Assembly: GCA_913031125.1 (NCBI GenBank)
Contig: CAJWFK010000005.1
Span: 15,671 to 79,670, forward strand
Reading direction: 5' to 3'
DNA from: an uncultured Woeseia sp.
Lineage (GTDB): Bacteria; Pseudomonadota; Gammaproteobacteria; Steroidobacterales; Woeseiaceae
DNA: 64,000 bases
Part shown: positions 1 to 64,000 of the stretch, piece after piece
Position numbering within the stretch: the first letter of the stretch is position 1
How the letters are laid out: every line of letters starts with the position of its first letter
The notes under the pieces: generated by a model
Databases searched by the model: none
Told to the model about the DNA's origin: nothing
Seen by the model: only the letters and a program-made list of their open reading frames with translations
Position numbers and translations under genes: made by a program

Positions 1-17
1 TCATTTTTTTCACACTA

Positions 18-1322
18 TCAAAGACCGCACAGAACTTCGTCAAAACCCTGTATAAAAAATTCAGCATTTTCCTTACTGAAAACCATCGGCGGTCGCAATT
101 TCAAAATATTATTAGTTTTTCCAATACTACCTGCCAATATCCCATGTTTCCTAAGTCCCTCAACCACATCCGCTGTAATCTCAGTAGCTGGTGTACGAGC
201 AGCGCGATCAGCTACAAGTTCCACCGCTTTAAACAAGCCTTCGCCACGAACATCACCGATAACTTCATGTTTTTCACTAAGCATTTCTAATTTTTGATTT
301 AGATATAGACCAACTTCAAGCGCGTTTTCCTGGAGTTTTTCATTTTCTATGACATCTAGCACAGCGAGTCCTGCTGCACAGGATACCGGGTTGCCGCCAA
401 AGGTATTGAAATAGCTTGTATGTGCAGCAAACTCATCAACTAACTCTCGACGGGTGACCGTGGCCGCAAGCGGATGACCATTACCCATTGGTTTACCCAT
501 AGTCACTATATCGGGTACAAAATCATCTATTTGATACCCCCAGAAATTGCGTCCGGTGCGCCCAAAGCCGGGCTGAACTTCATCGGCTACAAATAGAGCA
601 CCCGCCTCACGCACCACTTCAGCAATTTTTGCTAAGTAACCCAGTGGGGTGGCCACCACACCACCACTCGAAATTATAGTATCGATAATAAAAGCAGCCG
701 GTTTAATCCCACGATGCTTTAAAAGTGAGAGTGCATCATAAATACACTCTGCGTAGCGACTTCCGCCATCTTTACCCTGAAACTCACCTGCATAAACATC
801 CGGCGTTGGCACTGTCACTACATATTCCGGAACCTCATCGCTAGGGATGTCCTCAGTAGAAATTTCATAGATTGCTTTGGTATTTCCATGGTAAGCAAAA
901 TCAGTGACGATAATACCCGTACCACCTGTGCAGGTTCTGGCGATTCTTAGCGCCAGTTCATTAGCTTCGCTCCCCGTGCAACTAAACATTGCAGTGTCCA
1001 GTTCATCAGGAAACTTTGCCGTAAGCCGCTCAGCGTAATCGAGCACATTAGCGTGCAGGTAGCGAGTGTGCGTGTTAAGTGATTTAACCTGGTCGGTAAT
1101 TGCTGAAACGACATGCGGGTGGCAGTGCCCAACATGGGGAACATTGTTGTACATATCGAGATATCTATCCCCGGCTTGGTCATACAACCAAACGCCTTCA
1201 CCCCGGACAATATGGACTGGTTCCCGATAAAAGAGGCGATAAGCCGGGCCGAGCAACCTTCGACGACGATCAAGCATGTGTTTGCTGTTTTTATCCATCA
1301 CAATACTTTGATTTAGGATCAA
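18..1322 (-). CDS. Class-III (omega-type) PLP aminotransferase, AGXT2-like
   Basis: 434-aa ORF with class-III hallmarks: GHCHP, TGSEANE, DEVQPGFGRTG, TMGKPMGNGHP (Schiff-base Lys context). The ORF-track start is TTG at 1322; the in-frame ATG at 1298 (MDKNSKH...) is an alternative. Confidence 0.85.
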   Translation of the reverse strand: MILNQSIVMDKNSKHMLDRRRRLLGPAYRLFYREPVHIVRGEGVWLYDQAGDRYLDMYNNVPHVGHCHPHVVSAITDQVKSLNTHTRYLHANVLDYAERLTAKFPDELDTAMFSCTGSEANELALRIARTCTGGTGIIVTDFAYHGNTKAIYEISTEDIPSDEVPEYVVTVPTPDVYAGEFQGKDGGSRYAECIYDALSLLKHRGIKPAAFIIDTIISSGGVVATPLGYLAKIAEVVREAGALFVADEVQPGFGRTGRNFWGYQIDDFVPDIVTMGKPMGNGHPLAATVTRRELVDEFAAHTSYFNTFGGNPVSCAAGLAVLDVIENEKLQENALEVGLYLNQKLEMLSEKHEVIGDVRGEGLFKAVELVADRAARTPATEITADVVEGLRKHGILAGSIGKTNNILKLRPPMVFSKENAEFFIQGFDEVLCGL

Positions 1323-1376
1323 ATTTTCTCTTAGTCGTCAAACATTTATTCTAAATCGGACACTGCTAACCTCATA

Positions 1377-2108
1377 TCAGTCAGGATTGGAAATACGTCC
1401 GGCAACGATTCCTGCTACCAACAAGAAAAGACCCATAAAAAATAGATATTCAGGGAAGCTACGTGTGACACCACAATAGTAGCTGGCTAAAACATTTATA
1501 GCTTGGAAACCGTTTATAAATTTGTTTTCCCTGATCTTTGCCTTGGGAAAGCGAATACTCGAAATCAAGCCTAGCCCTAATGCAAACATGACGGCGGGCA
1601 AATAAGCATATAACTGCATGGATTCAGCTATGTCTGGGTAACGAATCAGAAGAATGCATCCAGTGGCTATGAGGCCCCCACCAGCACCGGTTATCGGAAG
1701 GCCGCTGAACCAACCTGCTGGTGGGTCGTCAGTATGCAGGTTAAACCGCGCCAGACGCATTGCGCCACAGAGAACGAACACGCCTACTGAGGCAAGCAAA
1801 AACCAAAATGCCGGCGTAAATAATTCTATGCTTCCTAACTCCAGGCTAACCTGCATAACAATTATTCCAGGGGCCACCCCAAAAGCCACCAAATCGGCCA
1901 TTGAATCAAATTCCGCACCAAAATCCGAAGTAGCGTTTAGTAAACGAGCCGCAACACCATCCATAACATCCAACAAGCCACACCAAACGATCATCCAACA
2001 AGCGAGTTCAAGATTGCCTAGTTGTCCAGTGACAATGGCACTGGTCCCTAACAACAAGCTTAATGCTGTGAAGCTATTTGGAATTGTGTATCGGAGCTTT
2101 TTCCCCAC
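1377..2108 (-). CDS. pssA: CDP-alcohol phosphatidyltransferase, probably type-II phosphatidylserine synthase
   Basis: 243 aa and multi-TM. The family motif D-G-x2-A-R-x8-G-x3-D-x3-D is present as DGVAARLLNATSDFGAEFDSMAD. GTG start. Confidence 0.75.
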   Translation of the reverse strand: MGKKLRYTIPNSFTALSLLLGTSAIVTGQLGNLELACWMIVWCGLLDVMDGVAARLLNATSDFGAEFDSMADLVAFGVAPGIIVMQVSLELGSIELFTPAFWFLLASVGVFVLCGAMRLARFNLHTDDPPAGWFSGLPITGAGGGLIATGCILLIRYPDIAESMQLYAYLPAVMFALGLGLISSIRFPKAKIRENKFINGFQAINVLASYYCGVTRSFPEYLFFMGLFLLVAGIVAGRISNPD

Positions 2109-2226
2109 CCTAACACCTGCCTGTTCTTGTTATTGGTTTCACGTGGCATTCTGCATACGCAGTAATTTTACCGCCAGTTCCTGTAATTGGAAATATAAGA
2201 AAGATACACGCGGCAACGATTTTCTA

Positions 2227-3579
2227 CTATTGTACCGGCTTCGTCCGGCGAATTAGAAGCGCGCCCGCCACAGCCCAAACTAAAACAATCAACCATTCCT
2301 CTGGCCAGACTAGGGCCGCAGGACTAAAAGGAAGATACAAGAGTGCAACACCAATCGATAGTATTAGTGCAATCCAACCAATAACAATTCCGTTCGGCAC
2401 CACGTAAGGTCGGTGCATATCCGGATCCCGCTTCCTGAGAACGAGGAATGACCACGCAACAAAAGCATATGCAACAACGATCCCAAGTCCTCCAGCGTCA
2501 ACAAGCCACACCAGAGCTGGTCTACCAAAAAAAGGTGCAATCATGGATAAAAGGCCTATCAATAATAAAGCCCGGTGAGGTGTATTGTAACGTGGATGCA
2601 ACTTCCCAAGATAAGCGGGCAGCTGCCGTGCACGTGCCAAAGCGTAGATTGCGCGACTGCCACCAATCAGGAAAGCATTCCAACTGGTAAGAATACCGCC
2701 AATACCCGCAACCACTAGTAATTTTCCTGCCCATGCTCCACTAAAGAGATTCGCCATTGCATCAGCCGTTGGAAGCTCGGAGGCGCGTCGATCACTTTCC
2801 GGTAGACCCATTGATACTGACCAAATCATAGCGATGTACCAAAAAACCGCGATAACGATCGATAACATCAAAAGTCGACCGATCTCCGAAAAAGGCACAT
2901 CAATTTCTTCCGCTGACTGTGGAATCACATCGAAGCCGACAAACATAAACGGCACCATGATCACAACTCCCAGCAAACCTTTTGCTCCAGTATCAAATAG
3001 TGGCTCCATATTGGTCGGTTCACCATTGACTAATCCACCACTGACCAGTATCAGTCCAACGAGCAGAATCATGGTTGTCGCTAGCATCTGCAAACGCGCG
3101 GCTGTACGAATGCCAAGTATGTTAATGGTCGTGATAATAACCGCACCGCCAACCCCGACCGCAACCCAAGTCAGGTTGACTTCCCAATTGGCCACCGTCC
3201 ACAAATACCCTTTGCTAAAACCAGGAATCAAGTAATCGACAACAGTAGGCAAAGCGACTGCCTCAAATGCAACCACAGATACATAGCCAAGCAATATAGC
3301 CCAAGTGCAGACGAATGATAGTGTAGGCCCCAAAGCGCGATATGAGTAGACATGCTCACCGCCAGCCTGCGGCATTGCCGATGCGAGCTCTGCGTATGTC
3401 AGTCCCACAAAAATCACCACGGTGCCGCCAAAAAGGAAGGCAACAATGGCGCCGATAGTGCCGGCTTCTTCGATCCAATTACCAGTTAACGCAACCCAAC
3501 TCCAACCAATCATTGCACCGCAAGAGAGCGCGAGGACCTCCTTGCGCTGAATGACTCGATTAAATTTTCCGCCGGCCAT
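2227..3579 (-). CDS. APC-superfamily amino-acid/polyamine permease
   Basis: 450 aa, about 12 hydrophobic segments, APC-like N-terminus (LSCGAMIGWSW). Its ATG overlaps the TGA of the upstream agmatinase gene (ATGA, 3577-3581). Confidence 0.75.
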   Translation of the reverse strand: MAGGKFNRVIQRKEVLALSCGAMIGWSWVALTGNWIEEAGTIGAIVAFLFGGTVVIFVGLTYAELASAMPQAGGEHVYSYRALGPTLSFVCTWAILLGYVSVVAFEAVALPTVVDYLIPGFSKGYLWTVANWEVNLTWVAVGVGGAVIITTINILGIRTAARLQMLATTMILLVGLILVSGGLVNGEPTNMEPLFDTGAKGLLGVVIMVPFMFVGFDVIPQSAEEIDVPFSEIGRLLMLSIVIAVFWYIAMIWSVSMGLPESDRRASELPTADAMANLFSGAWAGKLLVVAGIGGILTSWNAFLIGGSRAIYALARARQLPAYLGKLHPRYNTPHRALLLIGLLSMIAPFFGRPALVWLVDAGGLGIVVAYAFVAWSFLVLRKRDPDMHRPYVVPNGIVIGWIALILSIGVALLYLPFSPAALVWPEEWLIVLVWAVAGALLIRRTKPVQ

Positions 3580-4787
3580 CAGGGGTCTGGCTGAGCATCC
3601 CGAACCGTTAACGGGTTGTAATAACCGCGTTCCTTAATGCCCTTCTTACGCATAGCCATACCTGTGAGACATTCCTGGAGCAAGGCACCCGAATTCATCA
3701 CCGTGGTATACCCTGGATCAAGCAAAGGGTTTAGCTCAACCAGATCAAAGCCGACCATCTGATTCTCCGAACAAAGCGTTCTTATGAGTGGAAAAATTTC
3801 TCTTGGGGTTAAGCCGTTAGACTCAGGCGTCCCGGTGCCCGGCGTATACGCCGGATCCAGAACATCAATATCGAATGATATATAGAGATATTCGGGCCCG
3901 TCTAATGCTTCATTCATAATCCTGTCCATCACAACATCCCACCCATCCTGCTCAATCTCGGCCATGGTGTGATAACGCATATCGTTTTCACGCATCCAGT
4001 TAAATCCTTTTTCTCCCGGCCAGTAACCCCGCAAACCCACCTGGATATAGTTTTTTCCATTGACATGACCATCGTCGACCAACCGACGAACTGGTTGCGC
4101 ATGAGATATGAGGTGGCCATTAATTGGGTCACCGGCATCAAAATGAGCATCAAAATGAATAACACCAACATTTTCCTTGCCATACACATCAGCCACACCA
4201 GCAACGTTAGGGTATGAGAGAGAATGATCCCCGCCGACAATAATTGGAATGGCGCCCGTCTCTGCAATTTCCCGAACCATCTTTCGCACAGGTGGCATAC
4301 TCCGTTCCACACTCAGGATATCGATTGGAGAATTCCCATAATCAACGGCGATTAGCTCTTTTTTCCAGGCAACGCCAACATGCATGTGTGCGTTACTTCC
4401 TCCTGTCCCTCTCATAGCAGCTCGAAGCGCACGTGGTCCTTCGCCAGCTCCCCGTAAGCCAACACCCATATCAACCGGCGCACCCATCAATGCGACATCA
4501 ACATTGGCAGCACGAAGATCCTCCTGCGTCAAGGCCACTGGTAGGCCAAAAAAACTTAGAACACCCCGCCTCCAGTTTTCCCTAGACAGTGAAATTAATC
4601 CCGGCTCCCTATCCGCCTCGTTAAATTCGCCATCGCCATCACCATCGCGCAAAGCATCAGGTCCATCCGGAGGGGCCAAATAGATCACTTTGTCTTCTGG
4701 GTCAACACCAGCGAGTTCGTCCTGTGCTAATACAAACGAAATAAATAGAAAGAAAGTAACCAGTACAGAGAAAAAACGCATATTCAT
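3579..4787 (-). CDS. Exported agmatinase/ureohydrolase-family enzyme (guanidino-compound hydrolase), copy 1
   Basis: 402 aa. N-terminal signal peptide (MNMRFFSVLVTFFLFISFVLA/QDE). Arginase-fold Mn motifs GGDHS, HFDAHFD, SFDIDVLDP. Confidence 0.85.
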   Translation of the reverse strand: MNMRFFSVLVTFFLFISFVLAQDELAGVDPEDKVIYLAPPDGPDALRDGDGDGEFNEADREPGLISLSRENWRRGVLSFFGLPVALTQEDLRAANVDVALMGAPVDMGVGLRGAGEGPRALRAAMRGTGGSNAHMHVGVAWKKELIAVDYGNSPIDILSVERSMPPVRKMVREIAETGAIPIIVGGDHSLSYPNVAGVADVYGKENVGVIHFDAHFDAGDPINGHLISHAQPVRRLVDDGHVNGKNYIQVGLRGYWPGEKGFNWMRENDMRYHTMAEIEQDGWDVVMDRIMNEALDGPEYLYISFDIDVLDPAYTPGTGTPESNGLTPREIFPLIRTLCSENQMVGFDLVELNPLLDPGYTTVMNSGALLQECLTGMAMRKKGIKERGYYNPLTVRDAQPDP

Positions 4788-4833
4788 TTTGGGGCCTTGT
4801 CGATCAAATATCAGCTAACAGTATCAATTCCGT

Positions 4834-4900
4834 TGCTGCAAATACTAATTTTTTATATGAACCACTCGGGTACTGCTAAAGGTTTTCTAATTGCAGCAAT
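4834..4900 (-). repeat. Inverted repeat TTGCTGCAA / TTGCAGCAA (9 bp arms, 49-nt loop) in the spacer between the agmatinase paralogues
   Basis: Arms at 4834-4842 and 4892-4900 are exact reverse complements. They are nested inside a second pair, GGGCCTT (4793-4799) / AAGGCCC (4919-4925), whose start-proximal arm covers the AAGG Shine-Dalgarno of the 4787 start. Confidence 0.4.
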
Positions 4901-4946
4901 CATCTAAAACGAGCAATAAGGCCCTTTTTAACCAAATCTAATATTA

Positions 4947-6152
4947 TTAAGGGTCCGGTTCATTATCCTCAACCGTCAGCGGACTGTAGTAACCACGATC
5001 AGTTATACCCTTCTTACGCATCGCAATCCCAGTCAGGCATTCGGCCAAGAGGTACCCTGAATTCATGACGGTGGTATAACCAGGATCCACCAAGGGATTT
5101 AATTCGACCAGATCGAATCCTACCAGGTTGTTCTCCGAGCATAAGGTACGTATCAATGGAAATACTTCTCTCGGTTCCAGACCTGCAGGCACAGGCGTAC
5201 CAGTTCCCGGCGTATATGATGGGTCGATGACATCTATATCGAAGGAAATATAGAGATACTCGGGCCCATCCAATGCCTCGTTAAGAATACGATCCATTAC
5301 GATATCCCAGCCATCACGTTCAATCTCAGCCATAGTGTGATAACGCATATCGTTTTCACGCATCCATTTAAATCCCTCTTCGCCTGGCCAATAGCCGCGC
5401 AAGCCAACCTGAATAAAATTTTTACCTTCAACATGGCCCTCATCAATCAATTTCCGCACCGGCTGGGCATGAGAGATTAAATGTCCGCCCCTTGGATCAC
5501 CCGCATCGAAGTGCGCATCAAAATGAATCACTCCCACATTACCTGCACCATAAACATCAGCCACGCCAGCAACATTGGGGTACTCCAACGAGTGATCACC
5601 ACCGATGATGACAGGAATGGCACCAGTTTCTGCGATTTCTCGAACCATACGTCGGACCGGCGGCATACTGCGCTCCACACTCAAGACATCGATAGGGGAA
5701 TTCCCGTAATCAACTGCTATTAACTCTTCCTTCCAGGCAACACCAACATGCATGTGTGGCAGGTTACTTAGTCCTCCCAGACGCAGGGTTCCGCGAAGTG
5801 CTGAAGGACCCTCCCCAGTGCCGCGATAACCAAAACCCATGTCTATCGGGGCCCCAAAAATCGCCACATCGACATTCGCTGCTCGCAAATCTTCTTGTGT
5901 TAATGCGACTGGAAGACCAAAAAAGCTGCGCACTCCGGGTCGTCCCAAACGTCCTATTTGGATTAACCCGGCATCACGTTTAGCATCCTTATCCGTATCG
6001 CGCAGCGAACTCCATGGGTCCCGACGCTCATCGGACGTATCAAGATAAATAACCTCATCATCAGGATCTACGCCGGCTAATTCATCCTGCGCCGCGGTAA
6101 CCGTCAGCAACCAAAAGGAGCCTAGTAGCGTCCAATAGATATGTTTGTTCAT
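4947..6152 (-). CDS. Exported agmatinase/ureohydrolase-family enzyme, copy 2 (tandem paralogue)
   Basis: 401 aa. Signal peptide (…LLTVTAA/QDE). Same Mn motifs (GGDHS, HFDAHFD, SFDIDVIDP). Highly similar to copy 1 from about residue 75 to the shared C-terminal PDP. Confidence 0.85.
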   Translation of the reverse strand: MNKHIYWTLLGSFWLLTVTAAQDELAGVDPDDEVIYLDTSDERRDPWSSLRDTDKDAKRDAGLIQIGRLGRPGVRSFFGLPVALTQEDLRAANVDVAIFGAPIDMGFGYRGTGEGPSALRGTLRLGGLSNLPHMHVGVAWKEELIAVDYGNSPIDVLSVERSMPPVRRMVREIAETGAIPVIIGGDHSLEYPNVAGVADVYGAGNVGVIHFDAHFDAGDPRGGHLISHAQPVRKLIDEGHVEGKNFIQVGLRGYWPGEEGFKWMRENDMRYHTMAEIERDGWDIVMDRILNEALDGPEYLYISFDIDVIDPSYTPGTGTPVPAGLEPREVFPLIRTLCSENNLVGFDLVELNPLVDPGYTTVMNSGYLLAECLTGIAMRKKGITDRGYYSPLTVEDNEPDP

Positions 6153-6192
6153 AAATTTTCCTTAACCAGCCACAAGGCAAATGAGTATTCGA

Positions 6193-7470
6193 TTAGAAAT
6201 ACCATGCTAACTGCAGGAACACGGAAAAGTCACTCGAAAAGTAAACTCCCGAATCACTAGCATCTATTCCACGAAATTCGGATCCCGTAGGTCCAACAGG
6301 TATATTCACCGCACCCACTAACTCCGCATTGTCCGCCAAACTATTCCGTGTCACCCACTGGACCATCGCACTACCATCATCCAAATTCCAAAAGACATTA
6401 GGCATCATTATCCAAAGTGGATTCATTTCGATACTCATGCCGCCAGCCAAGTAGTTACGACCAAGCGTAAACGACTCATTGCGTTCCAAGCGATTCAGTA
6501 ACTCAGTATTTTCATAAAGGCTTAAGTAATCGTAACGTCCGGAAGATTGCCCTAACTCATTAAAATAATATTCAACCGTGCCACTAATATTCCGCCCCCC
6601 CCAAATCCAGGAGTGCGTAACATTCATCACCAGCTGCAGCCGATGCCCCATCATTGTGTCGATCCAAACGGCATCCCCTCGGATAACAGCACCTCCCAAG
6701 CTTTTGCTGGCGCCTAAACCCATCGTCGTTGCCCCATAACTCCGAGCCAGAAGGACATCGTATTCGGCATTGTCAGTCATTCCATGGTATTTCACTGCGG
6801 TGGTTGTCGCGGATGACACCGTGCTATTAATTACCGACTTATCCCGAAACACATGTGCAACCTGAATATCATCTCCACTGGCAAGGAGGTACTGACCATA
6901 AACCATATCGTCACCGGTTTTATACTCAGTATCTACAACCGTGGGAGAGAACGGGTTGACTATATCCATGGGCGAAAAAATGAGACCGTTGCCCCAGGTA
7001 ATGGCCTGCCTCCCAAGAGTAACAACGAGATTTTCTTTTTTATAGGTTAAGGATAATCGGTCTAATCGGTGGAATACTGAAAATTTCCCGTCATTTCTAA
7101 TCTCATCCGTAAGATTCATCAACCGGCGATCATCATTTATCAAATAGTCACTAAAGGAGAAGGCTGAATTTTCCAACTCCCTCGTCAATGCCACTTTATC
7201 TCCGTAGTTAGCAGAAATTTGCCAAGCCGAATCAAATGACCATGGACCATTGTCAACTGAAAAATTAAGACGTAAATCGCTTCCAATACTGCTAGCCGTG
7301 GAATCACCCAATTCGGTAAATATGCTCTCAGTCGGATGACTATCGAAGTGTATGCGGGTCTTTAGGTGCCCATCCCAATCTGCATTCAGCTGTTCCGCGC
7401 CTGCCAAAGGTGGCAGAAGAATTGCTAAAAGCAGAAGCTCAAGTCCCTTTTTGTCTAATATCTTCAACAA
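6193..7470 (-). CDS. Outer-membrane beta-barrel protein of unknown function (DUF1302-like by recollection)
   Basis: 425 aa. Signal peptide (…PPLAGA/EQ). Alternating beta-strand pattern and terminal …LQLAWYF (aromatic C-terminus typical of BAM substrates). LGRQAITWGNGLIFSPMDIVNP resembles the DUF1302 core. TTG start overlaps the ATPase gene by about 30 nt. Confidence 0.55.
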   Translation of the reverse strand: MLKILDKKGLELLLLAILLPPLAGAEQLNADWDGHLKTRIHFDSHPTESIFTELGDSTASSIGSDLRLNFSVDNGPWSFDSAWQISANYGDKVALTRELENSAFSFSDYLINDDRRLMNLTDEIRNDGKFSVFHRLDRLSLTYKKENLVVTLGRQAITWGNGLIFSPMDIVNPFSPTVVDTEYKTGDDMVYGQYLLASGDDIQVAHVFRDKSVINSTVSSATTTAVKYHGMTDNAEYDVLLARSYGATTMGLGASKSLGGAVIRGDAVWIDTMMGHRLQLVMNVTHSWIWGGRNISGTVEYYFNELGQSSGRYDYLSLYENTELLNRLERNESFTLGRNYLAGGMSIEMNPLWIMMPNVFWNLDDGSAMVQWVTRNSLADNAELVGAVNIPVGPTGSEFRGIDASDSGVYFSSDFSVFLQLAWYF

Positions 7471-8131
7471 TACAGCCGTCCAGCATCTTCACCAGACGCC
7501 TTGCGTGAGCCATGACCCGCCTATCATGCGTAGATATCACAAAAGTAGTCCCATGATCTTTATTAAGTTTTGCGAATAAGTCCATCAACCCCTCTGAAGT
7601 TTTCGAATCGAGGTTGGCAGTCGGCTCATCTGCAAGTACAAGTGACGGATCAGTTACGATCGCTCGTGCAACGGCGACCCTTTGCTGCTGCCCACCCGAC
7701 ATTTCAGCCGGACGCCGCCCCTCCAAATCTTCGAGTCCAACTTCCTGGAGAATTTCTCGGGATTTTTTTTGTCGTTCAACACTAGGAACACCGCGCACTT
7801 CCATGACAAATTCGACATTCTCACGAGCCGTTAGTACAGGAATTAAATTATAAGCCTGGAAAACAAACCCTATATGTCTAAGGCGCAATTCGGCAAGTTC
7901 TCCCTTATTCAACTGATCAATGCGTGTGTCCCCAATCCAAACTTCCCCACTATCTGGCATATCAAGTCCACCAATCGCATTTAATAGCGTTGTCTTACCA
8001 CCGCCAGATGGGGCTGAAACACAAACAAACGCACCTTCATCAATTGCCAGGTCAACATGATCCAAAGCCTTAATTTCATCACGCCCTTGATGATAGGTTT
8101 TACAAACATTGATACAACGTATGGCAGTCAT
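7439..8131 (-). CDS. ABC transporter ATP-binding protein, LolD/MacB-type
   Basis: 230 aa. Walker A APSGGGKTT, signature SGGQQQRVAVARA, Walker B LVLADEPT. Confidence 0.9.
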   Translation of the reverse strand: MTAIRCINVCKTYHQGRDEIKALDHVDLAIDEGAFVCVSAPSGGGKTTLLNAIGGLDMPDSGEVWIGDTRIDQLNKGELAELRLRHIGFVFQAYNLIPVLTARENVEFVMEVRGVPSVERQKKSREILQEVGLEDLEGRRPAEMSGGQQQRVAVARAIVTDPSLVLADEPTANLDSKTSEGLMDLFAKLNKDHGTTFVISTHDRRVMAHARRLVKMLDGCIVEDIRQKGT

Positions 8132-8133
8132 TG

Positions 8134-9363
8134 CTACACCTTAGTAATTGCTTCGACAGGTTCGTAACGTGAAGCTTTCCAGGCAGGAGACAAACTAGCT
8201 AAAACCCCAAGGAAGAGCACGAAGGTATTCACTATAATAATGTCTTTGACATTGATTGTCGGGTGTAACACATCCGAGGCACCCATAAGTTCCATTCCAT
8301 CCGCCAAATCTGATATATCAATACCCGCCGGTAACATCAGCATAGTCACATATGCGAGCACGTTTCCAATAGCAAGACCAATCAATAGCAGAAATACGGA
8401 TTCAACAATTATCTGGCTCAGAATACTGGCGGGGCGCATGCCAAGTGCAAGCATCAGACCAATCTCCCGAACACGCTCGAAAATTGCCATAACCAGCGTA
8501 TTAACGAGACCGAACGATAGCGCAAGGAAAATGACAACAATCCACACAAAAACGAAACCATCGATTATGCCCATCATCGCACTGAGATATTCGTCCAATT
8601 CTTGCCAGGACAACACTTCTTCACTTCCATTAAAGATCTGGCGAACTTCTTGAACCAGCGGTTCGACAAGCTTGTAGTCAGGTCCAGAAACCGCTACTTC
8701 GCTCACTGCATCACCAATACCTAACATCTTCTGCACAACTGTTCTACCCGAAAAAACGAACATCTCTTCCTGTGCCGGAAGTTTCGCGGTAAACAACCCA
8801 ATTACGCGATAACCTCTGTCAACGACCTCGTTATTCCGATCCTGACTCATTAAAACAATGCGTTTTCCTACAGAAGTTTCAAGCTTATTAGCTAGCCTGT
8901 GTCCAATTACAACGCCAGAGTCATCGACCGACTCCAGGTTGCGGCCTTCCCCTATATTGCTGCCAACCGCCTGAATTAAGGATTCCTTTGCAGGATCAAC
9001 CCCAACCAAAGTCACCCCTCGTGAGGCACGCTCACTGGTAACTATTGCAGGGACTCTGACACGAGGTGAGAAATACTGAATTTGTGCTTCCTTGAAAACG
9101 GATTCTATTTCCCCGCTAGGCATTGTGATCAGGTTCTCTACGCTTGGATCATCCCGGTAGTCCGGGTGGTGCACTTGCACAACCCCTGGAAGGGCATTAA
9201 TACCATCACGGATCATATCGCCGACCATGCCACGTAACATTGCGATCATGAAAATCATTGCCCATGCCCCAATGCTAATTGCCATAAGCATGATGATAGT
9301 GCGGCGGTAGTTACGCCAAAGATTGCGCCAGGCTAGTCTCATTACAATGCCCGCTGTGTTCAT
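8134..9363 (-). CDS. FtsX/MacB-type ABC permease (LolC/E-like), second copy
   Basis: Start re-set to MNTAGIVMRLAWRNLWRNYRR, the conserved family N-terminus. Its ATG overlaps the upstream stop by 1 nt (TGATG at 9361-9365). Large periplasmic domain followed by the C-terminal FtsX 3-TM bundle. Confidence 0.8.
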   Translation of the reverse strand: MNTAGIVMRLAWRNLWRNYRRTIIMLMAISIGAWAMIFMIAMLRGMVGDMIRDGINALPGVVQVHHPDYRDDPSVENLITMPSGEIESVFKEAQIQYFSPRVRVPAIVTSERASRGVTLVGVDPAKESLIQAVGSNIGEGRNLESVDDSGVVIGHRLANKLETSVGKRIVLMSQDRNNEVVDRGYRVIGLFTAKLPAQEEMFVFSGRTVVQKMLGIGDAVSEVAVSGPDYKLVEPLVQEVRQIFNGSEEVLSWQELDEYLSAMMGIIDGFVFVWIVVIFLALSFGLVNTLVMAIFERVREIGLMLALGMRPASILSQIIVESVFLLLIGLAIGNVLAYVTMLMLPAGIDISDLADGMELMGASDVLHPTINVKDIIIVNTFVLFLGVLASLSPAWKASRYEPVEAITKV

Positions 9364-10586
9364 CAAACAGTCCTCATCGCTTCGACTGGCCGCAACCAAA
9401 ATAACCGCAGAGCAGGGTAACCGGACGAAAGAAGCGAACCGATAAAAACAATCGTCGGGCCAAGACATAGAGAAAGCAGCGTGACTTGGGGGAAAAATCG
9501 CTGTGGCAGGTTGAACTGCGCTGCCATTTGATCCATACCCGGAAAACTAAATCCATTATAGGAAAACCAGAGAGTGATGAGACCTCCTGCAGCGGCCCCC
9601 AGGCAGAGGCCACCCAGTCCCATCAGGGTGGTTTCTAGGATCACTAGCCATCCTAACCGAGCCGGCTTGACCCCCAATGACATAACCACTCCAAATTCAT
9701 GAGTTCGCTCAAGTACTGACATCAGTTGTGTATTCATAACGCTAAAGGCAACGAGTATCACTAATACGGTATAGATGATCATGGCTCCCGATAGGTCGGC
9801 CTGAATAGCCTGCTTTAGTCCCGGTTGCAATGCATCCCAGTCATGCACAACAACATCATCCTCGATCAGCTCTTCTACCCGTACCTTATAGGGTTCTATC
9901 ATCCAAAACCCCGGGGTGATCAAAACGACGCTATGACCGGCACCCTGCATATAGAAAACGTCATCAAAGAAACCAATTGGCACCTCAGCGATGCCGCGAT
10001 CTAGGTCTGTAATTCCACTGTGAAATATTCCAACCACAGTTGCAACGGCAGCAGCAAAAGAACCATCCCTGCCACTACCCAGTAAAGTAACCTCGTCACC
10101 CAAGTCCGCCTTTAGATTTCGTGCCAAGACCTCGCCGATAACGATTTCGGGCGCCTCCCGCGTATCAAGAAATCGGCCCTGCTTGACCAGGCTCGGGATA
10201 ATTGAAACTCGCCGTTCATATTCAGGATCAACTCCCAAAATTTGAGCTCCATAGCTACGACTATCACTTGATAAAAGAGCGAAACCGGAAGACCTTGGGG
10301 TAATATCTTCGAGTTTTAATTGATCTCGCAGTGTCTCTGCCAGCGCATCTATGTCGTTCACTACCTGGCGCATCTTCATATCATCTTTAAAGCCCGGCGC
10401 CTGAACCTGCATGTGTCCTGTAAGGAATTGTAGTGTGTTACCTATCATCAATTCGTAGGTACCCAGCTGGAGCGACATCATGAACACTAGCACTGCATTC
10501 GAAAAAATCATGGCTGAAATAGTCAACCAGGTACGTCGTGGGTGGCGCCATAAATTTCGCCAAGCTAAACGAAAAGTAATACCCAT
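9363..10586 (-). CDS. FtsX/MacB-type ABC permease (LolC/E-like), first copy
   Basis: Start re-set to MGITFRLAWRNLWRHPRR, 7 nt after the upstream stop. The longer ORF-track start would overlap the LolA-like gene. Same architecture as the paralogue. Confidence 0.8.
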   Translation of the reverse strand: MGITFRLAWRNLWRHPRRTWLTISAMIFSNAVLVFMMSLQLGTYELMIGNTLQFLTGHMQVQAPGFKDDMKMRQVVNDIDALAETLRDQLKLEDITPRSSGFALLSSDSRSYGAQILGVDPEYERRVSIIPSLVKQGRFLDTREAPEIVIGEVLARNLKADLGDEVTLLGSGRDGSFAAAVATVVGIFHSGITDLDRGIAEVPIGFFDDVFYMQGAGHSVVLITPGFWMIEPYKVRVEELIEDDVVVHDWDALQPGLKQAIQADLSGAMIIYTVLVILVAFSVMNTQLMSVLERTHEFGVVMSLGVKPARLGWLVILETTLMGLGGLCLGAAAGGLITLWFSYNGFSFPGMDQMAAQFNLPQRFFPQVTLLSLCLGPTIVFIGSLLSSGYPALRLFWLRPVEAMRTV

Positions 10587-10593
10587 ATAGTGG

Positions 10594-11367
10594 CTACTGG
10601 CGCGGATTACGCAGGTTAGAACGGGTGAACACTCGATCATCCAGGTCGAGATCAAACTCCATCGAATCAAAAATGATCTCTGTCCACTCATCCGGAGTCT
10701 GTTCCTTGACCATCCGCTGGTGCGCAGCAACACTCCGGCCCGCCATTTCCCTTACTTCAATGGTACGCAGACTTTGAACCAACTGATCATCCTGATCGTA
10801 ATATCGTTGCTCCAAAAGTACATTATCATCTCGTATCTCGAGCACCAAACGACCCCAAACAACAGCAGCATCTTCGTTCGGTATCAACTGAATTTGATAA
10901 ATAGTAAATCCGTCAACGTCTCGCCTGCCTAACAAACTATGTTGGTACTCATAAACAATGTCATCGGTACGCGATATATCTTTATTTGATAAATCTGAAC
11001 CCATCCAACTCTGGGCCATCATCGAAGATGGCACCTTAATAATTCGGTTCACCTTCGGAGAGAAGGTCCACATGTTTTTATCTTCTATCAATGTGCCATT
11101 CCCACGATCTTTACGTGGTGATATCACGCGAACTAGTGATAACTTTTCTCCCTTAGACCAGAACTCTATTGACATAGTGCGCTCCCAGTCCGGCCGATGA
11201 ATAACCATCGTCATCTCTCCATGGGAGGAAAGACCACGCCAATGATTTAATACATTGCGAACGATACTAGTCGCGTCGAGATCTAAATTATCCGCGCAAA
11301 CGCTAGTGCCAAATAATATAGCTATAAAAGTGAAACTTAGGTTCAATCTGCAGATAACTCTAGTCAT
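10594..11367 (-). CDS. Outer-membrane lipoprotein-sorting (LolA-like) protein, periplasmic
   Basis: 257 aa with a signal peptide. The MWTFSPKVNRIIKVPSSMMAQSWMGSDLSNKDI block matches my recollection of the LolA_like family core. Confidence 0.65.
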   Translation of the reverse strand: MTRVICRLNLSFTFIAILFGTSVCADNLDLDATSIVRNVLNHWRGLSSHGEMTMVIHRPDWERTMSIEFWSKGEKLSLVRVISPRKDRGNGTLIEDKNMWTFSPKVNRIIKVPSSMMAQSWMGSDLSNKDISRTDDIVYEYQHSLLGRRDVDGFTIYQIQLIPNEDAAVVWGRLVLEIRDDNVLLEQRYYDQDDQLVQSLRTIEVREMAGRSVAAHQRMVKEQTPDEWTEIIFDSMEFDLDLDDRVFTRSNLRNPRQ

Positions 11368-11402
11368 AGCATGGCCATTGCAATCCGGAAAGACGCTGAT
11401 TG

Positions 11403-13328
11403 CTACCCATCTTTAGGCTGATAAAGCAACTCATCGACTGCACGATAAGCCTCTTTAATGGCTCCATCGGTATGCGGGCTGGCACCTGCATCTGCATTAG
11501 CGATCGTGATACGGCCAATTGGTTGTCGGCCTATCACGCAAGGTCGTTCGTCAGTGGACGAAAATGCCCATTCTTCGGGCTCGAAAAGTGGGTTGTAAGA
11601 ATAAGTGTAACCGTGTGGCCACCGGTTAACTGTTATCCCGAGAATATCTGTCTCATCATCAAAGTCATTCCCGCCCAGTATTCGCGATAGCTGATCCCGG
11701 ATATGGTATTCAAATGTTGAAAAAGGTGTCGCAAGCATTCGGTTTCGACCAATGCGATGCTGCTCACGCCGTGATTGTCCCGGCTCAGTAAAATAACAAG
11801 ACATACGGACAACGATAGGCTCTGCAGGATCACGAGCAACTTTATAACTGCCCATCTCCAAAGATGGCTGCAAACTGATACTGGGATGGAAACTGCCTGG
11901 TGCGGTCACCCTGGAAATCCCGGTATCTACCCATGGCTGCCAGTTAGATACCAATACACCAGTATAAACAAGCGGCGACTTCGACCCATACAACAACGCT
12001 TCACGCTGCGGTGCAGACACTTCAGGACAAATGTGAGGAATGACCGTATTCCAGCAGGCCAATACAACGGCTTTGCTTTTAACTCTGTAGGCTTTGCCTC
12101 CAAGCACGTATTTTGTTTGTACTTCGTTACCGGGGCGGTTTTCTACATTGATTACCGTACTATTTAAGCGAATACGCACATTGTTCTCATCACGGTCAAG
12201 CTGACTATAATCAGCCCGGGCTGTAACGACATCCTCCACAGAACTCCCCGGAATAGAATCAGAAACGAGGGAACGCACAAGCAAACGTGCGATTGTTGCG
12301 TTGCCATCCGGGAAATACATATCAGGATCACCACTTTGAGCTCTGGCTTGATTCTCGCGGCCGTGTTGCCCGCCAGCTTCATCCACCAGCTGGTTTGGTG
12401 AAATCTCATCCAGGTTGAGGCCATCGAACCCCGGATATCCCATTTCACGGCAATAAATTGCCGGTATGGCATCCATAGCTGTAACAAAAATACCGAGCTG
12501 GCTTGAATCAAACAAAAACATCACATCAGGATGACAACCTACGATATTCACCACATAGTCACGGTAACTCATGTGGGTGAGCCTTTGCCTCGTTTCGATA
12601 GCGTTTAATCCTGGCAGATAGTTCTTCTTTTCGTCATACAGGCGAATAGCATCCGATTTAGCCTCGTCATTAAAGGGTGATTGACCGATAAATTCACCCG
12701 TAGGCAAATCGTTATAACCTACAACGAGTTTGTCTTTACCAAATGTTTCCTTATCAAAAAACATGCTCCCCTTCAGACCCATATCGCTGTAATTAGAAAA
12801 CATGCCGCGGTTTTTCTCGAAGTAACGCTGCCGGTCAATACCAAGCTCCCAGAGCAGCCCGCTCGCAGCCGCATTGTATTGTGTCGGCGCCTCCACATTC
12901 AGGGTGCCACCGTTCACAAGATACATACGCCCGTCATGCCAAAATTCGTTACGCTTTGCGTGCCCTCCGAAATCATCATGATTATCAAGAATGAGAATAC
13001 GCGCATCAGGGCCAACTTTTTTACGATAAAAATACGCAGCTGAAAGACCGCTCAACCCTCCGCCAACTACAACCAGATCGTAAGTTCGATCGCCTGCATC
13101 TAACGCATTAAATGTTCGCCCATCGCGCAACTCATGAGCTACTTCAAAGGAGCCCTCATGGCTACCACGTAACCCCTGTGTGGTGGGAGGATAGTAATCA
13201 GGTGGCAAGGCTGTTGGATCAAGCGCATCACGGGCAATCGCGTCCAGCGGCGAAACTGCAGTACCTGCAGCCATACTCAATGCACATCCGTTGACAAAAT
13301 CCCGACGGCTAATTCCTGACTTTTTCAT
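11403..13328 (-). CDS. Tat-exported FAD-dependent amine oxidoreductase, spermidine dehydrogenase (SpdH)-like
   Basis: Twin-arginine signal SRRDFVNGCALSMAAG. Dinucleotide fold DLVVVGGGLSGLSAAYF plus ILDNHDDFGGHAKRNEF. YYPPTTQGLRGSHEGSFEVAH block as I recall for SpdH-type enzymes. ATG at 13328 is preceded by AGGTGG. Confidence 0.6.
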   Translation of the reverse strand: MKKSGISRRDFVNGCALSMAAGTAVSPLDAIARDALDPTALPPDYYPPTTQGLRGSHEGSFEVAHELRDGRTFNALDAGDRTYDLVVVGGGLSGLSAAYFYRKKVGPDARILILDNHDDFGGHAKRNEFWHDGRMYLVNGGTLNVEAPTQYNAAASGLLWELGIDRQRYFEKNRGMFSNYSDMGLKGSMFFDKETFGKDKLVVGYNDLPTGEFIGQSPFNDEAKSDAIRLYDEKKNYLPGLNAIETRQRLTHMSYRDYVVNIVGCHPDVMFLFDSSQLGIFVTAMDAIPAIYCREMGYPGFDGLNLDEISPNQLVDEAGGQHGRENQARAQSGDPDMYFPDGNATIARLLVRSLVSDSIPGSSVEDVVTARADYSQLDRDENNVRIRLNSTVINVENRPGNEVQTKYVLGGKAYRVKSKAVVLACWNTVIPHICPEVSAPQREALLYGSKSPLVYTGVLVSNWQPWVDTGISRVTAPGSFHPSISLQPSLEMGSYKVARDPAEPIVVRMSCYFTEPGQSRREQHRIGRNRMLATPFSTFEYHIRDQLSRILGGNDFDDETDILGITVNRWPHGYTYSYNPLFEPEEWAFSSTDERPCVIGRQPIGRITIANADAGASPHTDGAIKEAYRAVDELLYQPKDG

Positions 13329-13460
13329 AGTTACCACCTAAACTTGAGTGCGTATAAAGCCTAGCTATAAACTTAACACCGACACAGTTATTAATGCCAT
13401 CGATCCGACCTTAAACACGAAGGTAACAGAACCATTCGGCAACGATAGCAGTCGATCCTT

Positions 13461-15878
13461 CTAGAATGTATTGGTCCGCATGACAGGCGTCGACTGTTTC
13501 TGTTCAGCTAAATAATTAAGAATCATGTCGGGCGTGACCGGTACACGATTAAATACGTGGCCCCCAAGCGCATCCGATATAGCACAAAGTACAGCTGCCG
13601 CTGCACAGCCCATCACCGGCTCCCCTATTCCCTTTACACCAACCGGGTTGTCGGGATCCGGCAGATCAACGGCATCCCAACGCAAACTATCCGGCAAATC
13701 CAGATAGCTCGCGGGCTTGCACTGGGAAAACCCAACATTTGCGGGAATACCAGTAGCAGGATCATAAACATGGCGCTCGAGCCCAGCCATTCCAAAACCC
13801 CAGACAGCACCGCCTCCAATCTGTGCTGCCAACCCCTGCGGATGCAACACAACACCACAATCAACCACGCCCATGTAATCGAGAATTACATACTTACCAG
13901 TCTCCATATCCAGTTCAATCTCGGCAAACCCAACTGCCAGGCCCGGAACTGCACCGCGACGACCTAGGGTATCTTTCGCGACACCAACCAGACCTGTGCC
14001 CTTAATGCCATCGACAGCTAGCTTTGTAACCTCATGGATATCGGCTGGCGCTTCGGACCCATCAAAACGTCCGCCAAATTCAATAGCAGTTTGCGCAACC
14101 TCAGCGTAGCTCATTGAGTTATCCGGATTGTATTTTGAAAAAACACGCTCATCCAGAATCTCATAATCTTCTTTCGCACCTCCAAACTTTAGTGCTGCTA
14201 TAGAAAGAATCTTGTCTAACGCATCAAGCGCTGCAACGTAGTTAGCGCGGGTATGGGTAAAGGATGTATTACTGCCATTCTGGGCAGAACTCCACGGTAA
14301 ATGCTCCGTAGACTTCCCATAGTGGATAATGCAATTGTCCCATTCACAGTGCAGAATCTCTGCAACTGGCCGAGTCGTCGACACATAAGAATAAGTGCCG
14401 AGGTTGCCAACCCCGCTGTGCAAATGAATCTTGCCATCAGGTGTGATTCGAAGCAGCCCATCGTAGCCGTCTCGACCAGCTGAATGATATGCCTGCCCGA
14501 CACCAACACCAGTCACTTTCGAACCACCCTGCAATTTACGTCGAGTATTTTTCTCATTCCAGCCAAAAGCTTTGGCACCTTTATCCAGTGCTTCCTTCAG
14601 GTAAGCGCTCGTCATCTGCTCTTGCCGTGGACCGTGCAAAGAATCGTTGTCTGGCGCATTAATTTTACGGATGTCGAGTCGGTCGATCTCCAGATGCACG
14701 GCGGCCTTGTCTATCAGAGGTTCGATAGCGGCCGCTATCTGATTTTGTCCCGGACCTCGCTGGGCACCTTTTGGAGTCGTATTGGTCATAACGGGAATCG
14801 AACGAAATCGCATAGCTTCAGGTTGGTACACAAGTGATGTGGCGCCGGCAGCAGCAGCAGCAGATGGGAATCCAGTTTGGCTACCTATATCCTGGACAAT
14901 AAACAAATCTAGCGCGGATATACGTCCGTCCGCATGAAATCCGATTTTGACGTGCCCCTGAAAGCCCGAACGTGCTTTGCCGAGAAAAAATTCCTCCGCC
15001 CGCCCAAGGTGTAACGCGACCGGACGATTGATCTTGCGCGAAAAAAAAGCAGGCAATAGCAACATAGGATAAGGGTTGCTGCGCGAGCCGAAACCACCGC
15101 CGCAATGTTCATTAATGAACACAAGATCCTTAACATCAATCCCAAGCGCCCGGGCAATTCCCGGCATGGGAGCGGTTTGACTTTGGTTTGGCGCATAAAG
15201 GAAACACTTACCGTTTTGCCAATACGCCATTGACGAACGCGGTTCCATCGAGTGGTGCGCATAGCCAGCTGTCACAAAGTTTTGTTCTACGACAAATGAC
15301 GCACTCTCAAAACCTCGCTTAATATCTCCTACGGTCCACTGGACCGGAGTCTCAACGTCGGGTGGATGACCAGCCAAAAAATCAGCGAGTTGTTCATCGG
15401 TCCACCTTACTTCCTCAGGTATTGTAGTCCGATCTCCAAAACCCGCCGGTGCATAAACATTACCTTCAAGCCGAGCATTACAGCCGAGCGAATCTAAGGA
15501 ATCTAATGGGTCAACGCAGAACGGCAACGGTTCATAATCTATGTGCACCTTAAGTAAGGCATCAGTAGCTACCGTGTCATCAACAGCCGCAATAGCAAGT
15601 ATAGGGTCACCAACAAACGCAGGTTCTGCTGTGAGAATAGAGGCCCGCGGCACCAGCGCTTTTGGTACCTCATCCGACGTTAACACGCCAACAACACCAT
15701 CCATTGCTAACGCGGAAGACAAGTCAATACTCTTTATACGAGCATGCGGTATGGGACTCGTAAGCAAGCGCGCAAATACCATACCATCGACATGAATATC
15801 CTCAGCATATTTAGCTTTACCGGTAACCTTTCCAATGACATCAGGTGGTGTGAAATCCGTTCCGATGTATTTCACCAT
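13461..15878 (-). CDS. Xanthine dehydrogenase/aldehyde oxidase-family molybdopterin-binding large subunit (orphan)
   Basis: 805 aa. N-terminal a/b-hammerhead pattern (GKVTGKAKYAEDI…ARLLTSPIPHARIKSID) and C-terminal GIGEPVMGCAAAAV motif typical of CoxL/XdhB-like subunits. No FeS or FAD subunit gene is adjacent. Confidence 0.8.
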   Translation of the reverse strand: MVKYIGTDFTPPDVIGKVTGKAKYAEDIHVDGMVFARLLTSPIPHARIKSIDLSSALAMDGVVGVLTSDEVPKALVPRASILTAEPAFVGDPILAIAAVDDTVATDALLKVHIDYEPLPFCVDPLDSLDSLGCNARLEGNVYAPAGFGDRTTIPEEVRWTDEQLADFLAGHPPDVETPVQWTVGDIKRGFESASFVVEQNFVTAGYAHHSMEPRSSMAYWQNGKCFLYAPNQSQTAPMPGIARALGIDVKDLVFINEHCGGGFGSRSNPYPMLLLPAFFSRKINRPVALHLGRAEEFFLGKARSGFQGHVKIGFHADGRISALDLFIVQDIGSQTGFPSAAAAAGATSLVYQPEAMRFRSIPVMTNTTPKGAQRGPGQNQIAAAIEPLIDKAAVHLEIDRLDIRKINAPDNDSLHGPRQEQMTSAYLKEALDKGAKAFGWNEKNTRRKLQGGSKVTGVGVGQAYHSAGRDGYDGLLRITPDGKIHLHSGVGNLGTYSYVSTTRPVAEILHCEWDNCIIHYGKSTEHLPWSSAQNGSNTSFTHTRANYVAALDALDKILSIAALKFGGAKEDYEILDERVFSKYNPDNSMSYAEVAQTAIEFGGRFDGSEAPADIHEVTKLAVDGIKGTGLVGVAKDTLGRRGAVPGLAVGFAEIELDMETGKYVILDYMGVVDCGVVLHPQGLAAQIGGGAVWGFGMAGLERHVYDPATGIPANVGFSQCKPASYLDLPDSLRWDAVDLPDPDNPVGVKGIGEPVMGCAAAAVLCAISDALGGHVFNRVPVTPDMILNYLAEQKQSTPVMRTNTF

Positions 15879-16036
15879 AAAGAAGCCCTTTACCTTATTC
15901 GATCAACACTTCAATTATATTGATACCATCAATACCTCTAGTCATCTTGTTACTTTTGCCAACCTTACCGAGTCATGATGGCGGACCGGTATAGATTAAG
16001 GTACCCGGCCTTAGTTGAACAAGTACCTTAGTGTAT

Positions 16037-16049
16037 TCTTAGAATGTTC
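16037..16049 (+). promoter_or_regulatory. TCTTAGAATGTTC box (contains a TAGAAT -10-like hexamer) upstream of the Tat-signal PLP enzyme gene
   Basis: Exact 13-mer shared with 18044-18056. TTGAAC lies 19 nt upstream (16015-16020). The box ends 52 nt before the ATG. Confidence 0.25.
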
Positions 16050-16100
16050 CTGGGTATTTAGTACTAGAATTTCGCACCAAGCAATAGATAAGGAGAAAAC

Positions 16101-17333
16101 ATGGGTGTTGCCAGACGGGATTTTTTGAAGGTTGTTAGTAGTGCGTCTGTCATCGGGGGTCTGGGTGCAATTAGTATAAAAACGGACTCAGCTTCCGCTA
16201 GTGCTCACGTATTCGGATTTGATGAGAATCACGTACCCATGAATGCGGCAAACCTGTGCCCGATGCCAACCAGCATCACTAAAGCGCAAAAAGAATATGC
16301 CGCACAGCTAGATTTGTCTCTAAGCACTAGCTCTCGCAGGGCAGTAGAGGCTGGTAAAGAAAAAGCTCGCAGGCGCATCGCCGGTCTTCTAGGAGTATCT
16401 GGCGATGAATTAGCGATCGTACGGAATACGTCAGAAGCGAATAACATTATCGTACAAGGTATGCCTCTCGGAGAGGGAGACGAGGTAATTCTTTGGGACC
16501 AGAATCATCCATCTAACCTTGTTGCGTGGGACGTTCAGGTATCAAGGGTCGGGGGCTCTGTGCGTCGTTTCTCAGTGCCGACTAACGTTGGTTCAGTTGA
16601 TGAGGTCGTAGACTTGTTCGTTCGATCCGTGACAGATTCGACCAAGGTAGTATCTTTCACTCACATATCTAATATCACCGGTTTTCAAACTCCTGTTGCT
16701 GAAATATGTGCGGCAATAAAAAAACGCAAAGACGATGTCCATATTCATGTGGACGGCGCCCAAACATGGGGCGCTGTTGATATTGATCTCGGCGCTATTA
16801 GATGTGACTCATTCAGTGGCAGTGCGCACAAATGGTTCATGGGGCCACGGGAAGTCGGGATTCTCTATGTTAGAGATACGCGTATTGACGATATCTGGCC
16901 GAACATCGTTGGCGTACCCTGGGGCAGCACGAGTGCCGACTCTCCTAAAGGGGCCCGAAAATTTGAATCAATGGGGCAACGTGACGATGCCGCCATCGCT
17001 GCACTAAGCGACACCGCCCTGCTCCATGAAACCATCACACCGGAAAGTATTGAACAGCAATCAGCATTAGTTGCCAGGCGCCTCCGTGAGGGACTGCAAG
17101 ACCTTGGTCTGCCTTTCATATCATCCACAAATCCAGCATTTAGCAGCAGCGTGATTATTCTTCAAGCGCCGCGCAAAACAGCAGGGCAAATGGTACGCGA
17201 AGTTTTTCACGAAGCCGGTGTCCAAACAGCCGCTACAGGCGGACTTAGAATGTCACCGCATATCTACAATACCGCAGATCATGTGGATCGGGTCATTGCT
17301 GCAGTACACAAAAAGCGTGCATTATTAAGTTAA
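16101..17333 (+). CDS. Class-V-fold PLP-dependent enzyme (cysteine desulfurase / isopenicillin-N epimerase-like) with Tat signal
   Basis: 410 aa. MGVARRDFLKVVSSASVIGGLGA twin-arginine leader. SGSAHKWFMGP (PLP-Lys context), HVDGAQ. GGAG Shine-Dalgarno upstream. Confidence 0.75.
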   Translation: MGVARRDFLKVVSSASVIGGLGAISIKTDSASASAHVFGFDENHVPMNAANLCPMPTSITKAQKEYAAQLDLSLSTSSRRAVEAGKEKARRRIAGLLGVSGDELAIVRNTSEANNIIVQGMPLGEGDEVILWDQNHPSNLVAWDVQVSRVGGSVRRFSVPTNVGSVDEVVDLFVRSVTDSTKVVSFTHISNITGFQTPVAEICAAIKKRKDDVHIHVDGAQTWGAVDIDLGAIRCDSFSGSAHKWFMGPREVGILYVRDTRIDDIWPNIVGVPWGSTSADSPKGARKFESMGQRDDAAIAALSDTALLHETITPESIEQQSALVARRLREGLQDLGLPFISSTNPAFSSSVIILQAPRKTAGQMVREVFHEAGVQTAATGGLRMSPHIYNTADHVDRVIAAVHKKRALLS

Positions 17334-17935
17334 GAATGTGACCAGTTTTCAGGGTCGCTAGTGTCTCCAGGTGACAAACCTATAATGTCATTCTCTGTGC
17401 TGATACCGAGGCCGAGTACAGTCCGGTTAGCATAGGAAAAATATGCCGTCACCTGGTTTATCTCTAGTATTTCGCCATCGTCAAAGCCAGAGCTTTTGAG
17501 AATATTAATATCTGTTTCGGACACACTTGATGGGTGCTTTGTAAGCTTTTCTACATATTTTAACCCGGCAAGTTCACGTCCGGTAAACACGGCTCCTGGG
17601 TCACTACAGTCTAACGAAGCTCGAATAGCAGAACCGCGTTCATTATTCTTTAAAAGCCGCAGGAGTCCAGCGTAATGGTGGTCAATACAGTAGTCGCACT
17701 GGTTTATGATGCTAACGTAGACGCCAATAGTCTCAAGATACGTCTTTGGCAATTGATTGCGTGGATGATGAAGAACGTATTTGTACAATGCCATATGTCC
17801 CTGCAGTGAATGTGGTCGCAAACTATGGGCAAGCATGATGTTGTCAACGTTGTTGTCTGGCCCCTTAATCCGGTTATAGAGTTCCTTGAGTATTCCTTCT
17901 GCATTTTCATATGAGATGGTCGCTATCCATGTCAT
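17330..17935 (-). CDS. Carboxymuconolactone decarboxylase (AhpD-like) family, 'peroxidase-related enzyme'
   Basis: 201 aa. CDYCIDHH (CxxC-x-H) motif in an AhpD-like helical context. Its stop overlaps the convergent upstream stop (TTAA, 17330-17333). Confidence 0.65.
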   Translation of the reverse strand: MTWIATISYENAEGILKELYNRIKGPDNNVDNIMLAHSLRPHSLQGHMALYKYVLHHPRNQLPKTYLETIGVYVSIINQCDYCIDHHYAGLLRLLKNNERGSAIRASLDCSDPGAVFTGRELAGLKYVEKLTKHPSSVSETDINILKSSGFDDGEILEINQVTAYFSYANRTVLGLGISTENDIIGLSPGDTSDPENWSHS

Positions 17936-18043
17936 CGTTATTCACCCTTATATTATTGTGAGTACACTAAAAACTGTGGTCACACTGGTAACCAAAGCTA
18001 ACTCATACATTCGCTGTCATGACCTATTATTTCCTACATGGCA

Positions 18044-18056
18044 TCTTAGAATGTTC
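18044..18056 (+). promoter_or_regulatory. TCTTAGAATGTTC box upstream of the thioredoxin-fold gene
   Basis: Second exact copy of the 13-mer. It ends 38 nt before the ATG at 18094. Confidence 0.25.
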
Positions 18057-18093
18057 TAATAAGCTGAACTAGAAATGTACAAGGAACTGACAT

Positions 18094-18666
18094 ATGGCAG
18101 CAACTGAATCCCAAATGCTTGAATTAGGAACCAGTGCCCCGGAATTTGTATTGCCGGACCCGGACGGCGTAATGCATTCACTTGGTGAGAGTGGACTAGC
18201 CTACCTTGTGATGTTCATCTGCAATCACTGTCCATTCGTCGTCCATGTCCGCCAAGAACTGACAAGGTTAGGACATGACTATGCCCCACAGGGAGTAACC
18301 ATCGTAGCTATCAACAGCAATGACGTCATCACTCATCCGGCAGACAGACCGGAAAAAATGAAAGAGGAAGCTATATCAAACGACTATGTATTTCCGTATC
18401 TCTTTGATGAAAATCAATCGGTCGCAAAAGCTTTTAGGGCAGCTTGTACGCCGGATTTCTTTTTATTCGACGCTCAAAAAAAACTCGTCTACCGTGGTCA
18501 GTTAGATAGCAGCCGACCCGCTAATAATGAACCGGTAACTGGCTCCGATATTAGAATGGCACTCGATGCTGTCCTGAACAATAAGAAAGTGCAGGTCGAT
18601 CAAAAGCCCAGTATTGGCTGCAATATAAAATGGAGAGCGGATAACGAGCCAAATTATTTTCGGTAA
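18094..18666 (+). CDS. Thioredoxin-fold thiol-disulfide oxidoreductase (AhpC/TSA-like)
   Basis: 190 aa. CNHCPFV redox motif in a thioredoxin-like context (…LVMFICNHCPFVVH…). Confidence 0.7.
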   Translation: MAATESQMLELGTSAPEFVLPDPDGVMHSLGESGLAYLVMFICNHCPFVVHVRQELTRLGHDYAPQGVTIVAINSNDVITHPADRPEKMKEEAISNDYVFPYLFDENQSVAKAFRAACTPDFFLFDAQKKLVYRGQLDSSRPANNEPVTGSDIRMALDAVLNNKKVQVDQKPSIGCNIKWRADNEPNYFR

Positions 18667-19479
18667 TCATCTTAAAAGTTGCCTTAAATCATCAGCTGAA
18701 GCTATTTTTCTTCGCGCTTCCAGACCTATTTCTGCCGCATTCGCCACCAGCGCGGCATTATCCTTCGCGATGGACCCATCAGGCATCGTCAAATTATTTT
18801 CAAAACCAACGCGGGCATGCCCCCCGCTGCCGGAAGCCATTGTGACTGCTTCGTGCTCCGTTACACCAAAACAGCAGACCGCCCAAATAGTCTCAGCAGA
18901 TGCAGCTTCGATGAACCTTGTCAGTTCGCTGACATCACCTGTAAGGTCGCTGGTGTATCGGCCAAGCACGAATAGCACAAAAGGCTTGCTCTCGCAGATA
19001 ACGTCCCTGGTTCGCAATCGCTCAAATCTTTGGACATCTTCGGGTGAATACAATATGTGTTGGGCCATAACATTCTCTCTGCTTAACCACCTGTAAAATT
19101 TCGCCGCCTCAGCCTCTGCAGCAGCGTCCGGACAAATCTCCCGAACAGCAACAGAAATTGCCTCCGGCTTTAAATCCCGAACCATCGCCATTTGTTCATA
19201 TCGAGAGTAGATGCCACATGCTTCCGTCGTCACCTGGACAATGAGCTTCTCCCCAACCCGATCTTTGATTGCACCTGAAACACGACGGTACTCGTCTGTG
19301 TCGAGAGAGTGCCGGCCCCGGGGATCTCTTACATGCACATGAATCAAAGAAGCACCCATATCCACAATAGATTCTGCACAATCAGCTAAGTCATCAGCCC
19401 CGATCGGTAATTCAGGGTGATCATCCTTCATTTTCCGTGCGCCGTTCGGTGCACACATTAATATAAAGTCATCGCTCAT
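18667..19479 (-). CDS. BKACE-family beta-keto acid cleavage enzyme (3-keto-5-aminohexanoate cleavage-like, DUF849)
   Basis: 270 aa. CAPNGARK, IHVHVRD, GGHARVGFENN motifs of the TIM-barrel Zn enzyme family. Start overlaps the upstream aminotransferase stop by 4 nt. Confidence 0.75.
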   Translation of the reverse strand: MSDDFILMCAPNGARKMKDDHPELPIGADDLADCAESIVDMGASLIHVHVRDPRGRHSLDTDEYRRVSGAIKDRVGEKLIVQVTTEACGIYSRYEQMAMVRDLKPEAISVAVREICPDAAAEAEAAKFYRWLSRENVMAQHILYSPEDVQRFERLRTRDVICESKPFVLFVLGRYTSDLTGDVSELTRFIEAASAETIWAVCCFGVTEHEAVTMASGSGGHARVGFENNLTMPDGSIAKDNAALVANAAEIGLEARRKIASADDLRQLLR

Positions 19480-20735
19480 AGGCCGAATACACGGGAAAAT
19501 ATACTTGTGAGCTTCTCCGCCAACTGTTCGAAGTGGTGATCTTCTGCGATGAATGGCGGCGCCAACAATATATGCGCTCCCGTCCGACCATCAACATCTC
19601 CGCCACCCGGGTAACAAATCAGCCGATGCTCCATCGCTGCTTTTTTTAGTTTGGCTGGGACCCCCTTCTCTGGCGGAAAAGGTCTTTTCTTTTCCCGGTC
19701 CATAACAAACTCAAGTCCGAAAAATAGCCCCCGTCCCCGAATATCACCAATGTTCGGATGTTCCCCGAAATGCCCACTTAAAATAGCATGCAGACGTTCG
19801 CCTTTGTCATTCACAGAATCAAGTAATTGATCATCCAGGCATTTCTGAATGGCAACGCCGGCGGCACAGGCAATTGCATGACCGATATATGTATGACCAT
19901 GGGCTAAACCGCTCTCGTGCTCACAAATGGTTTTATAGATTTCATTTCGCGCAATGACCGCCCCGATCGGTTGGTAGCCGCCTCCTAGACCTTTGGCAAC
20001 CGTTACTAAATCAGGAATAACATTTTCCTGATCATGGGTATAAAACGTTCCACAGCGACCGGAGCCGCACATAACTTCATCAGCAATAAAGAGAACTTTA
20101 TGCTTATCACAAATTCTTCTTATTTCTTCAAAATAACCTGCGACGGGTGGCACAACACCTAAAGTAGCGCCGATAACCGGCTCAGCAATAAAGGCAGCAA
20201 CATTATCTGCACCAACCTGTCCAATTGCTTTTTCTAGCTCCTTGGCAACCCTGTGTCCATATTGGTGTTCACTCTCATCAATAGATTGATGGCGATAGGA
20301 ATAACATGGGGCAATGCGGGGCCAGTCCAAAAGCACATTTTCATAAGGCGCACGCCTGAACATATTGCCACTGATAGAGGTGGCTCCGAGGGTCCCTCCA
20401 TGGTAACTGCATTCGCGGCTGATGATGATTGTTTTGTCAGGCTTCCCTTTAGCTCTCCAGTAAAGCCAGGCAATTTTCAAAGCGGACTCATTTGACTCCG
20501 ATCCACCTGAAGTGAACCAAACTTTTGCATCTTTCTCCGTAAACCTTGCCGCCAAGCGTTCTGCCAGATCTTCCTGCGGTTCATTCGTAAAAAAGGCTGT
20601 GTGCGCAAAGGACAGATGTTCCGCCTGTTTCTGAATAGCTTCAACAACTTCCGGATGACCGTGACCAAGGCATGACACAGCCGCACCGCCGCTCATATCA
20701 AGATACTCGCGACCCGAAGTATCGTACACATACAT
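19476..20735 (-). CDS. Class-III PLP aminotransferase (omega/beta-amino-acid type)
   Basis: 419 aa from the first ATG. SGGAAVSCLGHGHP, SGGSESNE, ADEVMCGSGRCG, TVAKGLGGGYQP. Family-like sequence continues upstream of the ATG without a canonical start (see findings). Confidence 0.85.
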   Translation of the reverse strand: MYVYDTSGREYLDMSGGAAVSCLGHGHPEVVEAIQKQAEHLSFAHTAFFTNEPQEDLAERLAARFTEKDAKVWFTSGGSESNESALKIAWLYWRAKGKPDKTIIISRECSYHGGTLGATSISGNMFRRAPYENVLLDWPRIAPCYSYRHQSIDESEHQYGHRVAKELEKAIGQVGADNVAAFIAEPVIGATLGVVPPVAGYFEEIRRICDKHKVLFIADEVMCGSGRCGTFYTHDQENVIPDLVTVAKGLGGGYQPIGAVIARNEIYKTICEHESGLAHGHTYIGHAIACAAGVAIQKCLDDQLLDSVNDKGERLHAILSGHFGEHPNIGDIRGRGLFFGLEFVMDREKKRPFPPEKGVPAKLKKAAMEHRLICYPGGGDVDGRTGAHILLAPPFIAEDHHFEQLAEKLTSIFSRVFGL

Positions 20736-20832
20736 ACCTTTGCCGCGGCCGGCAACCGGATAAATTGAATCAGGGTCTCTATAGAATACGGATGATATGA
20801 CAGGAACCTGCGTCTAAAATTAACCTACATAA

Positions 20833-21912
20833 TTATTGCTCTTGATGATCCTCGGGCAAGCGTTGTGACAATGCATATTCAGCATCACTCTCTGAACCAA
20901 TCAATATCGCAATCCAGCGGGTGCGCTCATTGTGCTCTAACGCCATTTTCAAGGCCATGGTCAATGGTACTGAAAGTAGCATCCCGACTGGCCCTAAAAT
21001 CCATCCCCAGATCACAAGCCCGGTAAAAACAATTAGCGGAGAAATTCCAACCCCATAACCTAGCAATCGCGGTTCTAAAAAACTGCCAAAGAGTATGTTG
21101 ATACCAAAATAAGCAAGCCCGGTCGTCACCGCCTCACCAACCCCAAGCTGAACAAGTGCCATCAATATTGCGGGTACTGAAGCAATGATGGAACCAATTG
21201 TTGGTACGTAATTCAGGAGGAATGCAATCATTCCCCACAACAGCGGAAAATCCAGACCGATCCACCATGTAATCAATCCCACCAAGAGACCGGTTACCAT
21301 GCTGATGACCGTTTTGATACCGAGGTATCTACCAAGGTTGTCCAAAAATTTCCTGCTACGGCGAAAAGACGCAGCAGTCCGGCCAAATGCAGCCTCGGCT
21401 TTCACGCTCATACTTGAGGCTTCTAACAAGATAAAAATAATCGTAAATAAAATCAGGAACGTATTTGTCAGCGCGCCCTGTAGGGCATTGAGGATTGTAG
21501 CTACCAACCCCATCAGGAAACCGGGGTCAACAAGTTCGGCAATATTTAGCGAGCCGTTTTGTTCCCCTGATAGTCTGAAAATCACAGTACCAATGCCTTC
21601 GACAATCGCTTCTAGACGCGCCTGGTAAGCAGGTAACCCAGCGGTAAATTCAGCAACGGACGTTCCTACAACGCCACTGACCAGACCAATGATTAACATC
21701 ATGGTTGTTACGATTACTAATGCTGCCAATACGGCCGGGACTTTCTTGGATTGGAGCCACAACATCGGACGCACGCTAATAAGCGCCAGGAACAGTGCAA
21801 GTAAGAAGGGTACTAGCAACACTTTGGCTGCTTGCATCCCGAAGATAATGATTATCAGTCCCGCAATACTGACCAGTGCATTACTCTTATCCGTTATGGA
21901 CTTTTCCGTCAT
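20833..21912 (-). CDS. AI-2E family transporter (PerM/UPF0118)
   Basis: 359 aa, 7-8 TM segments. LNYVPTIGSIIA and PLTMA segments are typical of the family as I recall it. Confidence 0.65.
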   Translation of the reverse strand: MTEKSITDKSNALVSIAGLIIIIFGMQAAKVLLVPFLLALFLALISVRPMLWLQSKKVPAVLAALVIVTTMMLIIGLVSGVVGTSVAEFTAGLPAYQARLEAIVEGIGTVIFRLSGEQNGSLNIAELVDPGFLMGLVATILNALQGALTNTFLILFTIIFILLEASSMSVKAEAAFGRTAASFRRSRKFLDNLGRYLGIKTVISMVTGLLVGLITWWIGLDFPLLWGMIAFLLNYVPTIGSIIASVPAILMALVQLGVGEAVTTGLAYFGINILFGSFLEPRLLGYGVGISPLIVFTGLVIWGWILGPVGMLLSVPLTMALKMALEHNERTRWIAILIGSESDAEYALSQRLPEDHQEQ

Positions 21913-21914
21913 GG

Positions 21915-23393
21915 TTATACGATCTCCGTTGCCGGCTCAACCCTATCTATACTTATACTATCGTCTTTAACAATCGTGAAGCCGGTAAAACCATATATCA
22001 TAGAAATGATTGGGTTAATCAAGTTGAAGAAAGCGAACGGTAGGTAGGCGAAAGTTGCAACTCCGAGAGTTGCAGCCATATAAGCACCACAGGTACTCCA
22101 TGGCACAAGTGGGGAACTCAAAGTGCCTGAGTCCTCGATCACGCGTGACAGGTTTTTGGGATGCAACCCACGTTTTCTGAATTCAGCCCGATACATCTTT
22201 CCAGGTAACACTATGGACATGTACTGGTCTGCAGCCACAATATTGACTCCAATACAACTCAAAATGACAGTCATAATCAAGGAACCCGTAGACTTCGCTC
22301 GCTTGAGCGCAGAATCAATCAAACGTTTCAGCATCCCCGTATGTTCTAGGACAGCACCGAATGCCAATGCCGTCACAATCAGCCATATTGTGACGAGCAT
22401 GCTCTCCATTCCGCCACGTGTTAGCAAATCGTCTACAGCTGTAACGCCCGTGGTAGAAACGTATCCGGTGGATAAGGCAAGCCAGACCCCTTTGGCCATG
22501 GCCAAACCGGTGCCAAGCTCCGGCGAGTCTGCAAACTTATAGACCGCCTCAGGTTGCAGCATAACTGCGAACCCACCACCAAGAAGCGCACCAAAAAGAA
22601 TAGTTGGTAGCGGTGGAATTTTTTTGTATGCCAGGTAAAACACAACCACTAAAGGCAGCAAAGCGGCCATCGAAATATTGAAGTTTGCGTCAAGTGTGGT
22701 AACCAATTCATCCAGCGACGACGCATCTGCCGCTCCTTGTGCATCAAATCCGATAATTGCAAATAACACGAGTGCAATAACAAAAGAAGGCCCGGTTGTA
22801 TACGTCATGTGCCGGATGTGGGTAAAGACATCTGTATCTACCACCGCGGGTGCAAGGTTAGTTGTATCTGATAGTGGTGACATTTTATCGCCAAAATAAC
22901 ACCCTGATATAATCGCTCCAGCCGCTATAGCCGGGTTTAAGCCTAAGCCTATTGAGACAACAATCAGCGCAACGCCGAGCGTGCCAGCAACAGTCCATGA
23001 ACTACCAATCGCAAGCGCAGTAATCGCGCTAATCAGACAACTGGCAGCAAAAAACCACTTGGGACTGAGGAGCTCAAGACCATAATAAATTAACGACGGG
23101 ACTGTGCCCGACATAAGCCAGGTACCGATCAGTGCACCGACTGTTAGGAGAATCAGGATCGCTCCCATAGCCGTACTAATCCCATCGACCATCGCACGCT
23201 GCAATTCAGTCCATCGATATCCAAGTCGAATACCAATAATTGCAGCAATCGCGGCCCCAAGAGTCAGTACGATCTGGTTAGGACCGGAGGATGAAGAGTC
23301 ACCAAACAACTTGACGGAAAAAAATAGCATCACTATCAGCGCTATCACCGGAACAAGGGCCTGCCCGACGGTTGGGGATTTTCGTGTTGTCAT
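21915..23393 (-). CDS. Na+/H+ antiporter, NhaC family
   Basis: 492 aa polytopic membrane protein. GCYFGDKMSPLSDTTNLA and SPLVPWSTCGAYM blocks are characteristic of NhaC-type transporters. Confidence 0.7.
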   Translation of the reverse strand: MTTRKSPTVGQALVPVIALIVMLFFSVKLFGDSSSSGPNQIVLTLGAAIAAIIGIRLGYRWTELQRAMVDGISTAMGAILILLTVGALIGTWLMSGTVPSLIYYGLELLSPKWFFAASCLISAITALAIGSSWTVAGTLGVALIVVSIGLGLNPAIAAGAIISGCYFGDKMSPLSDTTNLAPAVVDTDVFTHIRHMTYTTGPSFVIALVLFAIIGFDAQGAADASSLDELVTTLDANFNISMAALLPLVVVFYLAYKKIPPLPTILFGALLGGGFAVMLQPEAVYKFADSPELGTGLAMAKGVWLALSTGYVSTTGVTAVDDLLTRGGMESMLVTIWLIVTALAFGAVLEHTGMLKRLIDSALKRAKSTGSLIMTVILSCIGVNIVAADQYMSIVLPGKMYRAEFRKRGLHPKNLSRVIEDSGTLSSPLVPWSTCGAYMAATLGVATFAYLPFAFFNLINPIISMIYGFTGFTIVKDDSISIDRVEPATEIV

Positions 23394-23564
23394 ATCGAAT
23401 CCATTCTAATCACCTTCGCCATGATAACCGTTTCACAAGCCCAGTGTTGTAGTGTGCGGTTATAGGGAGAACGAGTATGCGTAGCTCAGTTAAGTTGCCA
23501 ATATAGGAGCTAACCATAAGATAGGCCGCTAGAATAGATAAAAATGAAAAGAGGACTGTGAATC

Positions 23565-24938
23565 ATGCGAAATTATCTATTGTTTTTTTCAATATTACTC
23601 ACCGGTCATGCTACCACCGCGCAGGAAAACCTGCGTCCTACTGTACCAATTGCGATCGTCGGAGGAATGTTACTTGATGGGTACGAAACAGAACCTATTC
23701 ATCATTCCGTCGTGGTCTTTGAAAACGGTCGTATCACGCAAGTTGGACAAAAACACACTACCGAGATTCCAGCCAATGCTGTAGTCCTTGACGCAGGTGG
23801 TCGAACGGTTATGCCTGGATTGATCGACACACACATGCATATTGATCTTATAGGTCACGGCTCCTATGAACGCTACTACGAGTTTATGAATGGTATGGAA
23901 CGTATAGGTGATTTCATGCCGATTGCTGCCAAGCAAATGATGCGCGCCGGTGTAACAAGTGGGCTTGACCTGGGTGCACCATTCCAGGCTTTCGAATTCA
24001 GGGATCGTATTCGTCGCGGTGAAATTCCCGGGCCACGCCTTACTTTGTCAGGCCCATGGATCACAAGACTAGACTACGATACGGTCCCTGACGAATATGA
24101 AATTATAATCTCGTCGCCGCGTGAAGCTGCTCAGCGCACTCGGGAATTAATTAGCCGTGGCTCAGAAGTTATCAAAGTATGGGTCGGTTTAACTGCGGAT
24201 GACTATCGTGCGGTTGTGCGGGAGGCCCATAAAGCAGGCATCAAAGTGCATGCACATGTTTATCAGCCCGAAACAATTAGAATGGCTATCGACGCAGGTG
24301 TCGATGTGTTGCAGCATGTAGGATCCGCGCGAAACCCACCATATGCTGAGGAACTCGTTTCAGAAATAGCACACAAAAACATACCGATCGTGCAAACTAT
24401 TTCCCACAGAATTTGGGTATATCCGGCAACCGTAGCATTTCCAGAACGCTTGTATGATCCGGACTATCGGGATGACATGCCGCCCGACATCTATGAAGAG
24501 TTTCTGTCTTCATTTGAGAATTACCACCGTCTTTCCTATTACCACGATATCGGCCAGGAAACTCGAAATGCCAGAAGATCTGCCGGGCAGTTCATCGCAG
24601 CAGGAGCCTACATGGGGGTAGGTACAGATGCAGCCTCACCATTAAATATGCACGACGAAGCCATATGGCGTGAAATGTCTGCATTGGTCGAAGTAGGAAT
24701 GACACCTCTGCAGGTCATCTCAGCTGCGACAAAAACGAACGCTGAGATTCTTGGCAAGTTTGATGAACTCGGCTCAATCGAGCCCGGGAAGTTAGCAGAC
24801 ATCATCATCGTCGACGGCAACCCTCTCAGGAATATAGAAGTACTCGACTATGTTGATATCGTTATCAAGGATGGCGGGGTGTGGTATTCCGAACGAGCCG
24901 CTTTTGGGCCAGTAACAGAAATTGGCCATGCTTTTTAA
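23565..24938 (+). CDS. Exported amidohydrolase-superfamily metallo-hydrolase (COG1228-like; dipeptidase/carboxypeptidase type)
   Basis: 457 aa. Signal peptide (…TGHATTA/QEN). PGLIDTHMH metal motif, later HAH and GTDA blocks. Confidence 0.75.
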   Translation: MRNYLLFFSILLTGHATTAQENLRPTVPIAIVGGMLLDGYETEPIHHSVVVFENGRITQVGQKHTTEIPANAVVLDAGGRTVMPGLIDTHMHIDLIGHGSYERYYEFMNGMERIGDFMPIAAKQMMRAGVTSGLDLGAPFQAFEFRDRIRRGEIPGPRLTLSGPWITRLDYDTVPDEYEIIISSPREAAQRTRELISRGSEVIKVWVGLTADDYRAVVREAHKAGIKVHAHVYQPETIRMAIDAGVDVLQHVGSARNPPYAEELVSEIAHKNIPIVQTISHRIWVYPATVAFPERLYDPDYRDDMPPDIYEEFLSSFENYHRLSYYHDIGQETRNARRSAGQFIAAGAYMGVGTDAASPLNMHDEAIWREMSALVEVGMTPLQVISAATKTNAEILGKFDELGSIEPGKLADIIIVDGNPLRNIEVLDYVDIVIKDGGVWYSERAAFGPVTEIGHAF

Positions 24939-24964
24939 AAATACTTTAGTTGACTGATATACAT

Positions 24965-24996
24965 AAAAAAACCGGGGCAGAAGCCCCGGTTTTTTT
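24965..24996. terminator. Bidirectional Rho-independent terminator
   Basis: AAAAAAA-CCGGGGC-AGAA-GCCCCGG-TTTTTTT. 7-bp GC stem (24972-24978 / 24983-24989), 4-nt loop, flanked by A- and T-tracts. Sits between convergent genes. Confidence 0.9.
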
Positions 24997-25017
24997 GTTC
25001 TTTAGACAATCCTGTAA

Positions 25018-28000
25018 TTAATTGCCTGATGACCAGTTAAGGCCCATGAAGTAGAACGTTCCACGCGGACTATGCGGGAAAGCATTCTCAGTAATCCAAG
25101 GCATCTCACCGGTTACATTCTTAATACCGCCGTAGATCATCAGATTGTCATTAACCACGTAGCTGGCATTCAGGTCATGTTGCAATACAGCATCCCTGAA
25201 TACAGACCTACCGTAGAGGGTCTCAGCTGTTTCGACCTCGATACCGCCATACAGCATTTCACCGATGTACTGCGTCTGCCAACCAACACGGAGATCACCG
25301 TAGTACCAGTTCAGGAATACGTTACCTGCAACTTCCGGTCGATTAATTTCAACCAACTCCGGATTAGCCTCGTCAGGTAGCAGCGGGTTCTCGTAGTTGT
25401 TGATCTGGTCAACCGAGGTTCCCATGACTGTGACATCGAAGCCATGTGCACCGAGTTCAAACGCCCATTTGATTGCCACGTCGACACCATCTGTCTCAAC
25501 CTTGGCAAAGTTCAATGTCGTTTGTCTCAAGAAATTGAAGCCACCGAACTGTGCTGAAAGCGGATCGCTGTTTCGTCCGGTCAACGCACAGAAAGGCTCA
25601 TTCAAAGCTGCACCCTGGTAGCACCCATCAACAATGTTCTGGGATGAAACCGCGGAAATTGCCCCTTCAATCGAGATATCCCAGTAATCCACTGAAAGAC
25701 TCAGACCTTCAATAGCTTCTGGCTGGATAACAAGACCGACTGTAGAAGTTTCAGCAACCTCTTCCAACAGATCCGGGTTACCACCTGTCAGACCACCAAA
25801 TGACGCCGATAGTGGATCAACAAAAGCATAAGAACCTGTACCCAATGTTGGATCTAATCCTATCGTCGCAAAGACTGATTCACAGTTAGCTTGTGTTTGC
25901 GCCGCCAACTGCGGATTATCTTCGGCAATAGCATTAATCTGGTTAACGTCACACGGATCATCAGGACGGAAGTTCAGGCCGACCGTCGGACCATAAAGCT
26001 CTGTGATATTCGGTGCACGAACTGCCTCTGAGAAAGTACCGCGAAACGCCATTGAGTTAATAGGCGCCCAAATTACATTGGCTTTCCAAGTGGTTGTTTG
26101 TCCAATCGTCGAATAGTTCGAACTCCGAGCGGCCAGATCTAACGTCAGTTCGCGTGCTAATGGGACGTCAACTAGTAACGGAATAGACGCCTCTAGATAA
26201 ACATCCGTCACATCGTATTGACCGTACTCATTTTTCGTTGATAACTGAGGTCGGAACATCAGTGAACTGTTGCCAGTGTGATCTGATAGCATCGTACCTG
26301 CTGGGAATGCTGATCCGTTCGGTATAACGCCGCGCTCCCATGGATCGAACTGGGCATCAGAAGACTCATCTCGATATTCAAATCCGGCAGCAAACGAAAT
26401 AGGACCTGCTGGAAGTTCGAAGTAATCCGAGCTGTCTCCCGTCACAAAGCCTGCCAATACCAGCTGGTCTATGGTGAGCGCAGACCAACGGCCTCGAGTC
26501 GCGAAATTCGCGCCGTCTCGGGTTTGGTTAATACCTTCGCGACCTGCCCAGATGTTAAGGGGTTGGCACTGTCCATCCCCCGGGATGAAGCTGAAGTAAC
26601 CCGCTTCATATGAGGGAATTTCAAACGGCGTGTTCATCGCCGGTGCTGTCGGGTCTACCGAGGAACGACATGCCGCCTCTCCAGTAGCAGGATCAATAAC
26701 CGCATCGATAGCTGCGAAGAAGCGGTCAATAATGAGATGGTTCGTATCATTACCATTTTCCTGATACCTGCCATAGTTGGCGCTCAGTTCATAAGCCCAG
26801 CCGTTATTCAACTCTCCTTCCAAACCAATCACTGCGCGGGCTGTCTCCCGGACAGTTTCATTCACGGAATCAAAACCGACTGGATCGTAGGTTGTGGAAC
26901 AACCACCAGCAGCAATACAAACGTCTTTTAGTTCGTCTGGTAAGTATGGATTATCCGGTGCACCATAAAGCAGATCCCAGAACGAGTTGGAGCCAAGCTC
27001 CCGATCCGTTTCAGATCTTACATACTTCATCTCAGCGAAAAGCGACATGCTATCTGTTAGATCATAATTCCCCATGACATTGACTGTGACTTTGTCGTCA
27101 GGCAGCAGGAAGGACATCCAGTCCTCACGGTATACGTCGTAAGACGTACCGCCGAAGCCTGCGAAGTTTCCTGAAACTAGCCCGTCCTCGATAACGGATA
27201 AGCCTCCGTCCGGCCCGACCACCCAGCAACCGCCGACGGCACCGAATGAGGCAGCCCCAAATGTGGAGTTATAACCGTGAAATGTCTCCTGGCAATCCGG
27301 CGTGCCGTTACCGTTAACATCGATAGCCACGTCTGGATCCCAGCCACCCCAGTTAAACGCGTTACCCGCGCCGATATAGCCGTAGCCAGACGTGAATGGG
27401 AATGTATGTTCCGGATGAACTGCACGCTCAGGCGCGGTCGCCCCCTGCACGATAAGCGCCATCTCAGCGCTACTCAGATCACTTTGGGTAATAGAGGTTC
27501 CGAATGCGGAGTTGTAGTCCGCAACGAAATCCGCCGCAGAAGGAATAGGCAGCCCATAATGGATAAGGCCAGTGTTGTTGTAATTATAATATTCTGCAAA
27601 TAACGGGGTACCTGCTCCAATATCACCTTGCTGGAATCGAAGTGCCGGATTAACCCAGTCGCCACCCGTGCCAATCTGGGCTCCGGGACGGTCTCCCATC
27701 GTGAGTCCCTCGTCGGTACGGTAATCCACAGAAATCGCAATATTCCCGCGATCATTTGCAAAGTTTGTACCCCAGGTAGCCGTTATAGCTGTTTGTGCGG
27801 CATCACCATGATCCGACACGCCATAGCTGGCATCTACCTCGAAGCCTTCGAAGTTATCTTTCATGATGAAGTTGACAACACCGGTTACGGCGTCCGCTCC
27901 GTAGATAGCGGAGGCACCGCCGGTCAGCACTTCTACACGCTCAACTAGGCGAGATGGTATGGACCCAATATCAACTGCCGAAGATCCTTGTACCCCGCCG

Positions 28001-28377
28001 ACATGCCGCCGACCGTCCACAAGCACCAATGTTCGGCTAGCACCAAGGCCACGCAGACTAAGTACGTTTGCCCCATCAGCAAAACCTGAATCGATTGACG
28101 ACTCCGAACTGGTTGAAGACAGCAGTGCCGGGACGTCATTAACTACGTCTGTAATGGAAAACTCACCTGACATCTGAATTTCTTGTGAATCAACCGATTG
28201 AACTGGCAATGCACCTGTCAGGTTTGCGTCACGAGCGATTCGTGACCCGGTGACAGTAATTTCTTCCAGTTGTTCTTCTTGTGCCAGGACGACCCCGGAG
28301 CCAAGACTTAATATCAGTGCCCCAAGACTTCCTAAAACTGATCTCTGAACTATGCTGCAAAACGCAGGTTTCATCAT
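25018..28377 (-). CDS. TonB-dependent outer-membrane receptor (large, about 1,120 aa)
   Basis: Signal peptide, then a TonB-box-like EEITVTGSRI. Plug motifs (LRGLGASRTLVLVDGRR, VEVLTGGASAIYGADAV) and a long barrel. Start set at ATG 28377, preceded by AGGGGA; the ORF extends to 28446. Confidence 0.9.
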   Translation of the reverse strand: MMKPAFCSIVQRSVLGSLGALILSLGSGVVLAQEEQLEEITVTGSRIARDANLTGALPVQSVDSQEIQMSGEFSITDVVNDVPALLSSTSSESSIDSGFADGANVLSLRGLGASRTLVLVDGRRHVGGVQGSSAVDIGSIPSRLVERVEVLTGGASAIYGADAVTGVVNFIMKDNFEGFEVDASYGVSDHGDAAQTAITATWGTNFANDRGNIAISVDYRTDEGLTMGDRPGAQIGTGGDWVNPALRFQQGDIGAGTPLFAEYYNYNNTGLIHYGLPIPSAADFVADYNSAFGTSITQSDLSSAEMALIVQGATAPERAVHPEHTFPFTSGYGYIGAGNAFNWGGWDPDVAIDVNGNGTPDCQETFHGYNSTFGAASFGAVGGCWVVGPDGGLSVIEDGLVSGNFAGFGGTSYDVYREDWMSFLLPDDKVTVNVMGNYDLTDSMSLFAEMKYVRSETDRELGSNSFWDLLYGAPDNPYLPDELKDVCIAAGGCSTTYDPVGFDSVNETVRETARAVIGLEGELNNGWAYELSANYGRYQENGNDTNHLIIDRFFAAIDAVIDPATGEAACRSSVDPTAPAMNTPFEIPSYEAGYFSFIPGDGQCQPLNIWAGREGINQTRDGANFATRGRWSALTIDQLVLAGFVTGDSSDYFELPAGPISFAAGFEYRDESSDAQFDPWERGVIPNGSAFPAGTMLSDHTGNSSLMFRPQLSTKNEYGQYDVTDVYLEASIPLLVDVPLARELTLDLAARSSNYSTIGQTTTWKANVIWAPINSMAFRGTFSEAVRAPNITELYGPTVGLNFRPDDPCDVNQINAIAEDNPQLAAQTQANCESVFATIGLDPTLGTGSYAFVDPLSASFGGLTGGNPDLLEEVAETSTVGLVIQPEAIEGLSLSVDYWDISIEGAISAVSSQNIVDGCYQGAALNEPFCALTGRNSDPLSAQFGGFNFLRQTTLNFAKVETDGVDVAIKWAFELGAHGFDVTVMGTSVDQINNYENPLLPDEANPELVEINRPEVAGNVFLNWYYGDLRVGWQTQYIGEMLYGGIEVETAETLYGRSVFRDAVLQHDLNASYVVNDNLMIYGGIKNVTGEMPWITENAFPHSPRGTFYFMGLNWSSGN

Positions 28378-28626
28378 ATTTCCCCTAATACTCTTATACA
28401 CAAACAGCATTGTCCGGCACCTTCCTTTGTTGGCTTCTGACAACAAGAAAGCATGCAGTTCAATGCATATAAATTTTTAGATTACGTAGTAGAGACTTTA
28501 TAGCATTCATTGTCAATAAATACCGGTACTTTTTTGTACAATGATGAACGCTGATGAAGATGCCTAACCTCTCCATTATTGTTGCATAAACACAACAACT
28601 GTTTAGCTAATATTGTCAAAAGCAGG

Positions 28627-29985
28627 CTATTGGCCAAACGAACCAGTCGGACCAGGAAAAACAACCGGAGACTCATATCCATCTTCAGACACGCTCGCGA
28701 CCCCGAAAATGTAATTATCAATCACAATATTCTTCAGTGTATAGCTGTCGACCATCCCAACCTCCCTACTCCACGTCCACTGAGGCTCAGTGGTCAACCT
28801 CCAGTAGACCTTATAACCCAATAATCGCTGCGCAGCCTGCCCTTTAGCAAGAGTCCAACTCAATGTTGTACTCGGACTAACCGCACCACTTATCTCCACA
28901 TTTGCCGGGAACGGTGGCGCGGATGCTAGCCCCGCAAGAGAGACAATGTTAAGGGCCGTTAATTTCCGGGCATAATCAAAATCAACCCCGGCGATAACAT
29001 CTCCGTATTCGATTCCATTCTCAACTCGAATATCCTGATGCTGCCGATTATAGTGCTCATTAGTTTCCATGATACGGACACCAGGAATACCAACCTCATT
29101 GAATGGTCTGTGGTGCCCACCACGACCAAAACGATCCAGTCGGTATATCATCATGACATCAAGGTTGGGCAAAAATTCGTCTGCCATTCGATCAATATAA
29201 CGGGCCAGATTGCGTGACGGGGAATCCACCTCTCCCCCACTAAACCGGCGGATCCGTGCTTCTTCTTTACTCTCCACATAGCGTGTGCCCTCAGAGAATA
29301 CGCGAGCGATAGAATTATTAGTCACGCCATTGATACCAGAGATATTGCCAATCATATCGTTATTCAATACCGCTTTAAGTTTCCAACCATTCTCTAAGGC
29401 ATGTGCTGCAACGATCTGACCTCCGTAAAGACCCTGCTCTTCGCCTGACAACCCAGCGTAAATAATTGTTCCTGGAAAACGGTGCTTGGATAACACCCGG
29501 GCCGCCTCAATCGCACCCGCCATACCGCTCGCATTATCATTAGCGCCCGGATTATCGGAAATTGCATCCATACCATCGCTAACACGTGAGTCAATATCAC
29601 CAGACATCATGACCATGCGATCAGGATCTAAGGTGCCGCGCTGGATCGCGATAACATTAACAATTTCGACCGGCTCGGTTATTCGCCGGCCGGTTACCGT
29701 GTCAGAAATCATCATGACCTCAATACAACCCCCACACTCCCCGGAAATCCTACGAAACTCATTCGCTATCCAGCGACGTGCAGCGCCAATACCACGAGTA
29801 TCAGACTCGGTAAGCGATAAAGTATGACGGGTCCCAAAACCCACGAGTTTGCGTATATCAGCCTCAAGGCGTTTCGCTGATACAGCTGAAACAAGATCGC
29901 CGCGAATCTCTTCTGCAATTGTGGCCGATGACAGCAGCATCAAACAAAGAAATCTCCACATTTGGCCAATTGACTTAAACCACAT
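28627..29985 (-). CDS. Exported M28-family aminopeptidase with C-terminal fibronectin-III domain
   Basis: 452 aa with a signal peptide. M28 Zn-ligand context (GANDNASG, SGEEQGLYG). C-terminal FN3-like LGYKVYWR…GVASVSEDGYES. Confidence 0.8.
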   Translation of the reverse strand: MWFKSIGQMWRFLCLMLLSSATIAEEIRGDLVSAVSAKRLEADIRKLVGFGTRHTLSLTESDTRGIGAARRWIANEFRRISGECGGCIEVMMISDTVTGRRITEPVEIVNVIAIQRGTLDPDRMVMMSGDIDSRVSDGMDAISDNPGANDNASGMAGAIEAARVLSKHRFPGTIIYAGLSGEEQGLYGGQIVAAHALENGWKLKAVLNNDMIGNISGINGVTNNSIARVFSEGTRYVESKEEARIRRFSGGEVDSPSRNLARYIDRMADEFLPNLDVMMIYRLDRFGRGGHHRPFNEVGIPGVRIMETNEHYNRQHQDIRVENGIEYGDVIAGVDFDYARKLTALNIVSLAGLASAPPFPANVEISGAVSPSTTLSWTLAKGQAAQRLLGYKVYWRLTTEPQWTWSREVGMVDSYTLKNIVIDNYIFGVASVSEDGYESPVVFPGPTGSFGQ

Positions 29986-30150
29986 AATTAGTACCCACCT
30001 TATTTATACTCAGCCTTAGCTACCAGAAACTAGCTCCTCAAAACGATATTAAAATCAATATCTGATGAAATTGGGGTCACGCGACTTTTATTAGTTAGAA
30101 TTGTCGCATGCATAATATTCCGCAATCTCGAGCTGCAAGGGTAATTCATT

Positions 30151-31863
30151 TTGAAATTAATCCAAGTTAGAACCTTCCTCACGATATGCATAAGCACCGC
30201 ATTCCTCTTTGCTGCCATAACCACCGAGGCGACCAGCCGGCATCCAGTCAGAGGTATAAACGGTGTTGTCGCATCATCATCCTATATTGCATCAGATGTG
30301 GGCGTGGAGATCATGCGCCAAGGCGGTAACGCCGTTGATGCAGCGATCGCCACAGCATTTGCGATGGCCGTTACCTGGCCAACTGCTGGCAACATCGGTG
30401 GGGGTGGATTCCTCATCTATCATGGTGCCAATGGCGAAGCAACGGCCTTTGATTTTCGGGAAAAGGCTCCCAAGGCCTCAACAAAGACGATGTATCTCGA
30501 TGACGAAGGCAACGTTAAAGCTAATTCCAACCATGATGGCATTCTGGCCGTCGGTGTTCCGGGAACGGTAGCAGGACTCGAACTAGCTCACCAACGGTTA
30601 GGTTCCATGCCATGGGCCGACCTTCTGCAACCCGCAATTGATCTCGCTCGCAACGGTATGCCAATCAGCTGGAATCTCCATGATTCGTTCAAACGACTTA
30701 ACGAGTGGTGGCAACTATATCCAAGTTCAGCAAAAATCTTCCTGCGAGATGACGGATCCTTTTATCAACCCGGCGACACCTGGAAACAAGCAGATCTTGC
30801 AGCCACACTCGGCCGTATTCAGGAACATGGCAAGGACGGCTTCTACAAAGGTGAAACAGCAAACTTGCTTGCAAATTTTATGGCCGCAAATGATGGAATC
30901 ATTACGCTAGATGATCTAGCACAGTACGAAGCTAAGGAGCGCGAACCTATCCGTGGTAATTATCGCGGTTACCAAATCGTAAGCATGCCACCACCAAGTT
31001 CCGGTGGCACCGCATTAGTACAAATGCTTAATATTCTGGAGGGCTTCAACTTACGCGAAATTGGACACAATTCTGCTCTGTATCTCCACCTCCTAACTGA
31101 ATCAATGCGGCGTGCCTACGCTGATCGTGCAAAACACCTTGGGGATCTGGATTTCAATGAACGCATGCCCATTGCTGATCTCATATCGAAAAAACATGCC
31201 GCAAAACAGCGAAGTACAATTGTGATGCATAAAGCATCGGAAAGTGATCCTGCTCGGTTTGCGCAACCTTATGAGAGTGAAGAAACGACTCACTTCTCAG
31301 TGGTGGACAAAAGCGGCAATATGGTGTCATTGACCTACACGTTAGAACATGGATATGGAAGCAAAATAGTCGTCGACGGCGCTGGCTTTCTTCTCAACAA
31401 CGAGATGGGTGACTTTAATGCCCAGCCTGGTGTAACTACCGAATCTGGCACAATTGGTACTAGGCCGAACCAGATACGTCCCGAGCAACGTATGCTCTCG
31501 AGCATGACCCCAACTATCGTCGCAAAAAACAACATCCCACTTTTTGCCACAGGGACACCTGGGGGCAGAACCATAATCAATACAACAATGCAGACGATAC
31601 TTAACATCATTGACTTCGATATGAATATTGCGCGCGCTATCTCAGCACCGCGCATACATCATCAGTGGCTACCCAATAGAACGCGAATGGAGTCCGGTTT
31701 TTTCTCGGCCGATACGATTGCACTCTATGAGCAAAGAGGCCATATAATCGATAACAGCGATAGCATTGGTTCGGCAATGGCCGTTTACCGCAATCCTGAG
31801 ACAGGTGTTCTTTCTGGAGCAGCTGATCCGAGGGCCGCCGACGGACGAGTCGCGGCTTTTTAA
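30151..31863 (+). CDS. ggt: Gamma-glutamyltransferase (periplasmic)
   Basis: 570 aa, signal peptide, TTG start. Autoprocessing/nucleophile site ETTHFSVVD, GGGGF, PGGRTII motifs. Confidence 0.9.
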   Translation: MKLIQVRTFLTICISTAFLFAAITTEATSRHPVRGINGVVASSSYIASDVGVEIMRQGGNAVDAAIATAFAMAVTWPTAGNIGGGGFLIYHGANGEATAFDFREKAPKASTKTMYLDDEGNVKANSNHDGILAVGVPGTVAGLELAHQRLGSMPWADLLQPAIDLARNGMPISWNLHDSFKRLNEWWQLYPSSAKIFLRDDGSFYQPGDTWKQADLAATLGRIQEHGKDGFYKGETANLLANFMAANDGIITLDDLAQYEAKEREPIRGNYRGYQIVSMPPPSSGGTALVQMLNILEGFNLREIGHNSALYLHLLTESMRRAYADRAKHLGDLDFNERMPIADLISKKHAAKQRSTIVMHKASESDPARFAQPYESEETTHFSVVDKSGNMVSLTYTLEHGYGSKIVVDGAGFLLNNEMGDFNAQPGVTTESGTIGTRPNQIRPEQRMLSSMTPTIVAKNNIPLFATGTPGGRTIINTTMQTILNIIDFDMNIARAISAPRIHHQWLPNRTRMESGFFSADTIALYEQRGHIIDNSDSIGSAMAVYRNPETGVLSGAADPRAADGRVAAF

Positions 31864-31926
31864 TAACAGCTAGCACGCATGTGCAACCGGAAACTTAATG
31901 TTCAAGGCCGGGTGCCAGCATTATTC

Positions 31927-32808
31927 TTATTGACTACTGGATTGGAACTCTGGGATTGATTTGAGGTAGGCAGCAATTGCAAGTCGGTCTTTTCTTGTTA
32001 AGTGGCTAGTGTTGTCATCAATAACATCTGCCATTGAACTCCCTGTGAAATCACCATCCGGCGACATGCCTATTTCCAGAAAATATTCAATGTCATTCTC
32101 TGACCAGCGACCTATACCATCTACTGGATGCGGTGTGATATTTGGAACTGTCTCTCCACCAAAATTGCTTCCCCCTAACTCTGCTTCCCGTCGCAGTGCC
32201 CCGATTACATTTCTCGCCGTGTGGCACTCCCCACAATGACCAAGATGCCGCACCAGATATGCGCCCCGGTTCCAGCTCTCACCTTTCGTTGAATCTGGTT
32301 GAAATCGACCCGGTTTAAAATTCAGAGCTTTCCAGCCCCATGCGGCAAGCCCGGAAGGTATAAACCAGGCGAGATCGTGCTTGCCAACTTCTTTATTGAC
32401 TGGGGCCAAACTAAAAAGGTAAGCCTTGATTGCAAGCAGGTCTTGGCGAGCAATTCCTGTATAAGAAGCATATGGAAAAGACGGGAAGTAGTGTGTGCCG
32501 GTTGGACTCACACCGTGCTGTAAGGCCCTTATGAAATCGTCGTCAGACCAAGCGCCAATGCCTGTTTCATTGTCCGGCGTAATATTCGGCGTGTAAAACA
32601 TGCCGAAAGGGGTTTTCATTGCGCGTCCACCGGTCAGACTCATCGCATCATCAGATTGTTCCGTGTGGCAGGTAATGCAGCCTGCAGCATAGGTCAAATA
32701 CGCGCCTCGCTTGATTGTCTCTTGGTCAGCAAAAACAGAGAAGGCTGTCATTAAAAGCACAGCCCCAAGTATTTTCTCGTAATTAATTTTTGACGCGATA
32801 TTGATCAT
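31927..32808 (-). CDS. Dihaem c-type cytochrome (periplasmic)
   Basis: 293 aa with a signal peptide. Two CxxCH sites (CITCH, CGECH). Layout resembles cytochrome subunits of periplasmic dehydrogenases. Confidence 0.8.
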   Translation of the reverse strand: MINIASKINYEKILGAVLLMTAFSVFADQETIKRGAYLTYAAGCITCHTEQSDDAMSLTGGRAMKTPFGMFYTPNITPDNETGIGAWSDDDFIRALQHGVSPTGTHYFPSFPYASYTGIARQDLLAIKAYLFSLAPVNKEVGKHDLAWFIPSGLAAWGWKALNFKPGRFQPDSTKGESWNRGAYLVRHLGHCGECHTARNVIGALRREAELGGSNFGGETVPNITPHPVDGIGRWSENDIEYFLEIGMSPDGDFTGSSMADVIDDNTSHLTRKDRLAIAAYLKSIPEFQSSSQ

Positions 32809-33238
32809 GACAACCGCGGCAACTTCCTCCCAAGTTACGAAATGCTTTGCCTATAGCAGCCCGATCACCACTTTGCGTCGCAGTAACGAAAGCTGTCGCT
32901 GCTTCTTTTGATTTACTAATAGCATCAGCAAATGCCTCTGGCTCCTCCCAGATTAAAGGTAGCGATTCAGACTCACCAACATCCGAACCCTCGGGGAAAA
33001 TACGGCTTAACTCAGTCGCTGCCGCAGCGATTCCCTCTGCATGTGCGGCCAAATAGCCATCATCAGCTACAAGGCCACGCACAATCTTTGACGCAGCACC
33101 GATGTGACCGCGCAAAACGGTCATGACTGAAATACGATAATCCAGTGCATCTTCTCGCGTCGTATCAGCAGATGCAATATTTGATAAAATCGTCGTAACA
33201 GAAAGTGCTGCTATCGCAAAAAAAATTAATCGCTTCAT
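32783..33238 (-). CDS. Cytochrome c' (class II c-type cytochrome)
   Basis: 151 aa, signal peptide, helical. Single CRGCH haem site a few residues from the C-terminus, as in the class II four-helix-bundle cytochromes. Confidence 0.7.
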   Translation of the reverse strand: MKRLIFFAIAALSVTTILSNIASADTTREDALDYRISVMTVLRGHIGAASKIVRGLVADDGYLAAHAEGIAAAATELSRIFPEGSDVGESESLPLIWEEPEAFADAISKSKEAATAFVTATQSGDRAAIGKAFRNLGGSCRGCHDQYRVKN

Positions 33239-33440
33239 TTTTTCTTACCTCCCCCTTTCGGGTCCTTTCTAATTTAGGTTAATAGAAGGATAACAAGGCC
33301 CAATAATATTTCACTGCCATTATATTTTAGTGCCCACAAAATGTTTTCCATCGAATTAATAAATTGCCAACATCAGTACCTAATTTAACTATTTGATTAA
33401 TTCTTTTGTTAGGCTATAGGCAAGCAAAAAATGACGCTCA

Positions 33441-34853
33441 ATGAACGATCCTAATTGGTACTCCATACTTCCGCCGATTCTCGCGATTGTCCTTGCTATC
33501 TGGACAAGGCAGGTCATTCTGTCACTTTTCGCTGGAATTTGGATAGGCTCTACACTGTTAAATGGATTCAGTCCAATCATCGGATTTACATCAGGTATCG
33601 ATGCGGTCATTAATGTATTTTCCGATCCCGGCGATACACGTGTACTAATCTTTACTCTAATCATCGGCTCTTTGATCACCACCATTGAAGCCACCGGCGG
33701 TGTTAAGGGATTTGTAAATTACCTTGAGACCCGCCACTGGGTTCACAATGGCCTCCGTGCCCAAGTGTTAGCTTGGGCCACCGGTTTGGTCATTTTTATT
33801 GAATCAAATATTACATTGCTAGTAGCCGGCTCTGTGAGCCGGCCATTGTTCGACCGATACAAAATTTCACGGGAAAAATTAGCCTACCTTATAGATGCGA
33901 CATCGGCCCCAGTTTGCGCCATGATTCCTTTGAATGCCTGGGGTGCTGTGATTATCGGGCTGTTAGCAACAACCAACATCAAAAACCCCCTGCAAACTTT
34001 CATTGCCTCCATTCCATACAACTTCTATGCGATCGCAGCAATCATTCTCGCCGCAGTGGTGATCTGGAAAAATATAAATATAGGTCCAATGAAAACCGCG
34101 GAAAAGCGGACAAAAGATGGGGATATACTTTGGCCAAATGCGACACCGATGATCGACGTCTCAGAGGTAATCACTACTGGCAGTTCTGCTGAGCAACCAT
34201 CAGCTACACTAATGGTTTTGCCAATTATCATGATGATTGCCACGATGCCGATAGGCCTATACGTCACCGGCAATGGAAACATTATTGAAGGCTCAGGATC
34301 CATCTCAGTTCTTTGGGCTGTCATTTGTGCGCTTATTGTGTCCTGGTGCATGAACCTCAGGAGTGGTAGACAATCCATTGACCAACTGATGGCCTTATTT
34401 ATGAAGGGCGCCAGTAGCTTGTTGCCGATTGCAACAATATTGCTATTTGCTCTCGCGCTTGGCGATATCGCCAGAGAACTTGGTACAGGCATATACGTTG
34501 CTGGACTAGTTGGAGAAGCCATTCCGGAGTCACTAATTACGCCACTGGTTTTCCTTGTATCAGCATTCATTGCCTTCTCTGTAGGATCCAGTTGGGGAAC
34601 CTTCGCTATCATGATACCCATAGCTATCCCAATAGCGATGACACTTGGATTGCCTGCACCCCTAATGCTTGGTGCGGCAATCTCTGGAGCTATTTTCGGC
34701 GATCACGCTTCACCTATCAGTGATACAACAGTGGTTGCCTCAATGGCTTCTGCCACCGATCATATCGATCATGTACGAACACAGTTACCGTACGCTCTAA
34801 TAGCTGCTGCAATAGCAGCTATCGGGTTTTTCACAACGGGCCTCTTTATCTAA
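33441..34853 (+). CDS. NhaC-family Na+/H+ antiporter-like membrane transporter
   Basis: 470 aa and polytopic. ISGAIFGDHASPISDTTVVAS matches the conserved NhaC-type block also seen in the 21915-23393 product. Confidence 0.65.
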   Translation: MNDPNWYSILPPILAIVLAIWTRQVILSLFAGIWIGSTLLNGFSPIIGFTSGIDAVINVFSDPGDTRVLIFTLIIGSLITTIEATGGVKGFVNYLETRHWVHNGLRAQVLAWATGLVIFIESNITLLVAGSVSRPLFDRYKISREKLAYLIDATSAPVCAMIPLNAWGAVIIGLLATTNIKNPLQTFIASIPYNFYAIAAIILAAVVIWKNINIGPMKTAEKRTKDGDILWPNATPMIDVSEVITTGSSAEQPSATLMVLPIIMMIATMPIGLYVTGNGNIIEGSGSISVLWAVICALIVSWCMNLRSGRQSIDQLMALFMKGASSLLPIATILLFALALGDIARELGTGIYVAGLVGEAIPESLITPLVFLVSAFIAFSVGSSWGTFAIMIPIAIPIAMTLGLPAPLMLGAAISGAIFGDHASPISDTTVVASMASATDHIDHVRTQLPYALIAAAIAAIGFFTTGLFI

Positions 34854-34912
34854 AGAGCCTTACGTATCGGTAAGCGCAAGAAGCTTTTGTGCACAGCGGC
34901 CAGAAACCAATT

Positions 34913-35761
34913 TCAAAGATAGCCCGAAAAACAGTAAGTAACCGGACCAGTCAACTTCGCATATCCCTCAGCGGTGATTTCAACAATAACTTTACCTCCC
35001 GGCAAAGTGACCGTCATTTCCCTGCATTCTGTTAGTCCACGTTCCAGTGCGGCATAAGCAGCAACACAAGCACCACTTCCGCAAGCCTGTGTAAGACCAG
35101 CACCACGCTCAAACACTTTCAAATGAAGCTGACTATCTGACACAAGCTGTGCCACACCAACATTCACGCCTTGCGGAAAAATGGGATCATTCTGAATAAG
35201 CGGTCCACTTTTCTCGATATCGACAGCATCAATATCAGGCACGAAAAAAACGATATGTGGGTTACCAATATTAAGGGCAACACCATAACCCAACGATGAC
35301 TCGAAACACCTTACATGACAGGTATCAATTTCCTGACTAAGCGGAATATGGTCCCATTGCATACTGATCCGACCCATTGCGCAGCAGACCTCTCGATCAG
35401 CTACAAGCTCACAATATAGGGAGCCCGCTACCGTCTGGATCACTAGATCCAAACGACCGGCTTCTTCCATAAGCAACCAAGCTACGCAACGTGTCGCATT
35501 GCCACATGCTTCCGCCTCGCTACCATCACTATTGAAAATACGAATAAAGACGTCAGTATCTTTTGATCTCGCAGTCTCGATAATGATCAATTGGTCAGCT
35601 CCAACACCATCCTTCAAATCGCAGGTCCGTATAATCTCGCCTGCGCCCGGTTCCCAGGGGGATGAGCGAACATCAACAATCACAAAGTAATTGAAAAGAC
35701 CATGCATCTTGACAAATTCGCGACCTGACTCTTGTGCAGTCAACGGTGTATTTTTAGCCAT
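34913..35761 (-). CDS. dapF: Diaminopimelate epimerase
   Basis: FVKMHGL…, catalytic Cys contexts ACGNATRC and ACGSGACVAA, IGNPH. Start uncertain: ATG 35761 chosen, ATG 35812 is also open. The usual GNDF box reads FNYF. Confidence 0.8.
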   Translation of the reverse strand: MAKNTPLTAQESGREFVKMHGLFNYFVIVDVRSSPWEPGAGEIIRTCDLKDGVGADQLIIIETARSKDTDVFIRIFNSDGSEAEACGNATRCVAWLLMEEAGRLDLVIQTVAGSLYCELVADREVCCAMGRISMQWDHIPLSQEIDTCHVRCFESSLGYGVALNIGNPHIVFFVPDIDAVDIEKSGPLIQNDPIFPQGVNVGVAQLVSDSQLHLKVFERGAGLTQACGSGACVAAYAALERGLTECREMTVTLPGGKVIVEITAEGYAKLTGPVTYCFSGYL

Positions 35762-35826
35762 AAGCCCAGTACAGACATAATAGATACAGGTATTCTCAAT
35801 TATAGAGTACATTGAGCTTCAAACTG

Positions 35827-36540
35827 ATGGAGACTGAAGTGACAGAGCAATTTTTTAGAGAGAATGCATACCAGAAACAATGCAGCGCCAATGTCATTGC
35901 ATCTAAAGAAAATGTAATTGTGTTAGATAAAACTGTTTTTTACCCATTAGGTGGGGGGCAACCCGGTGACACAGGGAAAATCGAGTGGCCAGGAGGCATC
36001 GCTACCGTTGTCGATACTCGTTACGGTGAGGATGGCATGATCAATCACCTGATCGACGGCCAGGGACAAATTCCGGCTCAGGGGACGACCGTTACGGCCC
36101 ACATCGACTGGGAGCGCCGGTACAAGCATATGCGCATGCACACCGCACTGCACTTACTTGGATCAATACTCCAATATGGGGTCACGGGCGGTAATATATC
36201 GGCAAAAAAAAGCCGGCTCGACTTTGATATGGAAGATACGGTGGATAAGGAAAGTGTAAATAACCAACTATCAAAATTAGTCGCTGCTAATCATCAAGTG
36301 ACCTGCCGTTGGATCTCCGATGAGGAACTTCATAGCCAACCGGAACTGGTAAGAACCATGTCGGTGCAGCCTCCAAAAGGTGCTGGGAACATAAGGCTAC
36401 TGGAGATAGAAGGAGTGGACCTGCAACCATGTGGCGGGACACATGTCCGATCAACTGCTGAAGTAGGCAATGTCCGCGTTGGTAAAGTAGAAAAAAAAGG
36501 AAGACGCAATAGACGTGTCTCCATATTACTGGACCAATAA
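35827..36540 (+). CDS. Alanyl-tRNA editing protein (AlaX-type)
   Basis: Zn/editing motifs HTALHLL and CGGTHV. About 238 aa from ATG 35827 (ORF-track TTG at 35812). Confidence 0.8.
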   Translation: METEVTEQFFRENAYQKQCSANVIASKENVIVLDKTVFYPLGGGQPGDTGKIEWPGGIATVVDTRYGEDGMINHLIDGQGQIPAQGTTVTAHIDWERRYKHMRMHTALHLLGSILQYGVTGGNISAKKSRLDFDMEDTVDKESVNNQLSKLVAANHQVTCRWISDEELHSQPELVRTMSVQPPKGAGNIRLLEIEGVDLQPCGGTHVRSTAEVGNVRVGKVEKKGRRNRRVSILLDQ

Positions 36541-36542
36541 AA

Positions 36543-36932
36543 CTAGCGCGGTCGCCTCGGCTTATACAGCTCGGCCTCTTCGTTTGTTAATTCCTGTACC
36601 TTAAGGTGCCACCTGATAAAAGAAGCATTTATGCGAAAACGATACTTGCCGCTGGTGGTGAACATCCGCACACCATTACCCAAAGCCTTGGCTCGAAGCA
36701 CATTGCCTTGCAGAACGCCCGTTGTACCGTCCACCAGATCCAAATCAAAAGAAACCATTTTGTTGTAATCACTATTGATCCGCCAATCTAATATCCATGG
36801 AGCGGTAACGGAAAATTCAACCGTTGTTTGATTACCAGTTCCTTTGAACTCGGCTATTAGTTCCGGCGCACTACTCGCGAGATTCCAGGTTAACAGTATG
36901 CACAAGATAGAGAACTTGGAGAGACGCAGCAT
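36543..36932 (-). CDS. Small exported hypothetical protein
   Basis: About 130 aa, signal peptide, no motif I recognise. ATG 36932 is preceded by AGAGG and lies 10 nt after the upstream stop. Confidence 0.5.
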   Translation of the reverse strand: MLRLSKFSILCILLTWNLASSAPELIAEFKGTGNQTTVEFSVTAPWILDWRINSDYNKMVSFDLDLVDGTTGVLQGNVLRAKALGNGVRMFTTSGKYRFRINASFIRWHLKVQELTNEEAELYKPRRPR

Positions 36933-36942
36933 GAGCAAACCT

Positions 36943-38058
36943 CTATATTGACTTCAACGTGTTTTCTATTCTAGAAAATGCTTCCTCAAGCACACTTCGC
37001 TCTTGACCGAAAGCGATACGAAAATGATGATCCATACCAAATGAGTCTCCCGCCCCCACGAAAACACGTGCCTCCCGACAAAGTATTTCCATAAGTTCAG
37101 TCGAATTAATATCGAGATGATAATGAACAAAGGTAACAGCCGATGCTTGTGGGGGTGTCCATGAAAACAGCCCCTCTTGTCCAGTCATCCAAGACTCAAG
37201 CACAGGAAAACCATTGCGAATATACTCGCGAGTTCGGTTTATTAAACGCGGACGCACGGCCGGGGACAATGCATGCGCGGCGAGCAAGTTGCTTAACTTG
37301 CTCGCAGTTATCGTCGTGTATTCATGACGACGCCAAATATCGTCGACAGTATTGGCTGGTCCTACTATCCACCCAAGTCGCAATCCAGGGAGCGCATATC
37401 CCTTACTCATACTACCCACCGCTAATACCTTCTCATAACGACCAATGAATGAGGCAGCTTCTTCGTCCTGCACACGCTCAGCACCGCGGTAAACCTCATC
37501 AGCTAAAATCCATGCACCAACCTTATCCGCGGCTCTGACAACGGCATCCATCTCGGCCTCAGTCATAATGTAACCGGTCGGGTTATTGGGGTTCACCACC
37601 GCAATAATCTTAGTCTTGTCGGTAACACCTGCCTCCAAAGCCTCCAGATCTAATGCCCAGTTTTTTTCTGGTTGCAGGCAAAATTCACGAACCGTATATC
37701 CACTATTCTTCGCGAGCCCCCAAACTTGTTTATACGTCGGTATCTGCGTTAATAACTCATCACCAGGCTCCATTAGAGTCTGCATGATGATGTTATTCGC
37801 TTCCGCAGCGCCAACCGTCACAATGACATTTTCAAGAGCCGTGCCATCATAAAGATTTGCGATGTGTTCACGCAGCTCGGGGTTTCCATTGACATGTGGA
37901 TAGCCTATTTCCGTACCAAGCAAATCGTCAATGCCGGCAGTATCACCCAGAAGCTCATCCAATCGTATCGGATGGACCCCACTTTCCGTCAAATTGTAAT
38001 CAACAACTTGCTCCCAGCGAGATTGTGTATGTTCTAAATCGAATGGTATAAAAGTCAT
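36943..38058 (-). CDS. Class-I/II PLP aminotransferase
   Basis: NPNNPTG, SMSKGYALPGLRLGW (PLP-Lys), typical C-terminal R. Start set at ATG 38058 (MTFIPFDLE…, AGGA upstream). Confidence 0.85.
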   Translation of the reverse strand: MTFIPFDLEHTQSRWEQVVDYNLTESGVHPIRLDELLGDTAGIDDLLGTEIGYPHVNGNPELREHIANLYDGTALENVIVTVGAAEANNIIMQTLMEPGDELLTQIPTYKQVWGLAKNSGYTVREFCLQPEKNWALDLEALEAGVTDKTKIIAVVNPNNPTGYIMTEAEMDAVVRAADKVGAWILADEVYRGAERVQDEEAASFIGRYEKVLAVGSMSKGYALPGLRLGWIVGPANTVDDIWRRHEYTTITASKLSNLLAAHALSPAVRPRLINRTREYIRNGFPVLESWMTGQEGLFSWTPPQASAVTFVHYHLDINSTELMEILCREARVFVGAGDSFGMDHHFRIAFGQERSVLEEAFSRIENTLKSI

Positions 38059-38156
38059 GAAGAAAGTCCTAGTCAGCGTATAACCAAATAATACAAAGCT
38101 TTGTGTATAACTCATGGTACATTCGCACCACAAACAAAAACACCAAGTTGAGAATA

Positions 38157-39692
38157 ATGTCTAGCTATCTTAAAGCAATCGCACTAATCGCGAGTACTGC
38201 TCTTTCCGCGTGTTCTACCGAAAAAATACAAACCTGTACCAATGACACCGGCTTCCTCATAACTAATATATCGCTCATAGACGGCTCTGGTTCAGCACCG
38301 ATCTCGGCCAGTGTCCGCGTTAGTGAGTCGATGATTCTGGAGATTGGGGAACTGGATGCCTGCGAAGGAGAAATGGTCGTCAATGGCAACGGTAAAGTTC
38401 TAGCGCCCGGATTTATCGATACCCATAGTCATGCAGATGGGGATATCTTCGATAGACCAGACGCACTGCCGGTGATTAGCCAAGGTATAACGACTATCGT
38501 CGTAGGGCAGGATGGCCGCTCCCCATACCCTCTTTCCAACTTTTTCGAGAAGCTTGATGCTGCGCCTGCCACTATCAACGTCAGCTCTTATATTGGACAC
38601 GGCACTTTACGATCAAAAGTAATGGGTGATGATTTCCGGCGTGCGGCTACCAAAGACGAAATCGAACAAATGCAGCATCTGCTATCAATCGAACTGGAGA
38701 GCGGAGCACTCGGGATAGCCACTGGCCTCGAATACGAACCTGGTATCCACTCGGAAACATCAGAGGTACTGACTCTCGCTAAAGTTGTCGCGGAGACCGG
38801 TGGGCACTATATCAGCCATGTGCGGAGCGAGGACCGCTGGTTTGAAGATGCCATTGACGAGATTATCCTTATTGGCCGCGAGACAGGTATGCCAGTGCAA
38901 ATCTCACATTTAAAACTCGCAATGAAACGACTTTGGGGTAGTGCTGCTGATCTCATCAGAAAGCTCGAAGCAGCCCGAGCTGAGGGTATTAATATCACTG
39001 CTGATATCTATCCCTACGAATATTGGCAATCGACAATCATGGTCCTGTTGCCGGACCGCGATCACACGAATCGCGAGACGATTGCTGAAGTGCTGGACCA
39101 GATCGCGCCGCCCGACGGCCTGTGGATGACGCGCTTCCAGCCCAACCCGGATTATGTGGGCAAATCGCTCACTGAAATTGCGGCGCTGCGAGAAGTCGAT
39201 GTCATTACTGCGTTTACCGAGATCGCGCAGGAAGCGCTCGACTGGGAGGCCGAACATGGTGAGCGTGCCGAGATGATCATCGGTACGAGCATGGTGGAAG
39301 CGGACATCCATCAACTCCTGTCATGGCCGCACGCGAACATCTGCACGGACGGTGGACTGCGCGACCTGCACCCTCGCGGCGCAGGATCGTATCCGCGCAT
39401 TCTCGGGCGTTATGTTCGTGAACAAGAGGTAATGCCATTGGCCGAAGCGGTTCGCAAGATGACGAGCCTCGCAGCCGAGCACATGGGGATCACAGATCGC
39501 GGTCTAATTAAAACAGGCATGGCTGCGGACTTAGTACTTTTTGATCCAGAAACTGTGATTGATCACGCAACACCTCTGCAACCGACGTTACTCTCGACAG
39601 GTATTGATTCAGTTTGGGTAAACGGTGAACTAGTCTATGCGGAAAACATAGCAACAGCTGCCCGGCCCGGCAAAGTTATTCGTAAGAATTAA
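38157..39692 (+). CDS. N-acyl-D-amino-acid deacylase (D-aminoacylase) family amidohydrolase, lipoprotein
   Basis: Lipobox LSAC after MSSYLKAIALIASTA. GFIDTHSHAD metal motif. Family-typical C-terminal DLVLFDP…V.VNG. Confidence 0.8.
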   Translation: MSSYLKAIALIASTALSACSTEKIQTCTNDTGFLITNISLIDGSGSAPISASVRVSESMILEIGELDACEGEMVVNGNGKVLAPGFIDTHSHADGDIFDRPDALPVISQGITTIVVGQDGRSPYPLSNFFEKLDAAPATINVSSYIGHGTLRSKVMGDDFRRAATKDEIEQMQHLLSIELESGALGIATGLEYEPGIHSETSEVLTLAKVVAETGGHYISHVRSEDRWFEDAIDEIILIGRETGMPVQISHLKLAMKRLWGSAADLIRKLEAARAEGINITADIYPYEYWQSTIMVLLPDRDHTNRETIAEVLDQIAPPDGLWMTRFQPNPDYVGKSLTEIAALREVDVITAFTEIAQEALDWEAEHGERAEMIIGTSMVEADIHQLLSWPHANICTDGGLRDLHPRGAGSYPRILGRYVREQEVMPLAEAVRKMTSLAAEHMGITDRGLIKTGMAADLVLFDPETVIDHATPLQPTLLSTGIDSVWVNGELVYAENIATAARPGKVIRKN

Positions 39693-40810
39693 TTTGTTGT
39701 CAGGGCTTGGACCGCAAGCTCTGCAACTTGACTCCCTAGATCATAGGCAGATTGTTCAAGCGAATTACAGAAAGTTACCACTGACATACTTAATGCGGGG
39801 AAGCGATTATAAAATGCTGTGTATGACACCCAACTACCACCATGGCCAATCATGTATTGACCATGAGTCTCATTGATTCTCAACCCAAATGCGTAATTAA
39901 CGTTTCGCGGACCTTCGTCAGTGTATTCAATTGTGGCCGGGTGTGGAGTTTCCACCACATCTATTAAAGACCGTTTACCTTTACCTAGCTGGTTAGTATA
40001 AAAATTCTGGTCCCACTTAATAAAATCATCAAGCGTTGTGAAGACGCCTCCATCACCGACATAATCAAGATTGGTCATAAACACTTCCCATGAACCGACA
40101 TCAGTTTTCCGATACCCATAGGCCCGTTTTGGGATTACCTGATCAACGTTATCGTTAAATAAGGTATTTCCCATCTCAAGAGGCCTAAATAGTTCCTCTT
40201 CGGCGAACTCGCTTAGTGTTTTTCCGCTAACACTCTCAATAACATGTGCCAGCAAAAAATAAGCCAAGTTGGAATATTCATATTGAATACCTGGCTCATG
40301 ATTTAGGTCAGCTTTCGTAACCATGTTGTAGAACTCGTCAATCGTAGAGTAGTCCTCATTACCAAACCTGAACTCGGAACCATCGGCCTTAAGAAATGCT
40401 GCATGATCATAGTCACCCATGCCTGATATGTGATGCACCATTTGGCGAATAGTGACAGGCTGTCCGTAGTCCATCAGGTCAGGCAGATACTCATGCACAT
40501 CAGCATCAAGATCAAGTGCGCCTCGCTCGGACAGAATAGCTATTGACATTGCAGTGAACTGTTTTGAAACAGAGCCAATCCTAAATACAGATTCCGATGT
40601 CAATGGGACCCCGTGCTCCATATTGGCAAGTCCGTATGCATTTTTATGAATATATTGGCCATTATGAATCACTCCGGCAACACAGCCAGGCTCGGCATCT
40701 CGGTTAATACCAGCAAATACTCTGTCAATCGACAAAGCTAGCTTTTCATCCGCAAATGCCATAGGCAGCATAAAAATTAGCAAGACTATGCCGAGCGTCA
40801 TTCTAATCAT
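39689..40810 (-). CDS. Exported serine hydrolase of the class-C beta-lactamase / DD-peptidase fold
   Basis: 373 aa with a signal peptide. SVSKQ (SxxK), YSN (YxN), GHGG (KTG/HTG equivalent). Confidence 0.8.
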   Translation of the reverse strand: MIRMTLGIVLLIFMLPMAFADEKLALSIDRVFAGINRDAEPGCVAGVIHNGQYIHKNAYGLANMEHGVPLTSESVFRIGSVSKQFTAMSIAILSERGALDLDADVHEYLPDLMDYGQPVTIRQMVHHISGMGDYDHAAFLKADGSEFRFGNEDYSTIDEFYNMVTKADLNHEPGIQYEYSNLAYFLLAHVIESVSGKTLSEFAEEELFRPLEMGNTLFNDNVDQVIPKRAYGYRKTDVGSWEVFMTNLDYVGDGGVFTTLDDFIKWDQNFYTNQLGKGKRSLIDVVETPHPATIEYTDEGPRNVNYAFGLRINETHGQYMIGHGGSWVSYTAFYNRFPALSMSVVTFCNSLEQSAYDLGSQVAELAVQALTTN

Positions 40811-43800
40811 CTAATTACCTCTAACTGAATACTGATCCTTAAGTTCCGCAAGCTCTTTTGCAAGAGCAGTGTATCGATCCGCTGCTTCAACACCGGGCGC
40901 CTGATCTGCCTTGTTCACCATATTATATAAGTAGCTGATCTGGTCGATCAGCATGGGCTGTGGATAAATTATGTCTGCCGTTTCCAGTTGCTTTAGAGTC
41001 TCAGTCACCAGCAACAACCGATTTGCATCGTCTGGTTTTAGCTGTATCCTGCGGCCTTCAAGGTCTTTTTGTTCATCAGAAGCTTGTTTTTTAAGTTTAC
41101 GAGCCTCAGATATTAAATCCACTAGCATCAGTGAAAAAGCGACTTGTACATCAACATCCGTAATTGTTGTTCCTTGCGCGATGAGCCGGGGATCCATTTG
41201 CAACACGAGACCTTGCTCCCCAACAACTTCATTACCAACACGCAGCCGCACGATGTAGTTACCGGGTCGTGCCATTGGCCCACGAGCATAAAGATCATCT
41301 GCTTTTTCTGACCAGGGCCCGAGATGAGTCATATCCCAATGGAAACGATTCATACCAGATTGACCCGCTAATATTTGGCGACTAATCAATTCCCTCTGGC
41401 TTAATGCCATATTTTCTATCTGCTCTACACTCGAGCCGTTTTGATCCCCAAGCTGGCTTTCATAGGAATTAACTACTTGCCCAAGTTCGTCCAGTATGTC
41501 GAGATGGACAACACTGTTTTGACTTGGAGGAAGGTAATAATCAATGATTACAGATGGTGGCGGATAATCTGGTACCCCATTAGTACTCTGGCGACCATAC
41601 ACGCTCCTATAACGGATCGTTGGCTCAGGCGCAAAGAGTATTGGCCTGTCACCAAGAGTTTCGAATGGCTGTTGCCTTAATGCAGTAATATTGTCCAACA
41701 CCCAGAATGAGCGCCCCATAGTTGAGAGGACTAAGTCTCCCCGCACAATCTTTATATCTGTAACTGGCGTTACTGCCAGATTTTGCTGGAAACGGTGCCA
41801 GGACTTGCCATCGTCCAGCGAGATGAACATACCAAACTCCGTGCCAGCAAAGAGTAATCCTTCCCGAACTGGATCTTCCCTGATCACACGCGTTGGAAAA
41901 TTTTCTGGGATTCCATTACTGCCGGTGGTTAAAAGTTGCCAGCGTCTACCATAATCATCAGTCCTATAGATGTATGGCTTCCAGTCTCCCAGCTGATAAC
42001 GATGAACAGCGATATAGGCTTTGGCGGGGTTATGAGGAGACGGTTCGACGGCATCAACTCGACCGCCGGGTGGGAGTCCACGTGGTGTAACTTCCTGCCA
42101 ATCTTCACCGTGATTTAATGTCCGGTATACCGGTCCATCATTGGCACCTGACCATATAATCCCTGGCTCTACGGTTGATTCACGTAAGCTATATATCGTG
42201 CTGTAGAACTCCTCCCCAGTTATATCTCGGGTAATTGGACTTCCAGATATCACCTGTTTACTTTCGTCGAATGCAGTTAAGTCTGGCGAAATGGTTTCCC
42301 AAGTCTCTCCTTCATCGGTAGTGCGATGAACATATTGCGATGCATGATAAATAATCCCAGGGTCATGCGGCGACACATGAATCGGAGAGACGCGCTGGAA
42401 CCGATACTCAAGGTCTTTCGGGTTGTGCCCGTACATATTCGTCGCACCAACATAGTAACCCCTCTCAGTGCCAATACGTTTATCAAAAACTGAGAACCGA
42501 CCCTTGCAGTTTGCATACACAATGTTGTGATCACCAGGTTTGGGTACTGCCGGACCCGTCTCGCAACCGCCTGCATCGACAAGCCATGCGGCCGGGTCCT
42601 GTGCACGAAAAGGTGGCATGCTGGGTATTGCAATGGTGGTCGAATTATCCTGCTGTCCCCCATAAAGCCAATATGGATATTGATCGTCTACTTCCACTTG
42701 GTATAACTCTGCCGTAGGTTGATTGAACTGCGTCGACCATGTCTTGCCACCATTGTGGGTGATATTGGCGCCACCATCATTGCTTTGAATAAATAATTCT
42801 GGGTTAGTAGGGCTAATCCACATATCATGGTTATCGCCATGTGGGGTCCGGAGGTGCTCCCAACTAATACCTCCATCCGAGGACTTCATGTTGCGAGTAG
42901 CCATTACGTAAACGATGTCTGCATCGTGCGGATGCACATCGACATTCCCGTAGTAGAAAGGGCGCGTGCGAATAGATTCTGCATTAGAGACCAGAGAGAA
43001 AGTCTGGCCCTGATCGATCGACTTATATAATCCACCTGCATCGTCAGGCGCCTCAACCAGTGCATATACGATATTCGAATGTGATGCTGGTATCGCCAGA
43101 TCAATTTTACCAATCAACCCCGAAGGCAAACCTTGGGTGATTTTCTCCCAACTTATACCTCCATCGACTGATTTATAAATACCTCCCTCATCTTGTTGCC
43201 CACCCGAAATTATTGTCCATGGTTTTCGTTCTGCCTTCCACGCTGTCGCAAAAACAATATTTGGATTGCTTGGTAATAATTCGATATCGGAAAAGCCAAC
43301 AGTATCTGATATATAAAGTACTTGGTCCCAGTCCTTTCCCCCGTTTATCGTCTTATAAATACCCCTCTCTGCATTTGGGTTGAAGGCCTGGCCTATAGCA
43401 GCTACCCATACGGTACTATGATCAGTTGGATCTATTTCAACAGCGCCTATATGCCCAGTATTGCGCAACCCAATGTGTTTCCACGTTGTTCCGCCATCAA
43501 CGGATTTATACATCCCTTTTCCAACAATTACGTTGCTGCGGAAGCCATCTGAACCAGTACCAACATAAATAATATTGGCATCATTTTGTGCAATGCTAAT
43601 ATCTCCAATCGACGGAGTCTCAAAATAGCCATCCGAAACGTTATGCCAGCTGGTTCCATAATCTTCTGTTTTCCAAAGACCTCCCCCGGATGCACCAAGA
43701 AAGAATGTCGAAGGACTCACCACAGTCCCGGCAACCGCTGTGACACGTCCACCACGGGACGGGCCAATATTACGATATTTAAGATTGCTGAAATCCTGTG

Positions 43801-43903
43801 CTACCAAAGTAAGCGGGATTAGTACGCACGCACAAAATGCAGGGATAACTTTAATTGCTTTCATTATTATTATTTTAGGTGACCGTTTTGCGTGCCTGAA
43901 CAT
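40811..43903 (-). CDS. Exported BNR/sortilin(VPS10)-type repeat beta-propeller protein
   Basis: About 1,020-1,030 aa. Repeated S.DGG.TW / S.D.G.TW BNR-like motifs (TEDYGTSW, SVDGGTTW, SVDGGISW, SDGGISW, TDEGETW…). Alternative ATG at 43864. Confidence 0.7.
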   Translation of the reverse strand: MFRHAKRSPKIIIMKAIKVIPAFCACVLIPLTLVAQDFSNLKYRNIGPSRGGRVTAVAGTVVSPSTFFLGASGGGLWKTEDYGTSWHNVSDGYFETPSIGDISIAQNDANIIYVGTGSDGFRSNVIVGKGMYKSVDGGTTWKHIGLRNTGHIGAVEIDPTDHSTVWVAAIGQAFNPNAERGIYKTINGGKDWDQVLYISDTVGFSDIELLPSNPNIVFATAWKAERKPWTIISGGQQDEGGIYKSVDGGISWEKITQGLPSGLIGKIDLAIPASHSNIVYALVEAPDDAGGLYKSIDQGQTFSLVSNAESIRTRPFYYGNVDVHPHDADIVYVMATRNMKSSDGGISWEHLRTPHGDNHDMWISPTNPELFIQSNDGGANITHNGGKTWSTQFNQPTAELYQVEVDDQYPYWLYGGQQDNSTTIAIPSMPPFRAQDPAAWLVDAGGCETGPAVPKPGDHNIVYANCKGRFSVFDKRIGTERGYYVGATNMYGHNPKDLEYRFQRVSPIHVSPHDPGIIYHASQYVHRTTDEGETWETISPDLTAFDESKQVISGSPITRDITGEEFYSTIYSLRESTVEPGIIWSGANDGPVYRTLNHGEDWQEVTPRGLPPGGRVDAVEPSPHNPAKAYIAVHRYQLGDWKPYIYRTDDYGRRWQLLTTGSNGIPENFPTRVIREDPVREGLLFAGTEFGMFISLDDGKSWHRFQQNLAVTPVTDIKIVRGDLVLSTMGRSFWVLDNITALRQQPFETLGDRPILFAPEPTIRYRSVYGRQSTNGVPDYPPPSVIIDYYLPPSQNSVVHLDILDELGQVVNSYESQLGDQNGSSVEQIENMALSQRELISRQILAGQSGMNRFHWDMTHLGPWSEKADDLYARGPMARPGNYIVRLRVGNEVVGEQGLVLQMDPRLIAQGTTITDVDVQVAFSLMLVDLISEARKLKKQASDEQKDLEGRRIQLKPDDANRLLLVTETLKQLETADIIYPQPMLIDQISYLYNMVNKADQAPGVEAADRYTALAKELAELKDQYSVRGN

Positions 43904-44005
43904 ATCATCAAATCAGAAATTAGACAGCAACCTATCCAATAGCTAGTGTCTATCAGCATAGCAACATCGAACCAAAAAAGATTGGATGAATAGTACTCCT
44001 TAAAC

Positions 44006-45331
44006 ATGGGAAACATAGAGCTTATGGTTAAAAAAATAATGGCGAGACTTCTAATTTTCTGCGCAGCGCCTGTACTGTATGCATGTGACAATGAATCTAA
44101 GCAAAACACGAATACACATGCAGATAAAATCATTGTCCATTGCGGCCTCCTGATAGATGGCTTATCTAATCAGGCCAAGTCTGATCAAACTATTACGATC
44201 CTAGATGGCCGGATCATAGACGTAGCGGACAACATTAAAGCAAACCACACTATCGACCTGTCTGATCTGACTTGTCTGCCCGGGCTAATAGATACACATA
44301 CCCACATTACCGAAGGTCCAAATCTGGCAGATCTTAGCGTTTACTACGACCTGACACTCGAAGAAACGATGGAGGTATCTAGGGTAAACACAGCGATTAC
44401 CCTTGCGGCAGGCTTTACCACTGTAAGAAACCTTGGTGCTTACTATGGGTGGGCGGGGAAAGAATTGCGTCATCGAATTGAGCGAGGAGACTTCCCTGGG
44501 CCACGAATACAGACCGCTGGCTATTATCTTACGATTCCTTCTGGCGGCGGCGATTTAGTTATACCGGGATATCCAGAAGAAAAAATACCTGCTCATGTTC
44601 GATTGGGTGTAGGACGTGGCGCGGAGGATTTTGCAGCAAAAGCAAAAATAGCCGTTGACGGTGGCGCAGACGTCCTAAAGGCTATCGCCTCAGGAGCTGT
44701 ACTTGCATTTGGCGGGGTACCAGGCTCTCCAGAAATGACACAGGAAGAACTTTCTGCAGCAGTTGAAGTGGCGCATGCTGCCAACATTAAGTTAACCGCC
44801 CATGCACATGGTGCCGAATCTATTAAACAAGCGATTCTCGCCGGAGCTGACTCTATCGAGCACGCTTCCCTGGCGGATGATGAGGCCATTACTCTTGCGG
44901 TCGAGAATCGCGTCGCTTTTTCCATGGATATTTATAATGGAGACTATATATCTGCAGTAGGTGAGGAAGAAGGTTGGCCCGAAGAGTTTTTAAGGAAAAA
45001 CGATGAAACAACAGAAGCACAACGACAAACTTTCACTAAAGCGCATGCCGCCGGTGTGCCCATCATTTATGGAACCGATGCCGGCGTTTATCCGCATGGT
45101 CACAACGCGAAACAATTTCGTATCATGGTGGAGCGTGGTATGACGTCAATGGAAGCTATTAAGTCTGCAACGTCTGTTGCAGCCGATTTTATCGGTTGGG
45201 AAGACGCGGTAGGGGCTATAGAACCAGGGCGCTATGGCGACATTATTGCAGTCCGGGGCAATCCGCTTGAGGACATCACAATTCTAGAAAATGTAGAGGT
45301 GGTTATAAAAGGCGGGAAGCGCTTCAACTGA
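44006..45331 (+). CDS. Amidohydrolase-superfamily metallo-hydrolase (COG1228-like), lipoprotein
   Basis: 441 aa. Lipobox LYAC. PGLIDTHTH, HAHG, GTDAG. Paralogue class of the 23565-24938 product. Confidence 0.75.
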   Translation: MGNIELMVKKIMARLLIFCAAPVLYACDNESKQNTNTHADKIIVHCGLLIDGLSNQAKSDQTITILDGRIIDVADNIKANHTIDLSDLTCLPGLIDTHTHITEGPNLADLSVYYDLTLEETMEVSRVNTAITLAAGFTTVRNLGAYYGWAGKELRHRIERGDFPGPRIQTAGYYLTIPSGGGDLVIPGYPEEKIPAHVRLGVGRGAEDFAAKAKIAVDGGADVLKAIASGAVLAFGGVPGSPEMTQEELSAAVEVAHAANIKLTAHAHGAESIKQAILAGADSIEHASLADDEAITLAVENRVAFSMDIYNGDYISAVGEEEGWPEEFLRKNDETTEAQRQTFTKAHAAGVPIIYGTDAGVYPHGHNAKQFRIMVERGMTSMEAIKSATSVAADFIGWEDAVGAIEPGRYGDIIAVRGNPLEDITILENVEVVIKGGKRFN

Positions 45332-45405
45332 TGATTTTGATTATTGAAGCCAAAATAGTGCTGCTGGGTTATTATCTTGGAATCCGTTCAGAGGAATATA
45401 TAAAA

Positions 45406-46395
45406 ATGAAAAAACTACGACTTCTGGCGGCAGCGTCCCTGTTGTGCGCTGCAATCACTATTTCAGCAATTCATCCTTACCGTGCCGAAACTGGCTGGGG
45501 TGATATCGGCCGCGAATGGGGCTCGGTAAGTGCTGTCTATACTACTCCTGAAGGCAATGTTTGGGTGGCGGAAAGATGTGGTGAAAACACGTGCGTCGGG
45601 CATGATGACCTTGATAATGTTTTCCTTTTTGACCCAGACGGCAATCTTCTTAAAAGTTTTGGCGCTGGTCTTTTCACCTGGCCACATGGGATACATGTGG
45701 ATTCAAAGGGTAACGTATGGATCACCGATGCTAGGGGTGATGATGCGGGACGTGGCCACCAGGTTCATAAATTCAGTCCCTCCGGAGAACGACTTATGAG
45801 CCTCGGTAAGGCCGGCAAAGCTGGTTCAGATATGGATGAGTTTAATGGCCCATCGGACGTGTTAGTAGCACCAGATGGCAGTATCTTTGTTGCTGACGGA
45901 CATGGATCCCAAGGCAATAACCGAATCATGAAATTCGATGCTAATGGCAATTTTATTAAAACTTGGGGCGAAACCGGAAAAGAAGATGGCGAATTTAGAG
46001 ATCCACACGCACTGGCGATGGATTCCACTGGCCGTTTATTTGTCGGAGATCGCGGAAATAGCCGAACCCAAATTTTTGATCAAGACGGTAACCACCTGGA
46101 AACCTGGACCCAGTTTGGACGACCAAGTGGCCTATTTATAGATGGCGACGATATCCTGTACGCTGCTGATTCTGAATCAAATGCGACTTGGGGCGCTAAC
46201 CGAGGTTACCTGCGTGGAATTTATATTGGTAGCGCATTTGATGGTTTCGTAATGTTCCATATACCTGACCCTAACCAGGATCCTGATAACGCTAGTACTA
46301 CGGCCGCCGAAGGCGTAGCTGTGGACAAGGACGGTAACATTTACGGTGCTGAAGTTGGACCTCGTCAAATTGTTAAATATATAAAGCGCCGATAA
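45406..46395 (+). CDS. Exported NHL-repeat six-bladed beta-propeller (peptidyl-alpha-hydroxyglycine amidating-lyase-like)
   Basis: Signal peptide MKKLRLLAAASLLCAAITISA. Repeated NHL-like units (…PHGIHVDSKGNVWITD…, …PSDVLVAPDGSIFVADG…, …PHALAMDSTGRLFVGDR…). GAGGAA Shine-Dalgarno before ATG 45406. Confidence 0.65.
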   Translation: MKKLRLLAAASLLCAAITISAIHPYRAETGWGDIGREWGSVSAVYTTPEGNVWVAERCGENTCVGHDDLDNVFLFDPDGNLLKSFGAGLFTWPHGIHVDSKGNVWITDARGDDAGRGHQVHKFSPSGERLMSLGKAGKAGSDMDEFNGPSDVLVAPDGSIFVADGHGSQGNNRIMKFDANGNFIKTWGETGKEDGEFRDPHALAMDSTGRLFVGDRGNSRTQIFDQDGNHLETWTQFGRPSGLFIDGDDILYAADSESNATWGANRGYLRGIYIGSAFDGFVMFHIPDPNQDPDNASTTAAEGVAVDKDGNIYGAEVGPRQIVKYIKRR

Positions 46396-46530
46396 TCATG
46401 GGACGATTGAAGCAGCGTAATCCCTGAGTTTTGGTAAACAGAATATTCTCAAACCAAGTGACTTTTTAGATTTGCTTTTGTATTCCTGTTTCACAATCTG
46501 TGCTAGCGTTGCATATAGTGGAATACACGC

Positions 46531-46559
46531 TTACAAGAGGATCATCTAGACTCTAGAAT
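46531..46559 (+). promoter_or_regulatory. Candidate sigma-70-type promoter of the corrinoid methyltransferase operon
   Basis: TTACAA-N17-TAGAAT in the 259-nt AT-rich gap upstream of 46655. TAGAAT-like -10 boxes also precede other plus-strand genes (16040, 18047, about 30096). Confidence 0.3.
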
Positions 46560-46654
46560 TTTAATAATTAAGTAATAACATTTTTATTTTGACCAAACCG
46601 CGGCATCAGAAAGCGGAATTATTGAAGATACCCTAGGAATAGAAGGATCAAAAA

Positions 46655-47347
46655 ATGTCAGACGAGGAAGACGACATAATACTTGCTGAGCTGCCCGATG
46701 ATGAACTCGTTGAGCAGATGTGGGATGACCTCTATGATGGCCTCGCAGAAGAAATTGCCGAAGGTACTGAGATCCTTTTGGCTCGCGATTGGGAGCCAAA
46801 AAAAGTACTTGATGACGCTCTAGTCGGTGGGATGAACATAGTTGGAGAGGATTTCCGCGACGGGATTTTATTTGTTCCTGAAGTATTGTTGGCAGCAAAT
46901 GCAATGAAAGCTGGGATGGCTATCCTGCGACCTCTTCTTGCGGAAACCGGTGCGAAACCGATTGGCAAAATGGTTATTGGCACGGTCAAAGGAGATATCC
47001 ACGACATAGGGAAAAATCTCGTCGGGATGATGATGGAAGGAGCTGGCTTCGAAGTTATCGATCTTGGAATAAATACTGATGCGGATGCCTATCTGGAGGC
47101 TCTAGAGAAGGAAAAGCCGGAAATTCTCGGAATGTCGGCATTGCTGACAACTACAATGCCATACATGAAGGTTGTAATAGATACGATGAAAGAGCGTGGC
47201 ATTCGCGAAGAATACATAGTGTTGGTTGGTGGTGCTCCGTTAAATGAAGAATTTGGGAGTGCGATTGGAGCTGACGCTTATTGCAGGGACGCAGCAACTG
47301 CCGTTGAAGTAGCCAAGGATTTGGTTACGCAGCGGCGCGCATCTTAA
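46655..47347 (+). CDS. Corrinoid (B12-binding) methyl-carrier protein
   Basis: 230 aa. Helical cap plus Rossmann B12 domain with DxHxxG (GDIHDIGKN), SALLTT, LVGGAPL. Unusually acidic N-terminal extension. GAAGGA Shine-Dalgarno. Confidence 0.9.
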   Translation: MSDEEDDIILAELPDDELVEQMWDDLYDGLAEEIAEGTEILLARDWEPKKVLDDALVGGMNIVGEDFRDGILFVPEVLLAANAMKAGMAILRPLLAETGAKPIGKMVIGTVKGDIHDIGKNLVGMMMEGAGFEVIDLGINTDADAYLEALEKEKPEILGMSALLTTTMPYMKVVIDTMKERGIREEYIVLVGGAPLNEEFGSAIGADAYCRDAATAVEVAKDLVTQRRAS

Positions 47348-47356
47348 ATTGGTACG

Positions 47357-47959
47357 ATGGAAAAAGGCGCTCTGCTTATCGCATGCGGGGCACTTGCCAA
47401 GGAATTGGTTGAGCTGCAACGACGAAACCACTGGAACTTCTTGCGGATCCAGTGCCTTCCGGCCGAACTGCACAACACACCAGAAGAAATTCCTCGTGCC
47501 GTTGAAGAAGTTGTTCAGATTCAAAAAAACAATTTCCAACATATATTTATTGCCTACGCCGACTGTGGAACAGGCGGCAAGCTAGACGAAGTTGTTAACA
47601 AATATGGCCTCCGGCGCATTCCAGGTGCTCACTGCTACGAATTTTTTGCAGGAATATCCATATTTCACGAACTCAGTAATGAAGAAATAGGCACATTTTA
47701 TCTAACCGATTTCCTAGTGCGACACTTTGACCGGTTAGTAGTAGGGAGTCTCGGCTTGGACCGAACCCCAGAATTGAAAAAAATGTATTTTGGGAACTAC
47801 CGGCGGCTAGTCTATTTGGTGCAACAAAAATCGGATGATTTATCGCAAATGGCCCGTGACCACGCAAAATTTCTAGGACTGGAATATATGGAAAAGTACA
47901 CAGGTCTAAAACCGTTTGAAAAAAACCTTAAAGAGCAGGCTATTCAATGGCTAAACTAA
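47357..47959 (+). CDS. DUF1638-family protein (function unknown; associated with corrinoid methyltransferase loci)
   Basis: 200 aa. Assignment by recollection of DUF1638 features (…YADCGTGG…, …YLTDFLVRHFD…) and by operon context. Confidence 0.5.
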   Translation: MEKGALLIACGALAKELVELQRRNHWNFLRIQCLPAELHNTPEEIPRAVEEVVQIQKNNFQHIFIAYADCGTGGKLDEVVNKYGLRRIPGAHCYEFFAGISIFHELSNEEIGTFYLTDFLVRHFDRLVVGSLGLDRTPELKKMYFGNYRRLVYLVQQKSDDLSQMARDHAKFLGLEYMEKYTGLKPFEKNLKEQAIQWLN

Positions 47960-48252
47960 TTAGCATTTACTGGCGGGACATCCCGTCGCATGTGGTTGGG
48001 AAAGCGGGACGTGCTAAAGCGAAAAAAGAGCTAGAACCGCGGTTTGCGAAAGCAATTGATCGCGCTGCAATGCGTGCCGGACGAGGTTCCAGCGACGCAT
48101 ATCTGGCCGACTGGCGACGAGAATCGGAAATCGTCTCTGGCGATCTTGAAGCACTCGTAGCAGAACGCGTAGCAAAATTGGAAAGTGAATTCGACGAGCA
48201 ATATCTGGAATCCGTTGTAAAAGCAGGTGGTCTCATAGGAGAAGTAAAGTAA
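47947..48252 (+). CDS. Small 'virulence factor'-domain protein (function unknown)
   Basis: 101 aa. ISIYWRDIPSHV… N-terminus as I recall for the family found beside pterin-binding/B12 genes. Overlaps the upstream gene by 13 nt. Confidence 0.45.
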   Translation: MAKLISIYWRDIPSHVVGKAGRAKAKKELEPRFAKAIDRAAMRAGRGSSDAYLADWRRESEIVSGDLEALVAERVAKLESEFDEQYLESVVKAGGLIGEVK

Positions 48253-49155
48253 ATGACTCACACGATCATAAGTTCGGCTAATAAGGACGTAATCATCGGA
48301 TTCGATCGTCCTTTCGTTGTCATCGGCGAGCGAATTAATCCGACCGGACGAAAACTACTGTCGGAAGAAATGAAAAATGGTGACTATAGCCGTGTCCAGT
48401 CAGATGCACTTGCTCAGGTAGAAGCCGGTGCACATGTTTTGGATGTGAACGCCGGCATCCCGCTCACTGATGAGCCAGCGATCCTCGCCGATTGTGTTCA
48501 GTTACTGCAATCCATCACAGATGTACCTCTATCTATTGATTCCTCAATTGTTGAGGCACTAGAAGCTGGTCTTAAAGTCTATCAAGGCAAAGCGTTGCTC
48601 AATTCAGTAACAGGCGAAGAAGAACGCCTAGAGCGCGTATTACCTTTAGTGAAGAAATATGACTGTGCCGTGGTAGCAATATCCAATGATGATACGGGTA
48701 TATCAGAAGACCCTGACGTTCGCTTTAATGTGGCAAAGAAAATCGTGGAGCGGGCAAGCGATCATGGCATTCCTTCAAGTAATATTGTCGTAGACCCGCT
48801 CGTCATGCCTATCGGGGCTATTAACACTGCAGGCCAACAGGTAATGCAGATCGTCAAGCGCCTTCGCAAAGAGTTGAGAGTCAATACTACTTGCGGTGCA
48901 TCAAACCTGAGCTTCGGCTTGCCTAATCGGAATGGCTTAAATTCAGCATTCATAAGCATGGCAATCAGTGCCGGGATGACGTCTGCAATTACCAATCCGC
49001 TACATAAAGAACTAATGCAAGCGGTTCGAGGCGCCAACGTAGTAATGGGAAATGATCCTGAATGTACCCAGTGGATCCGTAACTACCGTGACCCTCAATC
49101 CGCCCAATCATCCAGGGCCGGCCAGCGTCGTCGTCGTCGTCGAGCCAATAGGTAG
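48253..49155 (+). CDS. Methyltetrahydrofolate:corrinoid methyltransferase (pterin-binding, MtgA/AcsE/MetH-domain-like)
   Basis: 300 aa. DHPS-like TIM barrel blocks GERINPTG, LDVNAG, LNSVTGE, GASNLSFGLP. C-terminal QRRRRRRANR tail. Confidence 0.85.
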   Translation: MTHTIISSANKDVIIGFDRPFVVIGERINPTGRKLLSEEMKNGDYSRVQSDALAQVEAGAHVLDVNAGIPLTDEPAILADCVQLLQSITDVPLSIDSSIVEALEAGLKVYQGKALLNSVTGEEERLERVLPLVKKYDCAVVAISNDDTGISEDPDVRFNVAKKIVERASDHGIPSSNIVVDPLVMPIGAINTAGQQVMQIVKRLRKELRVNTTCGASNLSFGLPNRNGLNSAFISMAISAGMTSAITNPLHKELMQAVRGANVVMGNDPECTQWIRNYRDPQSAQSSRAGQRRRRRRANR

Positions 49156-49157
49156 CT

Positions 49158-51158
49158 ATGTCCGCGATAAATGATCCCCTTATAGTATTTTCGCCGTCTG
49201 GAAAACGCGGTCGTTTCCCGTTAGGAACACCAGTACTAGAGGCTGCACGACGCCTAGGTGTAGATATTGACTCTGTCTGCGGCGGTCGCGCACTTTGTGG
49301 CCGATGCCAAATTACTGTAGCGGAAGGCGAATTACCAAAACACGGTATTGTCTCAAGTACGGATAATTTGTCGCTCACCGGTGAAGCAGAAGCAAGACAT
49401 CGGGAAAAGCGAGGTCTAGGTAGCGATCGGCGCCTTAGTTGCCAGGCGACGCTGCAGGGAGATATCGCAATCGATGTCCCGGAATCCAGCCAGGTACATA
49501 GGCAGGTCGTTCGCAAACCTCATGAAGCGCATGACATCGATGTTAACCCAGTCACTCACGCTTATTATGTGGTGGTAGACAAACCGGATATGCACGACCC
49601 CAGTGGGGACCTCGAACGATTGCGCATGGCCTTAGCAAGGGACTTTGAGCTTGAAGATTTAGGAGTAGATTTCTCCGCTTTACAACGACTGCAAGAAACC
49701 ATGCGAAAAGGGGATTGGAAGATCACCGCGGCTGTTCGTGATGCACGAAACATCATTGCTGTATTTCCTGGGTTTCAAGAACGCTTTTATGGCGTAGCTA
49801 TCGATGTTGGTTCAACCACAATTGCCGCTCACCTTTGCGATCTAACCAGTGGGCGAGTTTTGGGAAGTGCCGGACGTATGAACCCTCAAATCCGTTTTGG
49901 TGAGGATCTAATGAGTAGGGTGTCATACACCATGATGAACCCGGGCGGTGATCGGGAGCTAACTTCAGTAGTCAGAGAAGCAATTAACGAGCTTATCAGC
50001 CAAGTGGCTGCAGACTGTAAGATTGATACTAACCTTATTGTCGAGGTAACAATCGTTGGAAATCCTATAATGCAACACCTCGTGCTGGGTATTAACCCGA
50101 TAGAACTAGGCACAGCGCCCTTTGCCCTAGCTTCAGACCGCTCAGTTAGTCAGCCTGCACGAGATATTGGAATTTCAATTAATCCCGGGGGCTTTGTGTA
50201 CGCGTTACCCTGTATTGCGGGTCACGTGGGCGCTGATACGGCAGGTGTTTTGCTTGCCGAGGCACCTTTCAAGCGGGACGAAGTTTCGCTCATTGTCGAC
50301 GTCGGAACCAATGCGGAAATATTACTAGGAAACCGAGAGCGGTTACTTGCTGCTTCGAGCCCCACTGGCCCGGCCTTCGAAGGTGCTCAAATAAGCGCTG
50401 GCCAGAGGGCTGCTCCGGGTGCAATCGAGAGGGTCCGGGTTGACCACACGACGTTAGAACCCAAGTTTAAGGTCATAGGTTGCGATCTCTGGTCTGATGA
50501 AGCGGCCTTTGAAGATGGGCTACCGTCCTCTGGTGTCACGGGCATTTGCGGCTCCGGCATCATCGAAGTCGTCGCGGAACTCTACCTGGCTGGAGTAATT
50601 CAGCACGACGGTATAATTGCCGGAGATGCTAAAAAACGGTCAGACCGAATTAAAACTGATGGCCGAACGTTTAGCTACACATTGTTCGATGGGGAACCCG
50701 CAGTAACGATCCACCAAAATGATGTCAGGGCGATTCAGCTTGCTAAAGCAGCACTCTATGCGGGCGCGCGTCTGTTAATGGAAAAATTAGGTGTCGATAC
50801 AGTCGATCGAATCCGTCTCGCGGGCGCATTCGGCGCCCATATAGATGTCAAATACGCGATGGTCTTAGGTTTGATTCCAGATTGTGCAATCGATCAAGTT
50901 TCTTCAGCCGGCAACGCGGCAGGAACAGGGGCAAGAATCGCTCTTCTCGACAGGACCTCCCGCCAGTTGATTGACCAGCAAACCCGAAAAGTCGAAAAAA
51001 TCGAGACCGCGGTAGAAGATAGATTTCAACACCATTTCGTGTCAGCAATGGCAATTCCGCATGACACAGATCCCTTTTCTAACCTGAAGGAAGAAGTAGG
51101 CCTTCCCGAACGCAAAAGAACTATCAAGACGAGCAAAAAACGCAGGAGAAGTCGATGA
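49158..51158 (+). CDS. RACo-type reductive activator of corrinoid proteins (N-terminal [2Fe-2S] ferredoxin plus ASKHA ATPase domain)
   Basis: 666 aa. Plant-type ferredoxin cysteines (CGGRALCGRC…C). ASKHA phosphate motifs (AIDVGSTT, VDVGTNAE). C-terminal KKRRRSR tail. Confidence 0.8.
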   Translation: MSAINDPLIVFSPSGKRGRFPLGTPVLEAARRLGVDIDSVCGGRALCGRCQITVAEGELPKHGIVSSTDNLSLTGEAEARHREKRGLGSDRRLSCQATLQGDIAIDVPESSQVHRQVVRKPHEAHDIDVNPVTHAYYVVVDKPDMHDPSGDLERLRMALARDFELEDLGVDFSALQRLQETMRKGDWKITAAVRDARNIIAVFPGFQERFYGVAIDVGSTTIAAHLCDLTSGRVLGSAGRMNPQIRFGEDLMSRVSYTMMNPGGDRELTSVVREAINELISQVAADCKIDTNLIVEVTIVGNPIMQHLVLGINPIELGTAPFALASDRSVSQPARDIGISINPGGFVYALPCIAGHVGADTAGVLLAEAPFKRDEVSLIVDVGTNAEILLGNRERLLAASSPTGPAFEGAQISAGQRAAPGAIERVRVDHTTLEPKFKVIGCDLWSDEAAFEDGLPSSGVTGICGSGIIEVVAELYLAGVIQHDGIIAGDAKKRSDRIKTDGRTFSYTLFDGEPAVTIHQNDVRAIQLAKAALYAGARLLMEKLGVDTVDRIRLAGAFGAHIDVKYAMVLGLIPDCAIDQVSSAGNAAGTGARIALLDRTSRQLIDQQTRKVEKIETAVEDRFQHHFVSAMAIPHDTDPFSNLKEEVGLPERKRTIKTSKKRRRSR

Positions 51159-52009
51159 GAACAACCACGACATCTCAAATGAATAACCATGAGCTCATTA
51201 ATGATTTGCGTGAGGCTTATATGGAGGTCATTCCAACGCCAAATATTGAGGAAAAACTTAGAATTCTACAACCGGACTCATATGTTGCCGTAACATGTTC
51301 ACCAACTAAAGGAGTTGATGAAACACTCGATCTTTCCGAAAGGTTAGTCGACCAGGGATTTAGGGTTGCCCCGCATATTGCAGCCAAATGCGTACGTAAT
51401 GAAACGCACCTAAGCCATATTATGCAGAAGCTTGATGCTTTGAAAATTGACAGCATATTCGTTCCCGGTGGCGATCGTGCCGAGCCGCTAGGGGATTTCG
51501 ATACAGCCTTCGAACTGCTTAAAGCAATTAACAATTTTGACCATGGCCTTAAAGAAATCGGTATTGCTGCTCACCCAGAAGGACATCCCGATATCGCTGA
51601 CGAAATGCTCCTAAAGGAGCTAGAGAAAAAAAAGAATCTAGCCCAGTACATCGTCACACAAATGTGCTTTGATGCCGATGCTTTAGGCAAATGGTTGGTG
51701 GATATAAGCAGGCGCGGGATAAAGCTGCCGGTGTGGATTGGGTTACCAGGTGCTATAGAACGAACCCGATTGTTTAAGACTTCTCTCAGAATCGGCGTTG
51801 GCGACTCGCTACGCTTTCTGCGTAAAAAATCAGTCGTGGCCGCCGAGCTCATGAAATCTAGTGTCTACCGTCCAGATGATTTGGTAACCGATATTGCTCA
51901 GTATAAAAATGTAGCTGATACAAATATTGCCGGCTACCACATTTTCTGTTTCAACCAGGTTGAGAGTACGGAGAAATGGCGCAATGAAACAATTGCGCGA
52001 TTGCAATGA
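51155..52009 (+). CDS. metF: Methylenetetrahydrofolate reductase
   Basis: 284 aa. MTHFR-like blocks (VAVTCSPTKG, VAPHIAAK, IFVPGGD, AAHPEGHP, VTQMCFD). 4-nt overlaps at both ends. Confidence 0.8.
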   Translation: MRTTTTSQMNNHELINDLREAYMEVIPTPNIEEKLRILQPDSYVAVTCSPTKGVDETLDLSERLVDQGFRVAPHIAAKCVRNETHLSHIMQKLDALKIDSIFVPGGDRAEPLGDFDTAFELLKAINNFDHGLKEIGIAAHPEGHPDIADEMLLKELEKKKNLAQYIVTQMCFDADALGKWLVDISRRGIKLPVWIGLPGAIERTRLFKTSLRIGVGDSLRFLRKKSVVAAELMKSSVYRPDDLVTDIAQYKNVADTNIAGYHIFCFNQVESTEKWRNETIARLQ

Positions 52010-53523
52010 CTCGACGAGGAACCCGACAGCGACGTATTGCGGGCGCAATTAAACAGCTGCCCTGGCAAAAAGTAAGAAACCCATGGGCGCCAGTTGACGT
52101 GTTATGTGAAGACTCTGTAGAAATAATTTTGAATGCAGCGTTAGATATTCTGCAGGAACAAGGGTTTCGATTTCTGCATGACGAGAGCAGGCATCTTCTT
52201 GAAAGTGCTGGTGCTAACGCCGCAAATGATGATGGTATGACAAGACTGGACCGTGATTTCGTCTTGGAAAATATCGAAAGCGCACCATCAAGTTTCCAGC
52301 TACTGGCACGAAATCCCAAGCATTCGCTGGATGTCGGTGGTAACAACATTATTTTCTCTTCAATCGGTGGCCCTGCTTTTGTAAGTGATATGGATAATGG
52401 CCGGAGAGCAGGGACATACAAGGATCTGTGCGACTATTTTCGCGTAATTCAGGGCCTGAACATCATTCATCAGGAAGGGGGCGGTTGTTTTGAGCCAATG
52501 GATCTTCCCCCCGAATCCCGTCATCTAGACCTTTATTTTGCTCAACTGACGCTACTGGACAAAAACGCCCAAGCCTATGCACTTGGTCGCGAACGCACCA
52601 TTGACTGTCTCGAGATGACCGGTATTGCTTTAGGCAAAGACAGGGAAGAACTTACCGAGCAACCCGCAATACTTGCAATCATAAATACTAACTCTCCAAT
52701 GCAACTTGATGTGCCGATGTCAGAGGCTGTATTAGAACTCGCTGCCGCTAATCAAGTCTGCTGCATTACACCGTTTACGTTAGCTGGATCCATGAGCCCA
52801 GCGACCCTTGCCGGGACGCTCGCTCAGCAAACAGCCGAGGTACTTGCCGTAGTAACACTTACCCAAATTGTGCGTACCGGGGCACCCGTAATGTATGGTG
52901 CATTTGCTTCCAACGTTGATATGCAAAGTGGTGCACCGGCACTCGGCACGCCAGAATACGCGAAGATGGCACTCGCGAGCGCACAGATTTCACGGCGGCT
53001 TAGGCTGCCATTTCGGTCAAGCAACACAACAACCTCAAACACGGTCGATGTGCAAGCTGCTTATGAAGGCGGCATGTCATTGTGGAGTGCCATCCTAGGC
53101 CACACCAATTTGGTAAACCATGCTGCTGGCTGGCTGGAAGGAGGGCTGACCGCATCATTTGAAAAACTAATCATGGATGCGGAAATGCTGCAAATGATGG
53201 CAGCTACATTGCAACAACTCGTGGTCAATACTGAAGAACTTGCCCTCGAAGCAATCGCTGAAGTCCCGCCGGGCGGGCATCATTTTGGTACCGCACATAC
53301 GCTGGAACGTTATGAAAACGCCTTTTATTCGCCGATTCTTTCGAGCCGTCAGAACTTCGAAGCATGGCAAGAAGATGGCTGTAAAGATGCGACAGAGCGG
53401 GCGAATATAATATGGAAGCAGCTACTATCCGAATATGAACAGCCATTTATTGAGCCATCTGTAGAGGAAGCACTCCGCAGTTATATAGACAAACGCAAAA
53501 CTACAATAGACAAAATGATGTAA
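52006..53523 (+). CDS. MttB-superfamily (trimethylamine methyltransferase-like) methyltransferase, non-pyrrolysine, paralogue 1
   Basis: 505 aa uninterrupted ORF. Arg-rich N-terminus (MTRRGTRQRR…) and EDSVEIILNAALDILQEQG opening, typical of proteobacterial MttB homologues as I recall. Confidence 0.8.
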   Translation: MTRRGTRQRRIAGAIKQLPWQKVRNPWAPVDVLCEDSVEIILNAALDILQEQGFRFLHDESRHLLESAGANAANDDGMTRLDRDFVLENIESAPSSFQLLARNPKHSLDVGGNNIIFSSIGGPAFVSDMDNGRRAGTYKDLCDYFRVIQGLNIIHQEGGGCFEPMDLPPESRHLDLYFAQLTLLDKNAQAYALGRERTIDCLEMTGIALGKDREELTEQPAILAIINTNSPMQLDVPMSEAVLELAAANQVCCITPFTLAGSMSPATLAGTLAQQTAEVLAVVTLTQIVRTGAPVMYGAFASNVDMQSGAPALGTPEYAKMALASAQISRRLRLPFRSSNTTTSNTVDVQAAYEGGMSLWSAILGHTNLVNHAAGWLEGGLTASFEKLIMDAEMLQMMAATLQQLVVNTEELALEAIAEVPPGGHHFGTAHTLERYENAFYSPILSSRQNFEAWQEDGCKDATERANIIWKQLLSEYEQPFIEPSVEEALRSYIDKRKTTIDKMM

Positions 53524-53535
53524 AAGGCTAAATCC

Positions 53536-55071
53536 ATGCGCCCTAACTTAACAGTCCTAAGTAACCAACAAATCAACAAGATTCTCGATGAAGCCAAGCG
53601 AATAATGGCCGAGGTCGGCATGGAAATACGGGGTGAACCGTTAAGGAGGCGTTTACTCGATCATGGCCTAAAAGCCGATAAGAATACCAAACGGATTCTG
53701 TTTCCGACCGAGATTGTCGATAAAGCTATTACCGATGCTCCGTCTGCGTTTACGCTCTTTGATCGAGATGGTAATCCATACACCGAAATTGGTGGAAACA
53801 ATGTGCACTATGTTCCGGGTTCGAGTGGCCTGAAGATTCTTGATCACAGAACCGGGGAAACTCGTCTTGCAGATTCGACCGATTTCATAGAATACGCTCG
53901 TCTTTGTGATGGTTTGGAAAACATCGCCTACCTAGCTACAGCATTCTCAACAAATAGGGATATCGAGTCGCAAGTATCGGATGCCTGGCGACTCTACATG
54001 ACCCTGACAACCTCAAAAAAACCCGTTGTTTCGGGCGCTTTCAGTGAACATGGCACTCCCCGCATGGTGGATATGATGCAAATGTTCAGGGAAGACCGCG
54101 CTGATTTAATTGCCAAGCCCATGTCTATATTCACAATAACGGCCACAGGCAATTTCCGCTATGGGGAGGATTCCTGCCAGAATCTTCTGGACTGCGTTGA
54201 AGCGGGAATACCAATCGAAATTGTGCCTGTGACTCTAATGGGCCTTATAGCGCCAGTTACACTTGTCGGCGCACTTGTTTTTCACTGTGTGGACGTACTA
54301 ACCGGAATCACTATGGCCCAAGTTATAAAACCGGGAGCACCAGTATTATTTGGAGGAGCACCAGCTACATTCCATATGAAAGCCGCGAGTTCTCCGATGG
54401 CAGCAATAGAAACCCAACACCTCAATGTAGCGTACATTGCCGTTGCTAAATCGCTTAATTTACCAACTCAAGCATACATGGCTTTGTCTGATGGAAAATT
54501 CATCGATGCGCAGGCTGGTGGTGAAACTTTTTCAAGTGCGCTGCTTGCTGCCATTGCCGGAGTAAATTCAGTATCAGGCCCCGGTATGCTCGATTTTGTT
54601 TTAACATTTAGTCTGCCAAAATTAGTTTTCGACAATGAAATATGCGGTCAATCACTACATTTTGTTCGTGAAATTGACATTATCGATGACCTGCCGACGG
54701 GGGAACTAGTCAGTGACTTGATGAAAGATGACCACCTGATTACCAGCCCTCACACACTCCAGCACTGGCCAAAAGAACTTTATCTGACACAACCGGTGAT
54801 CGACCGAGAGAATCGGGAAAGCTGGGAAAAAGCAGGGAGCAGGACACTAGAACAGCGTGCTACTGAAGAGGTGGAAAAACGATTAAGTGAATATCAGCCG
54901 ATAGAAACAGATTCGGAAATCGATAAAGCTATGCGTGATCTCATAACTAGTGGTTTCGAGAGTCAAGAGACGCTGCCAGAATTACCTCCACCACCAGAGC
55001 CAAAAACTACCAGTGCCCCAGCCCGCAAGAGAGGCCGCAAAATGCGCAAGAGGAGCAGGTCCGTAAAATAG
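53536..55071 (+). CDS. MttB-superfamily methyltransferase, non-pyrrolysine, paralogue 2 (divergent)
   Basis: 511 aa uninterrupted [27 protein letters not shown] opening and TIM-barrel-length body align loosely with paralogue 1. Pro-rich linker plus [16 protein letters not shown] tail. Confidence 0.75.
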
Positions 55072-55099
55072 AAACTACCAACATAATTTCCCAAGCACC

Positions 55100-56041
55100 C
55101 TATCGAGCTTGAGAAACTAAACATCGCTTGATTGCACGAATATCTGCTGGGGAGGTTCGGCAGCACCCGCCGATGAATTTTGCCCCTGCTTTAAACCAAG
55201 CCTCTACGTTAAAATCATTTTCCAAATCGCATGATGTGCCAGACCAACTATTGTCTTCCGTGTGATAAGTTTCACCTGAGTTCGGATATACAACGACTAG
55301 CTTATCTGTTGCGCCAGTGCGAACTTCATCAATCAAAGGCAAAATAAACGCTGGGGACGTACAGTTAATACCAACGGCATGCACACGGCGATGTCCGTCA
55401 AATAAGCGAGCAACATCCCGCAACATTGAACCATCACTGATTTTGAGTTCATCTCGGCAGGCAAATGAAATCCACGCCGGTGTTGACATTTTTTCCAATA
55501 GACCGCATAAAATTTCTGCTTCACGAAAATTCGGAATAGTTTCTACCGCTAAGACATCAGCACCGCTGGCATCAAATACCTTGAGTCGTGATAAGTGAAA
55601 TTCTGTGAGCGCCTCATCTGAAATATCGTAATCTCCAGTATATTCCGAACCATCATGCATCGTTGCACCATAAGGTCCGACACTTGCAGCAACGATCGGG
55701 TGTATTTCGGGAGGATAAATACTACTTTCAAGATATTCCGCACAAGCAGTCTGAGATAATTTTACGGCGCTTAAAATTAACTGGTCAGCCTCTTCAGTAC
55801 TATAGCCAAGCGATATAAATCCTGCACGACTTGCCTGATAGCTAGCACTAATGATGATTTCAGCACCAGCACTTAAGTAAGCATAATGTGCGTCAATAAT
55901 CGCTTGTGGATCACTAATCAATAATGCGGCAGACCATAAATCACCAGCGATATCATGCCCCATGGACTCTAACTGAGTCGCAAATCCTCCATCCAGAATA
56001 ACCGGGCCATCGCGTTCTATTAATTGTTCAAATTTCGTCAT
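55100..56041 (-). CDS. mmuM: Homocysteine S-methyltransferase
   Basis: ILDGGFATQLE N-terminal block, Zn-Cys motifs (…INCTSP…, GGCCRTSP). Start set at ATG 56041; the longer ORF would overlap the upstream gene. Confidence 0.85.
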   Translation of the reverse strand: MTKFEQLIERDGPVILDGGFATQLESMGHDIAGDLWSAALLISDPQAIIDAHYAYLSAGAEIIISASYQASRAGFISLGYSTEEADQLILSAVKLSQTACAEYLESSIYPPEIHPIVAASVGPYGATMHDGSEYTGDYDISDEALTEFHLSRLKVFDASGADVLAVETIPNFREAEILCGLLEKMSTPAWISFACRDELKISDGSMLRDVARLFDGHRRVHAVGINCTSPAFILPLIDEVRTGATDKLVVVYPNSGETYHTEDNSWSGTSCDLENDFNVEAWFKAGAKFIGGCCRTSPADIRAIKRCLVSQAR

Positions 56042-56069
56042 GATCTTGGCATTTGAAGCATGGCAATGG

Positions 56070-56447
56070 TCAGGTAGTCTCTGGCCACTGACCAAGAATT
56101 CGCCCGTCTTCAAATTTAGCCCCTATAAATCCCCCTGCGTTTGAGCCATCCCGCATTGGATTAAATCGGATTGTAATCACGTCCCCTGGTTGTAAAGAGT
56201 GCGGACGCCATCCTTCACGAAACAGACTGTTCGGCCCTCGGCCCTCTATACTCCATAGGTCAACTGTTCGACTATTAGTCAAAATGGAAATTTCTATCCA
56301 GACGTGCGGATTGGCCCATTGAAATTCGATGACTGTTACTTTCTTTTCAATCACAGAGCTTTTATCGAACATCGCACTTGAATGATGCGCCATGACATTA
56401 CAAGTAATAATCATCAGGAAAAACAATGTGCCGATAACCTTTGTCAC
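56070..56447 (-). CDS. DUF6152-like small exported protein
   Basis: 125 aa. The signal peptide ends …VMA/HHSSAMFD. WANPHVW block matches my recollection of DUF6152. GTG start overlaps the upstream TGA (GTGA). Confidence 0.5.
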   Translation of the reverse strand: MTKVIGTLFFLMIITCNVMAHHSSAMFDKSSVIEKKVTVIEFQWANPHVWIEISILTNSRTVDLWSIEGRGPNSLFREGWRPHSLQPGDVITIRFNPMRDGSNAGGFIGAKFEDGRILGQWPETT

Positions 56448-57232
56448 TGGTCAACCACCTTATCGATGATCTGCCCCGCCGTATCTAAGGTAAGGGTTTG
56501 ACCGGCACCAGTAACAGGATTGCGATTATTTTCAGCACAGGCGTAATCATATGCCTTAGCACCCTGCGGCAAGCGTGTGAAATGACGCACAACATGCCAC
56601 GGCGCAGTCAGTGCTAAAGGATCATTAATCTCTAATTCAGCTTTCAATAGACCATCAGCAATTAAATACATTCTGGTTTTTACCTTGGCCTCGCTACTTA
56701 GGAATAACCCACTGCGATCAAGAATAGTTTTACCCCCACCAACCATATTGACAGTAGAAAACTCAAGCACCTCACCATTCCAGTTTCCTACAGAGTCCCC
56801 AGTATATGTAAGCCATCGGTCTTGTGGTGCTGGGTGTGACCGACCATCGGTATAAATTCTGAGGATGTTTGGGCCATTTTCCGTAATCACCCATGTTTGC
56901 TCAGGACGAACTACAAATTCGAACACATCTGGCAATGCTAAAAGCCTTGGAAAACCCGCCGGTGTCCCGCATCGGGAAATCGGGTCTGGTAACCGGCCCT
57001 TGGCTGCAAGCTCCAAGCTTGCTAGATATTTTTTTTCCCACAAATCCGTCAGTGGCGGATATTGCCGCACACCTTCTTCACCGGCTAAACCATCTTTCGG
57101 TTTGGTAGTGGCTAAATCGAACATGCCACCATTGCCTTCTACTCGCCCCCATACGCCACTCCAATCGGGTAATTCCTCCGCATTAAGCGTAAGAACCAGC
57201 GCAAAAATAAAGCATATCGGTATTAGTCTCAT
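56444..57232 (-). CDS. Exported hypothetical protein (partner of the DUF6152-like gene)
   Basis: 262 aa, signal peptide, no catalytic motif recognised. Confidence 0.5.
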   Translation of the reverse strand: MRLIPICFIFALVLTLNAEELPDWSGVWGRVEGNGGMFDLATTKPKDGLAGEEGVRQYPPLTDLWEKKYLASLELAAKGRLPDPISRCGTPAGFPRLLALPDVFEFVVRPEQTWVITENGPNILRIYTDGRSHPAPQDRWLTYTGDSVGNWNGEVLEFSTVNMVGGGKTILDRSGLFLSSEAKVKTRMYLIADGLLKAELEINDPLALTAPWHVVRHFTRLPQGAKAYDYACAENNRNPVTGAGQTLTLDTAGQIIDKVVDQ

Positions 57233-57305
57233 TTGTACCTATAATGCTCCAGCTACCGCAGCGTGACCACATAAAATTTATGCTTGCAGGCGGAGAAACA
57301 AAAAT

Positions 57306-57941
57306 ATGATCAAGTTACATGGCTACCCATTAAGCAATTACTACAATATGGTGAAATTTGCACTGATTGAAAAAAATATAGATTTCGAAGATGTGATAGC
57401 CGTTCCAAGGCAAGGAGAAATCTCTAGAAACAAAAGTCCATTGGGCCAAATACCTTTTATAGACACAGACCAAGGATCCTTGTCAGATACGATGGTCATT
57501 CTGGGCTATCTGGAAACCATCAAGCCAGAACCAGCACTATTACCAAAAGACACTTATGAAGCTGCCAAGGTATGGCAAGTATGTAAAGTACTCGAGCTAA
57601 ATATTGAGCTGCAAGCTCGCCGCCATTTCGGCGAATTGTTTTGGGGTGGGGCCCGCAATGAGTCTGCCGTTACAGACGCCCGAACTCTGCTTGAGAAGGG
57701 ATTATATGCCCTCAGTCAACTGGGAAGTTTTGATCCGTATTTATGCGGAGCATTCAGTATTGCGGACATTTACGCGGCACATACATTTATCTATGCAGGT
57801 CCTGCATGCCAGAAAGTCTACGGATGGGATATAGTTGCAGAAGTTAAGGGCTTACAGCACACAATAGATAAAACAAATGCAAGAAAAGCGGGGGCCATGG
57901 TAGCCGCTGATCAAAAAGCAGCATTAAACACCTATCAATAA
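57306..57941 (+). CDS. Glutathione S-transferase family protein
   Basis: 211 aa. N-terminal thioredoxin-like GST fold (KLHGYPLSNYYN…GQIPF) and helical C-domain. Confidence 0.75.
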   Translation: MIKLHGYPLSNYYNMVKFALIEKNIDFEDVIAVPRQGEISRNKSPLGQIPFIDTDQGSLSDTMVILGYLETIKPEPALLPKDTYEAAKVWQVCKVLELNIELQARRHFGELFWGGARNESAVTDARTLLEKGLYALSQLGSFDPYLCGAFSIADIYAAHTFIYAGPACQKVYGWDIVAEVKGLQHTIDKTNARKAGAMVAADQKAALNTYQ

Positions 57942-57951
57942 AAACCAAAAA

Positions 57952-59124
57952 ATGATTTCAATGTTTATTAGCCACAACAAAAATTTTGTAAGAAAAATCC
58001 TGTGTGCCGTGACAGCCTCGCTATTGATCTCATTCAGGGGAGCCGCAGCAATTGAAATTACTGAACCGTTTAAGGTCGGTACCTTTGACATTGCGGGGTC
58101 AACACGTATTGGAATTGTCCTTCGCGACAGCATCGTTGTGGAAATCAGCGAAGCAAACAAGGTCCTCGAAAAAAAAGCAGCTTACCCTCATGTGCCAATG
58201 CCAGAAAATATGATTGCACTTATTGACCGTTACGAAGACGACCTAAAGGGCCGGCTATATGAAATCGTGAATGTCCATGTCACCCAAGGTCTTCTAGATG
58301 GCCAGCGTCCAGCTTATGTGCATCAAGTAAGTGACGTGCAAACCCGACCTCCAATCATGTACCCCGGGAAAATTTTGAATGCAGCAGTAAACTTTTACAG
58401 CCATGTTGACGAATCCGGTTCTGAGGAAGAAAGAAAAAAGGCAAGAGAACTGAGACGAGATGAGCGCGGGGTCCCCTACCTATTCCTTAAACCCAGTCGC
58501 GGTGCCGTAATAGGTGACGGAGAGCCCGTTGTCATACCGTACGGGCGTGATCGAACAGACTGGGAAGTTGAACTAGGTGCCGTTATTGGTAAAACCGCAA
58601 AATATGTTTCTGCGAATGAAGCAGAAGACCACGTATTCGGGTATATGGTAACGATGGACATATCCGATCGGGGTGGCCGGCCACCGGGCGGTGCGCCGTT
58701 TAGTAGCGATTGGTTTGTCGGAAAAGGTCACGATACATTTGCACCACAAGGACCGTGGATCGTTCCTAAAGAATTCTATGGTAACCCGATGGAAATGCTG
58801 CGCCAGTCACTCAAGATCGGTGACGAACAAATGCAGGAAGCGACTGCCGGTGACATGATCCATTCTCTTTGGGAGTTAATCGAATATGGATCATCTATAA
58901 TGACTTTGTATCCAGGAGATGTGCTTAACAATGGTACGTCTGGTGGAGTAGGAATGGGCACTGCTGTTCGCGGAAAACAACGTTTCCTCCAGCCTGGTGA
59001 GATTGTAAGCGCAACAATTGATGGAATCGGAACGCTGACACATCCGGTAATTGCTGAAGCCAAGCCAGAAGGTCTAACCGGCGCTGAATTACCGCCAGTG
59101 AACACTTACAGGGAGCCCTTATGA
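57952..59124 (+). CDS. Fumarylacetoacetate hydrolase (FAH)-family protein with N-terminal signal-like segment
   Basis: 390 aa. Hydrophobic leader …ILCAVTASLLISFRGAAA/IE. FAH-domain blocks (PYLFLKP, WEVELGAVIGK, FGYMVTMDISDRG, PGDVLNNGTSGGVG). Confidence 0.75.
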   Translation: MISMFISHNKNFVRKILCAVTASLLISFRGAAAIEITEPFKVGTFDIAGSTRIGIVLRDSIVVEISEANKVLEKKAAYPHVPMPENMIALIDRYEDDLKGRLYEIVNVHVTQGLLDGQRPAYVHQVSDVQTRPPIMYPGKILNAAVNFYSHVDESGSEEERKKARELRRDERGVPYLFLKPSRGAVIGDGEPVVIPYGRDRTDWEVELGAVIGKTAKYVSANEAEDHVFGYMVTMDISDRGGRPPGGAPFSSDWFVGKGHDTFAPQGPWIVPKEFYGNPMEMLRQSLKIGDEQMQEATAGDMIHSLWELIEYGSSIMTLYPGDVLNNGTSGGVGMGTAVRGKQRFLQPGEIVSATIDGIGTLTHPVIAEAKPEGLTGAELPPVNTYREPL

Positions 59125-61172
59125 ATAAAACTAGCAGGTTTCCAATCTTATCTTTGTGCCTTTTATTTCCCGTCACCCTTCTCGGCCAGGCAAATATTAC
59201 CGAGGAGCGCATGCTTGCGGAATCAGGCAGTGGTGAGAACTGGTTCGTCCAGGGAGGTAACTTTCGCGGCGAACATTACTCGCCCCTGGATCAAGTCAAC
59301 GATGGCAACGTGAGTGAACTGGGGCTCACCTGGGTAACTGACCTGCCAATGAAAGACGGTACACCCACTACCCCAATCATTGTTGATGGCGTTATATATC
59401 TTGGAGGTGCTTATTCAATAGTTGCTGCGATCGATGCAAAAAACGGGGATATCCTGTGGACGTATGAAGCAAGCATGGAGAATACATTTTCAGAAGGACT
59501 CTCATGGATCGCCCGCGCTAATCGTGGTGTTGCGGTATGGGATGGACGCGTGTTTGCAACAGCAGCAGATTGCCGCCTCATAGCACTGGACGCCAAAACC
59601 GGGAAAGAACAGTGGACCGTGCAGACCTGTGATACCGAGGCCGGCTACTCCATCTCAGATTCCCCCTATGTCGGCGGCGGTAAAATTTATCTGGGCAACG
59701 CCGGCTCAGAATCTCGAGAAAATAACCGCGGCTATGTTGATGCCTATGATCCGGATACCGGCAAACTCATCTGGCGCTTCTACATTGTGCCAAGCCACAT
59801 TCCTGAGGAAAACGACACACCCGCATTAAAGATGGCAGCTAAAACCTGGACTGGCGATACTCTTGAAACGGTTGGTGGTGGCGGCAACAACTGGAACGAG
59901 ATGACCTATGATCCAGCATCTAACCAACTTTTTTTCGGCACATCGGGTTCAGCAAATTACGAACACCATACCCGCAGCCCAGACGGTGGTGACAACCTTT
60001 TCCTGTCATCGATCATTGCGGTTAACGCAGACACCGGCGAATACAACTGGCATTACCAGACGGTTGATAAAGACAGCTGGGATTACAACGCAACCATGAA
60101 CATTATCCTCGCCGATCTAACTATCAAGGGCGAGAACCGCGAGAGCGTATTAATCGCACCAAAGAACGGTTTTCACTATGCCCTTGACCGACACACAGGT
60201 GGGCTTCTAACCGCCGGTAAATATGCAAAAGTTAACTGGGCAACCCATATCAACATGGAAACAGGTCGTCCTTCATATGACCCAGCGGCAGAGTTTTGGA
60301 ATGTCCCAGATGGCGAAACAATATATTTCTGGCCTAATGGTTGGGGTGCGCATGGCTGGAATCCGATGGCCTATCATCCAGGACTGCGCTTATCCTATAT
60401 ACCGGCCATCGACCTACCGAGCTCAGTCGATGACCAGGGAAATAGCGAAGATGTCGTTTTTCTGACTGAAGTTGATGGCAAACCGCATGCACCAGGAAAA
60501 CTGGTTGCCTTTGATCCTGAAACTCAAAGCATTCGCTGGTCAGTTGATCACGCGCTGCCCTACAACGGCGGCCTAATGACTACTGGTGGAAATCTGGTTT
60601 TCCAGGGAAATGCCGAAGGAAATTTTGTAGCCTACGCCGCTGACTCGGGCGAGGAACTCTGGTCAGTGCAAACCGGGTCAGCGATTAATGCTGCCCCTGC
60701 AAGTTATTCTATTGACGGTGACCAATACATTCTGGTTCCGATTGGAGCCAGCGGCGGACTGCAATTTCGTTACCCACGTATGCATGCTGCAGATAGAGCT
60801 AAGGGCCCGGTTAAACTTATGGCCTTCTCAATAGGCGGAGATACCAATCCCCCCGTTTCATATGTTGGCTATCCTGAACTTCCGGACCAACCAGCACTGG
60901 ATGCATCAGATGAATCGATAACGATGGGTGCCGCTTATTACGGTTACTACTGCACAAGCTGCCACGGTAAAGACGGTATCGCACGATTTAATGGGTCAGT
61001 CCCGGATCTCCGCTATAGTGATAGTGAGATTCATTCTACGTGGCATGGAATCGTCGTTGGTGGTGCAAAAGCATCTAATGGCATGCCACGCATAGATATT
61101 TCAGTTGAGGAATCAGAAACAATCAGAAATTACATATTGTCACTATCAGAAGAGATTCGTGGCAGCAATTAA
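59121..61172 (+). CDS. Quinohemoprotein PQQ-dependent dehydrogenase (type-II alcohol dehydrogenase architecture)
   Basis: 683 aa with a signal peptide. Eight-bladed PQQ propeller blocks (…NWFVQGGNFRGEHYSPL…, repeated W motifs). C-terminal cytochrome c domain CTSCH…NGMP. ATGA overlap with the FAH gene. Confidence 0.85.
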   Translation: MNKTSRFPILSLCLLFPVTLLGQANITEERMLAESGSGENWFVQGGNFRGEHYSPLDQVNDGNVSELGLTWVTDLPMKDGTPTTPIIVDGVIYLGGAYSIVAAIDAKNGDILWTYEASMENTFSEGLSWIARANRGVAVWDGRVFATAADCRLIALDAKTGKEQWTVQTCDTEAGYSISDSPYVGGGKIYLGNAGSESRENNRGYVDAYDPDTGKLIWRFYIVPSHIPEENDTPALKMAAKTWTGDTLETVGGGGNNWNEMTYDPASNQLFFGTSGSANYEHHTRSPDGGDNLFLSSIIAVNADTGEYNWHYQTVDKDSWDYNATMNIILADLTIKGENRESVLIAPKNGFHYALDRHTGGLLTAGKYAKVNWATHINMETGRPSYDPAAEFWNVPDGETIYFWPNGWGAHGWNPMAYHPGLRLSYIPAIDLPSSVDDQGNSEDVVFLTEVDGKPHAPGKLVAFDPETQSIRWSVDHALPYNGGLMTTGGNLVFQGNAEGNFVAYAADSGEELWSVQTGSAINAAPASYSIDGDQYILVPIGASGGLQFRYPRMHAADRAKGPVKLMAFSIGGDTNPPVSYVGYPELPDQPALDASDESITMGAAYYGYYCTSCHGKDGIARFNGSVPDLRYSDSEIHSTWHGIVVGGAKASNGMPRIDISVEESETIRNYILSLSEEIRGSN

Positions 61173-61192
61173 TTTATATATAATCACCACCT

Positions 61193-61762
61193 ATGAAAAT
61201 TGAAATGCCCTTACGCGAACTCGGTGCTATTGATACAACAGCACTACGTGATGCAATTCTTGCACAGGACGAAATCGCCTGGAAGGAAGACAAATACCGT
61301 CAGGAGGAGTTTGAGGTTCATCATTCCACTGAATCCATTGTGGTACTGTTCGTGGACTTGGATAGGTGGCCGGAATTAGTTGTCAGTAAGGAACCAGGCT
61401 GGCCGCGTATAGCGGATGCCGCGCTACCAATCATGAATCAGATTATTCAGGAGTTTTACCCCCCCGGGGGAACCGTGATACGTGCGATGGCCGCAAAACT
61501 TCTCTCAGGGAAAATAATAAACCCGCACACGGATCGGCACCCGTCCTTTCATATCGGTCATCGGATACATGTACCCATCACGACAAATCCACGGGTGCGA
61601 TTTATGATTGACGGTCGACCCTATCAGCTACAGGTTGGTGAAGCGTATGAGATCAACAACCAGATGATGCATTCTGTTATGAACAAGGGTACCGAAGATC
61701 GAATTACATATATCTTCGACTACGTGCCGCCCGATCAGATTGCCGCACTCACCACTTCATGA
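61193..61762 (+). CDS. Aspartyl/asparaginyl beta-hydroxylase-like cupin (2-OG/Fe(II) oxygenase fold)
   Basis: 189 aa. HTDRHP…HRIHVPI pattern resembling the H-x-D…H facial triad region of the Asp_Arg_Hydrox family. Confidence 0.6.
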   Translation: MKIEMPLRELGAIDTTALRDAILAQDEIAWKEDKYRQEEFEVHHSTESIVVLFVDLDRWPELVVSKEPGWPRIADAALPIMNQIIQEFYPPGGTVIRAMAAKLLSGKIINPHTDRHPSFHIGHRIHVPITTNPRVRFMIDGRPYQLQVGEAYEINNQMMHSVMNKGTEDRITYIFDYVPPDQIAALTTS

Positions 61763-63338
61763 CAGGCGAAAGTATTTCGCTTAATTCATTCAGATACAGC
61801 TCGTAATTTCGCCAGAAATCAAGGGCTGAATCATAAATCGGCTCCCTGACCTGCTCGGAACTCGCGGTATTCACCGAGCGCTCACTCTTATGAAAATCAA
61901 GACAGGATTGTTCAAACGGCAGGCCGCAATGATCTAATATCCGTGCGACCTGAGAATCTATATCCCGAACCATGTCCTCGTAATCAACTCTCAACACAAC
62001 GCCAGGCATAACAGTGTCCCAGTGATCCATCATTTTAATGTATTCCAAATAATACTCGCCGAGCTCGGTCAGATCATACGACTGATTCTTTCCCTGAGCA
62101 TAAAGCTGCCGATAGTTTGCTAGGCAGGTAGCCACAGGATGCCGTCGAGCATCAATAATTTTTGCCTGCGGAAAAAGCATGTGAATTAAACCAGCATGCG
62201 GAAAATTAGCGGGCATCTTGTCTGTAAAAAATGCTTTACTCTCTGGGTTATGGGTCGAGGCTAACTGAAGGTATGCTTGACCGAACTCGTCGAGTTCTTC
62301 CTGACCAAGTTCGTTTATATTTTCAGTGTAGTGCAAACTGCCTTCATTTTTCTCGACGATACGGCTAGCAATAAGCATTATGTAAGGCAATTCACCGCCG
62401 CCCTCAACGCTACTGTGACTCGACAAAATTTGCTCAATAAGCGTTGATCCTGATCGGGGCATACCCAGAATAAAAATCGGTGTCTCGGCAAAGTGTTCTC
62501 GGTTACTTGCATCTTGCAACTTATCGGATGTGAAAGTGTCTCGGATTTTTTTCTGATCTGTTTCAGTTTTTACGGGATCATAATTAACTAACTCACGTTT
62601 TTTCTTATTGCCTTGCTCGTAGTGTGTCCAAGCAGTTTGGAAATCTTTTCTTTGCTCATAAGTCCGAGCCAACGCAAAGTGCAATCCAATTTTGGCATCA
62701 TCCGAAAGGAGATCTGCAGTTAGCTGATCCTGCATAACAACGATCTCTTCTTCTGTCATTTCATGTTTTGGGAGACTCGCGAGATACCACCATGCAGCAC
62801 CGAACTCCGGGTTAACACTGGTGCAATGCCGGTAAGACGCAAGTGCTTCGTCCGTCCGCCCTACTATCCGAAGCATATGCCCCCGCCCGATCAACGCACT
62901 TGGATCATTAGGTTCCGCCTCAAGACATCGATCATAAGCACCTAAAGCATCATCCACTCGCCCAACGATCCCGAGCATATTACCGAACAACAACTGAATA
63001 TCCGGGTTCTCTGGCAAACGTCGGGCGATCGGCTCAAGATAAGCGATTGATTCTCGATAACGGCCTCGATTTTCAAGAAATTTTGCTAAATCGCTGACCG
63101 CTCGAACATCATCCGGCTGTAGTCTGCAAACCCGCTTCAAAAAAGCTTCGGCAATGATGTACCGTTTATCCTCATGCGCCGCCAGCGCCAATACTCGAAA
63201 CGCCCCGATATTTTCAGGTTCGCGCTCAAGTACAATATCGCAGAGCTGCTCTGCTTTTTGGCTATTACCATCCCTACTTAAAGCCTCCGCCTCCCGAAGT
63301 AAATCCGGGGTTGGCATAGTGTTTTTTCCATCATCCAT
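61749..63338 (-). CDS. TPR-repeat-containing sulfotransferase
   Basis: N-terminal TPR repeats. C-terminal sulfotransferase domain with 5'-PSB loop GMPRSGSTLIEQ and a 3'-PB-like RHPVATCLANY. Start uncertain (ATG 63338 or 63317; ORF open to 63356). Confidence 0.75.
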   Translation of the reverse strand: MDDGKNTMPTPDLLREAEALSRDGNSQKAEQLCDIVLEREPENIGAFRVLALAAHEDKRYIIAEAFLKRVCRLQPDDVRAVSDLAKFLENRGRYRESIAYLEPIARRLPENPDIQLLFGNMLGIVGRVDDALGAYDRCLEAEPNDPSALIGRGHMLRIVGRTDEALASYRHCTSVNPEFGAAWWYLASLPKHEMTEEEIVVMQDQLTADLLSDDAKIGLHFALARTYEQRKDFQTAWTHYEQGNKKKRELVNYDPVKTETDQKKIRDTFTSDKLQDASNREHFAETPIFILGMPRSGSTLIEQILSSHSSVEGGGELPYIMLIASRIVEKNEGSLHYTENINELGQEELDEFGQAYLQLASTHNPESKAFFTDKMPANFPHAGLIHMLFPQAKIIDARRHPVATCLANYRQLYAQGKNQSYDLTELGEYYLEYIKMMDHWDTVMPGVVLRVDYEDMVRDIDSQVARILDHCGLPFEQSCLDFHKSERSVNTASSEQVREPIYDSALDFWRNYELYLNELSEILSPVMKW

Positions 63339-64000
63339 GGATGCCAGCCGCAGCAATGACCTCAGGAATAGCGGTAAGGTCCTTGGATGCCATGAGATTA
63401 ACGCCCACGATTCCCGGCATCTCGGTCATTGCGTCAATCGTCTCGGCTGCAATGAGTATTCCTTCCCTGCGTGGATCTTGTGATTTTTCCAAGCGACCAA
63501 TGATCCTATCCGGCAACATAACATTCGGCCGGTTATCTTTGAGCCACCTAGCGTCCTCCGCAGAACCAAGCACTGCAACGGCACCTACAATACTGGTACG
63601 CTGGATGAGCTTGTTGGCTACAAGGTGCTTTAAGTACCGGCGAAGTAACGTGACATCCATGCAGATGTGTGTCTGCAAATAATGTGCCCCCGCGTCAACT
63701 TTTTCTCGCAACTGCTTTGCCTTCCAGTCTGGCTTAGGCATAACCGGCGTCACCACACCACCAACTAGGAAATCGGGTTTAACCGTAAGGTTTTCATCGG
63801 CATTTACCGTATTTGCTATCCTGATAAGATCTACTGCATTGACGTCAAGCACCGGCTTGGGTCGCGGTTGAAACTGTTCGGGAGCGCGTTCTCCAGCAAC
63901 AAGCATAAGACTGGTCACACCGACCGTTGCCGCACCTAACAAATCGCTAACCAGAGCAATCCGGTTCCGATTGCGGCTAGTGAGTTGAACAATTGGATCA
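63331..64000 (-). CDS. Methylenetetrahydrofolate reductase-like protein (5' end outside the window)
   Basis: The reading frame stays open to the window edge (…DPIVQLTSRNRNRIALVSDLLGAATVGVTSLMLVAGE…). This resembles the MTHFR TCRDRNR…L.GD core. Distinct from the 51155-52009 copy. Confidence 0.6.
   Translation of the reverse strand, partial: DPIVQLTSRNRNRIALVSDLLGAATVGVTSLMLVAGERAPEQFQPRPKPVLDVNAVDLIRIANTVNADENLTVKPDFLVGGVVTPVMPKPDWKAKQLREKVDAGAHYLQTHICMDVTLLRRYLKHLVANKLIQRTSIVGAVAVLGSAEDARWLKDNRPNVMLPDRIIGRLEKSQDPRREGILIAAETIDAMTEMPGIVGVNLMASKDLTAIPEVIAAAGIHG

Follow-up and report, generated by a model that had tools for sequence, protein, structure and literature searches.

Introduction

In the aerobic bacterium Ruegeria pomeroyi, glycine betaine, choline and carnitine were shown to induce the corrinoid protein MtgC, the methyltransferase MtgD, PF06253 proteins, a RamA-like protein, a DUF1638 protein and MetF2, and marine Gamma-, Alpha- and Deltaproteobacteria are reported to carry operonic versions of this system in which each corrinoid protein is accompanied by several PF06253 paralogues (Mausz et al., PNAS 2025, PMC12478193). 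Similar parts constitute the three-part split methionine synthase (MetH) of Phaeobacter inhibens: B12-binding and pterin-binding proteins, a RamA-like protein with Fer2 and DUF4445 (RACo) domains, and a DUF1638 protein whose gene immediately follows that of the B12-binding protein (Price et al. 2018, PMC5764234). This system was recognised through methionine auxotrophy, and its description contains no substrate-specific methyltransferase (MT-I).

Structural references are available for the individual enzymes. The MttB family (PF06253) includes the MtgB of the anaerobe Desulfitobacterium hafniense (2QNE/9YCE; PMC13080624), whose partners MtgC and MtgA belong to other lineages, and the pyrrolysine (Pyl)-containing MttB of Methanosarcina barkeri (7XCL; PMC9842639). 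S6MTHFR of Sphingobium lignivorans SYK-6 (7XG9) is a type-4 methylenetetrahydrofolate reductase that oxidises CH3-THF and does not use NADH (PMC11868366).

Here we describe an operon found in a 64,000-nt stretch of DNA (the window) of a marine-sediment Woeseia. The initial annotation had read it as an O2-independent, B12-dependent demethylation route in an aerobe; this reading is sound, but the route itself is not novel, having been published in 2025 together with its operonic forms (PMC12478193). Judged by its components, the operon is not new as a kind and matches both the MtgBCD/RamA/DUF1638/MetF2 system (PMC12478193) and split MetH (PMC5764234), although neither of these two papers mentions Woeseiaceae.

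Organization of the operon

Eight co-directional open reading frames of the plus strand span positions 46655-55071 (Table 1), and the intergenic distances computed from their coordinates are, in gene order, +9, -13, 0, +2, -4, -4 and +12 nt. An eight-gene operon with gaps from -13 to +12 nt had been proposed at exactly these coordinates, and all eight family calls made at that time were upheld by Pfam searches. The same gene order is present in the near-identical contig of a Tara Oceans Woeseia MAG (L063), and many Woeseiaceae loci, from genomes and metagenomes, repeat the full order. The arrangement is thus not due to chance and the operon is real.

Table 1. Positions in the window of the operon genes and of the features associated with them.
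Feature	Position	Strand	Length	Evidence or context
MtgC-like corrinoid (B12) carrier	46655-47347	+	230 aa	Pfam B12-binding_2 + B12-binding
DUF1638 protein	47357-47959	+	200 aa	Pfam PF07796, 95 bits
PF13769 'Virulence_fact' protein	47947-48252	+	101 aa	Pfam, 65 bits
MtgD-like methyl-corrinoid:tetrahydrofolate methyltransferase (MT-II)	48253-49155	+	300 aa	Pfam Pterin_bind, 108 bits
RACo/RamA-like ATP-dependent reductive activase	49158-51158	+	666 aa	Pfam Fer2 + RACo_linker + Raco_middle + RACo_C_ter
MetF2-like divergent methylenetetrahydrofolate reductase	51155-52009	+	284 aa	Pfam MTHFR, 46.6 bits
MttB1, non-Pyl MttB-family MT-I, clade 'B1'	52006-53523	+	505 aa	Pfam MTTB, 594 bits
MttB2, non-Pyl MttB-family MT-I, clade 'B2'	53536-55071	+	511 aa	Pfam MTTB, 251 bits
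Rfam PYLIS_3 match inside MttB2	54484-54583	+		44 bits (gathering score 38)
Convergent homocysteine S-methyltransferase, MmuM/YagD type	55100-56113	-		Pfam S-methyl_trans, 242 bits
Two sigma-70-like promoter matches	46490-46559	+		259-nt gap 5' of first gene

The two promoter matches score 10/12 and 9/12 and likely mark a candidate operon promoter region, although this evidence is weak because the region as a whole contains no more matches than its shuffles. An Rfam search of positions 46300-46750 found neither a cobalamin riboswitch nor any other family.

Like R. pomeroyi DSS-3, which is likewise aerobic, the Woeseia operon combines several PF06253 paralogues with one corrinoid protein, and it contains putative counterparts of the corrinoid protein with its B12-binding_2 and B12-binding domains, the pterin-binding MT-II, the MT-I enzymes lacking pyrrolysine, the RamA/RACo-like activase, the DUF1638 protein and the second MetF. 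In this comparison the operon was set beside SPO2160, SPO1863, SPO2108 and SPO2134 by component description only. The parts that are scattered in R. pomeroyi form a single tightly coupled operon in Woeseia, of which the PF13769 gene, not discussed in PMC12478193, is an integral member.

The carrier, its methyltransferase and the reactivation module

The MtgC-like protein consists of a cap domain (B12-binding_2, 64 bits) and a Rossmann B12-binding domain (91 bits), in which the previously noted DxHxxG motif is seen as GDIHDIG. In NCBIfam it is closest to MtgC-type corrinoid proteins, in each case short of the curated cut-off (208 bits where 370 are required). MtgD is a pterin-binding TIM barrel whose match to NF005719 (376 bits) exceeds the cut-off of 259. 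The activase carries an N-terminal [2Fe-2S] ferredoxin domain with four cysteines (C41, C47, C50 and C95) and an ASKHA domain (294 bits in Pfam); its NCBIfam match is AcsV-like at 400 bits, under the cut-off of 800.

The DUF components had been called undefined. For DUF1638 this does not hold, as a genetic tie to B12 reactivation was already published: the Phaeobacter DUF1638 mutant is an auxotroph rescued by methionine, mutants of the RamA-like protein are also methionine auxotrophs, and the DUF1638 family co-distributes with the RamA-like protein (PMC5764234). On these genetic grounds DUF1638 is best described as an accessory of corrinoid reductive reactivation. Residues C10, C70, C93, H39 and H92 are invariant among its homologues, and its AF2 model (pLDDT 74) gives Foldseek matches to generic two-lobed alpha/beta folds only (TM <= 0.33). 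The PF13769 protein, for which our literature search found no published mention, has 43 invariant positions across 34 homologues, among them the core 'DRAAMRAGRGSSDAY' and 'DWRR', and most related loci place its gene between those of DUF1638 and MtgD. In other organisms PF13769 is fused to DUF1638 (P0361) or to Fer2 and RACo_linker (P0322), and we therefore assign it, from these fusions, to the reactivation module as a probable member.

The set of MtgC, MtgD, RamA-like protein and DUF1638 coincides exactly with the parts of split MetH (PMC5764234), and the DUF1638 gene immediately follows the carrier gene, as in Phaeobacter. It could thus be argued that the operon mainly encodes a split B12-dependent methionine synthase, in which the flow would be anabolic, MtgD would load the methyl of CH3-THF onto MtgC for a homocysteine-binding subunit, and the MttB proteins would be accessory. 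MtgC and MtgD are bidirectional in R. pomeroyi (PMC12478193), in Halieaceae-like loci the MttB pair has a Bhmt/MtgE-type gene beside it, and a homocysteine S-methyltransferase gene, absent from the initial annotation, which drew no link to methionine synthesis, ends 28 nt past the MttB2 stop codon. Several Woeseiaceae loci have this neighbour downstream of the operon; with the start annotated in the sister MAG L063, it encodes 313 aa (55100-56041). It is, however, convergent with the operon and of a different subtype from the homocysteine-binding subunit of Phaeobacter and from the Bhmt/MtgE type of R. pomeroyi: it matches PRK09485 at 356 bits (cut-off 215), and reaches only 69 bits with PRK07534, the model for the Bhmt/MtgE type. 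Since it is MmuM-type, the step that ties the published model to methionine is not established at this operon, and the enzyme is a possible outlet to methionine synthesis. In addition, the Woeseia operon, unlike the Phaeobacter system, embeds two MT-I genes and an oxidative-type MetF2, which are translationally coupled within it. A mainly anabolic operon thus appears unlikely, and this role would complement rather than exclude substrate demethylation because both coexist in the published system.

The two MttB proteins

MttB1 and MttB2 had been described as only distantly similar, and they are indeed 25% identical over 474 residues. In the family tree they fall into opposite halves with 100/100 support: MttB1 forms its own clade on the side of MtgB and 4YYC (100/100 bootstraps), and MttB2, on the Pyl-MttB side, is part of a conserved clade.

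The best PDB matches of MttB1 are 4YYC (353 bits) and MtgB 9YCE (296 bits). It is 34% identical to D. hafniense MtgB, shares its fold, and retains R312 and H348, the residues with which MtgB binds the betaine carboxylate and which form the carboxylate clamp of characterised acidic-quaternary-amine enzymes. The aromatic pair Y97 and F356, which provides the cation-pi contacts in MtgB, is replaced in MttB1 by glycines, and an invariant tryptophan occupies position 350. These pocket residues are 100% conserved in 24 orthologues. The methyl donor of MttB1 is most likely an acidic quaternary amine such as glycine betaine or, alternatively, a bulkier betaine.

MttB2 matches MtgB (181 bits, 27% identity) and Pyl-MttB (177 bits, 28% identity) about equally well. 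All four MtgB pocket residues are replaced (S97, Q312, S348, V356), the Pyl position is L317, and this signature, shared by all 38 orthologues (Gammaproteobacteria and Chloroflexota), matches that of no characterised family member. We infer that the donor of MttB2 differs from that of MttB1 and is held without the canonical Arg/His clamp; R152, H250 and H280, invariant residues of its own, could serve as an alternative acid-binding site.

JGI and NCBI name the homologues 'trimethylamine--corrinoid protein Co-methyltransferase', and MttB2 resembles M. barkeri Pyl-MttB in several respects: the two align without gaps through the 348 region, share 26 exclusive positions (13 are shared with non-Pyl references), and the MttB2 coding sequence is recognised by the PYLIS_3 model of mttB. 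That both proteins are true trimethylamine methyltransferases, and that the operon demethylates TMA, is nevertheless very improbable. Both frames are uninterrupted by TAG, in agreement with their earlier classification as non-Pyl members, the Pyl-equivalent position being a leucine codon (TTG) in MttB2 and deleted in MttB1. The Pyl-activating triad G110/T111/Y364 is S/S/S in MttB2, and TMA activation is thought to need the Pyl adduct (PMC9842639). Both proteins score under the TIGR02369 cut-off of 525 bits (284 and 302 bits), and the window contains no tRNA genes of any kind. The PYLIS_3 match begins at the Leu317 codon and is repeated in four MttB2 orthologues (L003, L016, L013 and L008); it rests on primary sequence, several model pairs are non-canonical, and the clade encodes Leu317 by mixed synonymous codons. 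We read it not as an RNA element but as coding-sequence homology to Pyl-mttB.

The two genes are only 12 nt apart, the tandem is kept at 49 of 62 loci in a survey starting from MttB1 and at most gammaproteobacterial loci in one starting from MttB2, and MttB-family proteins are dimers in which a C-terminal extension lines the cavity of the partner (PMC13080624, PMC9842639). MttB1 and MttB2 might accordingly form an obligate heteromer acting on a single substrate, for instance with one catalytic subunit and a partner giving the C-terminal dimerisation loop. We consider this improbable, as MttB1 lacks an adjacent MttB2 in the remaining 13 loci, MttB2 occurs without MttB1 in other complete operons (L010, L016, L031, L035 and L013) and in all Chloroflexota loci, and the pockets of both clades are fully invariant yet different, as would be those of two active enzymes. 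The earlier proposal of two substrates feeding one carrier is supported by the pocket signatures, the separate occurrence and the opposite tree positions, which together fall short of proof.

MetF2

The Pfam match of MetF2 is weak and covers residues 42-196 only. Its best solved relative is S6MTHFR (108 bits; canonical bacterial MTHFRs reach 19 bits), and the genes of both proteins adjoin a demethylase yielding CH3-THF, for which reason CH3-THF oxidation is the expected role of MetF2. However, only P49 and F269 of the type-4 motif residues are retained, and the other positions are changed (L48S, R78C, F215T, C219I and PFGGL to CFNQV). As most positions that characterise type 4 and prevent NADH binding have diverged, MetF2 constitutes a separate subgroup, and its oxidative direction (CH3-THF to CH2-THF) is a prediction.

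Genomic surroundings

As initially reported, the operon is not accompanied by transporter or regulator genes; there are none within ~10 kb on either side, and the window contains neither these nor downstream demethylation genes for DMG or sarcosine, which distinguishes it from R. pomeroyi; the physiological substrate therefore has no local anchor. In relatives, the MttB1-MttB2 pair adjoins a BCCT transporter, an SSF symporter, a Bhmt/MtgE-type methyltransferase and a TMADH/histamine-dehydrogenase-family flavoprotein. The PQQ dehydrogenase (59121-61172) and c-type cytochrome (31927-32808) noted previously were both confirmed.

Proposed mechanism

The proposed functional assignments and methyl flow were upheld by domain searches and match a genetically validated aerobic system (PMC12478193). 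We consider it highly probable that the locus is an MtgBCD-type cobalamin-dependent methyl-transfer operon of an aerobic or facultative Woeseia, working by a four-step scheme. Of this scheme, the gene content, domains, conservation, pocket signatures and fusions were shown here, and the direction of flow, the activities and the substrates are extrapolated from homologous systems. MttB1 and MttB2 would be two independent substrate-specific MT-I enzymes, each accommodating its methylated onium compound inside a TIM-barrel pocket, and one methyl group from either substrate would pass to Co(I) on the shared MtgC, giving CH3-Co(III). Whenever oxidation turns Co(I) into inactive Co(II), the [2Fe-2S]-ASKHA activase would regenerate Co(I) with ATP, with DUF1638 and the PF13769 protein as probable accessory parts of the activase module. 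MtgD would transfer the methyl group reversibly from MtgC to tetrahydrofolate, and MetF2 would convert the resulting CH3-THF to CH2-THF, which may supply both C1 oxidation and assimilation in Woeseia.

Gene content of the operon and known aerobic corrinoid systems

The eight ORFs all lie on the plus strand with spacings of +9, -13, 0, +2, -4, -4 and +12 nt, a pattern typical for a translationally coupled operon; the positions given in the initial annotation match exactly, and the computed distances agree with the range of -13 to +12 nt that it reported. Its domain calls for all eight genes are likewise borne out by Pfam. MtgC is a stand-alone corrinoid protein with a cap domain and a B12-binding domain (Pfam B12-binding_2 and B12-binding) and the DxHxxG motif; the second and third genes encode DUF1638 and Virulence_fact (PF13769) proteins. 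MtgD, a Pterin_bind protein, scores 376 bits, above the cut-off of 259, against NF005719, the curated NCBIfam model of methyl-THF:corrinoid methyltransferases. The activase contains all four Pfam domains Fer2, RACo_linker, Raco_middle and RACo_C_ter, i.e., the same layout of [2Fe-2S] ferredoxin, linker, middle and C-terminal ASKHA ATPase domains as RACo/RamA reductive activases, and the four cysteines of its [2Fe-2S] domain are present. MetF2 matches Pfam MTHFR weakly (46.6 bits), and MttB1 and MttB2 match MTTB at 594 and 251 bits. The corrinoid protein, the activase, MetF2 and both MttB proteins score below every NCBIfam equivalog cut-off. The flanks of the operon within the window encode no transporter or regulator, as had been claimed, and an Rfam search found no cobalamin riboswitch upstream of it. 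Directly upstream are an amidohydrolase gene and an NHL-repeat beta-propeller gene, the latter of which keeps this position in several Woeseiaceae loci (listed: L002, L003, L070, L076 and L077).

Coordinates of the operon and of the other features discussed
Feature	Sequence	Coordinates	Strand
Amidohydrolase and NHL-repeat beta-propeller genes	window	44006-46395	+
Operon: MtgC, DUF1638, PF13769, MtgD, activase, MetF2, MttB1, MttB2	window	46655-55071	+
MetF2 (residues 34-94 match 6XR1)	window	51155-52009	+
PYLIS_3 match	window	54484-54583	+
Homocysteine S-methyltransferase gene	window	55100-56113	-
Minus-strand run	window	55100-57232	-
DUF6152 protein	window	56070-56447	-
262-aa ORF	window	56444-57232	-
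Second MTHFR-like gene	window	63331-64000	-
Dehydrogenase-family gene and amino-acid permease gene after the operon	L087	9996-13755	
Example of the alternative architecture	L104	3287-13900	

This set of components matches the published MtgBCD-type system. In aerobic Ruegeria pomeroyi, glycine betaine, choline and carnitine induce MtgC, MtgD, PF06253 proteins (MtgB), a RamA-like activase, DUF1638 and MetF2, and mtgC and mtgD mutants lose methionine prototrophy as well as the catabolism of glycine betaine (PMC12478193). The mtg genes are often co-located, even operonic, in other marine Alpha-, Gamma- and Deltaproteobacteria, and one mtgC is accompanied by up to seven PF06253 paralogues, for which the authors suggest several methylated substrates (PMC12478193). 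Like the MtgBCD(E) system, the operon combines a stand-alone corrinoid protein (cap and B12-binding domains, DxHxxG) and a pterin-binding MtgD with PF06253 MT-I enzymes that lack pyrrolysine, of which the known system has at least one and the operon two, neither with an in-frame stop. The RamA-like activase and DUF1638 of that system are here both inside the operon, and MetF2, encoded next to mtgD there, is separated from mtgD by the activase gene alone. The two differ in the homocysteine methyltransferase: MtgE is Bhmt-like (S. meliloti Bhmt type), whereas the PF02574 protein of the window is MmuM-type. In the split methionine synthase of Phaeobacter, fitness genetics tied a RamA-like protein as well as DUF1638 to the reactivation of B12 (PMC5764234). 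The interpretation offered in the initial annotation is thus supported overall, including a demethylation route that depends on B12 and needs no O2, in an aerobe, but such a route is not new: it was published in 2025 and, because these two systems are known, is already established. The kind of system is known and Woeseiaceae are a new host family; PMC12478193 and PMC5764234 mention neither this family nor the PF13769 gene.

Two MttB clades with different pockets

Structure and mutagenesis of D. hafniense MtgB have defined a site in which Y97 and F356 provide cation-pi contacts and R312 and H348 hold the carboxylate; replacing Y97 or F356 by a non-aromatic residue raises Km several-hundred-fold (PMC13080624). 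Every characterised non-Pyl member keeps R312, and all of them act on acidic quaternary amines (PMC13080624; PMC12155760). We aligned 62 MttB-family ORFs of the related loci with MtgB, Pyl-MttB and the non-Pyl reference structure 4YYC. The alignment yields two clades, B1 with the MttB1 of the window (24 sequences) and B2 with its MttB2 (38 sequences), and every signature residue tabulated below is 100% conserved inside its own clade. The two proteins are only distantly alike, as had been noted, with 25% identity.

Signature residues of clades B1 and B2 (D. hafniense MtgB numbering)
Position	MtgB	B1 (n=24)	B2 (n=38)
97	Y	G	S
312	R	R	Q
317 (Pyl position)		deleted	L
348	H	H	S
350		W, invariant	no signature position
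356	F	G	V

The carboxylate clamp is retained in MttB1 and its 24 orthologues and replaced in MttB2 and its 38 orthologues, and the cation-pi pair is missing in both. The JBC paper describes a kept clamp with a lost aromatic pair for the enzymes that act on proline betaine, carnitine, butyrobetaine and phosphocholine. Our reading of MttB1 is that of a putative acidic-quaternary-amine enzyme in a clade of its own; glycine betaine is possible as its substrate and not implied, because the pattern is that of these enzymes. The predicted pocket of MttB2 has no match among the characterised ones. As a caveat, its own invariant residues include R152, H250, H280 and several aromatics, which may line the cavity.

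Both proteins are non-Pyl members, as had been concluded from the lack of an in-frame UAG: where Pyl-MttB has pyrrolysine (UAG, residue 334), MttB2 has Leu (TTG) and MttB1 a deletion, and with TIGR02369 scores of 284 and 302 bits the two stay below the cut-off of 525. The Pyl-activating residues G110, T111 and Y364 of Pyl-MttB are all Ser in MttB2. MttB2 aligns with Pyl-MttB without gaps across the 348 region, and it has 26 exclusive positions in common with Pyl-MttB, against 13 shared with the non-Pyl references. A neighbour-joining tree that has three structural references as its only ones (MtgB, Pyl-MttB and 4YYC, rebuilt from HMMER alignments) separates B1, MtgB and 4YYC from B2 and Pyl-MttB with 100/100 support, B1 and B2 each being monophyletic. 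Clade B2 ranges over Woeseiaceae, Steroidobacteraceae, Halieaceae-like Gammaproteobacteria and Caldilineaceae/Chloroflexota.

The MttB2 gene, which has no UAG, contains a match above the gathering score to Rfam PYLIS_3, the mttB pyrrolysine insertion sequence. The match begins exactly at the Pyl-equivalent codon and is also found in four MttB2 orthologues (in L003, L008, L013 and L016). A relic recoding element was considered and rejected, since the match is one of primary sequence, the pairs of the model are partly non-canonical and the Leu codon at the Pyl position varies synonymously across the MttB2 clade. We read the match as coding homology to Pyl-mttB, consistent with the tree, and not as evidence of a recoding signal.

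The two MttB proteins could form an obligate heteromer or act as independent substrate modules on one carrier. Surveyed from the side of MttB1, MttB2 lies directly next in 49 of the 62 loci with enough downstream sequence, and MttB1 stands alone in 13. From the side of MttB2, complete operons without MttB1 were found (L010, L013, L016, L031 and L035), and in the Chloroflexota loci MttB2 is likewise not accompanied by MttB1; L096, L100, L104, L105 and L116 have two additional distant MttB paralogues beside the same MtgC. Because the pairing is frequent yet non-obligate and the two invariant pockets differ, two independent modules are favoured over the heteromer, which agrees with the earlier proposal of two substrates feeding one carrier. 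The neighbours in loci with MttB2 and without MttB1 (MatE, deaminase, GGDEF/EAL, glycyl-radical enzyme, glucokinase and SNF symporter) gave no clue to the substrate.

MetF2 and the homocysteine methyltransferase

The nearest solved relative of MetF2 is S6MTHFR of Sphingobium SYK-6 (7XG9, 108 bits), canonical MTHFRs scoring about 19 bits. S6MTHFR is the founding 'type 4' MTHFR, in which CH3-THF is oxidised, NADH is unusable and the reaction is coupled to THF-dependent demethylases (PMC11868366). This kinship supports the oxidative flow proposed in the initial annotation, in which MetF2 would convert CH3-THF to CH2-THF. Against it stands the loss of most of the type-4 signature (L48-P49, R78, F215/C219 and the P268-F269-G-G-L loop), of which MetF2 keeps only P49 and F269; the changes are L48S, R78C, F215T, C219I and PFGGL to CFNQV. 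MetF2 is thus a subgroup apart from type 4, and both the direction of its reaction and its electron acceptor are what we infer. A phmmer match of 54 bits between MetF2 and the de novo toroid repeat protein 6XR1 (dTor_9x57R) is presumably spurious or compositional. At the end of the window, and cut off by it, lies a second MTHFR-like gene, a divergent one that matches Pfam MTHFR at 38 bits (profile positions 94-286) and adjoins a TPR-sulfotransferase gene.

A convergent homocysteine S-methyltransferase gene, overlooked in the initial annotation, ends 28 nt past the MttB2 stop. Its product scores 356 bits against PRK09485 and 69 bits against PRK07534, and because of these scores we class it as a putative MmuM-type enzyme and do not equate it with MtgE. 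Since mtgE is frequently not co-located with the other mtg genes (PMC12478193), an MtgE-type gene may sit elsewhere in the genome. The MmuM-type gene is the last of a minus-strand run that also includes a DUF6152 protein and a 262-aa ORF that matches neither Pfam nor NCBIfam; L063 has this trio, and L003 has the DUF6152 gene and the 262-aa ORF.

DUF1638 and PF13769

The initial annotation called two DUF components undefined, which holds in part: DUF1638 had already been linked genetically to B12 reactivation (PMC5764234), and PF13769 can be placed by fusions and synteny. With 43 invariant positions among 34 homologues, PF13769 is a real and strongly constrained gene. Its family (752 representative clusters) consists mostly of standalone proteins of about 100 aa, and fusions occur with DUF1638 (protein P0361) and at the N-terminus of a RACo-type activase (P0322); the gene has a fixed place between DUF1638 and MtgD. 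From these fusions and the fixed synteny we infer that PF13769 belongs to the corrinoid reactivation module. Neither PF13769 nor DUF1638 has a sequence relative in the PDB. The AF2 model of PF13769 (pLDDT 57) is too low in confidence for a fold search. DUF1638 has the invariant residues C10, C70, C93, H39 and H92, and the only hits of its predicted model (pLDDT 74) in a Foldseek search of the PDB were generic alpha/beta proteins with two lobes (ATCase, periplasmic binding proteins and CobK; TM 0.25-0.33), which offered no functional lead.

These observations can be joined to those on MttB2 in one reading, which we regard as speculative and rather unlikely to hold in full: MttB2 would represent a subfamily whose donor is not an acidic quaternary amine, and PF13769 would be an unrecognised third reactivation subunit acting with the RamA-like activase and DUF1638. 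The MttB2 subfamily would then be widespread, unrecognised and non-pyrrolysine, would descend from the Pyl-MttB side, and would have lost the Arg/His acid clamp common to every characterised non-Pyl member; free choline, a different onium compound with a neutral tail, or a sulfonium would be examples of its donors.

Distribution and gene neighbourhoods

The nearest relatives are Woeseiaceae MAGs. The PF13769 protein is 99% identical to its counterpart in the Tara Oceans Woeseia sp. MAG GCA_002720595.1, of which a 424-kb contig (L063) has the identical gene order, flanking genes included. The full eight-gene operon is present in many Woeseiaceae genome loci (L003, L005, L007, L017, L022 and L036) and on metagenome contigs (L070, L087, L103, L111, L140 and others). 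Synteny counts were taken from tblastn, and greedy ORF calling was set aside because it chose antisense ORFs in high-GC loci.

Where the locus is of the Halieaceae/Pseudomonadales type (L008, L009, L011, L024 and L146), genes for a Bhmt/MtgE-type homocysteine methyltransferase (PRK07534, 411 bits), a flavoprotein with Oxidored_FMN and Pyr_redox_2 domains, an SSF symporter and a BCCT transporter flank the MttB1-MttB2 pair. On contig L087 the full operon is followed by a trimethylamine/histamine-dehydrogenase-family gene that overlaps the MttB2 stop (about 600 bits to histamine dehydrogenase) and by an amino-acid permease, which suggests oxidative processing of the demethylated amine. These flanking genes, all absent from the window, fit methylated-amine or betaine catabolism.

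An alternative architecture was seen in L096, L100, L104, L105, L116, L120 and L121, where two more distant MttB paralogues (about 25% identical) precede MtgC, MttB1 and MttB2, and RACo, MtgD, PF13769 and DUF1638 follow on the opposite strand, so that four MT-I genes surround a single corrinoid protein. The gammaproteobacterial-type operon or MttB pair also occurs in L012, L059 and L033, from MAGs labelled Nitrosopumilus sp., Klebsiella pneumoniae and Spirochaetales, which are probably mis-binned contigs or mislabelled bins.

Implications

Its eight genes, with a single carrier and two MT-I enzymes, make the operon a clean natural minimal set for in vitro reconstitution of the aerobic system. 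If the reading of MttB2 is true, B12-dependent demethylation in oxic marine sediments would gain a new substrate class. Woeseiaceae, also known as the JTB255 group, rank with the most abundant marine-sediment bacteria. If they carry the full, compact MtgBCD-type operon, B12-dependent osmolyte demethylation, so far recognised in pelagic Roseobacter, SAR116, SAR324 and SUP05, would reach the benthic realm, and this extension, if true, would raise the cobalamin demand in marine sediments.

Follow-up and report, generated by a model that had tools for sequence, protein, structure and literature searches.

Charge-matched termini on the corrinoid carrier and its client enzymes in a proteobacterial methyl-transfer operon

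The operon and its charged termini

The window analyzed here is a 64,000-nt stretch of DNA from an uncultured Woeseia sp. (Woeseiaceae; GCA_913031125.1, contig CAJWFK010000005.1, positions 15,671-79,670 of the forward strand), and the features studied lie at positions 46,655-55,071 of it (Table 1). The genes form an operon of the known MtgBCD, or split methionine-synthase, corrinoid methyl-transfer system. This system, as MtgBCDE/split methionine synthase, has been described in Ruegeria pomeroyi and Phaeobacter inhibens (Mausz et al. 2025, PMC12478193; Price et al. 2018, PMC5764234), and the Woeseiaceae operon resembles theirs in its component set: an MtgC-type carrier, pterin-binding MtgD, MttB-family MtgB, a RamA-like/DUF4445 (RACo) activase, DUF1638 and MetF2. 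In contrast to those two organisms, the genes here belong to a gammaproteobacterium and sit together in a single compact operon that includes two MttB paralogues, with MtgE located outside the window. The charge-matched termini of these proteins are a new, testable feature within a known B12 methyl-shuttle system of aerobic bacteria. Neither PMC12478193 nor PMC5764234 mentions an acidic carrier N-terminus or Arg-rich termini, and the pairing of an acidic carrier with Arg-rich enzymes is conserved and, it seems, so far undescribed.

Table 1. Genes and terminal features of the operon (positions in the window)
Feature	Position	Strand	Evidence
MtgC-type corrinoid carrier, 230 aa, cap + Rossmann B12-binding domain	46655..47347	+	Pfam B12-binding_2 (residues 19-91), B12-binding (105-216)
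Carrier acidic N-terminal region, residues 1-40	46655..46774	+	Sequence; AlphaFold2 pLDDT profile
DUF1638 protein, no charged tail	47357..47959	+	Pfam PF07796
Virulence_fact (PF13769), small dipolar protein, no Arg tail, rival partner for the tails	47947..48252	+	Pfam
MtgD, methyl-THF:corrinoid methyltransferase (pterin-binding)	48253..49155	+	Pfam Pterin_bind
MtgD C-terminal linker + Arg block, residues 281-300, ending SSRAGQRRRRRRANR	49093..49152	+	Past end of solved MeTr homologues
RACo / RamA-like reductive corrinoid activase (Fer2 + linker + middle + ASKHA domains)	49158..51158	+	Pfam
RACo C-terminal tail, residues 637-666, ending ERKRTIKTSKKRRRSR	51066..51155	+	Past end of 3ZYY
MetF2-like methylene-THF reductase, no tail	51155..52009	+	Pfam MTHFR
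MttB-1, non-pyrrolysine MttB-superfamily methyltransferase (MtgB-like)	52006..53523	+	Pfam MTTB, 594 bits
MttB-1 N-terminal Arg-rich extension, residues 1-29, starting MTRRGTRQRRIAGAIKQ	52006..52092	+	Outside TIGR02369
MttB-2, second MttB-superfamily methyltransferase, separate lineage, no N-extension	53536..55071	+	Pfam MTTB, 251 bits
MttB-2 C-terminal Pro-rich linker + basic block, residues 472-511	54949..55068	+	Past solved MtgB/MttB structures

A preliminary description of this DNA reported an acidic N-terminus on the carrier and basic termini on four enzymes, and all five are present where it placed them. The carrier, which shares 72-78% identity with its counterparts in cultured Alphaproteobacteria (Sinorhizobium, Paracoccus, Aminobacter and Pseudorhodobacter), has 13 D/E and no K/R in its first 28 residues as originally counted, 17 D/E and no K/R in its first 40, and a net charge of -27 over the whole protein. 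Since the Pfam B12-binding_2 match starts at residue 19 and alignments with solved carriers (1Y80, 7XCN_M, 4JGI, 3EZX) begin at query residues 20-24, the protein has about 14-19 extra residues. These had been taken for a disordered acidic tail. The acidity is evident, but in the AlphaFold2 model (moderate overall, pLDDT 73.9, from a shallow alignment) most of the region is ordered and belongs to the cap domain. Only residues 1-6, with pLDDT <50, are predicted to be floppy, making an acidic tip. The next stretch, residues 7-14 (DIILAELP), is ordered, the mean pLDDT over residues 11-20 is 95, and the first cap helix, itself acidic, spans residues 15-27.

The enzyme termini extend beyond what is covered in solved homologues, all of which end before the tails and show neither the acidic nor the basic features. 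MtgD (376 bits against NCBIfam NF005719, cutoff 259) aligns with MeTr structures 2YCK/1F6Y to about residue 280 of its 300, and MttB-2 with the MtgB/MttB structures 9YCE/2QNE/7XCL to residue 471 of 511. The window RACo, below the AcsV equivalog cutoff (400 vs 800 bits), shares its activase architecture with Carboxydothermus hydrogenoformans RACo-CoFeSP (PDB 3ZYY, 4C1N), with 3ZYY aligning to residues 9-636 of 666, but the solved protein stops where the 30-residue basic tail starts. The Arg-rich N-terminus of MttB-1 lies inside the Pfam MTTB profile, which covers the protein from residue 3, and is excluded from the Pyl-type model TIGR02369, which begins at residue 30.

When the 51 ORFs of the window are ranked by terminal charge, proteins of this operon take the top three places for basic C-termini and the first place for acidic N-termini. 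Net charge over the C-terminal 16 residues is +8, +9 and +10 for three of its proteins against +4 for the next best, while the first 20 residues of the carrier carry -10 against -3 for the runner-up. Calculated post hoc, the probability of all three top C-termini belonging to the four named enzymes is 4/20825. With the charge extremes of the window confined to the operon, the tails are not a habit of the proteome. Basic tails had been assigned to exactly four enzymes; all four carry them, but the list was incomplete, as MtgE (PRK07534 type, 478 bits), the fifth client predicted by the published model and encoded outside the window, also has a linker and Arg block in 10 of 11 cases. The reported lack of tails on DUF1638, Virulence_fact and MetF holds both in the window and in orthologues (median C-terminal net charges of +1, -1 and 0, respectively), and an Arg block was not found on MmuM.

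Conservation, outgroups and gain of the termini

We compared the operon with 80 related genomes of Alpha-, Beta- and Gammaproteobacteria (39-72% GC), cultured strains, and the nearest outgroup operons (L081, L083, L088, L090, L092 and L096-L165). The acidic carrier N-terminus, which follows the pattern D[IL][VD]L..L.D.EL[VT]EQ[MV].DDLY[DN]G, occurs in 53/53 loci. The Arg block of MtgD is found in 75/75 orthologues and the Arg/Lys block of RACo in about 79/80, regardless of the downstream gene, with median C-terminal net charges of +5 and +4. All 16 MttB-2 orthologues have PELPPPPE followed by GRRGRxGRRRR, and 44 of the 46 non-MttB-2 paralogues of ingroup loci have the N-extension (median 45 aa, 9 R/K, net +5). 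The Arg pattern is present in 95%, 84% and 100% of client tails vs 6.6% of background ORF ends. Cultured examples with these features include Azoarcus, Aminobacter, S. meliloti (Sinorhizobium) and Paracoccus aminovorans.

Arg blocks are absent from the outgroup methyltransferase (0 of about 64-69), RACo (0/13, Arg/Lys block) and MttB (0/17), and the acidic N-terminus was found neither in 13 non-redundant outgroup carriers from a metagenome scan nor in the carriers of L081, L083, L088, L090 and L092. The expectation that acidic carriers and Arg-rich enzymes co-occur in orthologous operons is thus borne out in both directions: they are found together throughout a large proteobacterial clade and are missing together in about 70 nearest-outgroup loci. 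The further idea that tails covary in length and charge fared poorly: correlations inside the clade are only weak, with Spearman coefficients of 0.16 and 0.32 and no correction for phylogeny. The MtgD tree points to a single ancestral origin for the MtgD tail and the acidic carrier N-terminus, so that their co-occurrence mostly reflects one evolutionary event and not many independent ones. In the MttB family, where MttB-2 forms a separate clade in a neighbor-joining tree, the block is N-terminal in one clade and C-terminal in another with tail-less outgroups between them, and it was apparently gained twice. In the outgroup L081, a system with this same layout of several clients (MttB-Cor-MT-RACo-DUF1638-MttB) has no tails at all, showing that they are not required for the chemistry.

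A candidate docking handle and its precedents

These sequences suggest a mechanism in which MtgC of the proteobacterial lineage gained a strongly acidic N-terminus, consisting of the floppy acidic tip and an ordered acidic extension of the first cap helix, while each carrier-engaging enzyme (MtgD, RACo, the MttB-type methyltransferases acting on substrate, and MtgE) would have gained, at one end of the chain, a flexible low-complexity linker terminating in a basic block of roughly 6-9 Arg (in some cases Lys) residues. The acidic cap would be captured by the basic block of whichever client is near. The comparisons establish that the termini are present, conserved, specific to the clade, limited to client enzymes and under selection as amino acids; we infer that the blocks bind the cap and affect either its capture or its displacement. 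The acidic/basic pairing is likely to help MtgC locate its partners, and a shared electrostatic docking handle made up of cap and blocks is in our view the likeliest mechanism, at about even odds. The tails could then be a non-covalent stand-in for the linkers of single-chain MetH, which has the same modules (Hcy, folate, cap, B12) and must likewise present a single cobalamin domain to several active sites in turn. The MetH modules, however, are linked covalently, whereas the proteins here are separate and the tails would act as non-covalent tethers.

There is precedent in methanogens, where a cap or N-terminal addition of MtaC/MttC supplies the main stabilizing, specificity-determining methyltransferase contacts: the displaced cap domain provides the main stabilizing contacts in MttB-MttC (PDB 7XCN), leaving cobalamin exposed, and an extra N-terminal carrier domain docks into an enzyme groove in MtaB-MtaC (PDB 2I2X) (PMC9842639). 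In contrast to these folded-domain, one-partner interfaces between proteins with neither an acidic N-terminus nor Arg blocks, one acidic handle would here serve Arg blocks on five enzyme folds. Acyl carrier protein and the acidic tip of SSB are small acidic carrier or hub elements read by basic surfaces of many clients, and EDDIILAEL of the carrier resembles the C-terminal acidic-hydrophobic tip of SSB, DDDIPF. The resemblance is an analogy with no homology implied; folds and chemistry are unrelated, and the basic element in those systems is a folded surface patch instead of an Arg block attached at the chain terminus through a flexible linker.

Alternative explanations

Arg-rich low-complexity tails generally bind polyanions, and it is conceivable, though unlikely, that the Arg blocks bind another shared anionic partner that co-localizes the clients on a scaffold, with the acidic carrier recruited indirectly or otherwise used. 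Candidates are DUF1638, polyphosphate, nucleic acid, anionic membrane lipid and the acidic C-half of Virulence_fact, a possible alternative partner missing from L081. Virulence_fact is dipolar: over 68 sequences the conserved N-half has a median charge of +5 and the C-half one of -6. Its occurrence in 67/80 ingroup loci and not in L081 dates its gain to roughly the node where the tails arose. In Gemmatirosa, a weak fusion of carrier and Virulence_fact (22.9 bits, cutoff 25) hints that Virulence_fact works with the carrier. Yet the Gemmatirosa RACo and MtgE lack Arg blocks and its carrier lacks the acidic N-terminus, Paracoccus aminovorans has all tails with no Virulence_fact ORF in its 22-kb cluster, and the basic half of Virulence_fact is conserved while the acidic half is not. 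A generic scaffold also leaves unexplained why the carrier alone has a strongly acidic novelty specific to the clade.

The tails might instead act within their own enzymes, in solubility, oligomer stabilization or auto-inhibition, with the acidic cap tuning cap-Rossmann dynamics and no contact between tail and carrier. With the exception of MtgD at +1, every client enzyme has a net negative charge (-10 to -22 overall), so that a basic tail might fold back onto the protein that bears it, and N- and C-terminal regions drive oligomerization in solved Pyl-type MttB (PMC9842639). We regard this as improbable: it needs the same solution in five unrelated folds, only in the acidic-carrier clade, while outgroup homologues are equally acidic without tails. 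The block also switches termini inside the MttB family, and the long Pro/Gly/Ala-rich linkers ahead of it suit tethers that reach out better than elements that fold back.

Very improbable, in our estimate, is a multivalent condensate or metabolon of oligomeric Arg-block clients and polyacidic carrier that would channel the carrier and shield Co(I) from oxygen in aerobes. Solved client homologues are indeed oligomers, such as the MttB hexamer (PMC9842639), all clients bear the same type of sticker, and the carrier concentrates its acidic charges as described above. The carrier nevertheless seems to present a single compact acidic site, a limit on valency, and L081 adjoins a Rieske ring-hydroxylating oxygenase gene and is probably aerobic too, yet has no tails.

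It is scarcely credible that the tails are neutral or nucleotide-driven by-products of GC-rich codon drift, Shine-Dalgarno sequences and translational coupling, or mis-called gene ends: short basic tails can emerge neutrally, and the metF AGGAGA Shine-Dalgarno is, as the preliminary description cautioned, encoded within the RACo tail codons of the window, but MtgD and RACo orthologues keep their tails over 39-72% GC, Arg codon usage in the tails equals that of the gene bodies, RACo tails remain where metF does not follow, no operon gene lies downstream of MttB-2, the C-termini are unambiguous from stop codons, and no other, unrelated genuine-looking neighboring gene of the loci ends in such a basic C-terminus. 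RBS, GC-composition and proteome-wide origins were rejected on the basis of orthologue retention, codon usage, independence from the downstream gene and the charge extremes of the window. Selection, as read from these comparisons, acts on residues and not on nucleotides. At low GC, K substitutes for R in RACo and MttB-2, and the K+R median stays at 7-8.

Operon content and relation to the MtgBCDE system

Eight tightly packed or overlapping genes fill positions 46655-55071 of the window on the plus strand, and the database names of their matches point to Woeseia or Woeseiaceae. Their component set matches both the split methionine synthase described in Phaeobacter (Price et al. 2018, PMC5764234) and MtgBCDE of Ruegeria pomeroyi, a glycine betaine demethylase and methionine synthase (Mausz et al. 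2025, PMC12478193). Judged by homology, the proteins are, in the published nomenclature, MtgC (the carrier), MtgD, MtgB, the RamA-like activase, DUF1638 and MetF2. The assignment to the MtgBCDE system follows a stand-alone carrier with both expected domains, a stand-alone MtgD, a RamA-like/DUF4445 (RACo) activase together with the DUF1638 protein, and two copies of MtgB from the non-pyrrolysine MttB superfamily, predicted to be the substrate methyltransferases. The carrier is 72-78% identical to those of Sinorhizobium, Paracoccus, Aminobacter and Pseudorhodobacter. It scores below the cutoffs of the anaerobe-type glycine betaine MtgC models (207.7 bits versus 370 for NF047996 and 173.2 versus 310 for NF047995), in agreement with the published phylogenetic distinctness of proteobacterial MtgC (PMC12478193).

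Features of the operon and the adjoining gene (positions in the window)
Feature	Position	Strand	Evidence
Corrinoid carrier (MtgC type), cap and Rossmann B12 domains	46655-47347	+	Pfam PF02607, PF02310
DUF1638 protein		+	Pfam
Virulence_fact small protein	47947-48252	+	Pfam PF13769
MtgD, pterin-binding methyl-THF:corrinoid methyltransferase		+	Pfam Pterin_bind; NF005719, 376 bits versus cutoff 259
RACo, RamA-like/DUF4445 activase		+	Pfam Fer2, RACo_linker, Raco_middle, RACo_C_ter (ASKHA)
MTHFR-like reductase		+	Pfam/NCBIfam
Two non-pyrrolysine MttB-superfamily methyltransferases (MttB-1, MttB-2)		+	Pfam PF06253, 594 and 251 bits
PYLIS_3 match inside MttB-2	54484-54583	+	Rfam, 44 bits versus gathering score 38, E 1.5e-6
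MmuM-type homocysteine S-methyltransferase, convergent to the operon	55100-56041	-	PF02574; MmuM equivalog, 357 bits versus cutoff 215

Both MttB reading frames are free of in-frame stop codons, and they score 284 and 302 bits against TIGR02369, the model of the Pyl-dependent trimethylamine MttB, where the cutoff is 525. The PYLIS_3 match in MttB-2 has no UAG to act on because the reading frame holds no stop; it probably reflects coding-sequence homology to Pyl-type mttB, and fits a lineage of MttB-2 separate from the N-extended MttB paralogues.

The MtgE module (PF02574, PRK07534/Bmt type) was not found in the window, in which a tblastn search with a true MtgE matched the MmuM gene alone, at 25% identity; MtgE may lie elsewhere in the genome. 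No PF02574 gene other than that of MmuM occurs in the window. MmuM works without a corrinoid, so we rejected this gene both as MtgE and as a tail-less counter-example to the pattern described below. The window thereby holds a corrinoid-independent route to methionine next to a corrinoid-dependent operon. An orthologue of this MmuM was found in only one related locus (L004, 62% identity). Five alphaproteobacterial loci (L041, L043, L051, L070 and L071) have a tail-less PF02574 gene of a homocysteine methyltransferase-like protein of ~300 aa, ~8-10 kb downstream of RACo; the protein is 21-23% identical to the window MmuM.

Charged termini of the carrier and its clients

The preliminary description had paired an acidic N-terminus on the carrier with basic termini on the four enzymes that engage it (its clients), at the N-terminus of MttB-1 and the C-termini of MtgD, RACo and MttB-2, and we confirmed every terminus that it quoted, each at its reported position. 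The first 28 residues of the carrier contain 13 D/E and no K/R, and the first 40 contain 17 D/E and no basic residue; solved homologues align from residues 20-24 and the Pfam cap model from residue 19. The C-terminal tails lie beyond the solved homologues, which stop at about residue 636 of 666 for RACo (3ZYY), at about 280 of 300 for MtgD (MeTr) and at 471 of 511 for MttB-2 (MtgB/MttB). The Pfam MTTB model includes the Arg-rich N-terminus of MttB-1, which the Pyl-type model leaves out by starting at residue 30. We rejected a Tat signal on inspection, as this terminus lacks a hydrophobic h-region and reads RRSRRGGGG...RRAAR in the paralogues. Among the 51 ORFs of the window, the three highest C-terminal charges (+8, +9 and +10; next +4) belong to operon proteins, and the lowest N-terminal charge is that of the carrier (-10; next -3). 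These extremes all fall within the operon and the remaining window proteins have no such termini, so we rejected a proteome-wide habit.

A genome scan with RACo identified 80 related loci (62-79% identity) in Woeseiaceae, other Gammaproteobacteria, Burkholderiales and Alphaproteobacteria, in which orthologues were assigned by blastp on stop-to-stop ORFs. The acidic carrier and basic client termini are kept together across these loci. At the MtgD C-terminus, an Arg block (e.g. GRGRREGGxRRR or RGRRxGRRRR) follows a low-complexity linker of A/G/P/E in 75 of 75 loci, and a linker with an Arg block ends every complete copy of RACo (about 79 of 80). MttB-2 carries PELPPPPE followed by GRRGRxGRRRR in all 16 orthologues, while 44 of the 46 other MttB paralogues have an N-terminal extension (median 45 residues, with 9 R/K); the two without one result from the start-codon choice of our script. 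The acidic carrier N-terminus is present in 53 of 53 loci, with a median of 11 D/E and 0 K/R across the 30 residues preceding a conserved Gly, and it keeps a hydrophobic pattern, D[IL][VD]L..L.D.EL[VT]EQ[MV].DDLY[DN]G. The same features occur in the cultured Azoarcus sp. KH32C, Aminobacter aminovorans, Sinorhizobium meliloti and Paracoccus aminovorans.

The pattern is restricted to the clients. As had been claimed for the window, the presumed non-client proteins have no tails, with a median C-terminal net charge of +1 for DUF1638, -1 for Virulence_fact and 0 for MetF. The Arg pattern is found at 95% of MtgD ends, 84% of RACo ends and 100% of MttB-2 ends, versus 6.6% of background ORF ends. Apart from one 316-residue ORF in locus L068 (6.6% Arg), the other neighboring ORFs with such a C-terminus are all globally Arg-rich, of the kind that arises when high-GC DNA is read out of frame or antisense. 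The suggested covariation in tail length and charge was not borne out to the same degree, as acidic and basic counts correlate weakly within the clade without correction for phylogeny, and we gave this correlation no weight as evidence. One 386-aa ‘carrier’ (P0001) that scored above the self-hit was rejected as internally duplicated, most likely an assembly artefact. In four metagenome representatives (P0127, P0154, P0214 and P0250), the MtgD reading frame stays open into the N-terminus of RACo, and the Arg block links the two domains; these apparent fusions may have arisen through errors of sequencing or gene calling, as their downstream parts look frameshifted.

If the tails serve docking, they should also be found on MtgE, the homocysteine-binding module that has to dock with MtgC in the published model (PMC12478193). 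This prediction, absent from the preliminary description, held in 10 of 11 cases. In six Burkholderiales loci, a PRK07534-type protein (478 bits versus cutoff 338) has a C-terminal extension of 52-60 residues with RRGSGRR or RGRGRGRR. In four Alphaproteobacteria, the Arg block of Bmt/MtgE lies at the C-terminus or within two residues of it (ARERRRRA in S. meliloti, KRERRGRRG in Pseudorhodobacter, AARRGARRRGTT in Terrarubrum and ARERSRRRG in Shinella). The Bmt/MtgE homologue of P. denitrificans (49% identity), located on a chromid (L168), has no Arg block, and MtgC was not found on that replicon. This homologue may not be a carrier client, and could represent a natural control, a non-client without the tag, provided that MtgC is really missing from the genome.

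Origin and distribution of the tails

Compositional and translational origins of the tails were both rejected. The tails are kept from 39% to 72% GC, and Arg codon usage is alike in tails and gene bodies. In the RACo and MttB-2 tails, Lys replaces Arg as GC drops (rho -0.42 and -0.63) with the K+R median constant at 7-8, and the MtgD tail is essentially all Arg throughout the GC range. No gene follows the MttB-2 tail, which closes the operon, and RACo tails are kept with or without metF behind them. The overlap of the RACo tail with an AGGAGA ribosome-binding site, raised earlier as a possible cause, is therefore incidental.

Outside the clade, the termini are absent. Among 1.84 billion cluster representatives searched with MtgD, stand-alone homologues at 52% identity or less stop a few residues past the W..YR motif. 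One outgroup operon (L081) has the same MttB-carrier-MT-RACo-DUF1638-MttB layout with shorter proteins (217, 281, 609, 486 and 490 aa) and neither acidic nor basic termini; such termini are also missing from L083, L090 (Desulfobacterales), L092 and Gemmatirosa (L088). Another 70 loci came from a metagenome scan that started from the L081 methyltransferase. In these, no Arg block was found at ~64 methyltransferase ends or 10 RACo ends, no Arg-rich terminus in 11 MttB ORFs, and no acidic N-terminus among 13 non-redundant carriers, whose medians are 4 acidic and 4 basic residues. As the tail-less L081 shows, the chemistry does not depend on the tails.

In a neighbor-joining tree of the MtgD core, the tail-bearing sequences form one contiguous block, as read from leaf order and direct inspection, since automated tail flags erred on Comamonadaceae tails and on two mixed-charge outgroup ends. 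Both the MtgD tail and the acidic end of the carrier appear to have been gained once each, in an ancestor, and kept across three proteobacterial classes, which limits the statistical weight of the acidic/basic co-occurrence. In the MttB tree, the clade with the C-terminal block (MttB-2) and that with the N-terminal block are separated by tail-less outgroup MttBs, indicating two gains at opposite termini. Independent weight for the pattern comes from these two gains, together with the presence of the Arg block on five unrelated folds.

Proposed docking role and alternative explanations

The termini had been described as disordered electrostatic tethers, which suits the enzyme side better than the carrier side. 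An AlphaFold2 model of the carrier (31 sequences, mean pLDDT 73.9) has pLDDT below 50 at residues 1-6 only; residues 11-20 average 95, a short turn covers 10-12, and the first helix of the cap runs from 15 to 27. The acidic ‘tail’ is thus predicted to extend the cap domain as a highly acidic, mostly ordered element whose short tip is floppy, and not to form a long disordered tether. The client elements, with Gly/Ala/Pro-rich linkers of variable length and the block at the end, look like flexible tethers. Previous structural work showed that the cap domain is displaced upon docking, that the main stabilizing contacts between MttB and MttC come from the cap, and that an extra N-terminal carrier domain docks in an enzyme groove in MtaB-MtaC (PMC9842639), all of which favors a shared docking handle. 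We propose that the acidic cap would be captured by the basic block of whichever client is near, raising encounter rates and possibly stabilizing the cap-off state. Such docking by complementary charge would resemble that of ACP, and the tails would act as a non-covalent stand-in for the linkers that tether the modules of MetH covalently. Co-occurrence, restriction to clients and conservation are in line with this proposal; within a known system, the conserved tails are a well-supported feature and their docking function is plausible.

Recent work established MtgBCDE as a major route by which abundant marine and soil bacteria demethylate glycine betaine and synthesize methionine, and the tails are undescribed in both MtgBCD papers (PMC12478193, PMC5764234) and in full-text searches of the open-access literature. 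How one small carrier is shared among several methyltransferases and a reductive activase is the question that they touch, and a conserved, clade-specific and charge-matched pair of elements offers a concrete, readily testable handle on it in tractable organisms. If confirmed, the Arg block could serve as a sequence tag for further unannotated MtgC clients in genomes, and the system would clearly illustrate how a split enzyme can use short linear motifs in place of covalent links between domains.

Among alternatives to carrier docking, the Arg blocks might bind another anionic partner, with the dipolar Virulence_fact protein as the main candidate. Across the window and 67 loci, it combines a conserved basic N-half (median +5) with an acidic C-half that is less conserved (median -6), and it is not present in the tail-less L081. 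However, the Paracoccus cluster has all tails and no Virulence_fact, and Gemmatirosa has a weak Virulence_fact-like segment fused to its carrier, yet a system without tails. In this possible fusion, on plasmid 1 of Gemmatirosa kalamazoonensis (L088:11950-12942), the carrier ORF runs into a PF13769-like segment (22.9 bits versus cutoff 25), which may hint that the small protein works with the carrier. In Alphaproteobacteria, the Virulence_fact gene accompanies metF, mtgD and RACo, not the carrier.

The basic tails might instead fold back intramolecularly onto the net-acidic enzymes. Another and, in our assessment, rather improbable alternative is that the Arg blocks of oligomeric clients and the polyacidic MtgC cap act as multivalent ‘stickers’ that bring MtgBCDE together in aerobes as a dynamic metabolon or condensate, channeling the carrier among five enzymes and shielding oxygen-sensitive Co(I); if true, the modular tethering of MetH would have been reinvented non-covalently.

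On plasmid IV of Paracoccus aminovorans, genes for a Dyp-type peroxidase and a family 1 encapsulin shell (L094:20811-22001) lie ~7 kb from the mtg cluster. The two proteins form a standard cargo-shell pair and probably have no connection with the Arg tails.
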